From Eubacteriales bacterium (GTDB lineage: Bacteria; Bacillota; Clostridia; Oscillospirales; QAKW01), in the NCBI GenBank assembly GCA_045660845.1, contig JAZREO010000149.1:7416-71415 (forward strand): a stretch of DNA of 64,000 bases, written 5' to 3'. Every line of letters begins with the position of its first letter. Position 1 is the first letter of the stretch. Positions 1 to 64,000 of this stretch are shown in pieces. A program made the position numbers and the translations under genes. The notes beneath the pieces are model-generated. The model did not search any database and was not told where the DNA came from. It saw only the letters and a program-made list of their open reading frames with translations.

Positions 1-739
1 CGTACTGCGGGGACACAGCCTGCAAAAAGGTCTTGCTGGAAGAGGTACTGCTTCCGTGATGACCCGCCTTTAAGAGAGTACTTTCGAGTGCAGAACCATA
101 GCGTTCCACCAGGTCTTTTTCCGGAGAGGATTCCTGGTCACCGGTGAAGAGAAATGACACCTTCCCGTATTCCGCCCTTACCACAACAGACTGATCGTTG
201 AGATCCTTATACTCCTCCAGAGGACCCAAAATGGTGAAGTCGAAAGCACCGCAGGTAAAGGTATCCTCCGGCTCTACCGCTGTAACAGTCTTTCCCTGCT
301 CTTTGATTTTCTTTAAAAGATTTAAATATACAGCAGTAGTCGGCTCAGTGCCCGGAGTAGGACGCTTCATATAAATATTTTCTACATCAAACTCGTCCAA
401 AACATCCTCTGCACCACCGATATGATCCTCATGAGGATGGGTCAAAATAAAGTGGTCGATCTTTTGGATATTACGGATCCTGAGATGAGATACAACCCTC
501 TCCGCATCATCGCCGGTGGTGGCATCGATCAATGCTACCGCGCTGTCTGATACGATCAAGGTACTGTCTCCCTGACCGCAGTCGATAAAATCCACATAGC
601 AATCGGTACCCGGCACCGCAGCCTTTTGCTTTCCAAAAAGCCGATCTTCATTTGCATACAGTAAAGAAACGATGCCTACCGCCAGAAAGATCGCCATTCC
701 AATGCTTTTTACTAAATCCTTTTTGCGTTTTCTTGCCAT
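1..739 (-). CDS. MBL-fold metallo-hydrolase, ComEC C-terminal-domain-like (3' end cut by window edge)
   Basis: Own translation of the minus strand from ATG at 739 gives MARKRKKDLVKSIGMAIFLAVG (N-terminal TM anchor), then DFIDCGQGDSTLI, HFILTHPHEDHIGG (HxHxDH zinc motif) and LKAGHHGS. The frame stays open to base 1. It is absent from the ORF track because it runs off the window. Confidence 0.8.
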   Translation of the reverse strand, partial: MARKRKKDLVKSIGMAIFLAVGIVSLLYANEDRLFGKQKAAVPGTDCYVDFIDCGQGDSTLIVSDSAVALIDATTGDDAERVVSHLRIRNIQKIDHFILTHPHEDHIGGAEDVLDEFDVENIYMKRPTPGTEPTTAVYLNLLKKIKEQGKTVTAVEPEDTFTCGAFDFTILGPLEEYKDLNDQSVVVRAEYGKVSFLFTGDQESSPEKDLVERYGSALESTLLKAGHHGSSTSSSKTFLQAVSPQY

Positions 740-760
740 AAACAGTCCCCTTTTTCAAAT

Positions 761-789
761 CAAGACCCGCAGAAATTCTGCGGGTCTTG
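761..789 (-). terminator. 12-bp stem hairpin between the clpP-like gene and the MBL hydrolase gene
   Basis: caagacccgcag/aaatt/ctgcgggtcttg is a perfect inverted repeat lying just downstream of the stop at 795. The U-tract on the minus strand is weak, so it may be an attenuator or processing hairpin rather than a strong terminator. Confidence 0.45.
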
Positions 790-794
790 AATTA

Positions 795-1355
795 TCAGAT
801 CACCTGATCGATCAAGCCATATTCCTTTGCCTGATCAGCAAACAACCAATGTTTCCGTTCCATATCTGCAGAAAGGTCTTCTGCCGAACGGTTGCAAAGA
901 GAAGCCAGCAATTGATTGATTCGCTTTTTGGAGTTGAGCAGATGCTCAGTCTCCAGTTCAATATCAGACGCTTGCCCGAAAGTGCGGTCCCGGCTTACCT
1001 GAGTCAGCATAATCTCACTATTGGCATATGCCTTTCTCTTTCCTTTTTCACCGCCGGCAAGCAACAGTGCAGAAAGTCCGTGTGCTTTGCCGACGCAGAC
1101 AGTCTCCACCGGGCAGGTGATATTTTTCATTACATCATAGACCGCAAGAATTTCTGTTTCACTGCCGCCGGAGGAATTGATATATAAGGTGATCGGAGCA
1201 GCCGCATCCTCCTCAGCAAGATAAAGCAGCTTTGCAATGATCTCGCAGGAAGCTTTTTCATCCAGTTGACCAAAAGCCAGTACCTTGCGAGAGTCCAGCA
1301 AACTTGCACTCAGATTTTCGATCCCGCCGTTTACACTAAAAATAGGTTCATTCAT
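795..1355 (-). CDS. ClpP-family protein with substituted catalytic triad (ClpR-like, probably non-proteolytic)
   Basis: 186 aa, collinear by eye with B. subtilis ClpP (LYINSSGGS, LLLAGGEKGKR, AKEYGLIDQVI). The triad positions read Ser->Gly (VGKAHGLSA vs IGMAASMGA), His->Thr (EIMLTQV vs EVMIHQP) and Asp->Lys (MERKHW vs DRDNF). Confidence 0.8.
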   Translation of the reverse strand: MNEPIFSVNGGIENLSASLLDSRKVLAFGQLDEKASCEIIAKLLYLAEEDAAAPITLYINSSGGSETEILAVYDVMKNITCPVETVCVGKAHGLSALLLAGGEKGKRKAYANSEIMLTQVSRDRTFGQASDIELETEHLLNSKKRINQLLASLCNRSAEDLSADMERKHWLFADQAKEYGLIDQVI

Positions 1356-1403
1356 TTTATAATCTCCTTTGATACTATCATCGGCATCATTTCGCCCTGT
1401 TAA

Positions 1404-2021
1404 TCAATTAGATTGAGCGTTAACCTCTGCCAATGTTGAATTTTTTGAAAGAAAGAAGTTCCCGGTGATCAACGCTCTCAGTTCGTCATCGCAAACAATA
1501 ACGTTTTTTTCGCCTTTATAAGTAAAAGATAACGTAAACTGCTGCGTCATCGTCTCGACGCCGCCATCCTGCTTAGCAAGGGCAAGCATCATTTCCTGGA
1601 TCAAGATGATTCCATTTTCATCCCCATCCTCCAATTTGCTCACCAGTTCCTCATCTGTCAGCGCTAAATTCAGGATCAGTGCCGAAACATTAGTATACAT
1701 TTTTTGAACATTGGGCATGGTGAATTCTACCGTCATCCGGTTATTTTCATAGGATTTCACCGCATAGGTTATATCCGTATAGAGAAGGCGATAAAGCTCG
1801 ATATACTTCTCGTCATTAAAAATATCGTCCAGATAAACATAGAGGGTTTTATCGGGAAATTCAGTCAGCAGAGCTGACATCGCTTCTCGATCATAGATTT
1901 TCAAAGCATCTGTGAACTGTGCCAGGGTCGATTCAGCATCCTCTTGGGAAACCGATGCCTTGCAACCGCAGAACGACAGCAACAAAACAATGGTAGTCAA
2001 TAATAGAAATACACGCTTCAT
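1404..2021 (-). CDS. hypothetical lipoprotein
   Basis: 205 aa. It has an N-terminal signal peptide MKRVFLLLTTIVLLLSFCGC with lipobox-like Cys residues. I recognise no catalytic motif. Confidence 0.6.
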   Translation of the reverse strand: MKRVFLLLTTIVLLLSFCGCKASVSQEDAESTLAQFTDALKIYDREAMSALLTEFPDKTLYVYLDDIFNDEKYIELYRLLYTDITYAVKSYENNRMTVEFTMPNVQKMYTNVSALILNLALTDEELVSKLEDGDENGIILIQEMMLALAKQDGGVETMTQQFTLSFTYKGEKNVIVCDDELRALITGNFFLSKNSTLAEVNAQSN

Positions 2022-2088
2022 GATGGACTTCCTTTTAAGATTATGAGGTCAGTATAGCACAGCATGCGCGGATTTTCAATAAATTTTC

Positions 2089-2115
2089 ACGAAATAAAAT
2101 TTCACACATAAAATA
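2089..2115 (+). promoter_or_regulatory. sigma-K-like (late mother-cell) promoter candidate
   Basis: AC at 2089-2090, a 16-nt spacer, then CATAaaaTA at 2107-2115. This matches the B. subtilis SigK consensus AC-N16/17-CATANNNTA and sits about 29 nt upstream of ATG 2144. Confidence 0.35.
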
Positions 2116-2143
2116 CAATAGACTATGCCATAAGGAGGTAACT

Positions 2144-2926
2144 ATGGATATCAACAATAATGAAAATGTCAATGTCCAAAACTTCGAAGACGAGATCTGC
2201 GTTAACGTACAGAAAATCTACGACACCTGTAAAGACAAGGACTGCCTGTCCGATATGCGCGTGTACTTAAGTTCCGGCGACCAGACCCTCATCGACAATG
2301 CGGTAAATATCCGCGCCCGTAAATCGGAATTGGTCTGGACCTCTGTTGACCTGGAGGAGGTTCCCTTTAATAAAGGCTTTTACGGTGTTGACATGATGTT
2401 TTACTTCAAGACGGATTTTGAGGTCTATACCGGCAACACCCGTCCCACCATCGTCGAGGGTCTTTCCTTCTTTAATAAAAAGGTCATTCTTTACGGTAGC
2501 GAAGGCAGTACCACTACCTTCTCCTCTGCCTGCACCAATCCCTGCAATCCCGCTTGCACACTGCCCGGCAATCTGCCTGTTGCAGAAGTAGAGGTCGTGG
2601 ATCCTATCGTTTTGAACACACGGATCATCAATCCCTCCTGCAATTGCTGCTGCTCGGAATGCGATACCCTGAATCTGCCGGAGTGCGTGGCGAACCTGTT
2701 CACCGAGGGTTTGACAGAAGTTGCAAACCGCAAGCTGGTGGTATCGCTGGGACTCTTCAGCGTGGTACGGATCGTACGGGATGTCCAGGTTCGGATCCCC
2801 GCATCCAAATTCTGCCTGCCGGAAAAAGAGTGTACCGGTCCCCAGGAGGAAGAACCCTGCAGCTTCTTTGAGCGTCTCAACTTCCCCACCAACGAATTTT
2901 TCCCGCCCGAAAACAGTAATTGCTGA
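2144..2926 (+). CDS. cysteine-rich hypothetical protein (possible spore coat/exosporium component)
   Basis: 260 aa, with a strong RBS (taAGGAGGtaactATG). It has about 19 Cys, including CNCCCSEC and CTNPCNPAC clusters and a C-terminal Cys. The long opposite-strand ORFs here lack an RBS and are treated as shadows. Confidence 0.7.
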   Translation: MDINNNENVNVQNFEDEICVNVQKIYDTCKDKDCLSDMRVYLSSGDQTLIDNAVNIRARKSELVWTSVDLEEVPFNKGFYGVDMMFYFKTDFEVYTGNTRPTIVEGLSFFNKKVILYGSEGSTTTFSSACTNPCNPACTLPGNLPVAEVEVVDPIVLNTRIINPSCNCCCSECDTLNLPECVANLFTEGLTEVANRKLVVSLGLFSVVRIVRDVQVRIPASKFCLPEKECTGPQEEEPCSFFERLNFPTNEFFPPENSNC

Positions 2927-2968
2927 AAAAAGCCCGGAAATGCGCTGCATTTCCGGGCATTTAATTTA
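2925..2968. terminator. bidirectional rho-independent terminator
   Basis: gcccggaaatgc/gct/gcatttccgggc forms a 12-bp stem flanked by an A-run and T-rich sequence. It lies between convergent genes. Confidence 0.75.
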
Positions 2969-3460
2969 ATAACCGAGCGTCCCATCCAAAGATTCATCGT
3001 TTTTGATCCAGTCCTCCACAAGGAAAGAATGAAACTCATCCTTACTGTCCCGTACGATCACATCTTTAATGCCGGCGTTAATGATCAGTCGCTTGCACAT
3101 TGCGCAAGGGGCAGTGTTCTTGACATATTCGCCGGTATCCACCTCATGACCTACCAGATAAAGCGTGGAGTCAATCATATCTCGGCGGGCAGCAGAGATA
3201 ATACAATTGGCTTCCGCATGGACCGAACGGCACAGCTCATAACGTTCGCCGCGGTTCACGCCCAGCTCTTGACGGATACACTTACCGCAGTCATTGCAGT
3301 TTGCTCTGCCCCGAGGAGCACCATTATAGCCGGTGGAAACGATCTCATCATTCTTAACAATGATCGCACCAAACACACGGCGCAGGCAGGTTCCCCGACC
3401 GGTGGCAGCATCTGCCATATCCAGATAATAGTTTGTCTTATCCTTTCTCATGAACGGCAC
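2966..3460 (-). CDS. comEB: deoxycytidylate (dCMP) deaminase
   Basis: 164 aa with cytidine/deoxycytidylate deaminase zinc motifs VHAEANCI and PCAMCKRLIINAGI. Confidence 0.9.
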   Translation of the reverse strand: MPFMRKDKTNYYLDMADAATGRGTCLRRVFGAIIVKNDEIVSTGYNGAPRGRANCNDCGKCIRQELGVNRGERYELCRSVHAEANCIISAARRDMIDSTLYLVGHEVDTGEYVKNTAPCAMCKRLIINAGIKDVIVRDSKDEFHSFLVEDWIKNDESLDGTLGY

Positions 3461-3476
3461 CTCATTACATCGTTTT

Positions 3477-3507
3477 TAAAAAAGGGACCCCAAGAGGTCC
3501 CTTTTTA
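3477..3507 (-). terminator. terminator downstream of tRNA-Gly
   Basis: gggacc/ccaaga/ggtccc hairpin flanked by A/T runs on both sides. Confidence 0.6.
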
Positions 3508-3511
3508 TAAT

Positions 3512-3585
3512 TGGAGCGGGTAATGGGAGTCGAACCCACCTATCAACCTTGGGAAGGTCGCATTCTACCGATGAACTATACCCGC
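3512..3585 (-). tRNA. tRNA-Gly (anticodon CCC)
   Basis: The reverse complement GCGGGTATAGTTCATCGGTAGAATGCGACCTTCCCAAGGTTGATAGGTGGGTTCGACTCCCATTACCCGCTCCA folds as a cloverleaf. Anticodon loop is TTCCCAA, the T-loop is GTTCGACTC, and CCA is encoded. Confidence 0.9.
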
Positions 3586-3683
3586 ATTTCTTACTTTAAG
3601 AAGTATACACTTTTTCTTCCGGTTCGTCAAGGGGTTTTTATGAAAAATCGGTGCCGGCAAACCACCGGCACCGAAATATCAAT

Positions 3684-4622
3684 TTACTTTTTGAGAGAAA
3701 CCGCGTATTTGGCTTTCTCTGCAATTCCTTCCGCATTGAGCTTGAAGAGATCCAGCAACTGCAGAGCGGGACCGCTCTTACCATAGCTATCTTCAACACC
3801 ATGGCGGACAACAGGACAATTGCCCAACTCGCCGACAACTTCGCAGACAGCGCTGCCAAGACCACCGATGATGGAATGTTCCTCTGTCGTGACGATTGCG
3901 CCGCATTTTGCAGCATATTCCTTCACCAACTCTTGATCCAAGGGCTTGATGGAAGCCATATTGATCACAGCCGCATCAATGCCTTCTGCTTTCAGCAGAT
4001 CAGCCGCCTGCAACGCACGCTCCACCATCAAACCGGTGGCAATGATGGCAACATCCTTACCCTCTTTCAGAACAACACCCTTACCGATCTCAAACTGATA
4101 ATTCTCATCAAAGATGGAATCGATGGGCATTCTGCCAAAACGCAGATAAACAGGACCTTCATGCTCGATGGCTGCCTTTACGCACAGACGTGCCTCAACA
4201 GGATCCGCCGGGTTCAAAACGACCATCCCGGGGATTGTACGCATCAGAGCCAGATCTTCGTTGCACTGATGGGTAGCGCCGTCTTCACCGACAGAGATAC
4301 CGGCATGGGTAGCACCGATCTTTACATTCAGATGAGGATAACCGATGGAGTTGCGGACCTGCTCATAGGCACGACCGGCAGCAAACATTGCAAAGCTGCT
4401 GGCAAAAACCGTCTTACCGGTGGCAGCCAGACCGGCAGCAACGCCCATCATATTTGCCTCAGCAATACCGCACTCAATAAAGCGCTCGGGATATTCCTTT
4501 TTAAAAATAGAGGTCTTGGTGGCCGCAGCAAGGTCTGCGTCCATAACATACAGATCATATTCCTCGGCAAACTCAACGAGAGCCTTGCCGTAGCTTTCTC
4601 TTGTCGCTTCTTTTATAGACAT
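3684..4622 (-). CDS. transketolase, C-terminal (pyrimidine-binding) subunit
   Basis: 312 aa, typical split-transketolase B subunit (GIAEANMMGVAAGLA, GATHQCNEDLALMR). It overlaps the upstream subunit by 10 nt. Confidence 0.9.
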   Translation of the reverse strand: MSIKEATRESYGKALVEFAEEYDLYVMDADLAAATKTSIFKKEYPERFIECGIAEANMMGVAAGLAATGKTVFASSFAMFAAGRAYEQVRNSIGYPHLNVKIGATHAGISVGEDGATHQCNEDLALMRTIPGMVVLNPADPVEARLCVKAAIEHEGPVYLRFGRMPIDSIFDENYQFEIGKGVVLKEGKDVAIIATGLMVERALQAADLLKAEGIDAAVINMASIKPLDQELVKEYAAKCGAIVTTEEHSIIGGLGSAVCEVVGELGNCPVVRHGVEDSYGKSGPALQLLDLFKLNAEGIAEKAKYAVSLKK

Positions 4623-5449
4623 TTTGCAGCCTCCTTCAACTCATTGATCGCCTTTTCATAATCTTCATCGCCGGGGGCGGTGCCATGCCAGCTAACCTGG
4701 TTTTCCATATAAGAGACGCCCTTACCCTTTACAGTCTTGGCGATGATCAGAGCAGGCTTGCCCTCCACCTTCTTAGCATCGGCGAACGCCTTTTCGATGG
4801 ATTCAAAATCATGACCGTCCATCTCAAAGACCTCCATGCCGAACGCCTTTGCTTTCTCGGCGATGGGAGCGCTGTTCATGACCTCGGCAACAGGACCGTC
4901 GATCTGCAGACCGTTATAGTCCACAACGATGCAAAGGTTGTCCAGTTTATAATGAGCAGCAAACATCAAAGCTTCCCAGACCTGACCTTCTTCGATCTCG
5001 CCGTCGCCCAGGATCGTATAGACCCGATAGGATTTACCGGACTTCTTAGCAGAAAGTGCCATGCCGCAAGCAGCAGAAATGCCCTGACCCAAGGAACCGC
5101 TGGACATATCCACGCCGGGAATATGCTTCATATCGGGATGACCCTGCAGAATACTTCCGACATGACGGAAGGTGGGCAGGATCTCGGGATCAAAATAGCC
5201 GCGGCGCGCCAACGCGGAGTAAAGCGCAGGACAGGTATGACCCTTCGATAAAACAAAACGATCACGATCCGCCCAATCAGGGTTCTTGGGATCAATGTTC
5301 ATTTCCACAAAATAAAGGTATGCAACAATATCGGCGATGGACAATGAGCCACCCGGATGACCGGATTTGGCACTATGGACTTCTTCAATAATGTCCATCC
5401 GAATGGTGTTTGCGTACTTTTTCAACTGCAAATTGACCTCTTCAATCAT
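4613..5449 (-). CDS. transketolase, N-terminal (TPP-binding) subunit
   Basis: 278 aa with SGHPGGSLS and GDGEIEEGQVWEA (TPP-binding GDG motif). RBS GGAGG lies 8 nt upstream. Confidence 0.9.
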   Translation of the reverse strand: MIEEVNLQLKKYANTIRMDIIEEVHSAKSGHPGGSLSIADIVAYLYFVEMNIDPKNPDWADRDRFVLSKGHTCPALYSALARRGYFDPEILPTFRHVGSILQGHPDMKHIPGVDMSSGSLGQGISAACGMALSAKKSGKSYRVYTILGDGEIEEGQVWEALMFAAHYKLDNLCIVVDYNGLQIDGPVAEVMNSAPIAEKAKAFGMEVFEMDGHDFESIEKAFADAKKVEGKPALIIAKTVKGKGVSYMENQVSWHGTAPGDEDYEKAINELKEAAKCL

Positions 5450-5530
5450 TTGGAGAGCCTCCTTATTTTTATTTATGTCTATTTTATACTGAGTTTAAGA
5501 TAAAGTCAATGGAATTTGGGCAAAAAATGG

Positions 5531-5559
5531 TTGAATCATTATTTCGATTTTGTTATAAT
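5531..5559 (+). promoter_or_regulatory. sigma-A promoter of rarA
   Basis: TTGAAT - 17 nt - TATAAT. Confidence 0.55.
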
Positions 5560-5590
5560 GTTATAAATTACAGAAAGGAGGCGTTGAACC

Positions 5591-6850
5591 ATGCGCCCGC
5601 TATCTGATATATTACGCCCCCAAGCCATCGATGAAATGGTAGGGCAACGCCATCTTTTAGGAGAAGGCAAGTTGCTGCGTGCCATCGCTGAGGGCAAAGA
5701 GATTCCCAATATGATCTTTTACGGACCCAGCGGTGTTGGAAAAACCACGCTGGCGCGGATCATCTCCAAAAAATCCGACCGCAAATTATATAAACTGAAC
5801 GCCACTACTGCCTCCATCAGCGATATCAAAGAGATCATTAACGACATCAACCCCTTCACCGCTCCCAACGGTATTCTACTCTATTTAGATGAGATCCAGT
5901 ATTTCAATAAAAAGCAGCAACAATCGCTGCTGGAATTCATTGAAAACGGCAGTATTACGCTGATTGCATCTACCACTGAAAATCCTTATTTTTATGTCTA
6001 TAACGCTATTTTGAGCCGATGCACCGTCTTTGAATTCAAACCGGTTTCCGCCAGCGACATGATCCCATTCATTAAAAGAGCCATCTCCTACTTAGAGGAG
6101 CAGCGTGGATTCTCCATTCAATATACTGAAGAGAGTTTAAAGCGGATCGCGTACGGATGCGGCGGGGATGTCAGAAAGTGTTGCAACTGTATTGAGATCA
6201 TCTCCCTGGCACTGACCCGCGAAGCGCCGACGATCACAGACGAAATGATCAGCGAGGCATCTCAGCGCAGTGGAAACCACTATGATAAGGACGGCGACTA
6301 TCATTATGATATCCTCTCCGCCCTTCAAAAGTCAATTCGTGGCTCAGACCCCGATGCGGCACTGGTCTACCTTGCCCGTCTGTTGGAAGCAGGCAACCTG
6401 ATTTCCCCTTGCCGCCGCCTGATGGTCATTGCAGCTGAGGATATCGGTCTCGCCTATCCTCAGGCGATCTCCATCGTAAAAGCCTGTGTTGACTGTGCCC
6501 AGGCGCTGGGCTTACCGGAAGCGCGGATCCCCCTCGCCCAGGCAGTCATCTTATTGGCAACAGCGCCCAAGTCTAACTCCGCCATCCTCGCTATCGATGA
6601 AGCAATGGCAGACGTCAGCAACGGAAAAGGGCAGGTTATTCCGTCCAATATTCAAGACCGTCATTACGGCGGCGCAGAAAAGCTGGGTCACGGAGACGGA
6701 TATCTCTATCCCCATTCCTTCCCCAACCATTATGTGGAGCAAAATTATATGCCCTCCGACCTGAAGGGAAAGTATTACTACCAATTTGGCGACAACAAAT
6801 TGGAAAGCGCTTCCCGCGAATATTGGAACAAGATCAAGGAGAAGAAATGA
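5591..6850 (+). CDS. rarA: replication-associated recombination protein A (AAA+ ATPase)
   Basis: 419 aa with Walker A GPSGVGKTT, LYLDEIQYFNKKQQ and the MgsA C-terminal domain (HYDILSALQKSIRGSDPDAALVYLARLL). Confidence 0.9.
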   Translation: MRPLSDILRPQAIDEMVGQRHLLGEGKLLRAIAEGKEIPNMIFYGPSGVGKTTLARIISKKSDRKLYKLNATTASISDIKEIINDINPFTAPNGILLYLDEIQYFNKKQQQSLLEFIENGSITLIASTTENPYFYVYNAILSRCTVFEFKPVSASDMIPFIKRAISYLEEQRGFSIQYTEESLKRIAYGCGGDVRKCCNCIEIISLALTREAPTITDEMISEASQRSGNHYDKDGDYHYDILSALQKSIRGSDPDAALVYLARLLEAGNLISPCRRLMVIAAEDIGLAYPQAISIVKACVDCAQALGLPEARIPLAQAVILLATAPKSNSAILAIDEAMADVSNGKGQVIPSNIQDRHYGGAEKLGHGDGYLYPHSFPNHYVEQNYMPSDLKGKYYYQFGDNKLESASREYWNKIKEKK

Positions 6851-7488
6851 GGAAAGCAGAAAAGATCCGCTTTATATTGGATGAATTAGAGCGGCTGTAT
6901 CCCACCGCAGAGTGTGCCCTCCATTACACACATCCCTATGAACTACTGATCGCTACAAGGCTTTCCGCCCAGTGCACCGATGAGCGTGTCAACAAAGTTA
7001 CACCGGCGCTTTTTGCCAAATATCCAACGCTGGAAGCCTTTGCTGCAGCAGATTTTGAAGAACTTTGCGACATGGTTCACTCCTGCGGTTTTTACCGAGG
7101 AAAAGCCAAGAGCATCATTGAAATGAGTCAGCAAATCCTGGACCGTTTTGACGGAAAAGTCCCGGACAATATTGAAGACCTGACCAGCCTTTCCGGTGTG
7201 GGAAGAAAAACCGCAAACCTCATTTGCGGCGATATCTACGGTAAGCCGGCGATCATCGCGGACACCCATTGTATTCGCCTTTCCAATCGATTGGCTCTTG
7301 CGTCCAGCACCAACCCGGAGATCGTGGAGCGCCAGCTCAAAGCTGCAATCCCGCCCGACCGGCAGACGAAATTCTGCCATAACCTCGTTCATCACGGACG
7401 GGCTGTCTGCGATGCGCGGAAGCCGGAATGTGCAAGTTGCCCTCTCACCTCTGTTTGTGGCCATTTCAAGAAATCAAAAAAGAATTGA
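6847..7488 (+). CDS. nth: endonuclease III
   Basis: Contains an HhH motif (LSGVGRKTANLI) and the 4Fe-4S cluster CDARKPECASCPLTSVC. I prefer ATG 6847 (AGGAG 5 nt upstream, ATGA overlap with the rarA stop) over the track start at 6823. Confidence 0.85.
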   Translation: MRKAEKIRFILDELERLYPTAECALHYTHPYELLIATRLSAQCTDERVNKVTPALFAKYPTLEAFAAADFEELCDMVHSCGFYRGKAKSIIEMSQQILDRFDGKVPDNIEDLTSLSGVGRKTANLICGDIYGKPAIIADTHCIRLSNRLALASSTNPEIVERQLKAAIPPDRQTKFCHNLVHHGRAVCDARKPECASCPLTSVCGHFKKSKKN

Positions 7489-7513
7489 CAACTATAATAT
7501 ATAATAATATAAT
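7485..7513 (+). promoter_or_regulatory. sigma-A promoter of secDF
   Basis: TTGACA - 17 nt - TATAAT. The -35 box overlaps the nth stop codon. Confidence 0.55.
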
Positions 7514-7570
7514 TATATAGTGATTTTTTATACGGCGGCGGACTCCATCCCCGTCAACGAGGAGGTAAAA

Positions 7571-8905
7571 ATGAGACAGAGAAAAGCCAGCATCTGGCAA
7601 AAAGTATCCTTCTTTATTGTCGCTGTCATCATCCTTGCCATCGTGGCTTATACCGCTTTCGGCATCTACACCGAGCGGAGCAGCTACATGCGCTTCGGCA
7701 TCGACATTAAAGGCGGCGTAAGCGCCACATTCCAGTCGGCAGACGAAAATGTTGTTCCCACCGACGAACAGTTGGAATCCGCAAAGGCGATCATCGAGCT
7801 ACGTCTGGACGGCAACAATATTTTAGACCGTACTGTAACTATTGATAAAGAGAACCACAGCGTTCTGGTAGAATTCCCCTGGCAGGCCGCCGAGGAAAAT
7901 TATGATCCTGTTGCCGCCATTGAGGAGCTGGGCGAGACTGCTCAATTGACCTTTGCCATTGTGGAAGAGGTCAAGCACGGCACAGAGGGTGCCGTGGAAT
8001 TCGAATATGAAGGCGGTCATGCCGACTATAAGATCGTCGAGAAATTTATGGACGGCTCCAAGGTTGCCAAGGCAGAGGCCGGTTACCTGCAGGGCGAATA
8101 TATCGTCACCCTGGACTTTGACGAAGAAGGTACCAAGATCTTCGGTGATACGACTTCCAAGCATGTAAACGATCTGATCGGTATCATGATGGATGACACT
8201 CTGGTTAGCGTCGCCACGATCAGTACCGCCATTACAGAAGGTTCCGGCTACATCAGCGGAGACTTTACCGCTGACGAAACCAGAGATCTGGCTGCAAAGA
8301 TCAATTCCGGTGCCCTTCCCTTTGCCATGGAGTCCACCAACTATTCCGCAGTCAGCGCCACCATGGGTGCCCATGCGCTGAGCGTCATGCTTCTGGCAGG
8401 CTTGATCGCGCTCTGCATCATCATCTTATTCATGTGTATCTACTATCGCTTACCCGGTTTTGTTGCATCCATTACCCTGCTGCTCCAGACCGCCGGTCAG
8501 CTGCTGATCTTCCACTTGATGGGGCTGACCCTGACTCTGCCCGGTATCGCAGGTATCATCCTTTCCATCGGTATGGGTGTTGACTCCAACATCATTATTG
8601 CCGAGAGAATCAAGGAAGAGATCAACGCCGGCAAGACCCTAAAGGGTGCCATTTCTGCCGGTTATAACCGCGCTTTCTCTGCAGTTCTTGACTGTAATGT
8701 TACCACTGCCGCAGTGGGTCTGCTACTGATGTTCTTCGGCACCGGCTCTATGCTTTCCTTTGCATATACGCTGCTGATCGGTATTTTGCTGAACTTCGGT
8801 CTCTCGATCATTTCCAGCAAACTGATGCTGCAGTCTCTCTCCTGCTATAAGGTATTCAGCAATCCCAAGTTCTACGGCTATAAGAAAGCAAAGGAGGTAA
8901 AGTAA
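7571..8905 (+). CDS. secD: protein translocase subunit SecD
   Basis: N-terminal TM, a large periplasmic-type loop and a 6-TM C-terminus (GIAGIILSIGMGVDSNIIIAERIKEE). ATG 7571 follows GAGGAGG; the track start at 7520 is an upstream GTG extension. Confidence 0.9.
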   Translation: MRQRKASIWQKVSFFIVAVIILAIVAYTAFGIYTERSSYMRFGIDIKGGVSATFQSADENVVPTDEQLESAKAIIELRLDGNNILDRTVTIDKENHSVLVEFPWQAAEENYDPVAAIEELGETAQLTFAIVEEVKHGTEGAVEFEYEGGHADYKIVEKFMDGSKVAKAEAGYLQGEYIVTLDFDEEGTKIFGDTTSKHVNDLIGIMMDDTLVSVATISTAITEGSGYISGDFTADETRDLAAKINSGALPFAMESTNYSAVSATMGAHALSVMLLAGLIALCIIILFMCIYYRLPGFVASITLLLQTAGQLLIFHLMGLTLTLPGIAGIILSIGMGVDSNIIIAERIKEEINAGKTLKGAISAGYNRAFSAVLDCNVTTAAVGLLLMFFGTGSMLSFAYTLLIGILLNFGLSIISSKLMLQSLSCYKVFSNPKFYGYKKAKEVK

Positions 8906-8907
8906 TC

Positions 8908-9816
8908 ATGATGAATTTTTATGCAAAAAGAAAAATCTATTACATTATCTCCCTGGTAATGATCATTGCCGGCATTGTCGGTATATTCGTAAGAGGCGTC
9001 AAGCTGGATATCACCTTCAGCGGCGGTGCCAAGATCACCTATAGTTATACCGGTGCAGTGATCGATACCGCCGAAGTGGAAAAGCTGGTCAAGGACACCT
9101 TAGGTCGCGATGCCACTGCGCAGAACGCAACGGGCTACCAGGACGAGGGGCAATCCCTGGTCATCAGCCTTGCCGGCACCAAAAGCCTGACCACCGAGGA
9201 GCAGGAAAAGCTTTTCACCGCCCTGAACACCAAGTATGCAGAGAATAAGATGGAGCAGGGCTCTACCACCAATGTGGAGCCTGCCATCGGACGCCGTTTC
9301 CTGGTCCGCGGACTGATCGCTATTGGGCTTGCGGCACTGTTCATCATCGTCTATGTGACGCTGCGATTCTCTGTTGTTTCCGGTCTTACCGCCGCGTTCA
9401 CCGCGCTGATCGCACTGTTCCACGATATCGCGCTGGTATTCTTTGTGTTCGTTCTGTTTGGAATTCCAATCAACGACGGTTTTATCGCTGTTGTTTTGAC
9501 CATTTTGGGTTACTCTGTCAACGATACGCTGGTTATTTTTGACCGAATCCGAGAAAATAAGCGCTTGACCGGCAATAAACTGCCCGTCGACGAGCTGGTC
9601 AACAAGAGCATCAACCAGTCCATGACTCGGACCATCAACACTTCTCTGATGTCCTTGGCTGCGCTGGTTCTGGTTCTGATCTTCGGCATTGCAAGAGGTC
9701 TCACCTCTATCGTTAACTTTGCGCTGCCCATGATGATCGGTATCCTCTCCGGTTGCTACTCCTCTTCTCTGCTGGCGCCCTGCATCTGGTGCTCCTTCAA
9801 GAAGAAATCCAAATAA
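8908..9816 (+). CDS. secF: protein translocase subunit SecF
   Basis: 302 aa, typical SecF (GYSVNDTLVIFDRIREN). Confidence 0.9.
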   Translation: MMNFYAKRKIYYIISLVMIIAGIVGIFVRGVKLDITFSGGAKITYSYTGAVIDTAEVEKLVKDTLGRDATAQNATGYQDEGQSLVISLAGTKSLTTEEQEKLFTALNTKYAENKMEQGSTTNVEPAIGRRFLVRGLIAIGLAALFIIVYVTLRFSVVSGLTAAFTALIALFHDIALVFFVFVLFGIPINDGFIAVVLTILGYSVNDTLVIFDRIRENKRLTGNKLPVDELVNKSINQSMTRTINTSLMSLAALVLVLIFGIARGLTSIVNFALPMMIGILSGCYSSSLLAPCIWCSFKKKSK

Positions 9817-9823
9817 TTCAAAA

Positions 9824-9851
9824 GGGATCCTCCATCGAGGATCCCTTTTTT
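9824..9851 (+). terminator. secF terminator
   Basis: gggatcctc/catc/gaggatccc followed by TTTTTT. Confidence 0.8.
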
Positions 9852-9855
9852 AAGT

Positions 9856-9890
9856 ATAAACCCCGAAGATATCACTTCGGGGTTTATTTT
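9856..9890. terminator. second hairpin between the convergent secF and asp23 genes
   Basis: ataaaccccgaag/atatca/cttcggggtttat followed by T-rich sequence. Confidence 0.6.
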
Positions 9891-9894
9891 CTGT

Positions 9895-10257
9895 TTATTT
9901 TCCTTCGTCTACGATCTGAACATTCACAACGTTCACATTCACCGCGCTGACTTCATAATTGGTCATGTCCTGAACAGCGCTCAGAATAGCATCCTGAACC
10001 TTAACAGCGACATCCTGGACATTACATCTGAATTTCACAACAATGCTGGCGGTAATGATCAAACCATTTTCAGTCATTTCTACCGCAATGCCTTTGCCGG
10101 CATACTTTTTAGTAAGCAGATCCTTCAGATTTCCGCCCAAAGACGCAGACAGACCAACCACGCCATCTACTTCGTTTGCAGCGACGCTTGCGATGGTACA
10201 CAATACCTCTTCGGAAATTTCAACAGTGCCTAATTCATTGGAAATATCCATGATCAT
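9895..10257 (-). CDS. Asp23/Gls24-family alkaline shock protein
   Basis: 120 aa with GTVEISEEVLCTIASVAANEVDGVVG, typical of Asp23/YqhY. It lies downstream of spoIIIAH, as in Bacillus. Confidence 0.85.
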   Translation of the reverse strand: MIMDISNELGTVEISEEVLCTIASVAANEVDGVVGLSASLGGNLKDLLTKKYAGKGIAVEMTENGLIITASIVVKFRCNVQDVAVKVQDAILSAVQDMTNYEVSAVNVNVVNVQIVDEGK

Positions 10258-10348
10258 CTCTCCTTTGAAATACTCTATGTTGGTATTATATCACATAGAC
10301 CGGTGTAATTGCAAGTTTTTTTCATGTTTATTCCAAAGGAGCTTTCAT

Positions 10349-10909
10349 TTATTCCGTTTTAATCTCCACGATCTTAATGGCAGAGGCTTCTCTGCCGGAC
10401 TCGGAGATTACGATCTCATTGATCTGTGCAGCCTGCTCAGAGGACAGTCCAGCGGTGGCAACCACCACATTCACCGCATCATTGCTAATATAGACCATGC
10501 AGTCAGAAAAACCTTTCGCCTTGATCAAGCTTTCAATGGTACTCTCCACATCAGTAGTTTTCGCCAGGTCGATCATATCGTTATTGGCCTTTTCTTTTGT
10601 TTCTGCAGCGGAATCCTCGCTGTCGGCAACCGATTTTAAAAGCTCCAAAGCCTCGTCCCGGGTCTGCTGTTTATTCAGTCGACACTCGGTGAAATACGCT
10701 GCCACATCCTGCGCAATGGTCTCTACTAACTGTGCCTGCCCCAGCGTCTTGCCATCTTCTTCCCCGCTGTCACTCACATTTCCGGTATCCACCGAAATCA
10801 TGCCGTCGTCCAGATCCACATTGTTAAGAAACCGCCAATTTAAGTACACTGCAATACACACCACCAACGCCAATGATAGAAATACGATTTGTCTTTTATT
10901 AATTTTCAT
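10349..10909 (-). CDS. spoIIIAH: stage III sporulation protein AH
   Basis: Last gene of the spoIIIA operon, with an N-terminal TM (IVFLSLALVVCIAVYLNW) and a YscJ/FliF-like C-terminal domain. ATG 10909 is preferred over GTG 10921. Confidence 0.8.
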   Translation of the reverse strand: MKINKRQIVFLSLALVVCIAVYLNWRFLNNVDLDDGMISVDTGNVSDSGEEDGKTLGQAQLVETIAQDVAAYFTECRLNKQQTRDEALELLKSVADSEDSAAETKEKANNDMIDLAKTTDVESTIESLIKAKGFSDCMVYISNDAVNVVVATAGLSSEQAAQINEIVISESGREASAIKIVEIKTE

Positions 10910-10913
10910 AACC

Positions 10914-11381
10914 TCACCCACTCATTAAAACCACGCAAATTTTATTGGTACCGATCCCCAGAACCGTACTCACCGATTCAATGATATTATTCCGGACCGC
11001 CGCACTTCCCGCTCCTTTACTGGCAATGGTTACCCCGGCAATTTCCGGGGCGTTTTCCTTGGAAATGACCGCCGATTCATTACCGTCCTTGTCGGTTACG
11101 ACCAAAACGCTTCCCTCCTCGCGGACATATTCTTTTTTCCCGCTGGAGGCAAGAGTGATCGTCACCCAACATTCACCGGCGCCTTCCACCCCTTTCAACA
11201 TCTCTGCAACCCGACTCTCGGTCTCGGATATAAACCGTTCCTCTGGGTCGGCTGTGGAAACAGTTACCGCTTCCGGCTGAGAAAGCTGCTGCGTCATTAA
11301 AAGGACACCCAGCAGGATCATCACCGGGATAAACCAATACTTTTTCACTTCCGGAACCCACTTTTTGATCAACTCATTCAT
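10914..11381 (-). CDS. spoIIIAG: stage III sporulation protein AG
   Basis: 155 aa with an N-terminal TM and a ring-forming C-terminal domain (VAGVTIASKGAGSAAVRNNIIESVSTVLG). Operon position fits. Confidence 0.85.
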   Translation of the reverse strand: MNELIKKWVPEVKKYWFIPVMILLGVLLMTQQLSQPEAVTVSTADPEERFISETESRVAEMLKGVEGAGECWVTITLASSGKKEYVREEGSVLVVTDKDGNESAVISKENAPEIAGVTIASKGAGSAAVRNNIIESVSTVLGIGTNKICVVLMSG

Positions 11382-11820
11382 TTTTCACCTCAATATATGC
11401 AATTCCGATCTGATAACGCCCGGCAAGAAGATTTCTTGCTGTTTCCGCATCCGTGCCGGAAAGTATGACCCTTGCTATTTCAAATGAATCCTGATTTCCT
11501 TCCACTTGTATCTCCGTCACCTCCGCATGAAGTCCCTCACTCTGAATATAGGTTTCAAACTCCCTTTGCAACCCATCGCCGACCAGATCTGCTGCCTTGT
11601 TCCATACCTCTTCGTTGCGAGAATATGATTGATCCATCAAATCTTTTATTGAATTAAAATCGAAGTGCACAACTCCGTCTACGATGGATAAAAGAATGAA
11701 GATGGAGATGATCGCTTTCATTAAGTATGTTGTTTTTCCCCGAGGGATTGCCTGTTTCAGATATGCCATCAGAACCATCAGAATACAAACGACCAGCCCA
11801 ATACTTTTAATCTCATTCAT
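11374..11820 (-). CDS. spoIIIAF: stage III sporulation protein AF
   Basis: 148 aa with two N-terminal TM helices. Operon position fits. Confidence 0.8.
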   Translation of the reverse strand: MNEIKSIGLVVCILMVLMAYLKQAIPRGKTTYLMKAIISIFILLSIVDGVVHFDFNSIKDLMDQSYSRNEEVWNKAADLVGDGLQREFETYIQSEGLHAEVTEIQVEGNQDSFEIARVILSGTDAETARNLLAGRYQIGIAYIEVKNE

Positions 11821-11821
11821 T

Positions 11822-12916
11822 TTAACTCACCTGCGTCATTACCCCAAAGAGGGAAAACAGACCCATTAACGCCACACAGCCGCCCAATGCCAACATCAGG
11901 TAAAAACTATTGGCAAGCACATCAGCAATAGACCGGACCGTCGAATCATTCATGAATTCTGCGATCCAGCGGCAAAAGCTCCAGGAAAGCCCGTTTACTC
12001 CGATCTGGATTAAAATAGGCAGAATAATGGATAAAATGATCAGAACACCGGCAATAGCAAAAGAGGTCTTTACACCGGATGCCACCGCAAAAAGTCCGTC
12101 TACCCCTTGAGAAAGGGTGTTTCCTACCATAGGGATCAAGCCTCCAACCGCAGAGCGGATATACTTTCTTGCCAACTGATCCCCGGCTGCAGCAGCGCTA
12201 TTCTGCAACCTCATGACTGTGCGAAAGGCTAAAACCAGTAAACCTACCATCCAGATCACAAAACGTCGGATGTTTTTGCCGATGGTCGCAAAGTTATACT
12301 CGTCGCTGACAGCAGAGCAGACTCCAATCGCCAAATATACATCAGTCAACGGCAGCAGGATATTTTTTGAAATCAACGTACCGACCTCACCAAGCAGGAC
12401 CATGGCAGCGGAAAATACCGTAGCGCCAGCACCTTCACCTGAAGCAATCATTACTACTGAAAAGGATGGAATACATGCCATTGCAAAAACATTCATATTC
12501 TCAATGCCTTTTTGCATAGCAACGGCGCAGCTGCGCAGACTTTCCTCACACATTAATGCAATCGACAAAGAGACCATAAACGAAAACAACATTTGCAGGT
12601 TTTGATTTCGTATATTTCCGCTGCATCTGTTAACAATTACGGAGAGCAGTACCATGGCGATCCCCTTGATCAAAGTTTTCAAGACATCGTCAAAGGCGTC
12701 TTTAAATTGTCGCAGCAAGTAGGAAAATACATGATCAAACTGCAGATCCTCCATTACCGATCCAGGATCATTGAGATCGGTCTCATCGGAGAGCAGCGAA
12801 TCCTCTGTTTCCACGGAGTGACGGAAGTCGTCTGAATAGGCGGGTTCCGCTCGAACAGAAGCTGTTAAACAAATACCTATAAACAGGATAAAAAATATGG
12901 TTAACGTCTTTTTCAT
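11822..12916 (-). CDS. spoIIIAE: stage III sporulation protein AE
   Basis: 364 aa polytopic membrane protein with a signal peptide. Operon position fits. Confidence 0.85.
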   Translation of the reverse strand: MKKTLTIFFILFIGICLTASVRAEPAYSDDFRHSVETEDSLLSDETDLNDPGSVMEDLQFDHVFSYLLRQFKDAFDDVLKTLIKGIAMVLLSVIVNRCSGNIRNQNLQMLFSFMVSLSIALMCEESLRSCAVAMQKGIENMNVFAMACIPSFSVVMIASGEGAGATVFSAAMVLLGEVGTLISKNILLPLTDVYLAIGVCSAVSDEYNFATIGKNIRRFVIWMVGLLVLAFRTVMRLQNSAAAAGDQLARKYIRSAVGGLIPMVGNTLSQGVDGLFAVASGVKTSFAIAGVLIILSIILPILIQIGVNGLSWSFCRWIAEFMNDSTVRSIADVLANSFYLMLALGGCVALMGLFSLFGVMTQVS

Positions 12917-13299
12917 TCCAGCAATCCTACGATCACATCTAAAAAATCCTCAAAAAGCGGAATAGCAAGCACCAAAAGTGTGCATCGGCAAGCGAGTTCT
13001 ACCTTATCGCTCCAACCGCTTTGTCCGCAATCCTTGCAGGTACTGACCGTAAACTCTCCCAGGTAGCAAACCGCCAACCCTTTGATCACCACCTCAAAAT
13101 AACCGTTATTGATCCCCGCACTATCCGCCAGGTGGTTGATAAAAGTAAAGACAGAGGTAAGCTTGGTGCAAACATAGAATAAAATCAAAACCGCACCGGC
13201 GACTGTGGCAAAAACCGCAAACCGTTCATGGAAACTTTTCAGGAGAAGATAAAGTAATAAACAGGCAATGACCGATGCCAGTAATTGATAAATGCTCAT
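12913..13299 (-). CDS. spoIIIAD: stage III sporulation protein AD
   Basis: 128 aa with 4 TM helices. Operon position fits. Confidence 0.85.
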   Translation of the reverse strand: MSIYQLLASVIACLLLYLLLKSFHERFAVFATVAGAVLILFYVCTKLTSVFTFINHLADSAGINNGYFEVVIKGLAVCYLGEFTVSTCKDCGQSGWSDKVELACRCTLLVLAIPLFEDFLDVIVGLLE

Positions 13300-13493
13300 C
13301 TCATTTCAAAAACTGTATTGATTGTAGAGAAAAGCTCGTTGATCTCCCCAAGCAATACCAATAAAACGATGATGATTCCCGCAAGGGTAGTCAGGGTAGC
13401 ATACTCGTCCCGCCCCAGCTTGCTGAGAACCATATTAACGATAGCAACAACGATCCCGACAGCCGCAATTTTAAAAATCAATTCCACTTCCAT
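13296..13493 (-). CDS. spoIIIAC: stage III sporulation protein AC
   Basis: 65 aa with 2 TM helices (MEVELIFKIAAVGIVVAIVNMVL). Confidence 0.85.
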   Translation of the reverse strand: MEVELIFKIAAVGIVVAIVNMVLSKLGRDEYATLTTLAGIIIVLLVLLGEINELFSTINTVFEMR

Positions 13494-13494
13494 A

Positions 13495-13932
13495 TCAAAA
13501 CAACAGTACCGCTATCAATAAACCGATTGCACCGGTCACCAGCGGAAGTGCCTTCCCCTGAGATGCGGTATCCTCCTGGATTTTTTTGATCGTCCCATCA
13601 AGTTCATTAAGAAACACTCTGACGGCATCAATAGATTGCTGAAACGAGCTATTTTTCAATTGACGAACGACTGCCTGAATTTTCATCTGATCTTCATTCA
13701 GGAGCCCTTTGATTGGTTCACCTGCCAATATTTTATCGGCAAGCTCCCCTTTTCCGCAAAAGCAATCAGCCAAGGGTCTGCGGTATTCGCACAGGTCTCG
13801 GCGGTAGTCTTCAAACAGAGCCCGCGCCATCAGCAGGAGTCTTAACCGCCTTTCCCATTGGGATGTACGCACCTTCCCCAGTAGATAACCACCACTAACA
13901 ATCAGCACTGCACCAAAAATCTTCATCATCAT
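13495..13932 (-). CDS. spoIIIAB: stage III sporulation protein AB
   Basis: 145 aa. The position and the terminal TM helices are typical of SpoIIIAB. Confidence 0.8.
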   Translation of the reverse strand: MMMKIFGAVLIVSGGYLLGKVRTSQWERRLRLLLMARALFEDYRRDLCEYRRPLADCFCGKGELADKILAGEPIKGLLNEDQMKIQAVVRQLKNSSFQQSIDAVRVFLNELDGTIKKIQEDTASQGKALPLVTGAIGLLIAVLLF

Positions 13933-14836
13933 AATGATTCACCGTCATGACCTTCCTGATTTTTCCGGGAGCCCTTGCTCCCTTTAGCAGTACGATCTTG
14001 GAAATAGCGCCCGCATCCGTCAGTCGCTTGATCTGAGGACGGTTCAACAATTCCTCTTCGTCCCTCGCATGAGCCGTTACCAGCACCGGAACTCCTGTAT
14101 TCATCGCCTCCAGCATCCGCTCCGTTTCCTCATCGGTTCCGATCTCGTCACAGACCAGCACTTGTGGTGAGAGTGTCCGCAGGGCGACCATCATGCCATA
14201 AGGCTTAGGATATCCGTCCAAGACATCCGCCAAGGCACCCAGATCCTTTTGAGGAATACCACGATACACTGCCGCAATCTCTCCCCGTTCGTCTACCACC
14301 GCCGAGCGGTATCCATTTTTCGAGAGGACCCGCACCAGATCGGTCAGCAGGGTGGTTTTACCTCCGCAAGGTTCGGAAACAATAAGGGTCGAGCAAAATC
14401 TGCCGTCGCATAATAGTTTTGGAAAAAGGGATTCAGCGATCCCCTTAATATCTCTGCAGATCCTGAAATTGACTGACGAAAGATCCCGGATCCTAATATT
14501 TCCCCGGTCATCCCGTACAAAGGAACCACAGATCCCCGCCCGATGACCACCGGGTAACGGAATGTAGCCGTTCTCCACCTGATTTTCAAATTGATAAGCG
14601 GCGCCGCGACAGATGCTTTCCAGCAGATCCTCCATATCCTTGGCACCAACTTTGATCCCATCTACTGAAAAATTGCCGTTTCCGCAGGTCAGCGAGCAAC
14701 CCTGACCTGCACGAAACCGTAGTTCTGTCGCTTTTTTCAATAGATCTTTCGGTTGTCGTTCAATTTCTTCGACCCATTCTTTTTTTATGTATGGAAATAG
14801 TTCCATGATTCCTTTTGGACAATCCTTGTTTTTCAT
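13895..14836 (-). CDS. spoIIIAA: stage III sporulation protein AA (secretion-type ATPase)
   Basis: 313 aa with Walker A SEPCGGKTTLL and Walker B VLVCDEIG. RBS is GGGAGGG. Confidence 0.9.
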   Translation of the reverse strand: MKNKDCPKGIMELFPYIKKEWVEEIERQPKDLLKKATELRFRAGQGCSLTCGNGNFSVDGIKVGAKDMEDLLESICRGAAYQFENQVENGYIPLPGGHRAGICGSFVRDDRGNIRIRDLSSVNFRICRDIKGIAESLFPKLLCDGRFCSTLIVSEPCGGKTTLLTDLVRVLSKNGYRSAVVDERGEIAAVYRGIPQKDLGALADVLDGYPKPYGMMVALRTLSPQVLVCDEIGTDEETERMLEAMNTGVPVLVTAHARDEEELLNRPQIKRLTDAGAISKIVLLKGARAPGKIRKVMTVNHYDDEDFWCSADC

Positions 14837-14862
14837 CAGTAGTTGTCCCTCCCTTTGCTTTT

Positions 14863-14890
14863 ATTTTATGGACAACGCTGCATAAATAGA
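14863..14890 (-). promoter_or_regulatory. sigma-E-like promoter candidate for the spoIIIA operon
   Basis: The minus strand reads TCTATTT - 13 nt - CATAAAAT, resembling the SigE -35 ATATT / -10 CATACAAT elements. It lies about 27 nt upstream of the spoIIIAA ATG. Confidence 0.35.
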
Positions 14891-14972
14891 ACTTCTTTCT
14901 AAAACCAGGAAAAAAATTAATGACTATACCGCCAAATGGGCATACTACCAAAAAAGAAGGAGGTTGAAACCT

Positions 14973-16244
14973 ATGAACAATACAAATATCCGGCAGATCT
15001 ACGCCCGGCAGATCTTTGATTCTAGAGGAAACCCAACTGTAGAGGCGCAAATTCTGCTTGAAAACGGTGTAACCGCTTCCGCGGCTGTCCCCAGCGGGGC
15101 CTCCACCGGACAATATGAAGCGGTAGAACTGCGGGATGAAGCAGATATCTATGGCGGCAAAAGCGTCTTTAACGCCATTGCCAACGTTAATTATAAAATC
15201 AACGACGCACTTTGCGGCTTTGATATCTTTGATCAGACGAGAATCGACCGTAAAATGATCGAACTGGACGGTACGGAAAATAAATCGAATCTGGGTGCAA
15301 ATGCCATTCTTGCCGTTTCCCTTGCCGCAGCAAGAACGGCGGCTATTGCCTGCGGCATGCCCCTTTTCCGATATCTCGGCGGTGCCGCAGCCATGACCAT
15401 GCCGGTACCGATGCTCAATGTACTGAACGGCGGCGCCCATGCAAACAATAACGTGGAGATCCAGGAGTTTATGATCGTCCCTATCGGTGCCCCTACCTTT
15501 ACTAAAGCCATGGAACTGAGCAGCCGCGTCTACCACAGTCTCGGACATATCCTAAAAGAAGCCGGACTGGGGACAACTGTAGGCGATGAAGGTGGCTTTG
15601 CACCGAACCTTGAAAGTGACGAGCAGGCACTGCAACTTTTAATCCGCGCCATTGAGCGAGCAGGATTGGAGCCGGAACGAGATATTGCTATTGCACTGGA
15701 TGCCGCTGCAAGTGAATGGAAATCTACCGACGGATATCATCAGCCAAAATCCGGAAGAGCCTTCAAAACTTGTGAACTGATCGAATATTTTGAAGACTTG
15801 ATCAAAAAATACCCCATCATCTCACTGGAGGATCCTCTGGGAGAAGATGATTTTAAAGGCTTTGCCGAAATAAAAAAGCGAACCGGAATTCAGATCGTCG
15901 GTGATGATCTATTTGTCACAAACAGCACCCGGCTACAACAGGGTATCTCCATGAACAGCGGTAACGCTATTCTGATTAAACTCAACCAGATCGGCACGTT
16001 GAGCGAAACCTTGGAAACCATCCGCATGGCAAAAAACAACGGATATAAGACCATTATTTCCCATCGCAGCGGCGAAACTGCAGACGCCTTTATTGCCGAT
16101 CTGGCGGTTGCTGTCAACGCTGGTCAGATCAAGACCGGCGCCCCCGCGAGAAGCGAGCGAGTCAGCAAATATAACCGGCTATTAGGCATTGAATCCGTCA
16201 TTGGGGTCCACAGCTACTACCCCGGCTATGCAGTATTTCTGTAA
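14973..16244 (+). CDS. eno: enolase (phosphopyruvate hydratase)
   Basis: IYARQIFDSRGNPTVEAQ, SHRSGETADAFIADLAV. ATG 14973 lies 8 nt after AGGAGG. Confidence 0.95.
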   Translation: MNNTNIRQIYARQIFDSRGNPTVEAQILLENGVTASAAVPSGASTGQYEAVELRDEADIYGGKSVFNAIANVNYKINDALCGFDIFDQTRIDRKMIELDGTENKSNLGANAILAVSLAAARTAAIACGMPLFRYLGGAAAMTMPVPMLNVLNGGAHANNNVEIQEFMIVPIGAPTFTKAMELSSRVYHSLGHILKEAGLGTTVGDEGGFAPNLESDEQALQLLIRAIERAGLEPERDIAIALDAAASEWKSTDGYHQPKSGRAFKTCELIEYFEDLIKKYPIISLEDPLGEDDFKGFAEIKKRTGIQIVGDDLFVTNSTRLQQGISMNSGNAILIKLNQIGTLSETLETIRMAKNNGYKTIISHRSGETADAFIADLAVAVNAGQIKTGAPARSERVSKYNRLLGIESVIGVHSYYPGYAVFL

Positions 16245-16274
16245 AGCAAAATTGCATTACAAGGGATTGTGTCT

Positions 16275-17204
16275 ATGAACATGAAAAAAATTGGCATCAT
16301 CGGCTGCGGATTTGTCGGTTCAACTATCGCTTTTGATTTAGCAGGGTCCGGTCTCTTTTCAGAAATGGTCTTACTGGACATCAATAAAAATCGCGCTGAA
16401 GGCGAAGCAATGGATCTAAGTCACGGTCTCCCCTTTTCCGGTCCCATGCAGATCTATCAGGGAGAATATAAGGATCTCACCGAATGTGGAATCATCATCA
16501 TTGCGGCGGGAGCAAATCAAAAACCCGGGGAAACACGTCCGGCGCTGCTGGGACGCAACAGAGAGATCATGAACAGCATCGTAAAGCAGTTGCTGCGTTA
16601 TAATAAAGACTGTATTCTGATCGTAGTATCCAATCCGGTGGATGTTTTGACCAGAATGGTCTTTGAGGCCTCCGGATTTCCACCAGAACGGGTTATCGGG
16701 TCCGGAACCGTTCTGGATACCGCGCGCTTGAAGTATTTGCTTGGAGAGCATTTATCAGTTGATATCCGTAATGTCCATGCATTCATCATTGGAGAACATG
16801 GAGACGGAGAGTTTCCCGTTTGGAGCGGTGCAAACATTTCCGGAATTGATCTGGATGACTTCTGCAAATTAAGAAAAAGCTGTGATTTTGATCAACTAAA
16901 ACCCACCATCCGAGAACAGGTCGTCAACAGCGCTTATCGCATCATTGAGGGAAAGGGTGCCACCTATTACGGCATTGCAAAGGCAGTTGGGCGGATCGTA
17001 GAATGTATTATCAAGGATCAACATTCCGTATTGCCCATCTCTGTTTTGGTAGATGGACATTATGGTCTGCACGGCATTTATATGAGTCTTCCTGCTATTC
17101 TCGGCAGAAACGGAGTGGAAGAAATTTTAGATTTTGATCTTAATGAAACAGAGCGTGAGCAGTTAGAGAACGCCGCCAAACGCTTGATCGAAATGGAGCA
17201 ATAA
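16275..17204 (+). CDS. ldh: L-lactate dehydrogenase
   Basis: GIIGCGFVGS Rossmann motif, LLDINKNRAEGEAMDL and IGEHGD (catalytic His). The start at 16275, 16269 or 16281 is uncertain. Confidence 0.9.
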   Translation: MNMKKIGIIGCGFVGSTIAFDLAGSGLFSEMVLLDINKNRAEGEAMDLSHGLPFSGPMQIYQGEYKDLTECGIIIIAAGANQKPGETRPALLGRNREIMNSIVKQLLRYNKDCILIVVSNPVDVLTRMVFEASGFPPERVIGSGTVLDTARLKYLLGEHLSVDIRNVHAFIIGEHGDGEFPVWSGANISGIDLDDFCKLRKSCDFDQLKPTIREQVVNSAYRIIEGKGATYYGIAKAVGRIVECIIKDQHSVLPISVLVDGHYGLHGIYMSLPAILGRNGVEEILDFDLNETEREQLENAAKRLIEMEQ

Positions 17205-17242
17205 AAAAGAACCTTGGAACTTAAAGTTCCAAGGTTCTTTTC
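17204..17242. terminator. bidirectional terminator (ldh / S41 peptidase)
   Basis: agaaccttggaac/ttaaa/gttccaaggttct forms a 13-bp stem flanked by an A-run and a T-run. Confidence 0.85.
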
Positions 17243-18412
17243 TTATTGCAGCTGCGTCATTGCGGCCTGCAGCTGATCGTCCTCTTCATAATTCAACTCG
17301 TAAAAGCGGTCTTCCTTATCCGCTGTAAGCGTAACCTCCACATGGGGTGCCACACCAACACCGTCGTAGTTCTCGCCATTGGGCGGGTAATACAGATTGG
17401 TAGAAAGATAAAGCGCTGTATCATCCCCCAGAGGAATGACCTCCTGCGCCATTCCTTTCCCATAGGTGGTCGTACCGATCAGGGTGCCGTATTCAAAATC
17501 ACGGATCGCTGCTGCAAAAAGTTCACCGCCACTATAGGTGCTACCGTTGATCAAAACCACCATTTCGGCATTGAGGCAGGTCTCATCAGAGGTATAGACA
17601 GTTTCCTCCCCCTCATTATCCTTGATGGTGCAAATGGTACCAGCAGGAAGCAGGTAATCCAAAATCTCCGTTACAGAGGTCAAGGAACCACCGGTATTAT
17701 TGCGTACATCAAAGATAAACTTTGAAGCGCCATTTCCCCGAAGTTCTTCTACTGCTTTTTTAAAATCTGCCGTTGTATTGGTATCAAACTCGCTGATGGC
17801 AATATAGCCGACACCGTCTACCATCAAGCGATTGATGACGGTAGCCTCTGTATATTCCTGAACCGTTACTGTCAAATTCAAGGTCTGTTCGTCACGGATC
17901 AGGGTCAGTTTGATATCAGTACCGATTTCGGAAAGAAGCCGATTGGTCGCATCCGTATAGCTCATGGCAGAAACATCGTCGCCATCGATCCGGGTGATCA
18001 CATCCCCCGCCAAAACGCCCGCCTTATCACAGGGGGAGCCGGAACGGACGCGAGTAATCTTCAAATAGCCGGTAGAAGCGACATATTTCACATTCGCACC
18101 GATGCCCGACTCTTTTCCCTCGGCAGAATTTTTGAATTCCAGATAACTGGTTTTATTCAGATAGACACCGTAACGGTCAATACCATCGATATATCCGCTC
18201 AGCAGAGAATCCATTGCTTCATCTTCATCGAATTCACCCACATAACGGTTATTGATCACCTGATAAACACGGGTGAGTTTTTCGAACATCTCACTTTTTC
18301 CGGTCGTCCGCTCTACCATGTGCGCCATATACATATAGGTGGCGATGCATGATACCATGACCGCGGCAACGACAAAAAAGATCACTGTTCCCAGTTCAAT
18401 CTTTCTCTTCAT
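17243..18412 (-). CDS. S41 family carboxy-terminal processing peptidase
   Basis: 389 aa with an N-terminal TM, a PDZ domain (GDVITRIDGDDV) and S41 motifs (RNNTGGSL, GSTYSGGELFAAA, TYGKG). Confidence 0.9.
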   Translation of the reverse strand: MKRKIELGTVIFFVVAAVMVSCIATYMYMAHMVERTTGKSEMFEKLTRVYQVINNRYVGEFDEDEAMDSLLSGYIDGIDRYGVYLNKTSYLEFKNSAEGKESGIGANVKYVASTGYLKITRVRSGSPCDKAGVLAGDVITRIDGDDVSAMSYTDATNRLLSEIGTDIKLTLIRDEQTLNLTVTVQEYTEATVINRLMVDGVGYIAISEFDTNTTADFKKAVEELRGNGASKFIFDVRNNTGGSLTSVTEILDYLLPAGTICTIKDNEGEETVYTSDETCLNAEMVVLINGSTYSGGELFAAAIRDFEYGTLIGTTTYGKGMAQEVIPLGDDTALYLSTNLYYPPNGENYDGVGVAPHVEVTLTADKEDRFYELNYEEDDQLQAAMTQLQ

Positions 18413-18427
18413 AAACTCACCTGCCTA

Positions 18428-19612
18428 TTATAAGAACTTGAAATTATAATCAAAGAATGAAAGCGGATTTTTGTACTCCCCGTTTTCATAGATCTCAAAA
18501 TGAAGGTGCGGACCGGTGGAGTACCCGGTGGAGCCCACATAAGCGATGACATCGCCGCGGGTGACCTTCTGCCCCTTCTTCACATTCAGGCTACTGGCGT
18601 GTCCATACAGCGTGCTACATCCGCCGCCATGATCAATGACAACGTAATTACCATAGGCGGTATGCCAGCCAGCTTTCAAAACCGTACCGCTATTGGCGGC
18701 AAGGATCGGCTTTCTATTAATGCCACTACCGGCAATATCTACGCCGGTATGCATTTTATAAACGCCAGTCGTCGGGTGAGTACGCATTCCAAAAGTATCG
18801 GTAATGGAATAGTAGCCGCTTACCGGCCATAAATAAGCACCGCCTACAAAGGTTTCATTGGAACTATTGGCAAGGGCGGCGCGGATCTCTGCCTGCAGTT
18901 CTGCCTCCGCAGCCTCTGCTTCCTCAATTGCTTTTAAGTTGGCAGCAGATTTTTCGTTAAAGGATTCGATCAGAGAATCGCTTTGAGACTGCTTTTTCTC
19001 CAGCGAAGCAACGTTGCTTTCCAAAGAATTCAACGCATCTTCCTGAGCATTCTTTTTTTCTTCGATCGCCTTTGTTTCACGCTCGATGGTCTCTTTGGTT
19101 TCTCTCAAAGCATCGATGACCATTTGGTCATAGGCTGCCATTTGCTTGACAAGCTCCACCCGGGTAATAAAATCATGAAGAGACTCCGAACTCAGGATGA
19201 TGCTCAAATAAGAGGTATCACCCAGTTCATACATAGCGCGGATCCGCTGCTTAGCGTGCTCGATATTCTCGTCCAAAGACGCCTCCGCTTCCTCCAGCTT
19301 ATCCTGACTTTCATCCAATTCATCAGAAAGACCATCAACGATATCATTCAAAAGATCTGCTTCTGCATTTAACTCATTGATCTGCTGATCCACAAGAGAC
19401 TTCTGCTCCAGAACTGCATCCTTTTTATTCGCAATCGAAGCCAACTCTTTTTCTAATTTCTCTTTTTTGGCAATGATGTCGTCCAGCTCATTCTGCATAT
19501 CAGAAACGCTGGAGTCACCATAAGTCTTGATGCTGAAAACAATGGTCGTCAGCATTCCAAGCACCAGCAAAACCACAATTGCCAGCGCAACGACAGATCG
19601 CCATTTTCTCAT
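18428..19612 (-). CDS. M23 peptidase with N-terminal coiled coil (EnvC-like)
   Basis: 394 aa with a long coiled coil followed by the M23 motifs HTGVDI and GSTGYSTGPHLHFE. It lies immediately downstream of ftsEX. Confidence 0.9.
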   Translation of the reverse strand: MRKWRSVVALAIVVLLVLGMLTTIVFSIKTYGDSSVSDMQNELDDIIAKKEKLEKELASIANKKDAVLEQKSLVDQQINELNAEADLLNDIVDGLSDELDESQDKLEEAEASLDENIEHAKQRIRAMYELGDTSYLSIILSSESLHDFITRVELVKQMAAYDQMVIDALRETKETIERETKAIEEKKNAQEDALNSLESNVASLEKKQSQSDSLIESFNEKSAANLKAIEEAEAAEAELQAEIRAALANSSNETFVGGAYLWPVSGYYSITDTFGMRTHPTTGVYKMHTGVDIAGSGINRKPILAANSGTVLKAGWHTAYGNYVVIDHGGGCSTLYGHASSLNVKKGQKVTRGDVIAYVGSTGYSTGPHLHFEIYENGEYKNPLSFFDYNFKFL

Positions 19613-19621
19613 AAATTCACC

Positions 19622-20500
19622 TTATACCTTTAAATACTTGTTGATGGAGAATGCGCTTCCCACTAAGCCGACCAACAGACCGATACCGCCGAAATAAATC
19701 ATGATCATCGAACTGAGAGAGGCAAACGGAACCGTTGAAATAAAGCTGAGATCCGCCACCAGGGGCTGCAACAAATAGACATAAATAATCCATTGAACCG
19801 CAAATGATACGACTGCGGCACAAAGACCGATAATAATACCTTCCAAAATAAAGGGCGTGCGGATAAACGCATTGGTAGCGCCCACATATTTCATAATATT
19901 GATCTCATGGCGACGGTTATGCATCGCCAGCTTGATGGTGTTAGATACAATAAACCAAGAAACGAGCGCCAGGATCACCATGATCCAGAAACTCAGAATA
20001 TCCATCACTTTTTTCAAAGAGATCAGCACATTGACCACTTCCTGAGAATCGGAAATATTTGCAATTTCCTCCATGGCAGCGATCTTAGCGGAAACACTCT
20101 CAAATTCAGCCAAATTCCTTTCGTTGACTGTAATTCGGAACTCATTACGCAAAGGATTTTCATCCCCATAAAACCAAGAAAGATAGCTGCTGTCCTCCCC
20201 GAACTGCTGCTGATACTCCGCCAATGCCTCATCCTTGGTGAAATACTCTACTGTATCCACATATTCAAGGGCCTCGATCTCCTCCTGCAGAGATGCCAGT
20301 CTGCTTTCCTCCACAGCATCGTCCACATATGCCACGATCTCATTTTTCTCACCAAGAGAGTCCATAAACGCAGCAATATTGGCAGAGCAAAGATAGGCAG
20401 AACCGATGATCAGCATGCATGCCATTAAAACAAAGACGGAAGCAAAGGTCATCAGATAGTTTTTTCGAATACTTTTAAAAGCAGATTGCAGAAAATACAT
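19622..20500 (-). CDS. ftsX: cell division permease-like protein FtsX
   Basis: 292 aa with FtsX topology: a TM helix, an extracellular domain and 3 further TM helices. Confidence 0.9.
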   Translation of the reverse strand: MYFLQSAFKSIRKNYLMTFASVFVLMACMLIIGSAYLCSANIAAFMDSLGEKNEIVAYVDDAVEESRLASLQEEIEALEYVDTVEYFTKDEALAEYQQQFGEDSSYLSWFYGDENPLRNEFRITVNERNLAEFESVSAKIAAMEEIANISDSQEVVNVLISLKKVMDILSFWIMVILALVSWFIVSNTIKLAMHNRRHEINIMKYVGATNAFIRTPFILEGIIIGLCAAVVSFAVQWIIYVYLLQPLVADLSFISTVPFASLSSMIMIYFGGIGLLVGLVGSAFSINKYLKV

Positions 20501-20512
20501 AGTCCACCCCCC

Positions 20513-21199
20513 TTATTCTTCGTCCGTATAGTAGCCGCCCACCTGATCGCTGGTAACGCAGCCCTTTTCGATGTGAATAACACGCTTGTTAAATTCATTG
20601 ACGAGGGTGTTATCGTGGGTTACAACGATGACCGTCGTACCGTTCTGATTGATCTGGTTCAAAAGTTCCATGATCTCACGCGCCATTTCCGGATCCACAT
20701 TACCGGTAGGCTCGTCTGCTATGATCAAACGAGGATTATTGACCAGAGCGCGTGCCATCGCCACCCGCTGCTGTTCCCCGCCTGAAAGCTCGGGCGGGTA
20801 GTTTTTCGCCTTATGACCCAGCCCAACGACCCCTAAAACATAGGGGACACGACGCCGGATGGTACGGGGCGAACAACCCACAGCACGCATCGCAAACGCA
20901 ACATTGTCATAAACCGTAAGGGTATCGATCAGACGGAAGTCCTGGAAAACCACGCCCATGCTGCGGCGCAGCATAGGAACCTTAGAATTTCGCATCTTTT
21001 TAATATCATAGTCCCCTACCCGGACAGTACCACCCGTTGGCACCTCTTCATGCATCAGCAGCTTAATAACAGTACTCTTACCGGCGCCGCTGGGACCAAT
21101 GACAAAGACAAATTCTCCGTCCTCGATTTTAAAGGACACTCCATTCAGCGCATTAGTGCCGTTGGGATAGCTTTTATAAACATCATCAAATAAGATCAT
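20513..21199 (-). CDS. ftsE: cell division ATP-binding protein FtsE
   Basis: 228 aa with Walker [10 protein letters not shown], signature LSGGEQQR and Walker B LIIADEPT. Confidence 0.95.
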
Positions 21200-21211
21200 G
21201 ATAACTCCTAA

Positions 21212-22297
21212 TTAAAATTTAGTAGGATTGGCAGTCAGATACCGCTTGACCATCAGCGCCACCTTAAAGACAATAGCGTGGTCAAAGCGTCTAAGATCCA
21301 AGCCGGTCAGCTTACGGATCTTCTCCAGTCGATATACCAACGTGTTTCTATGAACAAACAGTTTTCTGGAGGTTTCAGAGACATTCAGATTGTTCTCAAA
21401 GAACTTCTGAATAGTAAAGAGCGTTTCATAGTCCAAAGACTCAATGGAACCCTTCTTAAAGACTTCCGAAAGAAACATTTCGCAAAGGGTGGTAGGCAAC
21501 TGATAGATCAAACGACCGATACCCAAGTTATCATAGGTCATGATAAACTTCTCGGTGTCAAACACCTTACCGACCTCCAGGGCAATCTGCGCCTCATTGA
21601 AGGAACGGGGCAGGTCACGAATATTATCCACAATCGTACCGATACCAACATATGCCTTGATATAAAGCTCGCTGCTTACGATATCAATAATGCTCTTTGC
21701 CAGCTTCTCCAAGTCCTTATTATCATTGGAACTCTTAACTTCCTTCACCAGGACCAGATCGGTCTCATTAATATTGATGATAAAATCCTTCTGGCGATCC
21801 GGGAAAAGTCCCTGAAGAATATCATAAGCGGAAACATCGCTCTTATCGGAAAGACGGATCAAAATGGCAACACGGAATGCTTCCACCTCAAAACGCAGTT
21901 CTTTCGCTTTAATAAAGATGTCGCCAGGCAGAATGTTATCCAGAATGACATTTTTAATAAAATTATTCTTATCAAATTTCTCATCATAATACTGCTTGAT
22001 ATTCGTCAGCGTAATGGTGATCAAATTGATATATTTGATTGCAAGCTCATCGGTTCCTTCAACGAAAGCGACATATTCCAGACCGGAACGGGAATTCAGT
22101 GGCTTATAAGTATAACCGTCCTCTATAATGCTCTCCATGGTAGCGGAGATGGACGAAATAACATTTTCATGCACCTCACCGATCTTGATCAGGTCGCTGC
22201 AGGAAATAACGGTACCGTTCTCGTCGATCACACCAACAGTTCGGTCTATACTATCCTTTAACTGGTATACAACACTCTGAAAAAAACGATTGGACAT
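21212..22297 (-). CDS. PucR/CdaR-family transcriptional regulator
   Basis: 361 aa with a C-terminal PucR-type HTH (NVSETSRKLFVHRNTLVYRLEKIRKLTG). RBS is AGGAGG. Confidence 0.75.
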   Translation of the reverse strand: MSNRFFQSVVYQLKDSIDRTVGVIDENGTVISCSDLIKIGEVHENVISSISATMESIIEDGYTYKPLNSRSGLEYVAFVEGTDELAIKYINLITITLTNIKQYYDEKFDKNNFIKNVILDNILPGDIFIKAKELRFEVEAFRVAILIRLSDKSDVSAYDILQGLFPDRQKDFIININETDLVLVKEVKSSNDNKDLEKLAKSIIDIVSSELYIKAYVGIGTIVDNIRDLPRSFNEAQIALEVGKVFDTEKFIMTYDNLGIGRLIYQLPTTLCEMFLSEVFKKGSIESLDYETLFTIQKFFENNLNVSETSRKLFVHRNTLVYRLEKIRKLTGLDLRRFDHAIVFKVALMVKRYLTANPTKF

Positions 22298-22341
22298 TTA
22301 CAATGCTCCTCCTATACATTTTGACTATAATGCTGATATAT

Positions 22342-22370
22342 ATTTTACACCATTTCGGCATCGATTTCAA
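22342..22370 (-). promoter_or_regulatory. sigma-A promoter of the PucR-family regulator gene
   Basis: The minus strand reads TTGAAA - 17 nt - TAAAAT with an upstream TG. Confidence 0.45.
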
Positions 22371-22501
22371 CAGTTTTGGCTAAAATAATTTGTTAACATT
22401 GCACAACGAGGTAAAAAAATACCTAAATCCTGGCAATTTACTTGGTAAAAGATGCAATGGTACCAAATTTACCCATTCATAATCTTCGTCATAATGGATA
22501 A

Positions 22502-22530
22502 TAAAAAGCGCCTCGCATAAGCGAGGCGCT
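22502..22530 (-). terminator. terminator of the msmX-like gene
   Basis: gcgcctcgc/ataa/gcgaggcgc followed by TTTTT on the minus strand. Confidence 0.8.
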
Positions 22531-22541
22531 TAATAGATAAC

Positions 22542-23651
22542 TTAGTTGACCAGAGTCCGCTCGGTCTCAGCATCAAACAGATGGCAATAAGACAGATCCA
22601 GAGCAGCCTTGATAACATCATCGGCAGCAGCAGTGGACTTAGGAGATACGCGGGCAGTAAACTTATTCCCTTCAGTCTCCAGATACAGGTAGGTCTCGGA
22701 GCCCATCAGCTCGGCAACTTCGACATTGCAAGTGATGGTATATTCAGGCATCTTCTGCAGATACTCTTCCTCATCATGAACATGCTCGGGACGAATACCA
22801 AGAATAACGGCCTGACCAACCTTCTCCTTCACTTCATCGTTGATTTTGGACTCAGGCAGCTTCAGGGAGTTGCCGGCGAACTCAACATAGTAGCCGCCAT
22901 CCTTCTCGACCAGCTGAACCTTAACAAAGTTCATCTGAGGAGAACCGATAAAGCCCGCAACGAACATATTGCAGGGATACAGATACAGATTCTGAGGAGT
23001 ATCTACCTGCTGGATCAGACCGTCCTTCATTACAACGATGCGGGTAGCCATGGTCATAGCTTCAGTCTGGTCATGAGTAACGTAAATGAAAGTGGTCTTC
23101 AGGTTATGGTGAATCTTGGAAAGCTCGGTTCTCATCTGAGCACGCAGCTTCGCATCCAAGTTAGAAAGAGGCTCATCAAGCAAGAATACCTTAGGCTCAC
23201 GAACGATAGCACGTCCCAAAGCAACACGCTGACGCTGACCGCCGGACAAAGCCTTCGGCTTTCTGTCGAGCAAATGGCTGATGTCCAGGATCTTGGCAGC
23301 CTCTTCTACTCTTCTCTTGATCTCCTCCTTGGGAGTCTTTCTCAGCTTCAGACCGAATGCCATATTATCGAAGCAAGTCATATGGGGATAAAGAGCATAG
23401 TTCTGGAACACCATTGCGATATCTCTATCCTTAGGAGCAACGTCATTCACCAGCTTATCGCCAATGAACAGCTCACCTTCAGTAATCTCCTCCAGACCAG
23501 CGATCATTCTCAAGGTAGTAGACTTACCGCAGCCAGAAGGACCGACGAGTACCAAAAATTCCTTATCTTCGATCTCCAGATTGAAGTCAGAAACAGCAAC
23601 AACCCCGCCGGGATATCTTTTATAAATGCCTTTCAATGACAAACTTGCCAT
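22542..23651 (-). CDS. msmX: carbohydrate ABC transporter ATP-binding protein (MsmX/MalK/UgpC type), monocistronic
   Basis: 369 aa with Walker A GPSGCGKST, signature LSGGQRQR, Walker B FLLDEPLS and a MalK-type C-terminal regulatory domain. There are no adjacent permease or SBP genes. Confidence 0.9.
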   Translation of the reverse strand: MASLSLKGIYKRYPGGVVAVSDFNLEIEDKEFLVLVGPSGCGKSTTLRMIAGLEEITEGELFIGDKLVNDVAPKDRDIAMVFQNYALYPHMTCFDNMAFGLKLRKTPKEEIKRRVEEAAKILDISHLLDRKPKALSGGQRQRVALGRAIVREPKVFLLDEPLSNLDAKLRAQMRTELSKIHHNLKTTFIYVTHDQTEAMTMATRIVVMKDGLIQQVDTPQNLYLYPCNMFVAGFIGSPQMNFVKVQLVEKDGGYYVEFAGNSLKLPESKINDEVKEKVGQAVILGIRPEHVHDEEEYLQKMPEYTITCNVEVAELMGSETYLYLETEGNKFTARVSPKSTAAADDVIKAALDLSYCHLFDAETERTLVN

Positions 23652-23834
23652 GTGTTAAACCTCCTGATAAAGCATTAAATTTACTATTACATACTATACC
23701 ACAACGAGAGTAAAATTGAAATACTTTTTTTTAACAAATTTAGTGTTTACAATTTGTTTATAGTGCACAAAGTTAGTGCGTTTCAATTAATTTTGGCCGT
23801 TTTTTTAGCGGATATGACCAAGTTTCTTTTGGTA

Positions 23835-24533
23835 TTATTCCACAGATTTAAGGGAAATAATCTCTTTTTCTTCCAAATATCTGCATTTCCCTTCCGGCAA
23901 TGCAGGATCAAGCGTCAGCCCATGGATCGACTGCCGATGCAGAGCGACCACCTCGTTTCCCAGCGCAGCAAACATCCGCTTGATCTGATGAAATTTTCCT
24001 TCTGAGATTCGCAGAAGACCATATTTTTCAGCACACCGTTCAAAATATGCCGGCTTGCAGTGAAGCCCATCCTTTAAAACAATTCCCTTTTCCAACTGTT
24101 CAATATCTCGTTCCGTCACCGCATCCCGCAAAGTTACAAGATACTCTTTAAAGACATCCTTTTTGGGCGCTAGCAGGCGGTGCGCTAACTCACCATGGTT
24201 TGTAATCAAAACCAAGCCGGTGGTATCCTTGTCCAGACGTCCGCATACAAACAAGTCTTTCTTATGATACTCAGCCGGCAAGAGGTCAAATACTGTCTTA
24301 CTTCGGCTGTCCCGATTGGCGCAGACATACCCCGCCGGCTTATGCAGCATGATATAGAAATACCGTTGGTATACCACAGACTGCCCATCCAGCAAGACTT
24401 CGGTGCCGTCCGCATGAACACTGCCGCTCTTTGCGATCATTCCGTCTACAGTCACCCGCCTGGCAGAAATGGCTTTTTTAGCTTCACTGCGGGTCATATT
24501 CAAAGTATCACATAAATATTTATCCAGTCTCAT
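23835..24533 (-). CDS. rsuA: RsuA-family pseudouridine synthase
   Basis: 232 aa with an N-terminal S4 domain (MRLDKYL) and the catalytic motif GRLDKDTTGLVL. Confidence 0.85.
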   Translation of the reverse strand: MRLDKYLCDTLNMTRSEAKKAISARRVTVDGMIAKSGSVHADGTEVLLDGQSVVYQRYFYIMLHKPAGYVCANRDSRSKTVFDLLPAEYHKKDLFVCGRLDKDTTGLVLITNHGELAHRLLAPKKDVFKEYLVTLRDAVTERDIEQLEKGIVLKDGLHCKPAYFERCAEKYGLLRISEGKFHQIKRMFAALGNEVVALHRQSIHGLTLDPALPEGKCRYLEEKEIISLKSVE

Positions 24534-24591
24534 AATTCCTTCGGTTATCTCTCCACCCTAAAAGGCTGCGCCGAAACCGGCGCAGCCCCAT

Positions 24592-25056
24592 TCATTCTTT
24601 CACAAATCCGTGTACAAAACCATTCAGTGCAGTAGAGGAGATATCACCGCCAATCGCCTTGCCGTTATAAACCAGGATGTTGGCGACCACCCCCTCCTGC
24701 TGCTCCGGATAATTTGTCACATTATAGGTATACTTTTTTGCTCTGCTGCCCTTATGCTTTGATAAATCAAAACCACTTAATTTCTGGTAATTATTATACG
24801 CCTCATAGTCCGCGTCAAATTCTGACGGAATAATAACCTCTTCGATCAGAGTCGGCTGCGTTTCCACCTCATACCCAAAGGATCGCAGAAAGGTTACCTG
24901 CTGTTCCGTTGTTTTTGCGGTAGTATCCACAGAATGTTTGAGAACATCGGTGGACTCCTTCGGAGAAAACACCGCGATCGCACCAATGGAAAGGCATAGG
25001 GCGGCGCATAAGCCCCAGATCAAATTACGGTTTAGTTTAACAGACCATATAAACAT
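24592..25056 (-). CDS. membrane-anchored hypothetical protein (resembles DUF4830)
   Basis: 154 aa with an N-terminal TM. The pattern FLRSFGYEV ... IIPSEFD ... YNNYQKLSGFDL recalls DUF4830 proteins from memory, but this is unverified. Confidence 0.5.
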   Translation of the reverse strand: MFIWSVKLNRNLIWGLCAALCLSIGAIAVFSPKESTDVLKHSVDTTAKTTEQQVTFLRSFGYEVETQPTLIEEVIIPSEFDADYEAYNNYQKLSGFDLSKHKGSRAKKYTYNVTNYPEQQEGVVANILVYNGKAIGGDISSTALNGFVHGFVKE

Positions 25057-25112
25057 AGAGTATCCCTCTTCCGAAATGAATTACAATAATTTATATGGTC
25101 TGTATAATTAAT

Positions 25113-27164
25113 TTATTCTGCTTTTTCAGCGATTACCTTTTGAGTGATATTGCCGGGAGCCTCGCGGTACTCCAGGAACTCAAAGTTAAAGGTGGCACGG
25201 GCGTGGGTCATACTTCTCAAGTCCATAGCATAAGAGTTCATTTCGCTCATCGGAACGATGGCGGTAACGATCTTATATCCTCTGGTCTCAGATGCATCCA
25301 TGGAGAGGATCTGACCGCGGCGCTTATTGATATCGCCGATAATATCGCCCATCAAGGCATCGGAAACATGAACCGTCAAGGTGCCCACCGGCTCCAAAAG
25401 CACCGGATTAGCAGCCTTCATACCTTCTTTAAATGCGATGGATGCGGCGGTCTTAAATGCCATTTCCGAAGAATCCACCGGATGATAGGAGCCGTCCAGC
25501 AGAGTTGCCTTCAAACCGGTCACAGGATAACCGGCGAGAACGCCCTTGGTAATGGACTCCCTCAGTCCTTTTTCAACGGCGGGGAAATAGTTCTTAGGAA
25601 CAGCTCCGCCGAAAACCGATTCTGCAAACTCGAAATCGCCCTCAAACAGCGGTTCAAATTCGATCCAGACATGACCGTACTGACCGTGGCCGCCGGACTG
25701 CTTTTTATGTTTGCCTTCAACCTTTACCTTCTTGCGGATCGCCTCACGATACGGCACCTTCACTTCACCCAGTTCAACATTAACACCGAACTTGGAAGCC
25801 AGTTTGGAGACAACAACATCCAACTGCAGATCACCAAAGCCGGAAAGAACCATCTGCTTGGTTTCAGGATCCACCTTCATTCTCAGGGTGGGGTCTTCTT
25901 CGATCATTCGGGTAATACCCTGGGCGATCTTTTCCTCGTCACCCTTGGCTTTGGAGATTACAGCCTTACTGTAGTTTGCCTTAGGAAAGTCGATGGGTGG
26001 GATGATAACTGCACAATCCTTATCACAAAGTGCATCAGAAGTGCCGGTCACCGCCAGCTTAGTAAAGACGCCGATATCACCCGCCTGCAACTCATTGACT
26101 TCATTCTGCTTTTTACCAAAAGGTGTGTAAACATGGGCAATCTTTTCGCTCTCCTCGCAGGAGGTATTCAGATAGGATTTATCCTTCTTTACCGTGCCGG
26201 AATAGACCTTGAAGAAAGACATTTTACCCACAAAGGGGTCAGCAACTGTCTTAAAGATCCGCAAAACCATCGGACCTGCGGGGTTACACTCCAGCTGCAT
26301 CTCTTCCCCGTTCTTCAGAACAGTAGCACTGCCCTTACAAAGCGGATTGGGGAAATAATCCACAACTGCTTCCAGCAACTGATAAATGCCGCGAACCTCT
26401 GTTGGTACACCACAAAAGATGGGATAGATCAACCGGAGAGCGACAGCGTTTTTTAAACCTTCCGCCAGCTCTTCTTTGGTAAATTCTTCATCTGCAAAGA
26501 ATTTATTCATTAGAGCATCATCTGTTTCCGCAATCGCTTCCAGCGCGGAATGGTAATATGTATTGACCTTATCCTGCATATTAGCGGGAACAGGTACGAC
26601 CCCCTGACCAAACCGGTAACCCTCGTTGGTGATTACATTGACTGTACCGACAAGCTTACCCTCTTCGATGATGGGCAGGGTAATGGGTAGGATCTGCGTA
26701 CCGCCGAATTTGGCGTGTAACTGCTCAACGATACTATAGAAATCAGAATTTTCATCATCCAGACCGGAAATAAAGAAGGCCCGGGGCATCATCCGCCGCT
26801 CAGTCTTCTGCCAAGCTTTTTCCGTACCAACCGAAACAGTATTTTTAGCAGTCAGTACGATCAAAGCCAGATCCGCCACCTCAAGTGCGGAAGTCTGGTC
26901 ACCCTCATAATCATAGTTTCCGGGAACATCAATCAGGTTGATCTTCGTATTCTTGTATTCAAAGGAGGCCATCGAAAGTGAAATTGAAATTTTGCGTTTG
27001 ATCTCCTCAGCGTCAAAATCCAAAATCGTATTGCCCTGCTCGATCTTTCCCAGCCGATCCGTTACTTTACTAAAATAAAGCATCGACTCAGCCAGGGTGG
27101 TTTTACCATTACCCTTGTGGCCGATCAAACATACGTTGCGAATGTCTTTTGCAGGTGTGCTCAT
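25113..27164 (-). CDS. elongation factor G paralog with non-canonical G motifs
   Basis: 683 aa from ATG 27164 (AAAGGAG 8 nt upstream). The P-loop is GHKGNGKTT and the five-domain EF-G architecture extends to the C-terminus. G3 reads DVPGNYDY (canonical DTPGHVDF) and G4 reads SGLD (canonical NKMD). Confidence 0.8.
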   Translation of the reverse strand: MSTPAKDIRNVCLIGHKGNGKTTLAESMLYFSKVTDRLGKIEQGNTILDFDAEEIKRKISISLSMASFEYKNTKINLIDVPGNYDYEGDQTSALEVADLALIVLTAKNTVSVGTEKAWQKTERRMMPRAFFISGLDDENSDFYSIVEQLHAKFGGTQILPITLPIIEEGKLVGTVNVITNEGYRFGQGVVPVPANMQDKVNTYYHSALEAIAETDDALMNKFFADEEFTKEELAEGLKNAVALRLIYPIFCGVPTEVRGIYQLLEAVVDYFPNPLCKGSATVLKNGEEMQLECNPAGPMVLRIFKTVADPFVGKMSFFKVYSGTVKKDKSYLNTSCEESEKIAHVYTPFGKKQNEVNELQAGDIGVFTKLAVTGTSDALCDKDCAVIIPPIDFPKANYSKAVISKAKGDEEKIAQGITRMIEEDPTLRMKVDPETKQMVLSGFGDLQLDVVVSKLASKFGVNVELGEVKVPYREAIRKKVKVEGKHKKQSGGHGQYGHVWIEFEPLFEGDFEFAESVFGGAVPKNYFPAVEKGLRESITKGVLAGYPVTGLKATLLDGSYHPVDSSEMAFKTAASIAFKEGMKAANPVLLEPVGTLTVHVSDALMGDIIGDINKRRGQILSMDASETRGYKIVTAIVPMSEMNSYAMDLRSMTHARATFNFEFLEYREAPGNITQKVIAEKAE

Positions 27165-27260
27165 GATAAGTTCTCCTTTCACAGTTCCAAATGGACCGCT
27201 TAAAATACTTCATAAGCATATTATACAATATGAACAAACAAATTGCAAGCGTTTAATGAA

Positions 27261-29282
27261 TTATTTGCAAAAGATACAAATTGCACAAACGGGAATGAGC
27301 CAAATAGCCTGAAAAGCCAAGATTTGGAGCGCAGTATTAGCAGAATAACCAGCCAGGGCAATGAAAAAGATCAGCGCCAGCGCCAGAATTGAATATAGGA
27401 TCCGTATAATACTGTTGATCTTAAGCGCTGTCAACAGTTTGCTGGCACCGTAAAGGCACGCCATCAATCCACGCGGACCGGTAATAGACCCTATCAGATC
27501 CGGTGAATTTTCCCGCCGTTCCAGCAAAGAGCGGCAGGCTGCGCCGGTTCGCGGAGAGATAAAATGAAAAAGTTCCGGTTGCTCCATTGGATACATTCTC
27601 TGCAAAAGATTCTTATCAAACAAAAAATCGTTTGATACAATTCCCACGCTGACCCGCTCGTCTTCCGCCAGGTGAACCGCCGCTTCCGTATGCTTATTGC
27701 GTTCATAGCTTGCAATAAAAATCCCTGCCGGTAACTTTTGATACGCCACATAGACTGGGAATCGGCAATCCTTTAATTGCATCTCCATCAACGGTTTCTG
27801 GAAGTTAATGTTAAATTGCTCCATCAACTTCCGGTTTCCCACTAAAAACATTTTACTATGGATCAGGCAGGAATATCCCATTCCCTCATGATAATAAATA
27901 TCATCGACACGGGGCAAAGTAACACTATTCAAATCGATCATTTTCAAAAAGAGTGGCTTTAGCGGGGTGCCGACACAATTAAAGAGCGCGGCGATATTAG
28001 TAATCAGATCATCGATCTGCGTATCCCCCATTGCCTTGACCCCTTGAAGAAGAACAGCATCTTTACCGAGGAAATCTTCTTCTTTAATAACGAGAAGGTC
28101 TGCATCCTCCAATTCCTTAGCAGACTGCGCCGAGGTCAAAATGCCGCCGTTTCTACGCATTTTTTTGCCGTTTTTCGCAATAGAAGATGCATAATAATAA
28201 CGCGAAAAAAGAGGAACAGAGAGAGCAAGGGATGCCGCAGGAAAAAGCAATGCCTCTCCCCAACCTGCCAACTGAGAAACCGCAATGGTTCCAGCGACAA
28301 TAACAAGCAGTAGTATAAACCAAAGATGTTGAAATTTGCGATCCCAATCAAAATCGCTGTAGCTATGTTCAATATATTTCGTCACCAGTCCGGTAGGATG
28401 GGCATACATGATCTCGCCGCCCTCACCAGTTTCCAGGATCAGATCATTATTAGATTCGCAGGATGAGGGCACCGAAACTGTAAGCTTATCGCCAGAGGAA
28501 GCAATAAACTTAAAATTCTTTTTAATATTGGCTGCGATCTTCTTTTTTGCTACCACATTGAAATAAAGCCCCAGCGCCAACATCGGTTCAAAATTCAAGT
28601 TATACTGAAAAAGGTTCGGATTGATCAACCCGGCGACTCGAACAACCACAAGAGCGATCGCAAGCAGCGCAAGAAGAGCATCGGTATCGGCACGCGCACG
28701 CAAAAGCCGTATAAGTCCTTGGGCAAAAATGCCGAAGGAGACAATAATACAGAGGATGTCCACAGCCAGAAAGGCAATATCAAACCAGACAGAGTCTGCG
28801 TCCCCACCGAACAGAACCGGATGAAATCCGGCAATAAAAAGATAGAGGGAAACCATACTCAGCAAAAACAGAAAAACCATTTTTACCGCCATTTTACCGA
28901 CGATGTTTTTCAGATCACGGTAAATCTCATCCCGGTCCTCTTCCGCCTCAAAATCCTCAATATCCTCCGGATCATCGTCATAGATAGCAGAGCGGGCCGG
29001 CGGCTCATCCTGCTCATCGTTCTCGTCCTCTTCCCCGTCAATCAAACGGCGAATGACCGATTTTTCCTTAGGATTAGATATATTCTGTTTTTCGCCTTTG
29101 ATCTGATCAAAAACACTTTCATCAATGGTGAAATCGCTGCTTTCTTCAGATTCTTCCGTACCATTTCGCTTTTCGATCAACTTCTTGGAGGATTCCACCA
29201 CCTGCGTTTCATGCTGGATGGCATTAATCTTTTCCATGATCTCGTCCAAAGCTGACTTTTGATCTTTTGGTTCAAAATTCAT
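27261..29282 (-). CDS. degenerate P1B-type ATPase homologue (predicted non-catalytic membrane protein)
   Basis: 673 aa with an acidic disordered N-terminus and then TM helices. It is collinear by eye with heavy-metal P-type ATPases (GGILTSAQSAKELEDADLLV..., HEGMGYSCLIHSKMFLVGNRKLM). CPC is replaced by ASL, DKTGT by KEEDF and TGDN by SNDF. Confidence 0.65.
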   Translation of the reverse strand: MNFEPKDQKSALDEIMEKINAIQHETQVVESSKKLIEKRNGTEESEESSDFTIDESVFDQIKGEKQNISNPKEKSVIRRLIDGEEDENDEQDEPPARSAIYDDDPEDIEDFEAEEDRDEIYRDLKNIVGKMAVKMVFLFLLSMVSLYLFIAGFHPVLFGGDADSVWFDIAFLAVDILCIIVSFGIFAQGLIRLLRARADTDALLALLAIALVVVRVAGLINPNLFQYNLNFEPMLALGLYFNVVAKKKIAANIKKNFKFIASSGDKLTVSVPSSCESNNDLILETGEGGEIMYAHPTGLVTKYIEHSYSDFDWDRKFQHLWFILLLVIVAGTIAVSQLAGWGEALLFPAASLALSVPLFSRYYYASSIAKNGKKMRRNGGILTSAQSAKELEDADLLVIKEEDFLGKDAVLLQGVKAMGDTQIDDLITNIAALFNCVGTPLKPLFLKMIDLNSVTLPRVDDIYYHEGMGYSCLIHSKMFLVGNRKLMEQFNINFQKPLMEMQLKDCRFPVYVAYQKLPAGIFIASYERNKHTEAAVHLAEDERVSVGIVSNDFLFDKNLLQRMYPMEQPELFHFISPRTGAACRSLLERRENSPDLIGSITGPRGLMACLYGASKLLTALKINSIIRILYSILALALIFFIALAGYSANTALQILAFQAIWLIPVCAICIFCK

Positions 29283-29294
29283 TAACCTTGCTCC

Positions 29295-30044
29295 TTAGCG
29301 ATGTTTTGAAATTTCCTGCATAATAACAGAAGCGGCAACCGATGCATTCAGGCAAGAAATTTTCCCCTTCATCGGAATTCTTACAAAAAAGTCACACTGC
29401 TCTCGCAGCAATCTTGAAATCCCGGACTCCTCGCTGCCCACGATCAAGGCAACGCCACCGGAATAATCCTGCTCATAATACACATTCTCGCCAGCCATAT
29501 CACAGCCATATAACCAGATATTTTTCTCTTTTAATTCCGCTACAGTCTGGACCAGATTGGCGACCCTGGCGACAGGAATATAGTGGATCGCACCGCCGCT
29601 GGCTTTAGCAACAGACGGAGTCAAACCTACCGCACGGCGCTTAGAAATAATAACGCCGTGTGCACCAAAGGCGTCCGCCGAACGCAGGATCGCCCCCAGA
29701 TTATGAGGATCTACGATCTCATCCGCAATGATAATGAACGGAGCTTCATTTCGTTCCTCCGCCACCTTCAGGATATCGGCAACTGATGCGTATTCCTTTT
29801 GCGCGCAAAAGGCAATCACGCCCTGGTGATTGACCTTCGGCGCCTTACGGTTGATGGCATTGGTATCGGTATGAATGATGGGCACTCCCTTCGTCTTGCA
29901 AAGGGCGATGATCTTTTTATAGTTGTTACTTTTAGGATCACCAGCAAGATAGACCCGTTCTACCGCCGCATCAGAAAGCAGTAATTCTGTCACATTGTTT
30001 TTTCCAAATACAAGATCAGCCGGTTTTTTATCTTCAAATTCCAT
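29295..30044 (-). CDS. rlmB: 23S rRNA (guanosine-2'-O)-methyltransferase, SpoU/TrmH family (RlmB-like)
   Basis: SpoU substrate-binding N-terminal domain plus SpoU methylase motifs (DPHNLGAILRSADAFG, LIVGSEESGIS, IPMKGKISCLNASVAASVIM). ATG 30044 follows GAGGAG. Confidence 0.85.
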   Translation of the reverse strand: MEFEDKKPADLVFGKNNVTELLLSDAAVERVYLAGDPKSNNYKKIIALCKTKGVPIIHTDTNAINRKAPKVNHQGVIAFCAQKEYASVADILKVAEERNEAPFIIIADEIVDPHNLGAILRSADAFGAHGVIISKRRAVGLTPSVAKASGGAIHYIPVARVANLVQTVAELKEKNIWLYGCDMAGENVYYEQDYSGGVALIVGSEESGISRLLREQCDFFVRIPMKGKISCLNASVAASVIMQEISKHR

Positions 30045-30139
30045 TTTAATTCTCCTCAAAGAATATTCCATCTTACATTATACAACAGAATAAAAGAAAA
30101 TACCATCGAAAGAATAAAATTTCGATGATATTTTTCTTT

Positions 30140-32350
30140 TTAATAGAACAAGTCCAGGATCATGGCGCCCAGCGGAGGAAACAGCGCCAAAAGGACTGCC
30201 GGCAACCAGTTACCGCCGGTAATGATGCAAGGAATGATCAAGACCGGAAGCACAACGATGAGCCAAGCCATATCTTGCTTCCTAATGTTAAGTTTTTTCA
30301 TGCCAGAAAGTAAAAAGTAAACAGAAAGCAACCATGTGGACAGCCCCAGCGTAAACAACGCCAAATCACACGAGATCAGTGCTGCAACTATACCGGCAGA
30401 ACCACAGAACATCCCCAAGATCAAGCTGCGCCGGAACTGATTGCAATTTCTTACTGTTTCGATCAGATAGTAGCAGGGGCAAAGCAAAACCGGCTTCAAA
30501 AGTAAAGCGGGAAAAATCAATTGATCCATCGGGACACCGCTTAAAAAGAGTGCCAAAATAGTGAATACCAGGAAAACACTTGTAATTGCAAGAAAATTCA
30601 GGCACCTGCGTATCCCGCAAAACATACATTTTACCTGATAGATCACTCTTTGGGGAACAACACCGCCGCCTAAAACAACCATTGCGCGCTCCTTTTCCAC
30701 CGGAGATGCATCATCGTATACCGCGGGCGAATAATCCTTCAGACGCGGAAGTGAATAACTGGGTGCGTCCGGCGGTGAAGAAAGAACTCCGTCCATATCA
30801 TAAGAATCGGCGATTGCTTTACCAAAAGACTCCGCATAATCATTGATCAAAAACACCTTCATAGTAGAACGCTGAAGTTGATGGATCATCGACAATGTTT
30901 CCTGGTGGACCGGCGCATGAAACACCACCAGCGAGGCAGTTTCCATATGCCCGGAAAAATAGGTAAAATCCAATTTACTCGGTATAAAATCCATGGAATC
31001 GCTCGCCATTATATAGACCATCTTTCCATGTATTTCCAGCTCATGGATCTGCTCCAGCAAAGACTCATCGATCTGCCCGATCATTGGCAGCATTTTCTGC
31101 CAATATCCAACAGCCACAACCACCGATCTGCCATTATCGGAAAAAAGGGCAAACAAATTACCACTGTCATCCTTTTCTCTGCGAAACACAGGAAAACTGT
31201 TATCTAACTGTTCATAGGTCAGCCCATAGCGGTCAAGAGCATTTTGAACGGCATTGGAATAATATCCGGGTCCCATGCAAAGGGAAAAATATGACAAACT
31301 GCTTTTTTCGGAACCGACGAGATCCAACGTATGCGAATACACCAATTGCTCGTCCAGCAGGTCACCGGCATTGAAATACAATTTCTTTTCTTTATTCATC
31401 CCGTCAAAGGCTTCGATATTACGAACCAAAACACCCTGACGATACAACTTAGCCGCTGTCCGGTAATAGGTCCATTCCATCAAGCAAGAAACCGGATTTA
31501 GCATGATCAAAGAGGTCATTGCCGCCATCATTAAAAACGCTTCGACATAATGATTGGTAAAAATCACAGCGATCAGCAAGCAAAATGCCACCAGGACCAC
31601 ATAGATATAAGAAGCGATCTGACCAATATTTTTTTGCTTATTATAAAAGAAAGAACGCTGCTTACGTTCCTTGCGTCCACCAGTCTTGTCAACATAGCAG
31701 TCACGATCCAATGCCATCACGATCGCCTTGCCGGAGCCTGCCGAAACAGAACTACCCTTCCAAAGCATATTCTTTTGCTTTTCAGCAGAAATATTTTGCT
31801 CCGCAATAGGTTCCTCTGTCTTTTCGCTTGGAATTGTAGAACCAAAGACCCGAGTTTCGTCTGCGAATAATCCTTCACTTTCCACAATCCGGGCGTCACA
31901 ATACAGCACAGTCCCGATATTCAGACAGATCAAATCGCCGATATGCAGGTTTTCCGGGGCAATTTCGATCTGCTGACCGCCGCGAATGACCTGCACCTTT
32001 TGACGGCACCGGACACTCCGGTTATAGTATGCCGTTTTATAACGATAAAGCACGATCCCTTCAGCAAAATAAAGGATCAGCGTGATTACGATTGCCGCAA
32101 TCGTTAAACGCAAAAGATACCAATCCTGGTTCAGACAAGAAAAAATAACAGCAACCGCATAGCTGATTACAGTAATAATATTCACATAATATAGCTTGGA
32201 GTTCAAAAGTTTAAAAAGACCGCTAAAAAAACGAAGAACATTTCGAAGAAAACTGCTTTTTCCCACAGCCGAATGCATCTCGCCTCCGTTTTGAAGATCA
32301 CACTTCAACAGCGCTGCGACCTCATCTGCTTTCATTTGATAAATACGCAT
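30140..32350 (-). CDS. degenerate P2-type (cation) ATPase homologue (predicted non-catalytic membrane protein)
   Basis: 736 aa from ATG 32350. It has a cation-ATPase-N-like start and an actuator-domain region (VQVIRGGQQIEIAPENLHIGDLICLNIGTVLYCDARIV). TGES is replaced by FGST, PEGLP by NPVSC, DKTGT by YFNAGD and TGD by NDY. Confidence 0.65.
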   Translation of the reverse strand: MRIYQMKADEVAALLKCDLQNGGEMHSAVGKSSFLRNVLRFFSGLFKLLNSKLYYVNIITVISYAVAVIFSCLNQDWYLLRLTIAAIVITLILYFAEGIVLYRYKTAYYNRSVRCRQKVQVIRGGQQIEIAPENLHIGDLICLNIGTVLYCDARIVESEGLFADETRVFGSTIPSEKTEEPIAEQNISAEKQKNMLWKGSSVSAGSGKAIVMALDRDCYVDKTGGRKERKQRSFFYNKQKNIGQIASYIYVVLVAFCLLIAVIFTNHYVEAFLMMAAMTSLIMLNPVSCLMEWTYYRTAAKLYRQGVLVRNIEAFDGMNKEKKLYFNAGDLLDEQLVYSHTLDLVGSEKSSLSYFSLCMGPGYYSNAVQNALDRYGLTYEQLDNSFPVFRREKDDSGNLFALFSDNGRSVVVAVGYWQKMLPMIGQIDESLLEQIHELEIHGKMVYIMASDSMDFIPSKLDFTYFSGHMETASLVVFHAPVHQETLSMIHQLQRSTMKVFLINDYAESFGKAIADSYDMDGVLSSPPDAPSYSLPRLKDYSPAVYDDASPVEKERAMVVLGGGVVPQRVIYQVKCMFCGIRRCLNFLAITSVFLVFTILALFLSGVPMDQLIFPALLLKPVLLCPCYYLIETVRNCNQFRRSLILGMFCGSAGIVAALISCDLALFTLGLSTWLLSVYFLLSGMKKLNIRKQDMAWLIVVLPVLIIPCIITGGNWLPAVLLALFPPLGAMILDLFY

Positions 32351-32508
32351 AACATTTCCTCGCAAAATAATCGAGTATATTTTGACAAATGCCAATTCTC
32401 AGCATTATAACAAGAATACACAGATATTATACAATATTCCGGGTCAAATGTAAATATAAAACACCATATTTGGCATACTATTATTACTTCAGAGAAAGGG
32501 ATGATAAA

Positions 32509-32673
32509 ATGAAACAGACAAAAACGATGGTATTTTCCATGGTCGCCGGCGCTGCTCTGGGTGCAACTGCCAGCATGCTTGCATTGAAGGCCAAGCCCAA
32601 GAAATGTATGACCAAAACAGCCGGCAATGCAATCAAAGCAGTCGGCAACTTTGTGGAACACATGAACTTCTAA
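32509..32673 (+). CDS. small hypothetical protein (54 aa)
   Basis: MKQTKTMVFSMVAGAALGATASMLALKAKPKK... has one hydrophobic helix and is followed directly by a terminator. The RBS is weak (GAAAGGGA). Confidence 0.45.
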   Translation: MKQTKTMVFSMVAGAALGATASMLALKAKPKKCMTKTAGNAIKAVGNFVEHMNF

Positions 32674-32674
32674 A

Positions 32675-32710
32675 GAAAAAAGAGGCAACATAATCGTTGC
32701 CTCTTTTTAA
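32675..32710. terminator. bidirectional terminator closing the 8-gene ABC-type operon
   Basis: agaggcaac/ataatc/gttgcctct flanked by AAAAAA and TTTTT. Confidence 0.8.
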
Positions 32711-32717
32711 ATAAGTC

Positions 32718-33722
32718 TTAACCGACGATACCGCTTCGAGCAATAGATTCAGTAAATTTCTTCTGCAAGATGATAAACGTTATCAACAGCGGAGAAATAT
32801 ACAAAATGATACCTGCCCGCAAAATCGGATAAAGCGAGAGTGCGTCATCGCCGCTATAAGCACCGCCGTAACCGGTCATGTTGCTATGCATGTTACCCAG
32901 CGCATTGGGCAGGGTCTCCATGTTAGGCAAGAACATCGGTACGGTGTAATAATCGTTCCAATACCATACGATACAGAACAAGAATACTGTAACAAACGCA
33001 GGACCGGTATTAGGAACAAGGATCCGCAAGAAGGTCTTGATAGCACCGCATCCATCGATGTAGGCAGCCTCTTCCAGCTCCTTGGGGAACCCACTGAAGA
33101 ACTGGCGGTAGACAAAGACAAAAAGTCCGCTCTTCAGACCGGCTGCAAACAATGCCGGCAGGATGAAGCTCCAAAGAGAGTCCGTCAATTCCAAAAAAGG
33201 CTCGTTGATCCAACCCATTGCGTTCATTGCGGTTGCAATGTAGAGAGGGTCAAACATCCGGAAGCTGGTGTACAGCGGGATCATGATGGTGGAAGGCGGT
33301 ACAATAATGGTGATCAATACCAGGAAGAACAAAATGTTCTTACCGCGGAATTTAAATCTTGCAAAACCGTAACCAGTTAAAGCGCAGGAGCATACCTGCA
33401 GAAGCGTAGGCCAGAGAGAAATATTAAAGGTATTCTTCAGGGCCTCAGGGAAATTCAGAACCTCCCAGGCAGCCTTGAAGTTCTCCATGGTAAAATGCTT
33501 CGGGATGTAGATAATGGTTGTATCATACATATCCACCGGGTCACGAATCGCCTGAGAAATACTGAAGATCAGAGGGTATAAAATAATGTAGGAAAGACCG
33601 ATCAAAATCATGAAAACAGTAAGATTACCAATGAATTTGCTAGCCATAAAGCCCCACATTCTCTTATCAGCCTTTTTACTGTTTTCGCCAAACTGATGTT
33701 TAAATGCTTTGATGATTTGCAT
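32718..33722 (-). CDS. carbohydrate ABC transporter permease (MalG/CUT1 type), pair 2
   Basis: 334 aa with 6 TM helices and an EAA loop (EEAAYIDGCGAIKTFLRILVP). Confidence 0.85.
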   Translation of the reverse strand: MQIIKAFKHQFGENSKKADKRMWGFMASKFIGNLTVFMILIGLSYIILYPLIFSISQAIRDPVDMYDTTIIYIPKHFTMENFKAAWEVLNFPEALKNTFNISLWPTLLQVCSCALTGYGFARFKFRGKNILFFLVLITIIVPPSTIMIPLYTSFRMFDPLYIATAMNAMGWINEPFLELTDSLWSFILPALFAAGLKSGLFVFVYRQFFSGFPKELEEAAYIDGCGAIKTFLRILVPNTGPAFVTVFLFCIVWYWNDYYTVPMFLPNMETLPNALGNMHSNMTGYGGAYSGDDALSLYPILRAGIILYISPLLITFIILQKKFTESIARSGIVG

Positions 33723-33740
33723 ATTTTTTTACCCCCTTTC

Positions 33741-35144
33741 TTAATCTGAGCCTTTTCCGATCAGCTTAAACAAACCGAAAACAACACCGATAATAACCAA
33801 AATGACCAAGAAGAATGTCCAAGACGATGCGGCCGCTGCGCCAAAGTTAAAGGTACTGTTGATGTACTTATCAATCTCGATCAGCACCGCATTATCCGTA
33901 TCGCTGAAGGTATCAACGATGGTATAAACGATATTAACCAAGATGATGGGAGCCACATTCGGAAAGGTAATCAACCAGAAGGTTTCCCACGCAGTTGCAC
34001 CCTCAACATCACTGGCTTCATAGAGCGAGGGAGAAATACCCTGCAATGCAGCCAGGAACAGCAGGATCTGGATACCGGAATCCCAAACAACGTCGAAAAT
34101 CCGATCCGCAACCATAGACATATAGGTAGTCAAGGTCTCATTCAAACCAAGTTCTGTCAAGAAGTCTGCTGCATTAGCTACTTCAAACAGTACGCCGTTA
34201 CCGACATTACCTTCCATAACTTCGGTGGCATCGTTGGTGGAATTAAATGTTGTCATAACAACACCGGTGGTGACGATAACCGGCAGGAAGAAGATCGCAC
34301 GAACCAGACCACGCCCCGCAAACTTACGATTCAACAGCACTGCAACAAACAAGCTGAAGATCAGAATGATAGGTACATTGACTGCCAGATCGAGCAAGGT
34401 ATCCAGCAACGCCTGCAGATAGGTGGCGCCACCGGTCAAGATATCCTTAAAGTTTCCAAGACCATACCATGTGCATTTATAGTTTTCGAAAACGGAAACC
34501 TTTGAAAATGCATATTGCAGAGACTGAAAGCAAGGGGTTGCAAAGAACAGCAAGAAACCAATGAACCAGGGTAATACAAACATAAATCCGGTAAACGCCT
34601 GCTTGGATTCATAAGAAATACCACGCTTATTCTTTTTGGCTTTTTTCTTTTCCGTATTCTGAACAACAGCTTTCTTTACATCGCTCTTTTTCGTTTCTTC
34701 ATTCGCCTCGATCTCAGCCAGACGCTGCTCTCTTTCCTTTTTAGCAGCACGGTTTTTCTTCACCGCTTCAAGCTGCTCGGGAGTCAACTGAGAAAGCTGA
34801 TCCACAATCCGCGCCTTCTGATCGTCGGAGAGCTGCTTTTTCTGGATTTCCTCCAGCCGCTTCTGCTCCGCCTCTTCCTCGGCGGTCTGCTGAGCCGCCT
34901 GCTCCGCCTCGATCTTAGCAGCCTTGGCGGCACGCAGAGCAGCGATTTGCTCCGGAGTCATCTGAGCCAGACGCTCCTTGGCAATTTCCTGAGCGCGCTT
35001 TGGGTTTTGCTTTGCAATCGTCGCGGCGATCTGCTTATTATCGCGCTCTTCTACTTTTTCGGGTTCGACAGTTTCGGGGACATCGTTTGCCTCAACCTGA
35101 GCCTCTAAAACTTCATTTTTCAATTCTTCATTTTGTTTGCTCAT
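33741..35144 (-). CDS. carbohydrate ABC transporter permease (MalF/CUT1 type) with ~175-aa charged N-terminal extension, pair 2
   Basis: 467 aa. The C-terminal ~290 aa form a typical permease (EAA loop YEASDVEGATAWETFWLITFP). The N-terminal part is K/E/A/Q-rich with a repeated xTPEQ(I/L)xA(L/V)-x3-AAK motif. Confidence 0.8.
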   Translation of the reverse strand: MSKQNEELKNEVLEAQVEANDVPETVEPEKVEERDNKQIAATIAKQNPKRAQEIAKERLAQMTPEQIAALRAAKAAKIEAEQAAQQTAEEEAEQKRLEEIQKKQLSDDQKARIVDQLSQLTPEQLEAVKKNRAAKKEREQRLAEIEANEETKKSDVKKAVVQNTEKKKAKKNKRGISYESKQAFTGFMFVLPWFIGFLLFFATPCFQSLQYAFSKVSVFENYKCTWYGLGNFKDILTGGATYLQALLDTLLDLAVNVPIILIFSLFVAVLLNRKFAGRGLVRAIFFLPVIVTTGVVMTTFNSTNDATEVMEGNVGNGVLFEVANAADFLTELGLNETLTTYMSMVADRIFDVVWDSGIQILLFLAALQGISPSLYEASDVEGATAWETFWLITFPNVAPIILVNIVYTIVDTFSDTDNAVLIEIDKYINSTFNFGAAAASSWTFFLVILVIIGVVFGLFKLIGKGSD

Positions 35145-37369
35145 GCGTTAGCACCTCCCACCACTGTAAAGTCTTTGGCGCCGATCTTAACACCGTTCAC
35201 GGTGGTCTCAGCGGTATTATAGTTGACATATACCTTTGCGCCGTTGCTGAAGGTCGTGATCTTCACATCCTCAGAAATGATCTCATAGTTCGTGATCTCA
35301 CTGCTTCCTACAGCGTCATAAACCTTCTTCAGACGCTTATAGTTTGCAAGCATATCATCATAATGATCATCCAGCTCACATGCATAAGAGGACGTAAATT
35401 TGGTATCCTGGAAGGATGTAGATTCAGCATCCATCAGCAGGTAATAAATGCTCATACCGGTCTCTGCCAGTTTGAGAAGCAGGTCATCCTGTTCAGAATT
35501 CAGATTGACAGGAGTACTCGACAGGTTCACATAGCCACGGAACACGATCTGATAGAAGGGAACTTCCTGCAGAGCGATATTATTATGACTTCCGTAAACA
35601 GGAGCCTCCAAGACATTATCGACATAAGAGATCGCATAGCCATTACCACCCGTGGTATTGACAATGCCGTTCTCCCCTGCTGTTTCAGCCGCTGCTTTAA
35701 AGATGCTCGTCATCGAATCCACAGACTGATCACGGGTACTTACATCCTTCAAATTATAAGCGCAATAAACCGCATCACCAATAGAATTAAAGGAATAACT
35801 CTTGATCTCCCAATCGGAAGCATTCTCAAGGAAATCCTCAGCATAACCATACATATGGTTGGGATGGATCAACTGATAAAGGATTTCGCTGGTCGTTCTC
35901 GAACCTGCTGCGTAAATTCTCGACTTATAGATCGCAACCGGAGAGGAATCCAGACCGTAGGCAGTATTTTTAAACTTCTTAATATCGGAGTTGCTTCCAT
36001 AAAACGCCTGAAGATCTGCATCAAAAGAAAGATGATAATTATCGATACCATTCGCCTTCGCAATCAGGCTTTGGAGAGCCTTCTTCCCACCCAGCTTAGA
36101 GTTGGGAGATATCTCGGTAGATACAGTCGTTTCCATGCCACCGGACGCCCAGCCCAGATAATTGATATATGCTTTATCAACATTATCGGCAGCCAGACGA
36201 TCAATCAATTCTTCCGCTTCCTTATAAGTAGTCAGAGCATCCTGTCCAGTATAAGGAATGCCAAGAAAATGTTTGGATTTCTTAACGGAACCATAAAGAG
36301 TGATCGCCAATGTATTGGATACAGAGTCTTTCACCTTGGTCATTTTCTCTTCATTGATCAGGTACTCTCTGTACTTTTCCGCCATACCAATATAATTGGC
36401 ATTTTCACCATCCAGAAAATAATATCTTGCAATATAGTTTTCGGGAAGAAAGTCGGAATAGTAGGACCCGCTGCCCGCCTGACCGGTGGAGCTACGACGG
36501 CTCTGGGTATCACGGACATTCACAGTTGTAAACATCGTATTATAACTGTTTTTATAGTTGCTGATATACGCATGCAGATCAGTAACAGCGGCACCGCTCT
36601 CAATAATATTGAGATATGCCTCGCCATTCTTCACCATGCCGTATACTGGTAAACGAAGGGGTTCGTTCCAGTTGGCAAAATAATTTGAAGTGGCAACTTC
36701 AGTGGGGTTGGGAGCATAGAACTGACCCTCACCCTCAAGACCGAACTCATAAGCATTCAGTACGCCGCGGTTAAACTCCATCAGAGAACCGCTACCGTCT
36801 GGAATCAAGCCATAACCGGTATCGTTCAGACCTGCTGCGCCAAAGAACTGGAATAGCTTGACGGAAAGAACGCGAGTATCACTCAGTTCCTTAATCCGGT
36901 CAATCATCAGTTCCATATGGAGATAATCCTCTTTCAAGGAAAGCTTAACAGGGATAGTAAAGTCCATGTTATCTCCTTTGAAATAGAAGGTCATGATCCA
37001 ATCCTTACCCTGACGCTCCGTAATGGTAGCGGCACTGGCCGAGGTGACTGTATAGCTCTTATAGCTCTCTGTCAGATAAGTAACTGCGATTTTGCTGGAA
37101 AGCTCTTCGTAGCTTTCACCCTGGGCAATCTTATCAGACTCCCAATCGAGAGGATTGGAATACCAAACGCGACCAGTCTTTTGGTTCATGACACCAAAGG
37201 TGCCGGCTGTACTGTCAATATATAGTGCCAAATTTGCATTCTCATTGACCAGCTGATAATTTCCGGGTACATCCAGGGTCGCCGGAGCAGCAGAAGTAGA
37301 AAAAGTGATCGCAGAAACGCAGGAAAGGAACAGCACTAACGATAATAAGATGGAAATTGTCTTTTTCAT
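35141..37369 (-). CDS. secreted 742-aa protein of unknown function (possibly DUF5696-like / glycoside-hydrolase-like)
   Basis: Signal peptide MKKTISILLSLVLFLSCVSAITFSTSAA. I recognise no catalytic motif. The family name is from memory only. It has a 4-nt overlap with the downstream permease. Confidence 0.6.
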   Translation of the reverse strand: MKKTISILLSLVLFLSCVSAITFSTSAAPATLDVPGNYQLVNENANLALYIDSTAGTFGVMNQKTGRVWYSNPLDWESDKIAQGESYEELSSKIAVTYLTESYKSYTVTSASAATITERQGKDWIMTFYFKGDNMDFTIPVKLSLKEDYLHMELMIDRIKELSDTRVLSVKLFQFFGAAGLNDTGYGLIPDGSGSLMEFNRGVLNAYEFGLEGEGQFYAPNPTEVATSNYFANWNEPLRLPVYGMVKNGEAYLNIIESGAAVTDLHAYISNYKNSYNTMFTTVNVRDTQSRRSSTGQAGSGSYYSDFLPENYIARYYFLDGENANYIGMAEKYREYLINEEKMTKVKDSVSNTLAITLYGSVKKSKHFLGIPYTGQDALTTYKEAEELIDRLAADNVDKAYINYLGWASGGMETTVSTEISPNSKLGGKKALQSLIAKANGIDNYHLSFDADLQAFYGSNSDIKKFKNTAYGLDSSPVAIYKSRIYAAGSRTTSEILYQLIHPNHMYGYAEDFLENASDWEIKSYSFNSIGDAVYCAYNLKDVSTRDQSVDSMTSIFKAAAETAGENGIVNTTGGNGYAISYVDNVLEAPVYGSHNNIALQEVPFYQIVFRGYVNLSSTPVNLNSEQDDLLLKLAETGMSIYYLLMDAESTSFQDTKFTSSYACELDDHYDDMLANYKRLKKVYDAVGSSEITNYEIISEDVKITTFSNGAKVYVNYNTAETTVNGVKIGAKDFTVVGGANA

Positions 37370-37388
37370 TGTTAATCTCTCCCCTTTC

Positions 37389-38072
37389 CTAAGATAGTAT
37401 TCTCATACGACATTCCGTATAGATCGTCATAAAGAATACATATAGCTGCTGAATCAGCACAACGAACAAGAAGATCAAGAAGAAGATGATCGCCATTGCA
37501 GCCAAGGATGCGATCAAATTGAGCAGTGTACCCCAGAAGGAGTAGTTATGGATCGTCATTGCGCCATAGAACATCAGTACAACAAACCAAATGGTGCAGC
37601 AGACACCAACAATCGAAACAAAGGTAAACTCACTTTCGATCAAAAATCTGGAAAGGAATGTACTTAACAGATTATAAAAGATCAGCGGAGTCAAATTATA
37701 GCAGGTCATAACATAAATGTCGACCAAGCGACCTTCGCCGTTCAGCAAGGTGCAAAGCGCCCAGTTTGCCACAACAAACAACAGGACCATCAAACCGGAG
37801 GTGCACAGTACAGTCAGGATATTAAAATCCTTAATCCGCAGGGTGGAGTAAATAAACCCGGTGGCGACCTCCTGAATAATAGCGGAAACTGTAAAAGCCA
37901 AAAGAAGCAAAGTGGCATAGATAGGAGAACCATTCTTCTTGAATTTTAGGTCTTCCATCGTATCAACAGGATGGGTGACCATCAAGAACGGATTCTTTTT
38001 CCCAGCAAATAAACGTTCGCTCATTGCCTTCAGGAAAACATAGATGTTACTCCATAATTTCTGTATCGTCAT
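37389..38072 (-). CDS. Yip1-domain polytopic membrane protein
   Basis: 227 aa from ATG 38072 (GGAGG 8 nt upstream) with 5 predicted TM helices. The N-terminal cytoplasmic segment and TM layout are typical of bacterial YIP1-family proteins. Confidence 0.6.
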   Translation of the reverse strand: MTIQKLWSNIYVFLKAMSERLFAGKKNPFLMVTHPVDTMEDLKFKKNGSPIYATLLLLAFTVSAIIQEVATGFIYSTLRIKDFNILTVLCTSGLMVLLFVVANWALCTLLNGEGRLVDIYVMTCYNLTPLIFYNLLSTFLSRFLIESEFTFVSIVGVCCTIWFVVLMFYGAMTIHNYSFWGTLLNLIASLAAMAIIFFLIFLFVVLIQQLYVFFMTIYTECRMRILS

Positions 38073-39609
38073 GATCTCCACCTCCCTGCTTTTTTTCCTT
38101 AATTACAGTAATAATTTTATTACCAAAGATACGCCAAAGAATCACCAGCAAGACCAACACAACCAGCAAGGTCATGATCAGGTCAAAGGAATCGGCAATC
38201 ACCGCTTCTCTATACAGCGAATAGGCATCCTGGTAATTCATGCGGTCATTGGCAATCTTAAAGTGATTCAAGGCATCTTCATAGCGCCCAAACTGATAAT
38301 AGACCTTGCCAAGACCGATATGTGCAAGCTCACAGTTGGCATTATCCTTCAAGATTACATCCCAATACTTTTCAGCCTCGGTATAAAGCCCCTGATCATA
38401 AAGCAATATGCCGTCATGGAGGGTACGACCGTGCTGCGTAAGGCCATATACGGTGATTGAACCAAAATGGGAGTCAAGGATCAATGTTTTCTTCCCAAGC
38501 TTCGCAATCGCAACAGGCTTATAAAGGAAACCCTGCTGCTTGCCGTTGCCACCGTACATAAAGGTCATGTTGCCTTCCGAATCATATTCGAAAATCTTGC
38601 AAAGGTTTGAATCCAGCATGGTGATAAAACCGTCTGCATCAACTGCAACATCTGTAAAGATGTTACCCTCTGTCTTGGTCACGCGACGCTGAAGATCACC
38701 GTAGGTCTTAGACAGAGTTTCGTCGACCTTTTGCGTGCTCTTTGCCAGAGGATCAAGGATATTGTTGCCCAAGAAGTTCATCTTGATCAACTGCTCGGTG
38801 TTGGAATCCTCGGTGGCCGCGATAACCGAATAAACAAAACCATATTCATCAACAACCAGGTTGGAAAATTCGGTAGGTACAAAGGTCACAAAGGAAACAT
38901 CCGCATCGCTGCCCAAAAGGGAACGATACATACGACGCCACGCCAGAGCCACCATGTCCGTCATGGACATCTGGACATCCGGAGCTCCGAAATAGCGAAG
39001 GAATGTGCCCTTTTCATTAAATTCCATAATACCGTCCAAGGCACCCTGAGAGATTACATAGAGAGACATGTTCTTTGCAATTGCAATCTTAGAGGGCTTA
39101 AATTCACCGCTGAAAAGATCAGAATTCGGCGCACCAACTGTCTGGACGATCTTACCACTCTTATCCTTATCCAGCTTGATGATCTGGCGGTTGCCGGTGT
39201 CGCAAACATAGATATAACCATACTTATCAACAACAAGGCTTTCCGCCAGTTTCATCGTATAAGGCTTGCCGTTGGCGGTAAGGGTTGAGAGTGTCTTGAT
39301 ATGTTTAAAATTGGAATCAAAAATATGTATACGAGGTGTATTTTCGCTTCCGTAATAATCCAAAATATAGATTTCATTCTGCGGGCTGACATAGAGATCA
39401 ACCGCGTTGGTGATCTTCCCGATCCCCAGGTCTTCTCCATAGTAAACCTTTTCCGGAGTATAACCGGAGGGAGTTTCAACCGCTTCACCGTAGTAGTTAT
39501 AATTGTAGGTATTGAACGCAATATAAGCCGAGGAGGGCATCGCCAGCATAGTTGCAAGGATCACCATGATCATTGCAACGGCGCCGACTTTCATAAATCT
39601 CTTTTTCAT
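38047..39609 (-). CDS. secreted NHL-repeat beta-propeller protein with C-terminal TPR and TM anchor
   Basis: ATG 39609 lies 8 nt after AAGGAGG. It has a signal peptide and repeated NHL-like blades (IYILDYYG, GYIYVCDTGNRQIIKLD, SLYVISQG, GFITMLDSNLCKIFEYD). The C-terminus has TPR (AHIGLGKVYYQFGRYEDALNHF), a TM helix (LIMTLLVVLVLLVILW) and a short cytoplasmic tail. Confidence 0.7.
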   Translation of the reverse strand: MKKRFMKVGAVAMIMVILATMLAMPSSAYIAFNTYNYNYYGEAVETPSGYTPEKVYYGEDLGIGKITNAVDLYVSPQNEIYILDYYGSENTPRIHIFDSNFKHIKTLSTLTANGKPYTMKLAESLVVDKYGYIYVCDTGNRQIIKLDKDKSGKIVQTVGAPNSDLFSGEFKPSKIAIAKNMSLYVISQGALDGIMEFNEKGTFLRYFGAPDVQMSMTDMVALAWRRMYRSLLGSDADVSFVTFVPTEFSNLVVDEYGFVYSVIAATEDSNTEQLIKMNFLGNNILDPLAKSTQKVDETLSKTYGDLQRRVTKTEGNIFTDVAVDADGFITMLDSNLCKIFEYDSEGNMTFMYGGNGKQQGFLYKPVAIAKLGKKTLILDSHFGSITVYGLTQHGRTLHDGILLYDQGLYTEAEKYWDVILKDNANCELAHIGLGKVYYQFGRYEDALNHFKIANDRMNYQDAYSLYREAVIADSFDLIMTLLVVLVLLVILWRIFGNKIITVIKEKKQGGGDHDDTEIME

Positions 39610-39622
39610 GTCGTGCACCTCC

Positions 39623-40480
39623 TTAACCCTTGATACCAGCGTGCGCCATCGTCTTTACCGTACTACTCTGAGCAAAGATAAAGAAGATGATCGGCGGTAT
39701 CATCATCAACACCGATGCTGCATATGCCTCACCGGCACGGGCAACGCTTCCTTCTGACGTGATCTGGCTCAAAGCAGTCGGCAGAGTCTTCAGCGTCTCG
39801 GTATAAATGTAGGAACCGGCGGTAGCGTTCCAGTTACGCTGGAACGAGAAGATCGCCAAGGTCAGCCATGCCGGTTTGATAGAAGGCATCACAATCGACC
39901 AAAGAATTTTCCAGTCGCCTGCACCGTCGATACGAGCAGCCTCGATCATTGCATTGGGGATCTCCGCCATATTCTGCTTCAAAAGGAAGACGCCCATCGT
40001 TGCAGAAATCTCAGGCAGCCAGTATGCAAAATAAGTATCAACGATTCCCAGGTAAGACATTACCAGATAGACAGGAATCTCGGTAACACCGCCGGTAAAA
40101 AGCAGGGACCATACAATCAGGTTAAAGAGTACCGTCTTGCCAGGAAACTTATTCTTAGCCAGCGGGTATGCACACATGGCGGCAGAAAGAATATGGACAA
40201 CTGTACCGATAATCGTATTCGCCAGGGTATTGAATACATATCTGGAGAACGGAACCCAAGAGGTAGACGTCAGGTCAAACAACTTTCTGAAGCTCATCAG
40301 GGTGGGGTTCTTGGTAAAGAACCGAGGCGGGAAGATAAACAACTCGTTGTACGGCTTGATGGACTGCACAATGGCATAGACCAAAGGCAATGACATGAAA
40401 GCAGCATAGAGAGCGAGCAAAAGATAGGTTGTTATGTCACCGACGACAGAAGCCTTTGTTCTTCTTAATTTTGTAGACAT
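39623..40480 (-). CDS. carbohydrate ABC transporter permease (MalG/CUT1 type), pair 1
   Basis: 285 aa with EAA loop IEAARIDGAGDWKILWSIVMP. Confidence 0.9.
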   Translation of the reverse strand: MSTKLRRTKASVVGDITTYLLLALYAAFMSLPLVYAIVQSIKPYNELFIFPPRFFTKNPTLMSFRKLFDLTSTSWVPFSRYVFNTLANTIIGTVVHILSAAMCAYPLAKNKFPGKTVLFNLIVWSLLFTGGVTEIPVYLVMSYLGIVDTYFAYWLPEISATMGVFLLKQNMAEIPNAMIEAARIDGAGDWKILWSIVMPSIKPAWLTLAIFSFQRNWNATAGSYIYTETLKTLPTALSQITSEGSVARAGEAYAASVLMMIPPIIFFIFAQSSTVKTMAHAGIKG

Positions 40481-40500
40481 TTTTCGTTCACTCTCCTTTC

Positions 40501-41463
40501 TTAATCATGCGAGAACCGAGCAAGCAGTTTATTGATCAGCGTCTTACTCAGGATCATCATCGCGAACAGCACAACGGCGATCGCAGACGCGTAACCCAAC
40601 TCAAACCGGACATGACCAAAGTCCGAAATATGCAGAACCAGCGTATGACCCGCATAGTCAACAGACGGGTTACCCAGCAGCGCAGAGGAAATTGTTCCCA
40701 CTGCAAAGGAGGAGGAAATCTGCATAACCGCACCGAACATCAGCATACCGCCCATCTGAGGCAAGGTAATGAAAAACAGTTCCTGGAACCGGTTTCGGAC
40801 ACCGTCGATAGCGCCCGCCTCTGCAAGAGAGGGATCCAGGTTCTGCAAACCTGCGATAAAGGACAAGAAGCTGGTACCCAGCGAACACCACAACTGAACA
40901 ATGATAACAATATTCAGCATATAAGCGGTATTCTTCAGCCATGCAATCGGTTCATCAATAACACCCAGGTTCATCAGAACAGAGTTAACAAGTCCGTACA
41001 TATCACTGCTGAAGAGGTACTGGAAAATGAAGTAAACATTCGCAAGGGTCGGTGCATAGAACACCACAGTAAAGAACGCTCTGGCAACAGGATGTAGATC
41101 ATTGATAAACCACGCAAAGATAAAGCAGAGCAAGTAGCTTACCGGACCGGTAATGATTGCAAACTTCAGCGTATTTTTCAAAGCGATCATGAAAACGCTG
41201 TCTTCCAGGAACATTCTCAGGTAGTTATCCCATCCGATAAAAACGGGGGTATTCAAAATGTCGTAACGGGTAAAAGAAAGAACGATAGACGCACCGATCG
41301 GCAAAATAGTAAACAAGGTGAAGAAAACCATAAAGGGCAGGATCAGCAGATAGTTGATCTTATTATCCTTCATCTCTTGCCATGTTAATGCCGCACGCTC
41401 GGAGAAGGTCAATCTTTTCTTTTTTAATAATTCAATTTCACGTTGCTTAGATGTAGAAGCCAT
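40501..41463 (-). CDS. carbohydrate ABC transporter permease (MalF/CUT1 type), pair 1
   Basis: 320 aa from ATG 41463 (TAATG overlap with the SBP stop), with EAA loop AEAGAIDGVRNRFQELFFITLP. Confidence 0.85.
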   Translation of the reverse strand: MASTSKQREIELLKKKRLTFSERAALTWQEMKDNKINYLLILPFMVFFTLFTILPIGASIVLSFTRYDILNTPVFIGWDNYLRMFLEDSVFMIALKNTLKFAIITGPVSYLLCFIFAWFINDLHPVARAFFTVVFYAPTLANVYFIFQYLFSSDMYGLVNSVLMNLGVIDEPIAWLKNTAYMLNIVIIVQLWCSLGTSFLSFIAGLQNLDPSLAEAGAIDGVRNRFQELFFITLPQMGGMLMFGAVMQISSSFAVGTISSALLGNPSVDYAGHTLVLHISDFGHVRFELGYASAIAVVLFAMMILSKTLINKLLARFSHD

Positions 41464-44400
41464 TAATCTCTCGCCTCCTCCGGTACAGACAGATGATATT
41501 CGGATCGCTTGCGCCAAATCTCATCGTTTATTTCATTATTATAATAGAATAGTTTTTCACGCGGGTTTGCGTTGTTGTTCACAACATTACGGAAAGCGTT
41601 GATTACGTTACGGCTGACATAATAACCGCCGACCAACTCGGGAGTCTCGCGGGTCCACTGACGCTGCGCCTTAATAATGGCAGCCTCCTCACTGGACCAC
41701 TTGATCTTTTCAAACGCTTCCAGGTTCGCGGTGGAATATCTCGCAACAGAACCGATTGCCATTTCAACACGGTTACCGTAGTCAGCAGCGATATCAGCAG
41801 AGGTCCACCATTTTAGGAAGGTCCATGCATCCTGCAGCTGCTGCTCAGGATCTGCAGCCTTTTTAATGGTTCTCTCAATGATCATGCATCCGCTCATACC
41901 GCTGGATTGGTCAGTTCGGTTGATCACGCCGGTCTTCTCATCTAAGATACCGGGCATGGGTGCAACGCTCCACAGTCCATTTAATTCAGGAGCAGATTCC
42001 TGAAGATACGTAATACTGGAATAACCCTGAACGACCAAGGGCATCTCACCATTTCTGAAACGGCTGTACCAACTATAGTCAGTGGGCAGGTCATACTGCA
42101 GATAATAGCGGGTCCAGCGCTCAAAAGCGTCGATTGAATACTGCTCTGTGAAGTTGGTGGCAGTGCCATCCTCTCTATAAGGAGTATGCCCGCTCTGCAG
42201 GATCAGAGTATAGAATGTCTCACCGCTGGCATTGGAATCCAGACCGACAGTCATGTTATTTGCCTGAATATACGGAAGAATATTATCCAGATCATCCCAA
42301 GTATTCGGCACGCTGATGCCCAACTCAGCAAAGATATCGCTGCGGTAGAACAACAGCTTGAAGTCCTGCGTTTCAGGCAAAGCAAAGATCTTATTAATGG
42401 CATTGCCTTTTTCATCGTTAGTGCTCAAAGTATAGGGAGTCAATGCATAAGTCGAAAAACGACTGGCAACTTCGTTAAAGTCGCTGAACTGTGTCAAATC
42501 GTAAACTGCATTACGATAGCCCAAGTTCATCGGCTCAGAGCGGCTGACATGCAAAGCGATATCGGGACCGCGTCCGGCGATAATCGCTTTCTGCAAAATG
42601 CCCAGCGGTACCAAGCCAACGTTTACAGAGATATCGGTCTCCGGAGTAAAATAGTTGGTACAGAGGGTTTTCAGCACAGTGGCCTGGTCACGACCAGTAC
42701 CTACCCAAGCGGTCAACGTACGACCGCTGGAGCTTTCGGCGCCAACAGAGGTGTAATCATCCACAAAGGAGGAAACAAAGGCACGCACTTCATGAGAAAG
42801 ACCTTCCCAGAAATTAGCCTTTTGGCGAGTGGGCTCCATTCCCTCACCAGTGAAGATCAACTTATCAAACTGAACCGGCTGGTCACGCAGATCCAGCATC
42901 CAGGAGCTGAGGGTACTTATATTATCTTTAAAGGTAGAAAGACGATCGGGGATCGCATAAGGCTTCTTAATGAAATCGGCGATCTGCGTTTCCAAAGTAC
43001 TGATAATGGACGCAGAACCCAGGTTGCCGTTAATGGCAATAACCTGGTCCTTAATACCGAGAAGATCGTTATAAACAGAAGTGAACATTTCTTCCAGGCC
43101 GGCGATCTTCTGATCCAACTCATAGTCACGGTAGGTATCGGGGGAAGTACCGGTAACCATGATGATCTTACGATAGATGTAGTTCAATTGATAGACCACA
43201 TCTTCAGCCTCACGGCTGACCTGCGCCATATCGCCGATCACAACCTCCATGGAGAGGGTGTGTTCCCCTTTGGTCAGATAAAACTTAAAGTCATAGGAAT
43301 CACCGTTCTCATCCTCGCCGCCAAGTACTTTATACTGATAACCAGTTCCAAACGGGAAGCCAATCGTATTCGCTTCTTCAAAAGGAACCTCGCCATCAAT
43401 GTAAAGACGTCTGTAGGAGGTAGAATCCTCGACATAAGACTGACGGTAACGGACACCGATCGTGTAATAACCGTCTGCAGGAATATTGATATTCCAGTTT
43501 ACAGTCTGACCGGTTACATTCCAGTTTTCACCGCCGAGTACATTCAGACGGGTCTTGCTGATGCTGTAGGGAGATACCTTCGGGTCGCTCCGATCATAGG
43601 CGGGCTGGATCAAGGATTCGCTCTTGTCTACAAAATCCTCTGTTTCAAGTACATATTCTTCACTGACACTTGCGGCACCGTTTGCATCATTCTTTGCAAT
43701 GTATTCCGCATAAGTGATTTCCTCGCCATTATTATATAGACGGAGATAATCCAAAGCAAGAACTCCGGTGTTGAAGGTCAGCGTGATGGTATGTACGCCT
43801 TCGGACAAGTAGAACTTGACTGCATCATCAAAGACACCATCGGGATCCCGGATGTCCTTGGTCAGCCACTTTGCAGCCTCGACTTGCTTAGAATAAAGCT
43901 CATTACCGACAGAGTCAAAATTGTTCTCGTCCTCCTCATCGGTCCAGTTCCGTTTCAGGAAGAAACGATCCGCATCATTATGGGGAAGCTTGCCATCGAT
44001 CATGACTGCCAGCTCATAGTCTTTTCCGTTACCGTCGCCCAGCAGCGGGAAATATTCCAAACCAAGCGCATACATACCCGTCTTGGAAACATTGATCTGA
44101 TAGGTCAGAGAACCAGTGCCGGTAGTGACCAGAACCTGATCCCGTCCCTCATAGGTCGCTTTAATCTCATGAGGAGCAGTCGCAGATGTGATCTGAGTGG
44201 CTTCCAGACGGATCTCCGGCATGACCGTATCATACGCTTGATACTCCGAATAATAGTCGACATATCTGCCGCTGCGGTAAAAACCAACAACCGACACCTG
44301 GGTCTCATTATCGGTCCCCTCGGGTGTTACTGTTGCTGCAGGTGGATTCGCACCGCTTGCCGCCTCATTGTCTGCCGAGTCTGTCGCTACGGTTTCACCC

Positions 44401-44528
44401 AATGCGTCAGCACCGGCTTCCGACTCTTCGTCCGCAAAGACGAAAGTAGTCATGGAGAGCGCCATAATCAGTACCATTATGAGCGCCAGAAAAGACCGCA
44501 AAACAGAACATGAATTCTTGCCTTTCAT
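41463..44528 (-). CDS. 1021-aa extracellular solute-binding protein with two N-terminal carbohydrate-binding-module-like repeats
   Basis: It has a signal peptide and a low-complexity linker, followed by two ~150-aa beta-sandwich-like repeats ending in (L/V)xEGxHT(I/L)(T/S)(L/M). A coiled/helical region follows. The C-terminal ~430 aa form a family-1 SBP domain (LTAWVGTGRDQATVLKTLCTNYFTPETDISVNV...). Confidence 0.75.
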   Translation of the reverse strand: MKGKNSCSVLRSFLALIMVLIMALSMTTFVFADEESEAGADALGETVATDSADNEAASGANPPAATVTPEGTDNETQVSVVGFYRSGRYVDYYSEYQAYDTVMPEIRLEATQITSATAPHEIKATYEGRDQVLVTTGTGSLTYQINVSKTGMYALGLEYFPLLGDGNGKDYELAVMIDGKLPHNDADRFFLKRNWTDEEDENNFDSVGNELYSKQVEAAKWLTKDIRDPDGVFDDAVKFYLSEGVHTITLTFNTGVLALDYLRLYNNGEEITYAEYIAKNDANGAASVSEEYVLETEDFVDKSESLIQPAYDRSDPKVSPYSISKTRLNVLGGENWNVTGQTVNWNINIPADGYYTIGVRYRQSYVEDSTSYRRLYIDGEVPFEEANTIGFPFGTGYQYKVLGGEDENGDSYDFKFYLTKGEHTLSMEVVIGDMAQVSREAEDVVYQLNYIYRKIIMVTGTSPDTYRDYELDQKIAGLEEMFTSVYNDLLGIKDQVIAINGNLGSASIISTLETQIADFIKKPYAIPDRLSTFKDNISTLSSWMLDLRDQPVQFDKLIFTGEGMEPTRQKANFWEGLSHEVRAFVSSFVDDYTSVGAESSSGRTLTAWVGTGRDQATVLKTLCTNYFTPETDISVNVGLVPLGILQKAIIAGRGPDIALHVSRSEPMNLGYRNAVYDLTQFSDFNEVASRFSTYALTPYTLSTNDEKGNAINKIFALPETQDFKLLFYRSDIFAELGISVPNTWDDLDNILPYIQANNMTVGLDSNASGETFYTLILQSGHTPYREDGTATNFTEQYSIDAFERWTRYYLQYDLPTDYSWYSRFRNGEMPLVVQGYSSITYLQESAPELNGLWSVAPMPGILDEKTGVINRTDQSSGMSGCMIIERTIKKAADPEQQLQDAWTFLKWWTSADIAADYGNRVEMAIGSVARYSTANLEAFEKIKWSSEEAAIIKAQRQWTRETPELVGGYYVSRNVINAFRNVVNNNANPREKLFYYNNEINDEIWRKRSEYHLSVPEEARD

Positions 44529-44656
44529 AAACTACCTCCAAGTTGAATTGAACAGTATCTCAAGCTGCAGGCAATCGATTTAGTGCAATTGAACAGTGTT
44601 TCATGAACAAATTACACAAAAATCGATCGCGCGCTTTCATCCATACTATCATTGGG

Positions 44657-44685
44657 ATTATAGCATAATATATATATGATTTCAA
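44657..44685 (-). promoter_or_regulatory. sigma-A promoter of the 8-gene ABC-type operon
   Basis: The minus strand reads TTGAAA - 17 nt - TATAAT, leaving a ~125-nt leader before ATG 44528. Confidence 0.5.
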
Positions 44686-44770
44686 TGATTTTTTTAATTT
44701 TTTACAAATAAATTGCTAATTTTTTTATAATAAACGAACTTTAAGAGAACAGTTAACATAATGATTTGTT

Positions 44771-44826
44771 CAATATAACCAAAAATGCCGCCCATAAAAA
44801 TTTTATGGCGGCATTTTTGGTTATAT
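44771..44826. terminator. long inverted-repeat terminator downstream of pncB
   Basis: caatataaccaaaaatgccgcc ... ggcggcatttttggttatattg has 22-bp arms around a short AT-rich palindromic centre. Confidence 0.7.
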
Positions 44827-44841
44827 TGTATAATTCTAAAT

Positions 44842-46281
44842 TTAGCGATTTTTTAGCAATTCATGGCGAATGGTCCAAAGTTTTTCAGAATAATCCACAT
44901 AATATTCATGAGGATTTTCAAACCGCTTCACCTCATCCCAAAGCAGATCCAACTGGTTCAAGCAGTAACTGCGAATCTCTTGTGTAGATGGTTTTTCGTA
45001 AACCAATTTTCCCTCTAAAAAGATTGGTTTCAACAGCGGAACCGCATCATAGTCGATCAATACCTTTTCTTTCCAGGTGTGTACGGGATCAAACAATGTA
45101 TACGGTTTACTTTCGTCGATCACCTCGTCGTGCAGAGTCAGAAGATCGGCGATTGCCATTCCCGTGTCCTTAGAGAAAAAGCGGTAAAGCTGCTTGAAGC
45201 AAGGAACGGTGATTTTTTCAATATTTTCAGAGATCTTGATTTTCGGCGTAATGCTACCATCTTCTTCCTCAACGGCAACCAACTTATAAACGCCCCCAAA
45301 AACCGATTCGCTACGGGAGGTGATCAATCTCTCCCCCACACCGAATAGATCGATCTTCGCCCCTTGCATAATGCAGTCGCGGATAATATATTCATCCAGA
45401 GAGTTCGACACCATAATCTTGCAGTCAGGATACCCGGCATCATCCAGAATTTTTCTGATTTTTTTCGATAAATACGTAATATCACCGGAATCAATCCGAA
45501 CCGCCACCGGACGCGCTCCCATCGGCTTCAGCACCTCGTCAAAGCAGCGAATAGCATTGGGTAGACCGGATCTTAATACATTGAAGGTATCGATCAGCAA
45601 AACACAGGCATTGGGATAATTTTTCGCATAGGCCGCAAAAGCCTCATACTCACTGGGAAAACTCTGCACCCAGCTATGCGCCATCGTTCCGCTGCAGGGC
45701 ACGCCGTAAAGCTTATCGCAAAGAGCATTGGAAGTACCGGTGCAGCCAGCAATATAAGCTGCTCTCGCCCCCATGATCGACGCAGCAGTACCATGCGCGC
45801 GGCGGGCACCAAACTCACTGACACCGCGTCCGTCGGCTGCACGAACGATACGAGATGCCTTTGTCGCAATTAGGCTTTGATGATTAATGGTAAGCAAAAT
45901 CATCGTTTCCAAAAGCTGCGCCTGTATCGCCGGACCGCGGACAGTCAGGATCGGCTCGCCAGGAAATACCGGAGTCCCCTCCGGCACAGCATAAACATCA
46001 CAGGTAAATTTAAAATTACGAAGATATTCCAAAAATCCTTCAGAAAACAGACCTTTTTGGCGCAAAAATTCAATACTTTCATCCGAGTAGGAAAGATTGG
46101 AGATATAGTCGATCACCTGATCAAGACCGCAGCAGATGGCATAGCCACCACGATCCGGAACACGACGGAAAAAGACATCAAAATAAACAATTTGCTCGCC
46201 TTTTCCTTCGTTATAGTAGCCGTTGCTCATAGTAAACTCGTAAAAGTCATTCAACAGACTAAGTTCCATTTCAGAATTCAT
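44842..46281 (-). CDS. pncB: nicotinate phosphoribosyltransferase
   Basis: 479 aa from ATG 46281 (GGAGGAG upstream). Contains LLNDFYEFTMSNGY, GTMAHSWVQSF and the GVGERLITS family motifs. Confidence 0.9.
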   Translation of the reverse strand: MNSEMELSLLNDFYEFTMSNGYYNEGKGEQIVYFDVFFRRVPDRGGYAICCGLDQVIDYISNLSYSDESIEFLRQKGLFSEGFLEYLRNFKFTCDVYAVPEGTPVFPGEPILTVRGPAIQAQLLETMILLTINHQSLIATKASRIVRAADGRGVSEFGARRAHGTAASIMGARAAYIAGCTGTSNALCDKLYGVPCSGTMAHSWVQSFPSEYEAFAAYAKNYPNACVLLIDTFNVLRSGLPNAIRCFDEVLKPMGARPVAVRIDSGDITYLSKKIRKILDDAGYPDCKIMVSNSLDEYIIRDCIMQGAKIDLFGVGERLITSRSESVFGGVYKLVAVEEEDGSITPKIKISENIEKITVPCFKQLYRFFSKDTGMAIADLLTLHDEVIDESKPYTLFDPVHTWKEKVLIDYDAVPLLKPIFLEGKLVYEKPSTQEIRSYCLNQLDLLWDEVKRFENPHEYYVDYSEKLWTIRHELLKNR

Positions 46282-46338
46282 CTTATCTCCTCCATTGATA
46301 TCGATATTCATACCGCAATCCTTTGTTTTATTTTGTAT

Positions 46339-46366
46339 ATTATATCATAAAACTACAAATTATCAA
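46339..46366 (-). promoter_or_regulatory. sigma-A promoter of pncB
   Basis: The minus strand reads TTGATA - 16 nt - TATAAT with an extended -10 TG. Confidence 0.5.
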
Positions 46367-46521
46367 TCCTTTTTTAAAGTGATTTATGGTGCATCCTCTA
46401 TGCACTTTTGTCCGTGTGGGCGGCGGTGTTTTCAGAAAAGCCGCTGATGTGGATGCTGATCCGGCGGACAAGGTGAAGGCCAACATCTCAAAAGATGCCC
46501 CATCCATTAAAGATTCGAATT

Positions 46522-46560
46522 AAAAACGGTGCTTTCCACAAAGAAAGCACCGTTTTTTTA
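46522..46560. terminator. bidirectional terminator after the 42-aa peptide gene
   Basis: acggtgctttc/cacaaa/gaaagcaccgt flanked by AAAAA and TTTTTTT. Confidence 0.8.
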
Positions 46561-46564
46561 AATT

Positions 46565-46693
46565 TTAGCCACAGGATGAATCGCAGCGGTCATTACAGCC
46601 GCGGTTTCTACCGCAACGGCTATTCGCGCCGTTGTCGCCCAGGAAGTAGGCGATCAACAATGCTGCAATCAAAGCAGTAATGCAATCAGACAT
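46565..46693 (-). CDS. 42-aa membrane-anchored Cys-rich peptide (not in ORF track)
   Basis: Own translation gives MSDCITALIAALLIAYFLGDNGANSRCGRNRGCNDRCDSSCG*. RBS GAGGTGA lies 5 nt upstream of the ATG and a strong terminator lies 5 nt after the stop. Confidence 0.6.
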   Translation of the reverse strand: MSDCITALIAALLIAYFLGDNGANSRCGRNRGCNDRCDSSCG

Positions 46694-46726
46694 AATCTCA
46701 CCTCAAGATATTATATGCCAGAACCC

Positions 46727-47764
46727 TTAAAACTTGAAGTAAAAATCCGTATCCCATGCCGGCAGACAAGAAAAATGCCGAAGATAGACTTTGGCACCCG
46801 GCTGAATCTGCTCCACCAGAAGCGGCAAATCAAACAGATCCTCCGAGCGGTGGTAAGCCGATACCTGCATCGACGGCTTATATTTACGGATCGTCCTGGC
46901 AGCACCGCGCAGAGCCGCCGCCTCCATCCCCTCCACATCCATTTTGATCAGGCTCACCGGTGCTTCACCCAGCAATTCATCCACTGTCATCGCTGGGATC
47001 ATTTCTCCCCCATTCGCAAGGGCATGGGATTTACGCCCTCCGTCCATGGCATACCGATGCTCTCCCGAATGCTCATCAATACAACAGTTAATGCATTTGA
47101 CATTTAAAAGATTTTCTGTATTCTTCAACAAACGCTTAAAGTTTTTGCGATCCGGCTCTATTGCCCAGATCTGCTGATAGCGTCCGTTAGTAAACTGCAG
47201 AAATCGTTCCACCGTATCCCCAGTATAAGCGCCCAGATCCAAATAACGCTCCTTCTCCGTCAATTGGAATAACCCCCATGCTTCTTCCACCGAAGACGCA
47301 CATTCGAACAGCGGAGAGATCTCCCCTGTTAGTTTGGAGCGAACAACATTTTCAAAGACCAACCGCGACTGCTCATCTGCCAGCATATGATACACTCGCT
47401 CCAATTCTTGGTAATGTAAATTTAAAAAATCAGCATCAAAAATCGTCTCTCCTGCCACCGGTACATCCGGCACATATACCTCCTGCTCTGCCATGATCGA
47501 GCTTATATTCGCAAGAACCTCCGGGCGATGGGTGCCGAAGCTGATCAAAACGATCATATTTCCAAACTGCTCTTTCAGTTCCCCATAACTTCCTACCGTA
47601 AATCCGCGGAACTGCTGATGGCGAACAAATCCGTCGCTGGCAAACACCCCTGCTGCCTTGATGCCGCGGCTTTCCATCACATCCAAGATCCGGTCAGCAC
47701 CGTTCCCCATCCCATACAACACAATGGGCTTATCTGCGGTTTTTAATCGTTTCCATAATTCCAT
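46727..47764 (-). CDS. FkbM-family methyltransferase
   Basis: 345 aa. The C-terminal half has an FkbM-like SAM-MTase pattern (LDLGAYTGDTVERF, IWAIEPDRKNFKRL, LIKMDVEGMEAAALRGA). Confidence 0.6.
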   Translation of the reverse strand: MELWKRLKTADKPIVLYGMGNGADRILDVMESRGIKAAGVFASDGFVRHQQFRGFTVGSYGELKEQFGNMIVLISFGTHRPEVLANISSIMAEQEVYVPDVPVAGETIFDADFLNLHYQELERVYHMLADEQSRLVFENVVRSKLTGEISPLFECASSVEEAWGLFQLTEKERYLDLGAYTGDTVERFLQFTNGRYQQIWAIEPDRKNFKRLLKNTENLLNVKCINCCIDEHSGEHRYAMDGGRKSHALANGGEMIPAMTVDELLGEAPVSLIKMDVEGMEAAALRGAARTIRKYKPSMQVSAYHRSEDLFDLPLLVEQIQPGAKVYLRHFSCLPAWDTDFYFKF

Positions 47765-47829
47765 AAAATTCCTCTTTTAATTGTAATTTTTGACGGTTTA
47801 TGTTATCCTTGAAAAAAGGAGTGATAACT

Positions 47830-48405
47830 GTGGAACTCAAGCTAAAAGACGAGCCGCTTTTTCTGATCGCGGCACTCTGTTTCTTCTTTCCTATTGGTGT
47901 GATTTTTCTTATAAACTCCGAACGATCTGCCAAGTTCAAATGGATCGCAGGGATTGGTAGTTGCCTGGTATTTCTGGGAATGCTCTCCCTCGCGCTATTG
48001 ACCCGTCCGCAAGCTGTTGACCCGGCACACTTTCATGTCAGCGTCACCCGAGAAACATTATCTGTCGGTCAGTCGGGCGGCTTTGTGATCACCGACGGAG
48101 ACCGCTACTGTACCGCCTATACTGTCGCCACAGAAAATAGCTTATTGAATGTAGAGGATAATCTTTATACCGCCGTAAGACCCGGCATCTGCACACTGAC
48201 CATTTCCTTCGGTGAGGAGGTTCGTACAGTAAAAATCAAAATAATAGAGGGTCAAGGCACCGATAGCATTGTCCTGTCTTCACCAAGCAGCGAACGATAC
48301 CACCTCAACACAGCCAAACACGCCGGCAAAAAAGCGGTAGAAATGACAGAAGAAGATGCCCTTCAATCCGGAAAAACGCCCTGCAAAAATTGTTTTAGAG
48401 AATAA
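47830..48405 (+). CDS. membrane protein with Ig-like (Big_2-like) domain and C-terminal Cys motif
   Basis: GTG 47830 lies 8 nt after AGGAG (the track start at 47800 is an alternative). It has 2 TM helices, a beta-rich domain (ICTLTISFGEEVRTVKIKI) and the tail YHLNTAKHAGKK...GKTPCKNCF. Confidence 0.55.
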   Translation: MELKLKDEPLFLIAALCFFFPIGVIFLINSERSAKFKWIAGIGSCLVFLGMLSLALLTRPQAVDPAHFHVSVTRETLSVGQSGGFVITDGDRYCTAYTVATENSLLNVEDNLYTAVRPGICTLTISFGEEVRTVKIKIIEGQGTDSIVLSSPSSERYHLNTAKHAGKKAVEMTEEDALQSGKTPCKNCFRE

Positions 48406-48444
48406 AGAAACAGCAATCTTCTTTCGAAGACTGCTGTTTCTTTA

Positions 48445-48531
48445 TGGTGCGGATAAGAGGACTTGAACCTCCACCGAGTTGCCCCGACTAGAACCTGAAT
48501 CTAGCGCGTCTGCCAATTCCGCCATATCCGC
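48445..48531 (-). tRNA. tRNA-Leu (anticodon CAG)
   Basis: The reverse complement GCGGATATGGCGGAATTGGCAGACGCGCTAGATTCAGGTTCTAGTCGGGGCAACTCGGTGGAGGTTCAAGTCCTCTTATCCGCACCA has anticodon loop TTCAGGT, a long variable arm and encoded CCA. Confidence 0.9.
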
Positions 48532-48562
48532 ATTTTAACCGCCGCCTTTCGGCAACGGTAAT

Positions 48563-48591
48563 ATATTAGCAGAGTCAAAAGAAAAAGTCAA
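48563..48591 (-). promoter_or_regulatory. sigma-A promoter of tRNA-Leu(CAG)
   Basis: The minus strand reads TTGACT - 17 nt - TAATAT. Confidence 0.45.
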
Positions 48592-48603
48592 CACTTTTTT
48601 TGA

Positions 48604-48990
48604 TTATTTTTTTAATTTTCCATAAGTTTTTTCAAGAAACCGCTCCTGATCAATGATAAAACGCTCATGATATGCCTTACCAATCAAACCGGCTTCATCG
48701 TATGCCTCCAGAGAAAAGACCAATTTGCGATTTTCAAAAGCAGTCAACTCACTTTTGCAGGTCACTTCCATCCCAATCGGCGTAGCCGCCAGGTGCTCCA
48801 CCTCGATCTTGGTGCCAACAGAGGTTTTTCCTTCCTCCAAAAGGTTTTCTACACTTTCTGCCGCAGTCTGCTCCATCAACGCAACCATTGCCGGAGTGGC
48901 ATAGACCTCCAGAGTACCGCTACCCATTTCTTTGGCGCTGAGTTCCTGTGTCACTCGAACGGTCACTTCGTGCTTTGTTCCAATCTGCAT
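48604..48990 (-). CDS. hotdog-fold thioesterase family protein
   Basis: 128 aa. VTQELSAKEMGSGTLEVYATPAMVALME ... VGTKIEVEHLAATPIG is typical of FlK/YbgC-like small thioesterases. Confidence 0.7.
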   Translation of the reverse strand: MQIGTKHEVTVRVTQELSAKEMGSGTLEVYATPAMVALMEQTAAESVENLLEEGKTSVGTKIEVEHLAATPIGMEVTCKSELTAFENRKLVFSLEAYDEAGLIGKAYHERFIIDQERFLEKTYGKLKK

Positions 48991-49131
48991 ATCATTTCTC
49001 CTTTGAATTTATTATAGAATTATATCATGGATCAATCCTTGCGTCAACCAAACTTTAAAAAGATGGAAATTTACAATTATTTTCGGTTTCTAAACATCAA
49101 ATAAAAACAGCACCCAAATGGGTGCTGTTTT

Positions 49132-49216
49132 TGGTGCGAAAGACGGGACTTGAACCCGTACGGTGTTAACCACACGCCCCTCAAACGTGCGCGTCTGCCA
49201 GTTCCGCCACTCTCGC
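49132..49216 (-). tRNA. tRNA-Leu (anticodon GAG)
   Basis: The reverse complement GCGAGAGTGGCGGAACTGGCAGACGCGCACGTTTGAGGGGCGTGTGGTTAACACCGTACGGGTTCAAGTCCCGTCTTTCGCACCA has anticodon loop TTGAGGG, a long variable arm and encoded CCA. The terminator hairpin at 49103-49131 lies just downstream. Confidence 0.9.
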
Positions 49217-49230
49217 ATAAATGCTTAACT

Positions 49231-49259
49231 ATTATAGCAGTCGCTTTTCAAAAAGTCAA
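49231..49259 (-). promoter_or_regulatory. sigma-A promoter of tRNA-Leu(GAG)
   Basis: The minus strand reads TTGACT - 17 nt - TATAAT. Confidence 0.5.
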
Positions 49260-49344
49260 TACCCAAATAAGAAAAAATCCCTTGAAATTAAACTGTTTTT
49301 TTGCTATTATGGTTACATCCTATATAAAGGCGGAAATATTCAGC

Positions 49345-50616
49345 GTGAAAGCAGCTTACTATACACTTGGCTGTAAAGTCAATCAATATGATACCCAGAT
49401 CATGCGGGACCGATTGGAGCAGGCGGGCTACCAAACCGTTTCCTTTGATGAGTCGGCAGATATTTATATCATCAACACCTGCACCGTTACCCAGATCTCC
49501 GATAAAAAGTCCCGGCAGATGATCTCCCGCGCCAAGCGCAACCATCCCGACAGTATTCTGGTAGTCTGCGGTTGCTTTTCCCAGGTCGCTCCCAGCGCCG
49601 CAGCCGCTTTGGATGGGGTCGATATCGTTCTCGGCACCTCCAATCGCAAGGATATCTTAAACTACATTCATCAATTCATGAATAACAAACAGCAGATCGT
49701 CGATGTTGACAACTGCGGAACCTTGGAAAAGGAAGAAATCCATTCTTTTGGTGAAAAAAATCGAGCGGTTTTGAAGATCGAAGACGGCTGCGAAAACTTT
49801 TGCTCCTACTGCCTAATTCCCTTTGCCCGGGGTCGGATTCGTTCCAAACCTCTGAACATAATCCGCAAAGAGACAGAAGCACTGGCTGCCTCCGGATATC
49901 ATGAGATCGTCCTGACCGGCATCCATTTAGCCTCTTACGGCAAAGAAAATGGCGCTCCCTGCCTGGAAAAAGCCATTTTAGAGGTAGCATCTGTCCCCGG
50001 CATTGAGCGCATACGCTTAGGTTCGCTGGAGCCCCGCGTCATTCAGCCCGAGTTTTTAGAGAAAGTCTGTAAAGTAAAAAAACTTTGCAAGCATTTCCAT
50101 CTTTCCCTTCAAAGCGGCTGCAACAACACCCTTCGCGCCATGAACCGGCATTATACCGCAGAAGAATTTTCCCATGCTGTCACGCTTTTGCGCAGTACAT
50201 TCCCCGGCTGTTCTATTACTACTGATATTATCGTCGGCTTTCCCGGCGAAACGGAACTTGATTTTAAAGAGAGTCTCACCTTCGCGGAGCGCATTGGGTT
50301 TGCAAAGATTCATATTTTCCCCTACTCCCCCCGCAAGGGCACCCGCGCCGCCGCCATGGACGGGCAACACACCAAGTCAACTAAAGCCCAGCGAGTGAAG
50401 CGAATGGAATCCGTCGAGCAAAAATGTCGCCACGCTTTTTGGAAACAGATGGTCGGAACCCTACAAACAGTCCTGCCGGAGGAAGAAAAGGACGGCTATC
50501 TCCATGGATTTACCGAAAATTATTGCCCCGTTCGCTGGATCGGCGCATTGGTCAACGAACCGGTATCAGTCCGAATCATCGGAAGCGATGCAGACGGATT
50601 GATCGGTGAAATATAA
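49345..50616 (+). CDS. mtaB: MiaB-like tRNA methylthiotransferase (MtaB family)
   Basis: Contains an N-terminal UPF0004 domain (AAYYTLGCKVNQYD), the radical-SAM motif CENFCSYCLIP and a TRAM-like C-terminus. GTG 49345 gives a canonical N-terminus; ATG 49309 is an alternative. The track start at 49150 overlaps the tRNA and is rejected. Confidence 0.8.
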   Translation: MKAAYYTLGCKVNQYDTQIMRDRLEQAGYQTVSFDESADIYIINTCTVTQISDKKSRQMISRAKRNHPDSILVVCGCFSQVAPSAAAALDGVDIVLGTSNRKDILNYIHQFMNNKQQIVDVDNCGTLEKEEIHSFGEKNRAVLKIEDGCENFCSYCLIPFARGRIRSKPLNIIRKETEALAASGYHEIVLTGIHLASYGKENGAPCLEKAILEVASVPGIERIRLGSLEPRVIQPEFLEKVCKVKKLCKHFHLSLQSGCNNTLRAMNRHYTAEEFSHAVTLLRSTFPGCSITTDIIVGFPGETELDFKESLTFAERIGFAKIHIFPYSPRKGTRAAAMDGQHTKSTKAQRVKRMESVEQKCRHAFWKQMVGTLQTVLPEEEKDGYLHGFTENYCPVRWIGALVNEPVSVRIIGSDADGLIGEI

Positions 50617-50650
50617 AAATGCGATGCTTTTTCAAGCATCGCATTTTTTA

Positions 50651-51346
50651 TTATACCTTACGAATGATACCCATGGGAGTCTGCTGACCGCTCTGACCCA
50701 AGGGATTGTCCTTCAAGATACGAGCAAAGAGATCCCGATCCATGCTTTCATCGGAAACACCAAGGATTACACCGTCGATATCATTGATATCTACAACACA
50801 GGTATCAAAACCGATCCGCTCTTTGATCTGCACCGCCACCTTATCAGGATCACGGGGACCCAGGACCACATAGTGATTATAGGGCGGAATGGTGCAGTCA
50901 CAAGGACCATCGATGGAGCGCGCCTTGGGACCGGCGATATTATAGAAAACACCGCGCTTACCGAAAAGTTTGCCCCAGGCGGAGCAAAACGCCGCCCAGA
51001 GGATCTTCATGGTGCCACATTCCTGCAGCGCCATCTCCATGGTCTCCGGAATACTCAAACCAATACCGTAGGGGGATTTATAAACGAACTTGCAAAGCAA
51101 CTTTGCAAGTGGACGAGGCTTGATCTCCTCCATGGGAATCGCCCGCTTTTGGGTACAGGCTACGCATTTTTCGGAGATGAAAAGGACATCGCCCTCCTCC
51201 ATGATATCCTTGGCATACTTCTCACAGACATCCTCGATCTGATCCTGATCGGTGATGACATGGGTCTTGATGGGCAGTCGGCGATAGTTTACGCCATCCA
51301 CTTCAATAATTTCGTTTTTGCCTTCATTAGGTCTTAATTCAGCCAT
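50651..51346 (-). CDS. CofE-like (F420-0:gamma-glutamyl ligase family) protein
   Basis: 231 aa from ATG 51346 (AGGAGG upstream). The pattern GDVLFISEKCVACTQKRA ... DINDIDG resembles PF01996 members found in Firmicutes. The assignment is from memory. Confidence 0.5.
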   Translation of the reverse strand: MAELRPNEGKNEIIEVDGVNYRRLPIKTHVITDQDQIEDVCEKYAKDIMEEGDVLFISEKCVACTQKRAIPMEEIKPRPLAKLLCKFVYKSPYGIGLSIPETMEMALQECGTMKILWAAFCSAWGKLFGKRGVFYNIAGPKARSIDGPCDCTIPPYNHYVVLGPRDPDKVAVQIKERIGFDTCVVDINDIDGVILGVSDESMDRDLFARILKDNPLGQSGQQTPMGIIRKV

Positions 51347-51359
51347 TTTTAACCTCCTA

Positions 51360-51899
51360 TTATTTAAAGAACAGAGGTAGCGGCGCCAGTGTGATGATAT
51401 CATCACGGTCATTGGCATCGCCTTCTGCTAAAATTGCCATTTTTGCTACGATCTCACCGCCGGCAGCAGTCACCAACTGCTCCAGCGCACGAAGGGATTC
51501 ACCGGTGGAGATCACATCGTCTACAATAACCACACGCTTGCCGCACATTGCTTCCGCATCTTTTCCATCGATGCAAAGAGCCTGTTTATGGTCGGTGGTA
51601 ATGGAATTGACCTCTACAGTAAAGATATCCTTCATATACAGTTTTGGCGCTTTTCGAGCTAAAATATACCGGTTCTCCCCGGTCTGCCGCGCCATCTCAT
51701 GAATCAAAGGAATTCCCTTAGACTCGGCAGTGATCATGATATCGTGGGGCGGCATTTTCCGGATCAGATCCCGTGCACACGCCTCGGTCAGCTCCACATC
51801 ACCAAAAATAACACACGCCGCAATATCCAAATGTTCATTGACCGGGCAGATGGGCAGATCCCTCTCCAACCCAGCAACCTTTAGTTTATATGTATCCAT
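51360..51899 (-). CDS. type I phosphoribosyltransferase (adenine/xanthine PRT-like)
   Basis: 179 aa from ATG 51899 (GAGGAGG upstream), with the PRPP-binding motif RVVIVDDVISTGESL. Confidence 0.75.
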   Translation of the reverse strand: MDTYKLKVAGLERDLPICPVNEHLDIAACVIFGDVELTEACARDLIRKMPPHDIMITAESKGIPLIHEMARQTGENRYILARKAPKLYMKDIFTVEVNSITTDHKQALCIDGKDAEAMCGKRVVIVDDVISTGESLRALEQLVTAAGGEIVAKMAILAEGDANDRDDIITLAPLPLFFK

Positions 51900-51909
51900 T
51901 TGAACCTCC

Positions 51910-52260
51910 TCAACACATTTCCATGGAAAGCTGCTCGCCACCCAGGATATGATAATGCAGATGAAATACGCTCTGTCCCGCATAGGCGTTGCAGTTGCTG
52001 ACCACGCGGAAACCTTCCTCTAACTTCAGTTCCTTGGCGATCTTAGCAATCACCTCAAAGATATGCGCCACCACCGCGCTGTTGGTTTCATCGATCTCCA
52101 GCACATTGGCAATATGCATTTTGGGAATGACCAGAACATGAATCTTTGCCATGGGATTTAGGTCATAAAAAGCTACGACCTGATCATCTTCATAGACTTT
52201 ATTGCTGGGGATCTCCCCCGCCGCGATCTTGCAGAAGATACAATCATTCATTTTGTTCAC
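51910..52260 (-). CDS. HIT-family (histidine triad) protein
   Basis: 116 aa with CIFCKI and the HLHYHILGG triad. Confidence 0.9.
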   Translation of the reverse strand: MNKMNDCIFCKIAAGEIPSNKVYEDDQVVAFYDLNPMAKIHVLVIPKMHIANVLEIDETNSAVVAHIFEVIAKIAKELKLEEGFRVVSNCNAYAGQSVFHLHYHILGGEQLSMEMC

Positions 52261-52261
52261 C

Positions 52262-54886
52262 TCACTTCATCATATTCGTCACAAATGCGACAACCTGATC
52301 GAGGGCCTCCTCTGCCTTAGAGGTATCGCCCATTCCTGCCATGGCACTATCCGGCTTTCCGCCGCCCTTACCGCCGGTGACATCAGCAACCAAGCTGACC
52401 AGCTTCCCGGCAGCAACACCTTTTTCGATAGCTTCCTTACTGCAGACCGTCAGCAGATTACCCTTCTCGCCGCAGACATTGGCAAGGACTGCAACAAAGT
52501 TACTGTGGTTGGCTTTCAGATCATCACCCAGCTCACGCAAGGTCTTGACATCGCCGTCCTTCAGGGAGGCGGTCACAACCTGGATGCCGTTGACTTCCAC
52601 TGCATGATCAAACATGGAGCCGGACTGCTGCTCTGCCATCTTCTTATTTGCAGCGGCAAGCGCATTGTTCAGCGTCTTGATCTCTTCCATCAGGGACTGG
52701 CACTTGGGCAGCAGGTTCTGAGTGGAGTTGCACTTTAAAACAGCAGCAGCCTCAGCAATCTCACACTGATAGTTATTCAGCAGATCCAGTACACCCTGAC
52801 CGGTCACTGCCTCGATCCGGCGAACACCGGAGGCGACACCGTTTTCGCTAATGATCTTGAAGAGACCCATCTTGCCGGTATTCTGCACATGGGTACCGCC
52901 GCAAAGCTCGATGGATGCGCCGGGGATCTCCACCACCCGAACCCGATCACCGTACTTCTCTCCAAAGAGCGCCATAGCGCCCTTGGCGCGAGCTTCCTCA
53001 ATGCCGGTCTCATAGTTCAGGACCTCAATGCCGCCAAGGATGATCTGATTAACACGGGTTTCAACCGCCTGCAGTTCCTCGGTGGTCAAAGCAGAAAAAT
53101 GGGTAAAGTCGAAGCGGACGGCATGATCATTGACCAGCTGACCCGCCTGCTCCACATGGTTGCCCAGCACCTCCCTGAGAGCCGCCTGCAATAGATGTGC
53201 ACCGGTATGGTTGCGGCGGATAGCCGCACGACGCTCACCGTCTATAGCAGCCTCCACCTTATCGCCCACGCTCAGCGCTCCGCATTTTATTACGCCCAGA
53301 TGCATGAACACGCCGGCTGCGTTCTTGGTGGTATTTTCAACAGCGAAACAGGCATCTCCGCAGGTGATCACACCGTTATCCCCCACCTGACCGCCGCCTT
53401 CGCCGTAGAAGGGAGTCTTATCCAAAATAACAATTACTTTTTCACCTTCGAGAACAGTATCCTTCCGCTCCCCGTCGGCGACCAAAGCTAAGATCTCAGC
53501 CTCGGCAGTATCCTGCAGATAACCCAGAAATTCAGTCTTTTCAATGCCGTCCAGGGAAACACCGTCGCTCTTCCACGACTCGGCGTCGGTAGCCTTACGG
53601 GAGGTACGCGCCTTGATGCGCTGCTCCTCCATTAGCTTGGCGAAGCCTTCTTCGTCTACCTTCATCCCCTTCTCTTCCAGGATATCTCGGGTCAGATCCA
53701 GAGGAAAGCCATAGGTATCATAAAGCTTAAACGCATCCTGACCGGAAAGGGTGCCACCATCGACGGTCAGTTCCTCCAGGATAGCAAGACCCTGGTCGAT
53801 GGTCTTGGCAAAGGATGCTTCTTCATAGGAAATAACCTTCTTGATCAGGCTCTCTTTCTCTACCAGCTCGGGGTAGCCGTCCTTATTTTCACGAATAACC
53901 ACATCGCAAAGCTCCGGCAGAAAGGCATCGTTGATCCCCAGCAGCTTGCCATGGCGGGCAGCCCGACGGATCAGTCTGCGCAGCACATAGCCCCGCCCTT
54001 CATTGGACGGAATAATACCGTCACAGATCATAAAGGTAGATGCACGGGCATGATCAGTGATCGCGCGGATAGAGATATCTTTCTTCAAATCCTCGCCGTA
54101 GGTGACCTTTGCCAGCGCGCAGACACGATTCAGAATGTTCCGGATGGTGTCCACCTCAAACATATTATCTACTCCCTGCATGACGCAGGCAAGGCGTTCC
54201 AAACCCATGCCAGTATCGATATTTTTATGCTCCAGCTCAGTATAGGTGCCGTCACCCATGTTATTAAACTGAGAGAATACGTTATTCCAGATCTCCATAT
54301 AGCGGTCACATTCGCAGCCGGGCTTGCAGTCGGGCGAGCCGCAACCGTACTTTTCGCCACGATCGAAATAGATCTCACTGCAGGGACCGCAGGGACCGGT
54401 GCCGTGCTCCCAGAAGTTGTCCGCCTTACCCAAGCGAACGATCCGCTCCTCGGGTACACCGATCTGATCCTTCCAGATAACATAGGCATCTTCATCGCTT
54501 TCATAGATGGAGGGCCAAAGCAATTCCCCGGGGATCTCCATCGTCTCGGTCAGAAATTCCCAAGCCCAAGCAATCGCCTGCTCCTTGAAATAGTCGCCGA
54601 AAGAAAAGTTACCGAGCATCTCAAAATAGGTGCCATGACGGGCGGTATGCCCCACCCGCTCCAGATCCGGGGTGCGGATGCATTTCTGGCAGGTGGTTAC
54701 CCGATTACAAGGCGGAGTTACCTCGCCGGTAAAATACTTCTTCATCGGTGCCATACCGGAGTTAATCAGCAAGAGCGACTTATCATTGTTCGGCACCAGG
54801 GAAAAGCTATTGAGCCGCAAATGACCCTTGGACTCAAAAAAGGAAAGATACTTTTCTCTGATCTCATTCAATCCCATGTACTTCAT
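52262..54886 (-). CDS. alaS: alanine--tRNA ligase
   Basis: 874 aa with FFESKGHLRLNSFSLVP, TARHGTYFEMLGNFSFGDYFK, the editing-domain HTGAHLL and a C-terminal DHHA1 domain. Confidence 0.97.
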   Translation of the reverse strand: MKYMGLNEIREKYLSFFESKGHLRLNSFSLVPNNDKSLLLINSGMAPMKKYFTGEVTPPCNRVTTCQKCIRTPDLERVGHTARHGTYFEMLGNFSFGDYFKEQAIAWAWEFLTETMEIPGELLWPSIYESDEDAYVIWKDQIGVPEERIVRLGKADNFWEHGTGPCGPCSEIYFDRGEKYGCGSPDCKPGCECDRYMEIWNNVFSQFNNMGDGTYTELEHKNIDTGMGLERLACVMQGVDNMFEVDTIRNILNRVCALAKVTYGEDLKKDISIRAITDHARASTFMICDGIIPSNEGRGYVLRRLIRRAARHGKLLGINDAFLPELCDVVIRENKDGYPELVEKESLIKKVISYEEASFAKTIDQGLAILEELTVDGGTLSGQDAFKLYDTYGFPLDLTRDILEEKGMKVDEEGFAKLMEEQRIKARTSRKATDAESWKSDGVSLDGIEKTEFLGYLQDTAEAEILALVADGERKDTVLEGEKVIVILDKTPFYGEGGGQVGDNGVITCGDACFAVENTTKNAAGVFMHLGVIKCGALSVGDKVEAAIDGERRAAIRRNHTGAHLLQAALREVLGNHVEQAGQLVNDHAVRFDFTHFSALTTEELQAVETRVNQIILGGIEVLNYETGIEEARAKGAMALFGEKYGDRVRVVEIPGASIELCGGTHVQNTGKMGLFKIISENGVASGVRRIEAVTGQGVLDLLNNYQCEIAEAAAVLKCNSTQNLLPKCQSLMEEIKTLNNALAAANKKMAEQQSGSMFDHAVEVNGIQVVTASLKDGDVKTLRELGDDLKANHSNFVAVLANVCGEKGNLLTVCSKEAIEKGVAAGKLVSLVADVTGGKGGGKPDSAMAGMGDTSKAEEALDQVVAFVTNMMK

Positions 54887-55125
54887 AAAAAACGTCTTTC
54901 TCCTCTAAAAAATATAAAAGCACCTTCAAGCCAAGCAGGGACGGAATGATTCCGCGGTACCACCCTGATTGCACTGAAAGTGCCACTCATTTGCAGTCGT
55001 TAACGCCGACAATACGGTCTCGCTCGGAAAAACAGCCACCGCTGATCCTTCTGCCAAAGGCTCTCACCATACGCCCTTTTCTCTGTACACAGCCGAAAAA
55101 GCGGGATTTTTCGTCTTCGCTATTC
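54887..55125 (-). promoter_or_regulatory. T-box leader (tRNA-Ala sensing) of alaS
   Basis: The minus strand contains the T-box sequence AATCAGGGTGGTACCGCGGAAT (plus 54948-54969). Stem I elements are present (GC-GAAGA K-turn-like start, AGAGA, GGUGAGA distal loop). A candidate GCU specifier lies at plus 55034-55036. Confidence 0.75.
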
Positions 55126-55131
55126 TATTAA

Positions 55132-55159
55132 AGTATACCACAGTTTTGGCTGGTGTCAA
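55132..55159 (-). promoter_or_regulatory. sigma-A promoter of the alaS T-box leader
   Basis: The minus strand reads TTGACA - 16 nt - TATACT with an extended -10 TG. Confidence 0.5.
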
Positions 55160-55211
55160 GAAATATATCGTTATTAAATTGCAGTTTTCTTATAAATTTA
55201 TTCATTTCCTC

Positions 55212-55240
55212 TTGACAAAATGCTCTGTTTCGATTATAAT
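55212..55240 (+). promoter_or_regulatory. consensus sigma-A promoter of ylxM-ffh
   Basis: TTGACA - 17 nt - TATAAT, a perfect consensus. Confidence 0.7.
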
Positions 55241-55288
55241 GTGTAAAGTAATTTCCTTTACATCAGTTTTAAGGAGTGAAAAACCACA

Positions 55289-55654
55289 GTGAAAGACCTG
55301 CATTTTTCCCTGCTGATCGATTTTTACGGCAACATTCTGGCACCCAAAATGAAGGATGCGCTGGAGCTATACTATAACGAGGACCTCTCCCTCTCCGAAA
55401 TTGCGCAGCATATGAATATCACCCGCCAGGGCGTACGTGATAATATTAAGCGTGGCGAGCAATTTCTAACCGAGACCGAGGCAAGTCTGGGCTTTTTCAA
55501 AAGGTATGCCGGACTGGAGGACCTAATGGAGCAGATCAGCAATCTCGCAATGAATATCCGCGATTTCAATAATCGGCACCATAAGACCCCTGAGATCAAT
55601 CAGTTCGCCGAGGAGATCGTCACCATCGCCAAGAGCTTTGAGGAACAGGAGTAA
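55289..55654 (+). CDS. ylxM: YlxM/p13-family putative DNA-binding protein (UPF0122)
   Basis: 121 aa with a GTG start after AAGGAG and a sigma-70 region-4-like HTH (LSLSEIAQHMNITRQGVRDNIKRG). It lies directly upstream of ffh, as in Bacillus. Confidence 0.85.
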   Translation: MKDLHFSLLIDFYGNILAPKMKDALELYYNEDLSLSEIAQHMNITRQGVRDNIKRGEQFLTETEASLGFFKRYAGLEDLMEQISNLAMNIRDFNNRHHKTPEINQFAEEIVTIAKSFEEQE

Positions 55655-55657
55655 TCA

Positions 55658-56980
55658 ATGGCATTTGAAGGATTAAGTGAAAAGCTTGCAAGAGCCTTTA
55701 AAAATCTCCGGCAGCACGGTCACCTGACCGAGGCGGATGTCAAGACCGCCATGCGGGAGATCAAGTTGGCGCTCCTGGAAGCAGATGTAAACTTCAAAGT
55801 CGTAAAAGAATTTATCGGTAAAGTTTCAGAGCGATGCGTCGGCAGCGATGTACTGGAGAGCTTAACTCCCGCCCAGCAGGTAGTCAAGATTGTCAACGAG
55901 GAATTGACCGCCTTGATGGGCTCTGAGACCGCCACCATTAAATTGGCCTCTAACCCCCCCACCGTTATCATGATGGTTGGTCTGCAGGGCACCGGTAAAA
56001 CCACACAAAGCGGTAAACTCGCCAGTCACTTTAAGAAAAAGGGACGTAGACCGCTCTTAGTCGCATGCGACGTTTACCGTCCTGCCGCCATCACCCAGTT
56101 GGAGATCGTCGGTCAAGGCGTGGAGGTTCCGGTCTTTAAGATCGATAATGAAAAAAATCCCGTCAAAATTGCAAAAGAAGCCATCGCCCATGCTAAAAAA
56201 TACGGCAACGACCTGGTGATCCTGGATACCGCCGGGCGCCTGCATATTGACGATGCACTGATGGAAGAACTGACCAATATTAAGGCAGCAGTCCATCCTC
56301 AGGAGATCCTGCTGGTGGTGGATGCCATGACCGGTCAGGATGCGGTCAATGTGGCAGAAAGCTTCAATAATCTTTTAGATATCGACGGAGTTGTACTAAC
56401 CAAACTAGATGGCGATACCCGAGGCGGTGCCGCCCTCTCTGTAAAATATATCACCGGCAAACCCATTAAATTTGCCGGCGTGGGCGAAAAGCTCACTGAT
56501 ATAGAGCCCTTCCATCCTGATCGGATGGCATCCCGGATCTTAGGCATGGGAGATGTCCTCTCCCTGATCGATAAGGCCCAGGAAGCCTACGACGAAAAGG
56601 AAGCACTGGCGCTGGAAGAAAAACTGAAGAAAAATAAATTTACTCTTCAGGATTTTTTGGATCAGATGCGTCAGATCAAAAAAATGGGACCTCTGGAAAA
56701 CTTACTGGGGATGATGCCCGGCGTCAATCCGGCGCAGATGAAGGATGTCAAGATCGACGAGCGTCAGCTTGCCCGAACTGAGGCGATCATCTTATCAATG
56801 ACCCCGGAAGAACGCGAGAACCCCTCTTTGATGAATGCCTCTCGCCGCAGAAGAATTGCGGCAGGCAGCGGAACCACTGTCGAAATGGTCAACCGCCTGC
56901 TCAAGCAATTTGAGCAAATGCAAAAAATGGTTAAACAACTGAAATCCAAAAAAGGCAGACGCCGGGGTTTTGGTTTTTAA
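55658..56980 (+). CDS. ffh: signal recognition particle protein Ffh
   Basis: 440 aa with an NG domain (GLQGTGKTT, DTAGRL, TKLDGD) and a Met-rich M domain. Confidence 0.97.
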   Translation: MAFEGLSEKLARAFKNLRQHGHLTEADVKTAMREIKLALLEADVNFKVVKEFIGKVSERCVGSDVLESLTPAQQVVKIVNEELTALMGSETATIKLASNPPTVIMMVGLQGTGKTTQSGKLASHFKKKGRRPLLVACDVYRPAAITQLEIVGQGVEVPVFKIDNEKNPVKIAKEAIAHAKKYGNDLVILDTAGRLHIDDALMEELTNIKAAVHPQEILLVVDAMTGQDAVNVAESFNNLLDIDGVVLTKLDGDTRGGAALSVKYITGKPIKFAGVGEKLTDIEPFHPDRMASRILGMGDVLSLIDKAQEAYDEKEALALEEKLKKNKFTLQDFLDQMRQIKKMGPLENLLGMMPGVNPAQMKDVKIDERQLARTEAIILSMTPEERENPSLMNASRRRRIAAGSGTTVEMVNRLLKQFEQMQKMVKQLKSKKGRRRGFGF

Positions 56981-57010
56981 TAAGAGATTTTTGAAAGGAG
57001 TGAATGTAGC

Positions 57011-57253
57011 ATGGCAGTTAAAATCAGATTAAGAAGACTCGGAGCCAAGAAGGCCCCTACCTATCGGATCGTTGTTGCTGATTCCCGCTATCCCCGCGAT
57101 GGCAGATTCATTGAGGAGATCGGCACCTATAATCCCTGCACCGAGCCCGCCACCGTTGTCATCGACGGCGAGAAGGCTAAGGCATGGATCAAGAATGGCG
57201 CCCAGCCTACCGATACGGTCAAGGCTCTGCTGAAAAAGCAGGAAATTCTCTAA
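57011..57253 (+). CDS. rpsP: 30S ribosomal protein bS16
   Basis: 80 aa: [35 protein letters not shown]. Confidence 0.97.
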
Positions 57254-57268
57254 TCGAGAGGACGCATC

Positions 57269-57496
57269 ATGAAAGAACTCATTATTTACTTGGCGCAATC
57301 GCTGGTAGAGGATCCGGAGGCTGTAACAGTCACCGAGTCTGAGACCGACGAAGCAATCGTTTACGAATTGCACGTTGCAGCAGACGATATGGGCCGCGTG
57401 ATCGGAAAGCATGGTAAGATCGCCAAGGCGATCCGCTCCATTGTTAAGTCTGCATCCTTTAAAATGCCGAAAAAAGTGATTGTTGAGATCAAATGA
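57269..57496 (+). CDS. KH-domain RNA-binding protein (YlqC family)
   Basis: 75 aa with GRVIGKHGKIAKAIR (GxxG KH motif). Confidence 0.9.
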   Translation: MKELIIYLAQSLVEDPEAVTVTESETDEAIVYELHVAADDMGRVIGKHGKIAKAIRSIVKSASFKMPKKVIVEIK

Positions 57497-57507
57497 TCGG
57501 AATTTTA

Positions 57508-57548
57508 TCAGCAGTTCTGCGAATTTTCGCAGAGCTGTTGTTTTTTTA
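57508..57548 (+). terminator. hairpin plus T7 run between the KH-protein gene and rimM
   Basis: cagcagttctgcga/attt/tcgcagagctgttg (two mismatches or G-U pairs) followed by TTTTTTT. Confidence 0.6.
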
Positions 57549-57595
57549 TCCAAAATCATATATAATAGTTTTAATCACAATTCAGGAGGCGACCC

Positions 57596-58090
57596 ATGGA
57601 AAAGGATCTGCTGCAAGCAGGAAAAATTATCAATACCCACGCGCTGCGCGGTGATATGCGCATCTTCCCCTATTGCGATAGCGCTGAGTTTCTTTGCGAG
57701 GTCAAAATATTGTATATCGACGGACAAGCCTACAAGGTAACCGCCGCCCGGGTCCATAAAGGACAGGCTCTGATCCATCTAAAAGGCGTCGAGCGTATCG
57801 AAGAAGCAGAGAAATTGGTGGGCAAATTTGTTTACTTAGATAAAAAGGATGTGGACCTGGAGGAGGGTCAGTTCTTTATCGACGATATCATTGGTCTATC
57901 TGTGGAGGATATCGATACCGGAGAGGTATACGGCAAGGTGACGGATGTCATCACTACCGGTGCCAACGATGTCTTTGAGGTCACCGGCGATCGGGTGCTT
58001 CTGGTGCCCAAGATCGACGATGTTGTTCTCGATATCGATCTGGACAATGAAGTCATTAAAATCCGTCCGTTGCAGGGGTTGTTCGAATGA
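57596..58090 (+). CDS. rimM: 16S rRNA processing protein RimM
   Basis: 164 aa with N-terminal GKIINTHALRGDMRI and a PRC-barrel C-terminus. Confidence 0.9.
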   Translation: MEKDLLQAGKIINTHALRGDMRIFPYCDSAEFLCEVKILYIDGQAYKVTAARVHKGQALIHLKGVERIEEAEKLVGKFVYLDKKDVDLEEGQFFIDDIIGLSVEDIDTGEVYGKVTDVITTGANDVFEVTGDRVLLVPKIDDVVLDIDLDNEVIKIRPLQGLFE

Positions 58091-59220
58091 GATTTACAGT
58101 TATGACCTTATTCCCGGAGATGGTGGATCGTATCTTAAACGAAAGCATCATCGGCCGGGCAAGAAAAAACAATATTATTTCCGTAGATTGCGTGGATATC
58201 CGCAATTATTCCACCGATAAACACCGCCGGGTAGATGACTACCCTTTTGGGGGTGGCGGTGGTATGGTGATGCAGTGCCAGCCAATCTATGATTGCTATC
58301 AGGATATTGCAAAAGAGTCCGGAGAAAAGCCTTATACGGTTTATGTCTCCCCCCGTGGCTCTGTATTGACCCAGAAGAAAGCAAAGGAATTGAGCACCCT
58401 CCCCCACCTTGCTATTCTATGCGGGCATTATGAGGGTGTAGATCAGCGGGTACTGGATGAGATCGTAGATGAGGAGATCTCCATTGGCGATTATGTCCTG
58501 ACCGGAGGCGAGTTACCTGCCTGCGTACTGGTTGATTGCGTCTCACGGATGCTGCCGGGTGTTTTGGCGGAGGAAAGTTCCTACGAGGAAGAAAGCCACT
58601 ATAACGGTCTGCTGGAGCACCCTCAATACACCCAACCCCGCTGCTGGATGGAGCGGGAGGTCCCTGCGGTCCTCACCGAAGGGAACCATCGTCTGATCAA
58701 AAAATGGAAATTAGAGGAGTCCATTAAGATCACTAAAAAGATGCGTCCCGATCTGATCCGCCGCCCGGTACCGGACGGCAAACGGTTGCGTTTTATGACA
58801 GCAGAGGATCGCGAACCACTTTTGCAAATGATGGATGAATTCTACCATACCCCCGGCGTTCTGCACCAAATTCCGACAAACCATTTTGAAAAGACCTTTC
58901 AGCAGATCATAGACGGGGATCCTTTTATCAATGCCTACATCATTCAATTTGAGCGCAAAACAGCCGGCTATTGCCTTTTGAGCCATACCTATTCCAATGA
59001 AGCTGGTGGCTTCACTGTATGGATCGAGGAAATTTACATTTCCCCTGATTTCAGAGGACATAAGTTGGCGGACAAAGCCCTGCGGGAGATCTTCGCACTC
59101 TACGGCGATACCGCTGAACGCTACCGCCTTGAAGTGACTGCAGATAACAAAACTGCTAAAAAGATCTACCATCGGCTGGGCTTCAAATCACTGGACTATC
59201 AGCAGATGATCAAAGAATAA
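58087..59220 (+). CDS. trmD: tRNA (guanine37-N1)-methyltransferase TrmD fused to a C-terminal GNAT acetyltransferase domain
   Basis: 377 aa. Residues 1-~240 are TrmD (LFPEMV, DDYPFGGGGGMVM, CGHYEGVDQRV, GDYVLTGGELPA). Residues ~245-377 are GNAT-like (VWIEEIYISPDFRGHKLA ... NKTAKKIYHRLGF) in the same frame with no stop. Confidence 0.85.
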   Translation: MRFTVMTLFPEMVDRILNESIIGRARKNNIISVDCVDIRNYSTDKHRRVDDYPFGGGGGMVMQCQPIYDCYQDIAKESGEKPYTVYVSPRGSVLTQKKAKELSTLPHLAILCGHYEGVDQRVLDEIVDEEISIGDYVLTGGELPACVLVDCVSRMLPGVLAEESSYEEESHYNGLLEHPQYTQPRCWMEREVPAVLTEGNHRLIKKWKLEESIKITKKMRPDLIRRPVPDGKRLRFMTAEDREPLLQMMDEFYHTPGVLHQIPTNHFEKTFQQIIDGDPFINAYIIQFERKTAGYCLLSHTYSNEAGGFTVWIEEIYISPDFRGHKLADKALREIFALYGDTAERYRLEVTADNKTAKKIYHRLGFKSLDYQQMIKE

Positions 59221-59256
59221 ACAAACATCCCCCCGTTATACGGGGGGATGTTTGTT
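59221..59256. terminator. bidirectional terminator (trmD / ybaK)
   Basis: acaaacatccccccg/ttata/cggggggatgtttgt forms a 15-bp stem. Confidence 0.85.
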
Positions 59257-59731
59257 ATATCGTAATATCCTCAAATCTACAAGGAATAACCTTTTCCAGA
59301 TCCATGGGATCCAGAAGGATCTGCGCGCCGATCCGCCCACCGCTGATGATGATTTCATCAAAAAGCTGGGCGGTTTCGTCAATAACAGTAGGGAACTGCT
59401 TTTTCATCCCGATAGGAGTGCAGCCGCCGCGAATATAGCCGGTCAGCCCAAAGATCTCCTTCACATGAATCAGCTCCACCGACTTTTCGCCCACAGACTT
59501 CGCCGCCTTTTTCAGATCCAGTTCTTCTGCAATGGGCAATACAAATACATAGTGCGCACCGCTCTTCCCCACTGCCACCAGCGTTTTGAAGGAACATTCA
59601 TAATCCTGTCCCAGCTGGTCTGCCACATGGATCGCATCGACGAATTCCTCGCAGGTATAAAGATTAACCTTAAAAGGAATCCCTCTCTGCTCTAAAATGC
59701 GCATGGCATTGGTTTTGGTTTCCTTTGCCAT
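59255..59731 (-). CDS. ybaK: Cys-tRNA(Pro)/Cys-tRNA(Cys) deacylase YbaK
   Basis: 158 aa of the YbaK/EbsC family (TNAMRILEQRGIPF, GYIRGGCTPIG). It has a TAATG overlap with the tyrS stop. Confidence 0.85.
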   Translation of the reverse strand: MAKETKTNAMRILEQRGIPFKVNLYTCEEFVDAIHVADQLGQDYECSFKTLVAVGKSGAHYVFVLPIAEELDLKKAAKSVGEKSVELIHVKEIFGLTGYIRGGCTPIGMKKQFPTVIDETAQLFDEIIISGGRIGAQILLDPMDLEKVIPCRFEDITI

Positions 59732-60951
59732 TACTTTCCGATAATGCGGACAAACTTCTTTTTACCCCGCTTCAGTACAAAACCGGCTGCGATCTGCTCT
59801 TTAGTATAAGAATGCTTCAGATCGGTGATCTTATCGCCATCAACACTGACACCGCCCTGCTCAATGGCACGGCGCCCCTCGGAGCGAGAGGGTACAAGAC
59901 CGCTCTTAACAAGCAGCGTGATGACATCCACGTTGCCGTCGGTATAGTCCTCTTCCTCCACTTCGTAGGTGGGCATATTCTCGGCACTGCCGGAGCCAAA
60001 GAGAGCTTTGGCGCTATCTTCCGCCTTCTTAGCCTCTTCCTCACCGTGTACCAGCTTGGTCAGCTCATAAGCTAAAATTTCCTTCGCCTTATTCAACTGG
60101 CTGCCTTCCCAGCTATCCATCTCATCGATCTGCTCCAGGGGCAGGAATGTCAGCATCCGGATGCATTTCAACACATCAGCGTCATTGACATTCCGCCAAT
60201 ACTGATAAAAATCAAAGGGTGAGGTCTTATTAGGATCCAACCACACCGCGCCACCGGCAGTCTTACCCATCTTTTTACCCTCGCTGGTCAACAGCAGCGT
60301 GATGGTCATGGCATGGGCATCCTTGCCCAACTTGCGGCGGATCAGCTCGGTACCGCCCAGCATATTGCTCCACTGGTCGTTACCGCCGAACTGCATATTG
60401 CAGCCATAGTGCTGGAACAGATGATAGAAGTCATAAGACTGCATGATCATATAGTTGAACTCCAGGAAGGAAAGCCCCTTTTCCATTCTCTGTTTATAGC
60501 ATTCCGCACGAAGCATATTATTAACAGAGAAACACGCGCCCACTTCGCGCAGGACATCCACATAGTTCAGATCCAGCAGCCAGTCGGCGTTGTTGACCAT
60601 CTGCGCCTTTCCTTCGCCAAACTCAATAAACCGCTCCATCTGCTTTTTAAAGCAATCGCAGTTATGCTGAATAGTCTCACGGGTCATCATGGAGCGCATA
60701 TCCGTCCGCCCGGAGGGATCGCCGATCATGGCGGTACCGCCACCGATCAGAGCGATGGGACGGTTGCCCGCCATCTGCAACCGCTTCATCAGGCAAAGCG
60801 CCATAAAATGACCCACATGCAGACTGTCTGCAGTAGGATCAAAGCCGATATAAAAAGTCGCCTTTCCATTATTGATCATCTCACGGATGCCATCTTCATC
60901 CGTCACCTGAGCGATCAGGCCGCGGGCAACCAGTTCTTCATAAATCTTCAT
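59731..60951 (-). CDS. tyrS: tyrosine--tRNA ligase
   Basis: 406 aa from ATG 60951 (GGGAG upstream), with a HIGH-type motif (DSLHVGH), KMGKT (KMSKS-type) and a C-terminal S4 domain. Confidence 0.95.
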   Translation of the reverse strand: MKIYEELVARGLIAQVTDEDGIREMINNGKATFYIGFDPTADSLHVGHFMALCLMKRLQMAGNRPIALIGGGTAMIGDPSGRTDMRSMMTRETIQHNCDCFKKQMERFIEFGEGKAQMVNNADWLLDLNYVDVLREVGACFSVNNMLRAECYKQRMEKGLSFLEFNYMIMQSYDFYHLFQHYGCNMQFGGNDQWSNMLGGTELIRRKLGKDAHAMTITLLLTSEGKKMGKTAGGAVWLDPNKTSPFDFYQYWRNVNDADVLKCIRMLTFLPLEQIDEMDSWEGSQLNKAKEILAYELTKLVHGEEEAKKAEDSAKALFGSGSAENMPTYEVEEEDYTDGNVDVITLLVKSGLVPSRSEGRRAIEQGGVSVDGDKITDLKHSYTKEQIAAGFVLKRGKKKFVRIIGK

Positions 60952-61236
60952 ATTTTTCTCCCTTTCCATCATAAAAGCCCTCTGCTCCCCTATGGGAGCA
61001 GAGGGCAAAATTTCTTTTGCGGTACCACCTCTGCAGCGGGCATTCTTCGCAAAACACCCCTCAGCGAGTAGTTGACTACTACAGCCCCTTTAACGGAGGG
61101 CAACCGCCTGCACCTACTGAAGGTTCAGCGCAGAAGCTCCGGGATGTATTCGCACGCACCTGCCCGCTCGCCTCACACCGACCGGCTACTCTCTTTACGG
61201 CGGTTGCATGCTACTTCTTCCCATCATTGCTGTTAC
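60952..61236 (-). promoter_or_regulatory. T-box leader (tRNA-Tyr sensing, specifier UAC) of tyrS
   Basis: The minus strand has AGAGAGUAG (Stem I) and a specifier loop GCGAAUACAUCC with UAC at plus 61146-61148. It also has the T-box GCAGAGGTGGTACCGC (plus 61019-61034). The terminator GCCCTCTGCTCCC/ATAG/GGGAGCAGAGGGC + TTTT follows, and its 5' arm overlaps antiterminator sequence. Confidence 0.9.
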
Positions 61237-61242
61237 CGCATT

Positions 61243-61271
61243 ATTTTAGCGCTATTCTGCCGATTTGTCAA
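61243..61271 (-). promoter_or_regulatory. sigma-A promoter of the tyrS T-box leader
   Basis: The minus strand reads TTGACA - 17 nt - TAAAAT. It spans the stop codon (61252-61254) of the upstream A2M-like gene. Confidence 0.6.
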
Positions 61272-64000
61272 GCCCTATTACCGCAATTTTCACCGAATCG
61301 GTGGCAATATAGCGATGGTCAGCCGTATTGGTCACTACAATCGGCTCCAGCTCATAACTGCCCGGCATGGCACCCCTTACTTCTATTGAAACAGTATTAT
61401 TTCCAGCCAACAGCGGAAGATTGATCACACGAGTATTATATTCTGTCGAGACAGTCTGCTCCCACTCACCGACATAGAGCATCCCGCTCTCAAACCGCAG
61501 TCCTGCCGGGAGGATCAGATCCAGAGTCGGCAGTTCATAGTCCAACGGAACCTCTACCTCAAGGGTGATCTGGCGCACCTCGCCCAAAGGAAATTCTGTC
61601 GGAATCTCGGCACCGATCAAACCGCTGGCTTCGCCAAGCTGGCGCAGATCCTCCGCCACACCGTTATAGGCATAACTGACCACCGACTTTCCTTCGTTGT
61701 TAACAATACGAACATTGGAGGCCTGTTCCGGAGAAAGATTTAGTACCAGCGCGCCCATCTTTTGATAAGAATAAGACTCATTCCGTCCGTCACCGGTTGT
61801 GACCGTTACTCGATTCTCCCCGGCTGTTTCTAAAACATGATCATTCAGATAAGAGATCAGTTCTAAATTCAATAGAGTATAATCCGTATCTGTTTCCAAA
61901 ATAAAGTTGATCAGTCCCTCACTGCTTTCCAAGCTCAAACGATTGCTTAGCAGGGCGCAGCAGCCGGTCAGATCTTCCTCTACCGAGCCATTGATTCCCG
62001 CAAAAACGGTTTCATTTTCGATCACAAGAAAATCTTTCAGCCGGGTATCAAAAATATACCCAGCGGTATCATAATCGCCGCTATAGGCAAAGCCAAGCGC
62101 CAGATAAGCCGCCTCCTCCGGAGTAAAATCAGTCTGGTTCGAGTAGATCGTCTGCAGATCTGCGAGCACCGGTTCACCCAGGGCTGCCAATCCAAAATAA
62201 GAGATCAGGACATCTATCCGGGCAGCATGGCGATCATTGAGATATTGCTCAAAGGAAAATCTCATGCTTTCCTTATCGCAAAATTCCGCAGCCACCGCTG
62301 CCAACTTTGCTGAAACCCTTAAATCTGAGTTTTCATATTCCGGCAACAACTTAACACCAGCATAGTCCATATAAGAGCGGATTACCGAATAATCCAAGCT
62401 TTCCGCATCCATCCAAGTACCGGTACTGTAAAACTGATCTGCAAGATACTGCCCTAACACCTGGTCTACCCGATCCCCGGCGTTGCTTCTCAGACGCGCC
62501 ATTGCTTGCTGCCAGAAGGCGTTTTGTTCATCCACCACCGTCAGCGTTACATTTCCTCGCCGTGGCGACAGGTTTAAGGAAAGACCACTTTCCACCGCCT
62601 GCTGATGATGGATCCAGACTGCAGACTGTGTTTTTTCCACCGCAAAGGTCTTTATGACGCTGTCCTGCAGGTCACCGCATTTGGACTGAATATATGCGGT
62701 ATATACGCCGACATCCAGCGGACCGAAATTTAAATAGACATACTCTGCCTTCGGTGCCGAGGCGGTAAGAGTCTTGATCTCGTTGCCATCTCCATCAGTG
62801 AGTCCCACAGTGATCTCGTTGACTGCATCAGCGCTTGCTTTCAGACCGTCTCCTTTGACAGCCACTGTAAAATCATCGGTCACCTTAACAGTCTCACTCA
62901 TAGAGACATGAGCAAAATAATCCTGGGTAGAACGCAGAGAGAAGTTCTCCATCCCCGCCTGCACATCCTCCGAGACTGCCCGAGCGACCACCTTCCATTC
63001 GGTGATGGTGCCCGGCAAAGTAAAGGTCACCTTTGCCTTCCCATTGGCGTCTGTCCGGACCGTATCAAAATAGGGGGTATCTTCAAAATCCACGCGGCTT
63101 ATTTCGCCGCCACCGCCACCCTCACCGTGCAGCAGATCATCCATCATAAATTCCCGGTGGGACGCAGTGGTAAAGACCTCAGTGCTATAACATCTGGAGC
63201 CGTACACCGCATAGAGCGGATCTTCAAATTCGCCGCCAACCAGATATAGCGCCCGGTCCAGCACGCTCAAATTCAGCATTGTTTTCACCGGGTTTCCGTC
63301 AGTATCAGTTACCTTGAAGGTCAATGTAACTTCATCTCCGGGTTTATATTGCAGCTGATCCTTTTCCATCTTGATCTGTAGTCGAGACTGTTCCAGATCG
63401 TATTCCAGCACCTGGCTACCCAGAGAATAGACATGCTTACCGTCAAAATATGCACCGTAGATCATGACATCCGGGGCATATTCCTTTTTAAATTTCATGG
63501 TGTAGCGTCCGGAAGAGCCATGGAAATTTTCTGTGATCTCCCCGGCGATTGCGGTATAAAGCACGCTACCGCTGTTGATTGCTTCATTATCTCTGCCGTC
63601 CCGCACCAATAATTCAATCTCATCGCCGATGCCGGCAGAGGTCTTACTGGCGGTCAGGTTGTAGGTGTGCCGACACTCACTTGTATAATTATGGTTGGTC
63701 AAATAAGTTTTTATTGTCCCAGCGCCCTCGTTTTCACGCAGAACAACATAGTAATTGCGGTTGTCGTCCGGTTTTTCTGGAATTTTTAGCGTTCCAAGTC
63801 CGTCTGTTACCGTCATTTCAAAGGTGCGGACCAAGTTATCCTGTTCCTCATACTGCCAGGAGTAGACGACCTTTTTATTGATGGCATCGTAGGTGGTACC
63901 ATTGGGAACCTTATTATAAGTAATTTCATGAAGCTCGCCGGTCAGCGTTAAAGATGCCGCCGCACCCTTAAACTTCGCTGCGTTATAGGCATCTGCATAA
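61252..64000 (-). CDS. alpha-2-macroglobulin-family protein, C-terminal ~915 aa (5' end beyond window)
   Basis: The track ORF begins at a TTG at 63834. My translation shows the frame stays open upstream to base 64000 (...YADAYNAAKFKGAAASLTLTGELHEITYNKVPNGTTYDAINKKVVYSWQYEEQDN-LVRTFEM...). It has MG-type beta-sandwich repeats (KPGDEVTLTFKVTDTDGNPV), the A2M signature region (TPYFDTVRTDANGKAKVTFTLPGTITEWKVVARAVS) and a helical TED-like region. No CxEQ is present. Confidence 0.7.
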   Translation of the reverse strand, partial: YADAYNAAKFKGAAASLTLTGELHEITYNKVPNGTTYDAINKKVVYSWQYEEQDNLVRTFEMTVTDGLGTLKIPEKPDDNRNYYVVLRENEGAGTIKTYLTNHNYTSECRHTYNLTASKTSAGIGDEIELLVRDGRDNEAINSGSVLYTAIAGEITENFHGSSGRYTMKFKKEYAPDVMIYGAYFDGKHVYSLGSQVLEYDLEQSRLQIKMEKDQLQYKPGDEVTLTFKVTDTDGNPVKTMLNLSVLDRALYLVGGEFEDPLYAVYGSRCYSTEVFTTASHREFMMDDLLHGEGGGGGEISRVDFEDTPYFDTVRTDANGKAKVTFTLPGTITEWKVVARAVSEDVQAGMENFSLRSTQDYFAHVSMSETVKVTDDFTVAVKGDGLKASADAVNEITVGLTDGDGNEIKTLTASAPKAEYVYLNFGPLDVGVYTAYIQSKCGDLQDSVIKTFAVEKTQSAVWIHHQQAVESGLSLNLSPRRGNVTLTVVDEQNAFWQQAMARLRSNAGDRVDQVLGQYLADQFYSTGTWMDAESLDYSVIRSYMDYAGVKLLPEYENSDLRVSAKLAAVAAEFCDKESMRFSFEQYLNDRHAARIDVLISYFGLAALGEPVLADLQTIYSNQTDFTPEEAAYLALGFAYSGDYDTAGYIFDTRLKDFLVIENETVFAGINGSVEEDLTGCCALLSNRLSLESSEGLINFILETDTDYTLLNLELISYLNDHVLETAGENRVTVTTGDGRNESYSYQKMGALVLNLSPEQASNVRIVNNEGKSVVSYAYNGVAEDLRQLGEASGLIGAEIPTEFPLGEVRQITLEVEVPLDYELPTLDLILPAGLRFESGMLYVGEWEQTVSTEYNTRVINLPLLAGNNTVSIEVRGAMPGSYELEPIVVTNTADHRYIATDSVKIAVIGLDKSAE

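Follow-up and report, generated by a model that had tools for sequence, protein, structure and literature searches.

Two CUT1-type permease pairs around a conserved trio of surface and membrane proteins in an eight-gene operon of an Oscillospirales bacterium

The DNA analysed, a stretch of 64,000 nucleotides from a Eubacteriales bacterium (hereafter, the window), contains a tightly packed block of eight genes at positions 32718–44528, all of them on the minus strand. An ORF check returned the same eight reading frames and coordinates as a preliminary description of this DNA, and the reported junctions, ranging from a 26-nt overlap to a 20-nt gap, were likewise recovered. In the direction of transcription, the gene of a giant binding protein overlaps the first permease gene (P1F) by 1 nt in a TAATG at 41463; P1F is separated by 20 nt from P1G, and P1G by 13 nt from the gene of an NHL-propeller/TPR protein, which starts with an ATG at 39609. 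The latter overlaps the Yip1-family gene (ATG at 38072) by 26 nt, a gap of 19 nt follows before the DUF5696 gene, which shares the 4-nt ATGA at 35141–35144 with P2F, and P2F and P2G are 18 nt apart.

The block is preceded by a sigma-A type promoter (44657–44685, minus strand) of the form TTGAAA-17-TATAAT with a TG extension. It scored 11/12 in a consensus scan, and both hexamers are invariant in the alignment of 11 genomes of the clade (the window and ten related ones), in agreement with its earlier designation as a near-consensus promoter. The leader of about 120 nt (44529–44650, minus strand) carries conserved sequence blocks and a ribosome-binding site, GGAGG, recognised in the clade alignment. 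This leader matched no family in Rfam and showed no covarying RNA fold; its conserved blocks, together with a palindrome across -10/+1, suggest a putative protein operator. At the other end, a bidirectional intrinsic terminator at about 32675–32710, consisting of a 13-bp hairpin with an A-run before and a U-run after it, had been proposed and was found by folding (-18.7 kcal/mol, z = -6.0, with 0 of 200 shuffles folding as well), having been missed by a simple terminator scan. This terminator is common to the operon and a convergent 54-aa ORF at 32509–32673, and housekeeping genes follow it on the 3' side of P2G. In the window's clade, the block lies in conserved synteny, with NAPRTase on one flank and P-type ATPase/SpoU genes on the other, and neither glycosidase genes nor a regulator were found near the operon. 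The earlier view of it as the only accessory-looking block of the window was therefore abandoned, since in this lineage a block with such conserved synteny between housekeeping genes is not accessory.

The first gene (41463–44528, minus strand) encodes a giant membrane-tethered binding protein of 1021 aa, identified by Pfam SBP_bac_8, an AF2 model, Foldseek and profile search. It comprises an N-terminal TM helix, a disordered tether, two CBM35-like beta-sandwiches, a three-helix stalk and a CUT1 oligosaccharide-binding fold. SBP_bac_8 covers residues 645–917 (E = 1.6e-13), and in Foldseek the oligosaccharide-binding proteins 5yse, 9xf5, 5f7v and 3k01 were matched, with target-normalised TM-scores of 0.72–0.81 for residues ~553–1021, so that the protein has the SBP_bac_1/8 fold of the class I sugar-binding proteins of CUT1 importers. 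Both beta-sandwiches are visible in the AF2 model (pLDDT 84). As a single sequence, the protein scores under the Pfam cutoff for CBM35; a profile of residues 89–435 matches CBM35 modules (5x7g, CITase, 1.4e-8; 2w47, 7e-4; CsxA, 3e-3), and the CBM-like repeats noticed earlier correspond to two CBM35-like modules. No second binding-protein homologue was found within the window, leaving one binding protein for two permease pairs, and none occurs in any assessable locus of the window's clade. The single binding protein remarked upon earlier is therefore real for the window; as a general trait it did not stand, being a peculiarity of the clade, since about half of the distant relatives encode, directly after pair 2, a further binding protein of the ordinary type.

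Four minus-strand genes encode permeases. P1F (40501–41463) is MalF/UgpA-like, with six TM segments and an EAA motif at residue 215; it gave no Pfam match, and the NCBIfam UgpA (1.9e-17), PotB and GlcT models match instead. P1G (39623–40480) is MalG/UgpE-like (BPD_transp_1 1.6e-9, UgpE 1.3e-21, EAA motif at residue 180). The MalF-like P2F (33741–35144) matches BPD_transp_1, has six TM segments and an EAA motif at residue 376, and bears about 180 additional N-terminal aa, specific to the clade and charged, that are presumably cytoplasmic. The MalG-like P2G (32718–33722) matches BPD_transp_1 at 9e-15 and UgpE at 1.6e-19, with its EAA motif at residue 217. Pfam BPD_transp_1 is thus matched by three of the four and the EAA coupling motif is present in all, giving two full pairs of CUT1 membrane subunits; the preliminary assignment of two MalF/MalG pairs holds, permease-family HMMs matching all four genes. 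The pairs are only 23–24% identical to each other, and classification invariably places each at its own position in the cassette; judged by their sequences, pairs 1 and 2 are old, anciently diverged paralogues.

Between the pairs lie genes for three further proteins. The one at 38047–39609 (minus strand) encodes an extracytoplasmic NHL beta-propeller and TPR protein that begins with a signal/anchor and has a TM helix at its C-terminus, the hydrophobic segments in the TM scan being residues 5–23 and 477–495. The single sequence falls just below the Pfam NHL cutoff (19.5 versus 20); blades are recognisable by the family profile, which matches NHL propellers (Pizza, the PknD sensor, TRIM71, Thin) over multiple stretches with E-values of 1e-47 to 1e-28 and also matches consensus TPR proteins. 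The next gene (37389–38072, minus strand) encodes a Yip1-family polytopic membrane protein (Pfam PF04893, 54.6 bits, cutoff 28.6) with four to five hydrophobic segments. For both proteins Pfam, the family profile and the TM scan sustain the original assignments. In about ten of the 46 loci for which the contig is long enough, the NHL and Yip1 parts are fused, and single proteins with both domains were found in loci L002, L045, L068 and L069.

The third (35141–37369, minus strand), described earlier as a 742-aa secreted protein, is indeed exported; its identity was refined to a full-length match to Pfam DUF5696 (PF18952; E = 7e-147, 490.9 bits versus a cutoff of 25.6, profile positions 14–612 of 612) with a predicted glycosidase fold. 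In the AF2 model (pLDDT 88, pTM 0.89), a beta-sandwich, a (beta/alpha)8 barrel and a second beta-sandwich form a GH129/GH101-like fold. In Foldseek the top matches are GH129 chains without exception (E-values from 1.8e-33 to 8.5e-27), among them ZgGH129 at 1.8e-33 and NagBb at 2.6e-28, followed by GH101, GH31 and GH36. The three-domain fold is shared with these GH129 enzymes at a target-normalised TM-score of about 0.7, and the DUF5696 profile matches them colinearly at the N-terminus, barrel strands 1–3 and the C-terminal domain. However, DUF5696 is only 13–14% identical to them, and sequence alignment fails for the catalytic half of the barrel.

NagBb of Bifidobacterium bifidum is an alpha-N-acetylgalactosaminidase and ZgGH129 of Zobellia a 3,6-anhydro-D-galactosidase. 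The catalytic nucleophile and acid/base of NagBb are D435 and E478, and the catalytic residue D486 of ZgGH129 is mutated in PDB entry 8rzk. In DUF5696 no conserved Asp/Glu pair of this kind was recognised: an invariant carboxylate pair was sought across the family and not found, and by strand position the candidate residues in the window protein are Ala537 and Asn576. The best candidate nucleophile is the Asp of a YSDY motif in distant members of the family. At position 537 this Asp is present in 17 of the 20 distant loci, whereas the 36 loci of the window's clade all have Ala537. At the strand end that carries the acid/base in GH101/GH129, nearly all family members have Asn (N576 in the window's clade). 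The replacement of the candidate nucleophile by Ala weakens the glycan-processing part of the original hypothesis.

No ATPase gene is present inside the eight-gene block. A candidate energiser in trans is the orphan MalK/MsmX-type ATPase at 22542–23651 (minus strand; ABC_tran, OB_MalK and TOBE_2), which lies 9 kb from the operon. ATPase genes adjoin the cassette, directly upstream, in L002 (Paenibacillus) and L056, and the window ATPase is 57% and 47% identical to them, respectively; the proposed action in trans is plausible. In Bacillota, CUT1 importers are well known to share MsmX/MsmK, and the lack of an ATPase gene, which had been presented as an oddity, is ordinary for CUT1 systems.

A survey anchored on DUF5696 found 34 loci with all eight genes in order and seven with seven genes, NHL and Yip1 being fused; 21 loci ending at contig edges were all consistent with the cassette order. 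By a second route, via the giant binding protein, five loci were found independently, and all five carry the whole cassette. Gene order is identical in 46 of the 46 loci on sufficiently long contigs, at 22–30% identity, across phyla and beside varied glycosidase sets (GH43, GH8, GH115, GH113, GH36, GH65, GH3, GH39, GH31, GH123, fucosidase). The taxa include Clostridia, Paenibacillus, Cohnella, Roseburia, Butyrivibrio and Treponema. DUF5696, a family of about 4000 clusters at 50% identity, never occurred outside the cassette in 69 loci, and the middle genes did not vary independently of the permeases in related genomes. Of 56 loci, 46 keep the DUF5696/P2F overlap (4 or 1 nt); the overlap between the binding-protein gene and P1F is kept in 29 of 47 loci. 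Every related locus that was examined shows this order again. Such an arrangement is far beyond chance, and the early impression of one unit rather than a chance neighbourhood proved right. To judge from these loci, the cassette is very widespread and strictly ordered in Gram-positive plant-fibre degraders.

We somewhat favour a reading in which the block encodes two MsmX-powered CUT1 oligosaccharide importers around an obligatory three-protein surface/membrane module. A single transcript of ~11.8 kb would be made from the conserved sigma-A promoter. The N-terminal helix and flexible tether would keep the giant binding protein on the membrane, its two CBM35-like modules would retain fragments of hemicellulose-type glycan at the cell surface, and its C-terminal domain would pass oligosaccharides to permease pair 1. 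The NHL-propeller/TPR and Yip1 proteins may work as one membrane protein, which would scaffold or position the exported GH129-like DUF5696 protein, probably translationally coupled with pair 2, beside that pair. Oligosaccharides trimmed or held by DUF5696 would then be available to pair 2, which in many other lineages would have an ordinary binding protein of its own, and the MsmX-type ATPase at 22542–23651 would energise both pairs in trans. Of the capture-and-processing hypothesis advanced earlier, the conserved unit, the CBM35-like modules and the glycosidase fold have stood; that the proteins form one physical machine feeding two channels we only infer.

It is possible, if less probable, that the operon encodes two CUT1 importers of the ordinary kind, independent of each other, whose genes simply share a transcript with those of a free extracellular glycosidase and an unrelated membrane protein; the conserved order would then reflect no more than spread of the operon as a block. 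All four permeases resemble standard type I importer subunits, a canonical second binding protein follows pair 2 in about half of the distant loci, and the published annotation of a comparable locus treats XloEFG and AxoFGE as separate transporters (PMC8579813). Locus L045, in which NHL-Yip1, DUF5696 and pair 2 are present and the giant binding protein and pair 1 are absent, shows that the two halves are separable, which counts against the integrated reading. However, the invariant order at such low identity, across phyla and beside so many glycosidase sets, speaks against independent importers, as do the conserved DUF5696/P2F overlap, the confinement of DUF5696 to the cassette in the 69 loci and the retention of pair 2, over a long evolutionary span of the window's clade, without a binding protein of its own.

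We regard it as unlikely that the NHL-TPR and Yip1 proteins, possibly together with DUF5696, form not a processing platform but a sensor or gatekeeper, a PknD-like extracellular propeller sensing glycan and modulating transporter activity or assembly. The profile similarity of the propeller to the extracellular sensor domain of PknD and the lack of a dedicated regulator beside the operon in the window's clade would fit such a role, as would the function of the Bacillus subtilis Yip1 protein YknW as a transporter accessory (PMC4887032), but there is no cytoplasmic output domain, relatives have LacI, AraC or two-component regulators of their own adjoining the cassette, and no sensing function is known for Yip1 proteins. 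Very improbable, in our view, is service to the cell's own envelope, in remodelling or recycling of wall polysaccharide, instead of nutrient acquisition. Such a role would account for the housekeeping genes around the block and for the constitutive-looking promoter, strong and conserved, in the window's clade, where the cassette is syntenic between NAPRTase and the P-type ATPase/SpoU genes and has no glycosidase genes or regulator nearby. Nevertheless, BPD_transp_1 permeases and an oligosaccharide-binding fold are hallmarks of importers, and distant relatives lie in plant-glycan utilisation loci, the locus of Caldicellulosiruptor bescii, of the same annotated gene order, being xylan-induced.

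Returning to the favoured reading of two importers around a surface/membrane module, the SusCD "utilisome" of Bacteroidota likewise groups surface glycan-binding proteins and a glycosidase with a transporter in one locus. The likeness is a functional analogy in concept only; the proteins are unrelated, SusCD containing a TonB-dependent outer-membrane transporter in a Gram-negative envelope. In Bacillus, a Yip1-family membrane protein, YknW, is also encoded with an ABC transporter, as the accessory subunit of YknWXYZ (PMC4887032). However, YknYZ belongs to the MacB-type exporters and has a membrane-fusion protein, whereas in the cassette the partners are type I importers, and Yip1 is joined to an extracellular propeller. 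The MsmX-sharing CUT1 importers of Bacillota (B. subtilis AraNPQ, MdxEFG, GanSPQ, YesOPQ and YtcQP-YteP) have the same MalF/MalG permeases with EAA motifs, class I sugar-binding protein, ATPase-free operon and orphan MalK-like ATPase elsewhere, but each has one permease pair, a lipoprotein binding protein of 400–500 aa and an operon without NHL, Yip1 or GH129-like genes.

The closest known system is the xylan degradation locus (XDL) of C. bescii, which opens with xloEFG-(NHL protein)-GH129-axoFGE, Athe_0174-0181 (PMC8579813). Since it is published with the same annotated order, the composition, for which the earlier description knew of no characterised importer, is not unknown, although the transporter functions are predictions, XDL being annotated as two predicted xylo-oligosaccharide ABC transporters (PMC8579813, PMC12285236). 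Unlike the window, XDL encodes a further binding protein, AxoE, behind pair 2, has adjoining downstream xylanase/xylosidase genes and is under XynR/AraR control, and the Yip1 part is not listed separately, being presumably fused. All eight genes are induced on xylan and Avicel under the control of XynR/AraR (PMC8579813), and XynR binds the XDL operator with a Kd of 161 nM (PMC12285236). Compared by annotation (Athe_0174-0180), a binding protein, two permeases, an NHL protein, a GH129-like extracellular protein and two permeases follow one another as in the window, again in a single operon without an ATPase gene, msmK being located elsewhere (PMC8579813, PMC5658599, PMC12285236). Given this identical annotated gene order, the C. 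bescii genes, whose counterpart in C. saccharolyticus is Csac_2419-2412, are putative orthologues of the cassette.

The eight open reading frames of the cassette are all located on the minus strand and span positions 44528 to 32718, in the order giant binding protein, MalF- and MalG-like permeases of pair 1 (P1F and P1G), a protein with NHL and TPR domains, a Yip1 protein, a DUF5696 protein, and the permeases of pair 2 (P2F and P2G). The eight-gene observation made in the preliminary description was confirmed, together with the tight junctions reported there: a TAATG with a shared A at position 41463, gaps of 13–20 nt, a 26 nt overlap between the NHL/TPR and Yip1 genes, and an ATGA overlap at 35141–35144. 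A sigma-A promoter with a TG extension and an 11/12 match to the consensus lies at 44685–44657 (minus strand), and a 13 bp terminator hairpin (−18.7 kcal/mol, z = −6.0), with an A-run on one side and a U-run on the other, lies at about 32675–32710. Since the gene upstream of the block also ends in a hairpin of its own, these elements frame the block as one unit. The bidirectional nature of the terminator is explained by a convergent ORF of 54 aa (MKQTKTMVFSMVAGAALGATASMLALKAKPKK...; 32509–32673, plus strand), which shares the hairpin, has its own ribosome-binding site, and stops 2 nt short of it.

Both the promoter and the roughly 120-nt leader (44529–44690, minus strand) are conserved in 11 genomes of the window's clade, which comprises its close relatives. 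This region contains the palindrome-like elements TGTGCTAT/ATAGTATG across the −10/+1 region and the conserved blocks TTTTGTGTAATTTGTTCA and ATACTGaTCAAT. A riboswitch or other RNA leader was rejected, as no Rfam family was assigned to the 5' region and the weak matches there correspond to the terminator of the upstream gene. No covarying RNA fold was found in the leader in the 11-genome alignment. Given the absence of both an Rfam match and a covarying fold, this region likely holds a protein operator recognised by a regulator encoded elsewhere; for a cre/LacI-type operator, no more than a half-site was matched by eye. Within yip1, 326 nt ahead of the DUF5696 start, lies a second near-consensus promoter-like site (TCGACA-17-TATAAT with TG, 11/12; 37695–37723, minus strand), which could be a true internal promoter or could have arisen by chance.

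To determine the distribution of the cassette, a genome scan anchored on DUF5696 was performed, using a narrower alignment of this family as the query since the first one was too diverse. It yielded 62 loci, which together with two plasmid loci made up a set of 64 annotated with the window's proteins. All eight genes are present in the same order in 34 of the 64 loci, and seven more have seven genes, NHL and Yip1 being combined in one fusion protein of about 700 aa in which both domains were confirmed by Pfam; 21 loci are cut by contig ends, with the remainder in the right order. The whole cassette was also present in all five further loci found independently via the giant binding protein. Start–stop overlaps were detected between the DUF5696 and P2F genes in 46 of 56 loci, and between the binding protein and P1F genes in 29 of 47. 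The hosts include uncultured Clostridia from the guts of ruminants, deer, rabbits, and humans, as well as Acutalibacteraceae, Ruminococcaceae, Butyrivibrio, Roseburia, Defluviitaleaceae, Paenibacillus, Cohnella, and Treponema. A chance adjacency of two operons is ruled out by these conservation data. In one metagenome-assembled genome (locus L009, 2826–5914; 1/64), two overlapping ORFs of 760 and 269 aa take the place of the giant binding protein gene, owing to either a frameshift or an error in the assembly.

One locus from uncultured Clostridia (L045, 1–11431; 1/64) contains half of the cassette and lacks the giant binding protein and pair 1. Here, genes for a LacI regulator and for two proteins of 430 aa with no Pfam match precede the fused NHL-Yip1 gene, DUF5696, and pair 2, and two GH43 genes follow. 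This arrangement suggests that the NHL/TPR, Yip1, and DUF5696 proteins (hereafter, the trio) and pair 2 form the core unit.

Within the window's clade (42–84% identity), the cassette is found in conserved synteny, with a nicotinate phosphoribosyltransferase gene on one side and P-type ATPase and SpoU methylase genes on the other, and no regulator, glycosidase gene, or second binding protein was found near it. In distant lineages, it is located among GH43, GH8, GH115, GH113, GH36, GH65, GH3, GH39, GH31, GH123, and fucosidase genes, with LacI, AraC, or two-component regulators nearby, and in about half of these loci an ordinary binding protein of 420–530 aa is encoded directly after pair 2. Two surveyed loci (L002 and L056) carry an MsmX-type ATPase gene directly upstream of the cassette, and the products share 57% and 47% identity, respectively, with the orphan MalK/MsmX-type ATPase encoded at 22542–23651 (minus strand) of the window. 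Elsewhere in the window, a T-box leader (112 bits; 60998–61236, minus strand) precedes a 425-aa ORF at 59731–61008, three tRNA genes are located at 3515–3585, 48448–48531, and 49135–49216, and a 673-aa ORF without a Pfam match (27261–29282, minus strand) lies between SpoU methylase and EF-G-like genes.

All four permeases were assigned to the MalF/MalG type by Pfam and NCBIfam, with P1F recognised by NCBIfam only; each has an EAA coupling motif and the expected hydrophobic segments. The two pairs share only 23–24% identity, and in the annotated related loci each pair was always assigned to its own cassette position. Therefore, a recent duplication of one pair is ruled out, and by sequence comparison the pairs are ancient partners of the cassette. 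P2F carries an N-terminal extension of about 180 aa ahead of the first transmembrane helix (34600–35144, minus strand), strongly charged, rich in Ala, Lys, and Glu, and with the internal repeat TPEQ.AA...AAK. This extension is limited to the close clade, where P2F is 417–498 aa long versus about 300 aa elsewhere.

The giant binding protein (1021 aa) was assigned to SBP_bac_8 by Pfam and NCBIfam. In the predicted structure (pLDDT 84), an N-terminal helix leads into a disordered tether (about 55 aa), after which come two beta-sandwiches, a stalk of three helices, and a C-terminal fold of about 430 aa, whose model superposes on proteins binding sophoro-oligosaccharides, cycloisomalto-oligosaccharides, cycloalternan, acarbose, manno-oligosaccharides, and cello-oligosaccharides. 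A profile of the beta-sandwiches matched CBM35 domains (1.4e-8, 7e-4, and 3e-3), the single sequence being below the Pfam threshold. The NHL/TPR and Yip1 proteins were likewise assigned by Pfam and NCBIfam. The NHL family profile matched six-bladed NHL propellers, including the extracellular sensor domain of PknD, and consensus TPR proteins; because of the C-terminal helix, the propeller and the TPR part are extracellular. Matches to Yip1 in a word-index search were confined to the close clade.

What had been described as a 742-aa secreted protein could be identified as DUF5696 (E = 7e-147), a family with 7077 representatives at 50% identity and E <= 1e-3, and 4002 at E <= 1e-30. The closest folds to its model (pLDDT 88, pTM 0.89) are those of both solved GH129 enzymes, ZgGH129 (E 1.8e-33) and NagBb (2.6e-28), followed by GH101, GH31, GH36, and GH97. 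DUF5696 family profiles are colinear with the GH129 chains over the N-terminal domain, barrel strands 1–3, and the C-terminal domain; the strands bearing the nucleophile and the acid/base did not align in three profile searches against PDB sequences, and no invariant carboxylate pair was found in the family. Of the acidic barrel positions, 537 is the best conserved and corresponds to the Asp in a YSDY motif that follows the fourth strand; 17 of 20 distant loci have Asp here, against Ala in all 36 compared loci of the window's clade. Position 576, lying 36–39 residues further as in the acid/base spacing of GH101 and GH129, is Asn in nearly all members. Since the catalytic strands did not align, Ala537 and Asn576 are proposed as candidate nucleophile and acid/base positions from strand order and spacing, not from superposition. 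Many members of the window's clade have an acidic residue 4–5 positions ahead of 537, which might make up for Ala537. All 36 loci with Ala537 also lack a second binding protein, which about half of the distant loci encode; the association carries no statistical weight because it represents a single phylogenetic event. In the same alignment, N221 is confined to the window's immediate subclade, and nearly all other loci have Asp.

Altogether, these data support reading the cassette as a dual, MsmX-dependent system that imports oligosaccharides of hemicellulose-type glycans and includes a conserved surface/membrane module. The preliminary interpretation is partly supported. The lack of an ATPase gene, which it pointed out, is ordinary for this transporter family. 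Beyond the observed domain anatomy, conservation, gene fusions, start–stop overlaps, and carbohydrate context, the trio would physically work with the permeases, the CBM35-like modules would bind glycan, DUF5696 would trim or hold the substrate, and the orphan ATPase would power both permease pairs. The chief alternative, already in the literature, is that two independent importers are accompanied by passengers, in line with the annotation of the corresponding Caldicellulosiruptor bescii operon as two CUT1 transporters with xylan and arabinoxylan oligosaccharides as predicted substrates (PMC8579813). However, it leaves unexplained why the order is invariant across phyla and in different glycosidase contexts, and why the window's clade has long retained a pair 2 without its own binding protein. 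One could further hypothesise a single Gram-positive "ABC utilisome", in which a Yip1-anchored NHL/TPR platform physically joins the CBM-bearing binding protein and the GH129-like subunit to two ABC translocons, and in which the GH129-like subunit of the window's clade, having lost its nucleophile, acts as a non-catalytic glycan receptor replacing the missing second binding protein of pair 2; we consider this full scheme improbable.

If the trio is integral to both importers, as the dual-importer reading with a conserved module would have it, the cassette would represent a common, overlooked Gram-positive way of coupling, at the membrane, the capture and trimming of glycans to their uptake, and three uncharacterised proteins would gain functions; otherwise, it would amount to two ordinary sugar importers accompanied by passengers. 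DUF5696 was found in the cassette at every locus examined, in major Bacillota that degrade fibre in guts, rumen, and soil as well as in the biotechnologically used Caldicellulosiruptor.

A literature search revealed no paper on DUF5696/PF18952, on the combination of Yip1, NHL, and a binding protein, or on CBM35-bearing binding proteins; "GH129" and "CBM35" proteins were mentioned jointly in a study of a Paenibacillus secretome (PMC4867992). The NHL/Yip1/GH129-like core is uncharacterised and far more widespread than the literature suggests. The composition itself, for which the preliminary description knew of no characterised importer, has been published before, in the form of an annotation and a predicted function. 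In the regulon reconstruction of C. bescii, the xylan degradation locus begins with the operon xloEFG-X-GH129-axoFGE, in which X encodes an NHL repeat protein, Athe_0174 is the binding protein XloE, Athe_0175, 0176, 0179, and 0180 are permeases, and Athe_0181 is the binding protein AxoE; all its genes are induced on xylan and Avicel and have been placed in the regulons of XynR and AraR, and msmK, located elsewhere in the genome, is induced along with them (PMC8579813). XynR binds the operator of this locus with a Kd of 161 nM (PMC12285236), and its counterparts in C. saccharolyticus respond to biomass rich in xylan (PMC5658599). The equivalence of the C. bescii locus and the cassette rests on their identical, highly specific annotated gene order, and because C. 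bescii is genetically tractable and has published expression data, the role of the trio is directly testable there.
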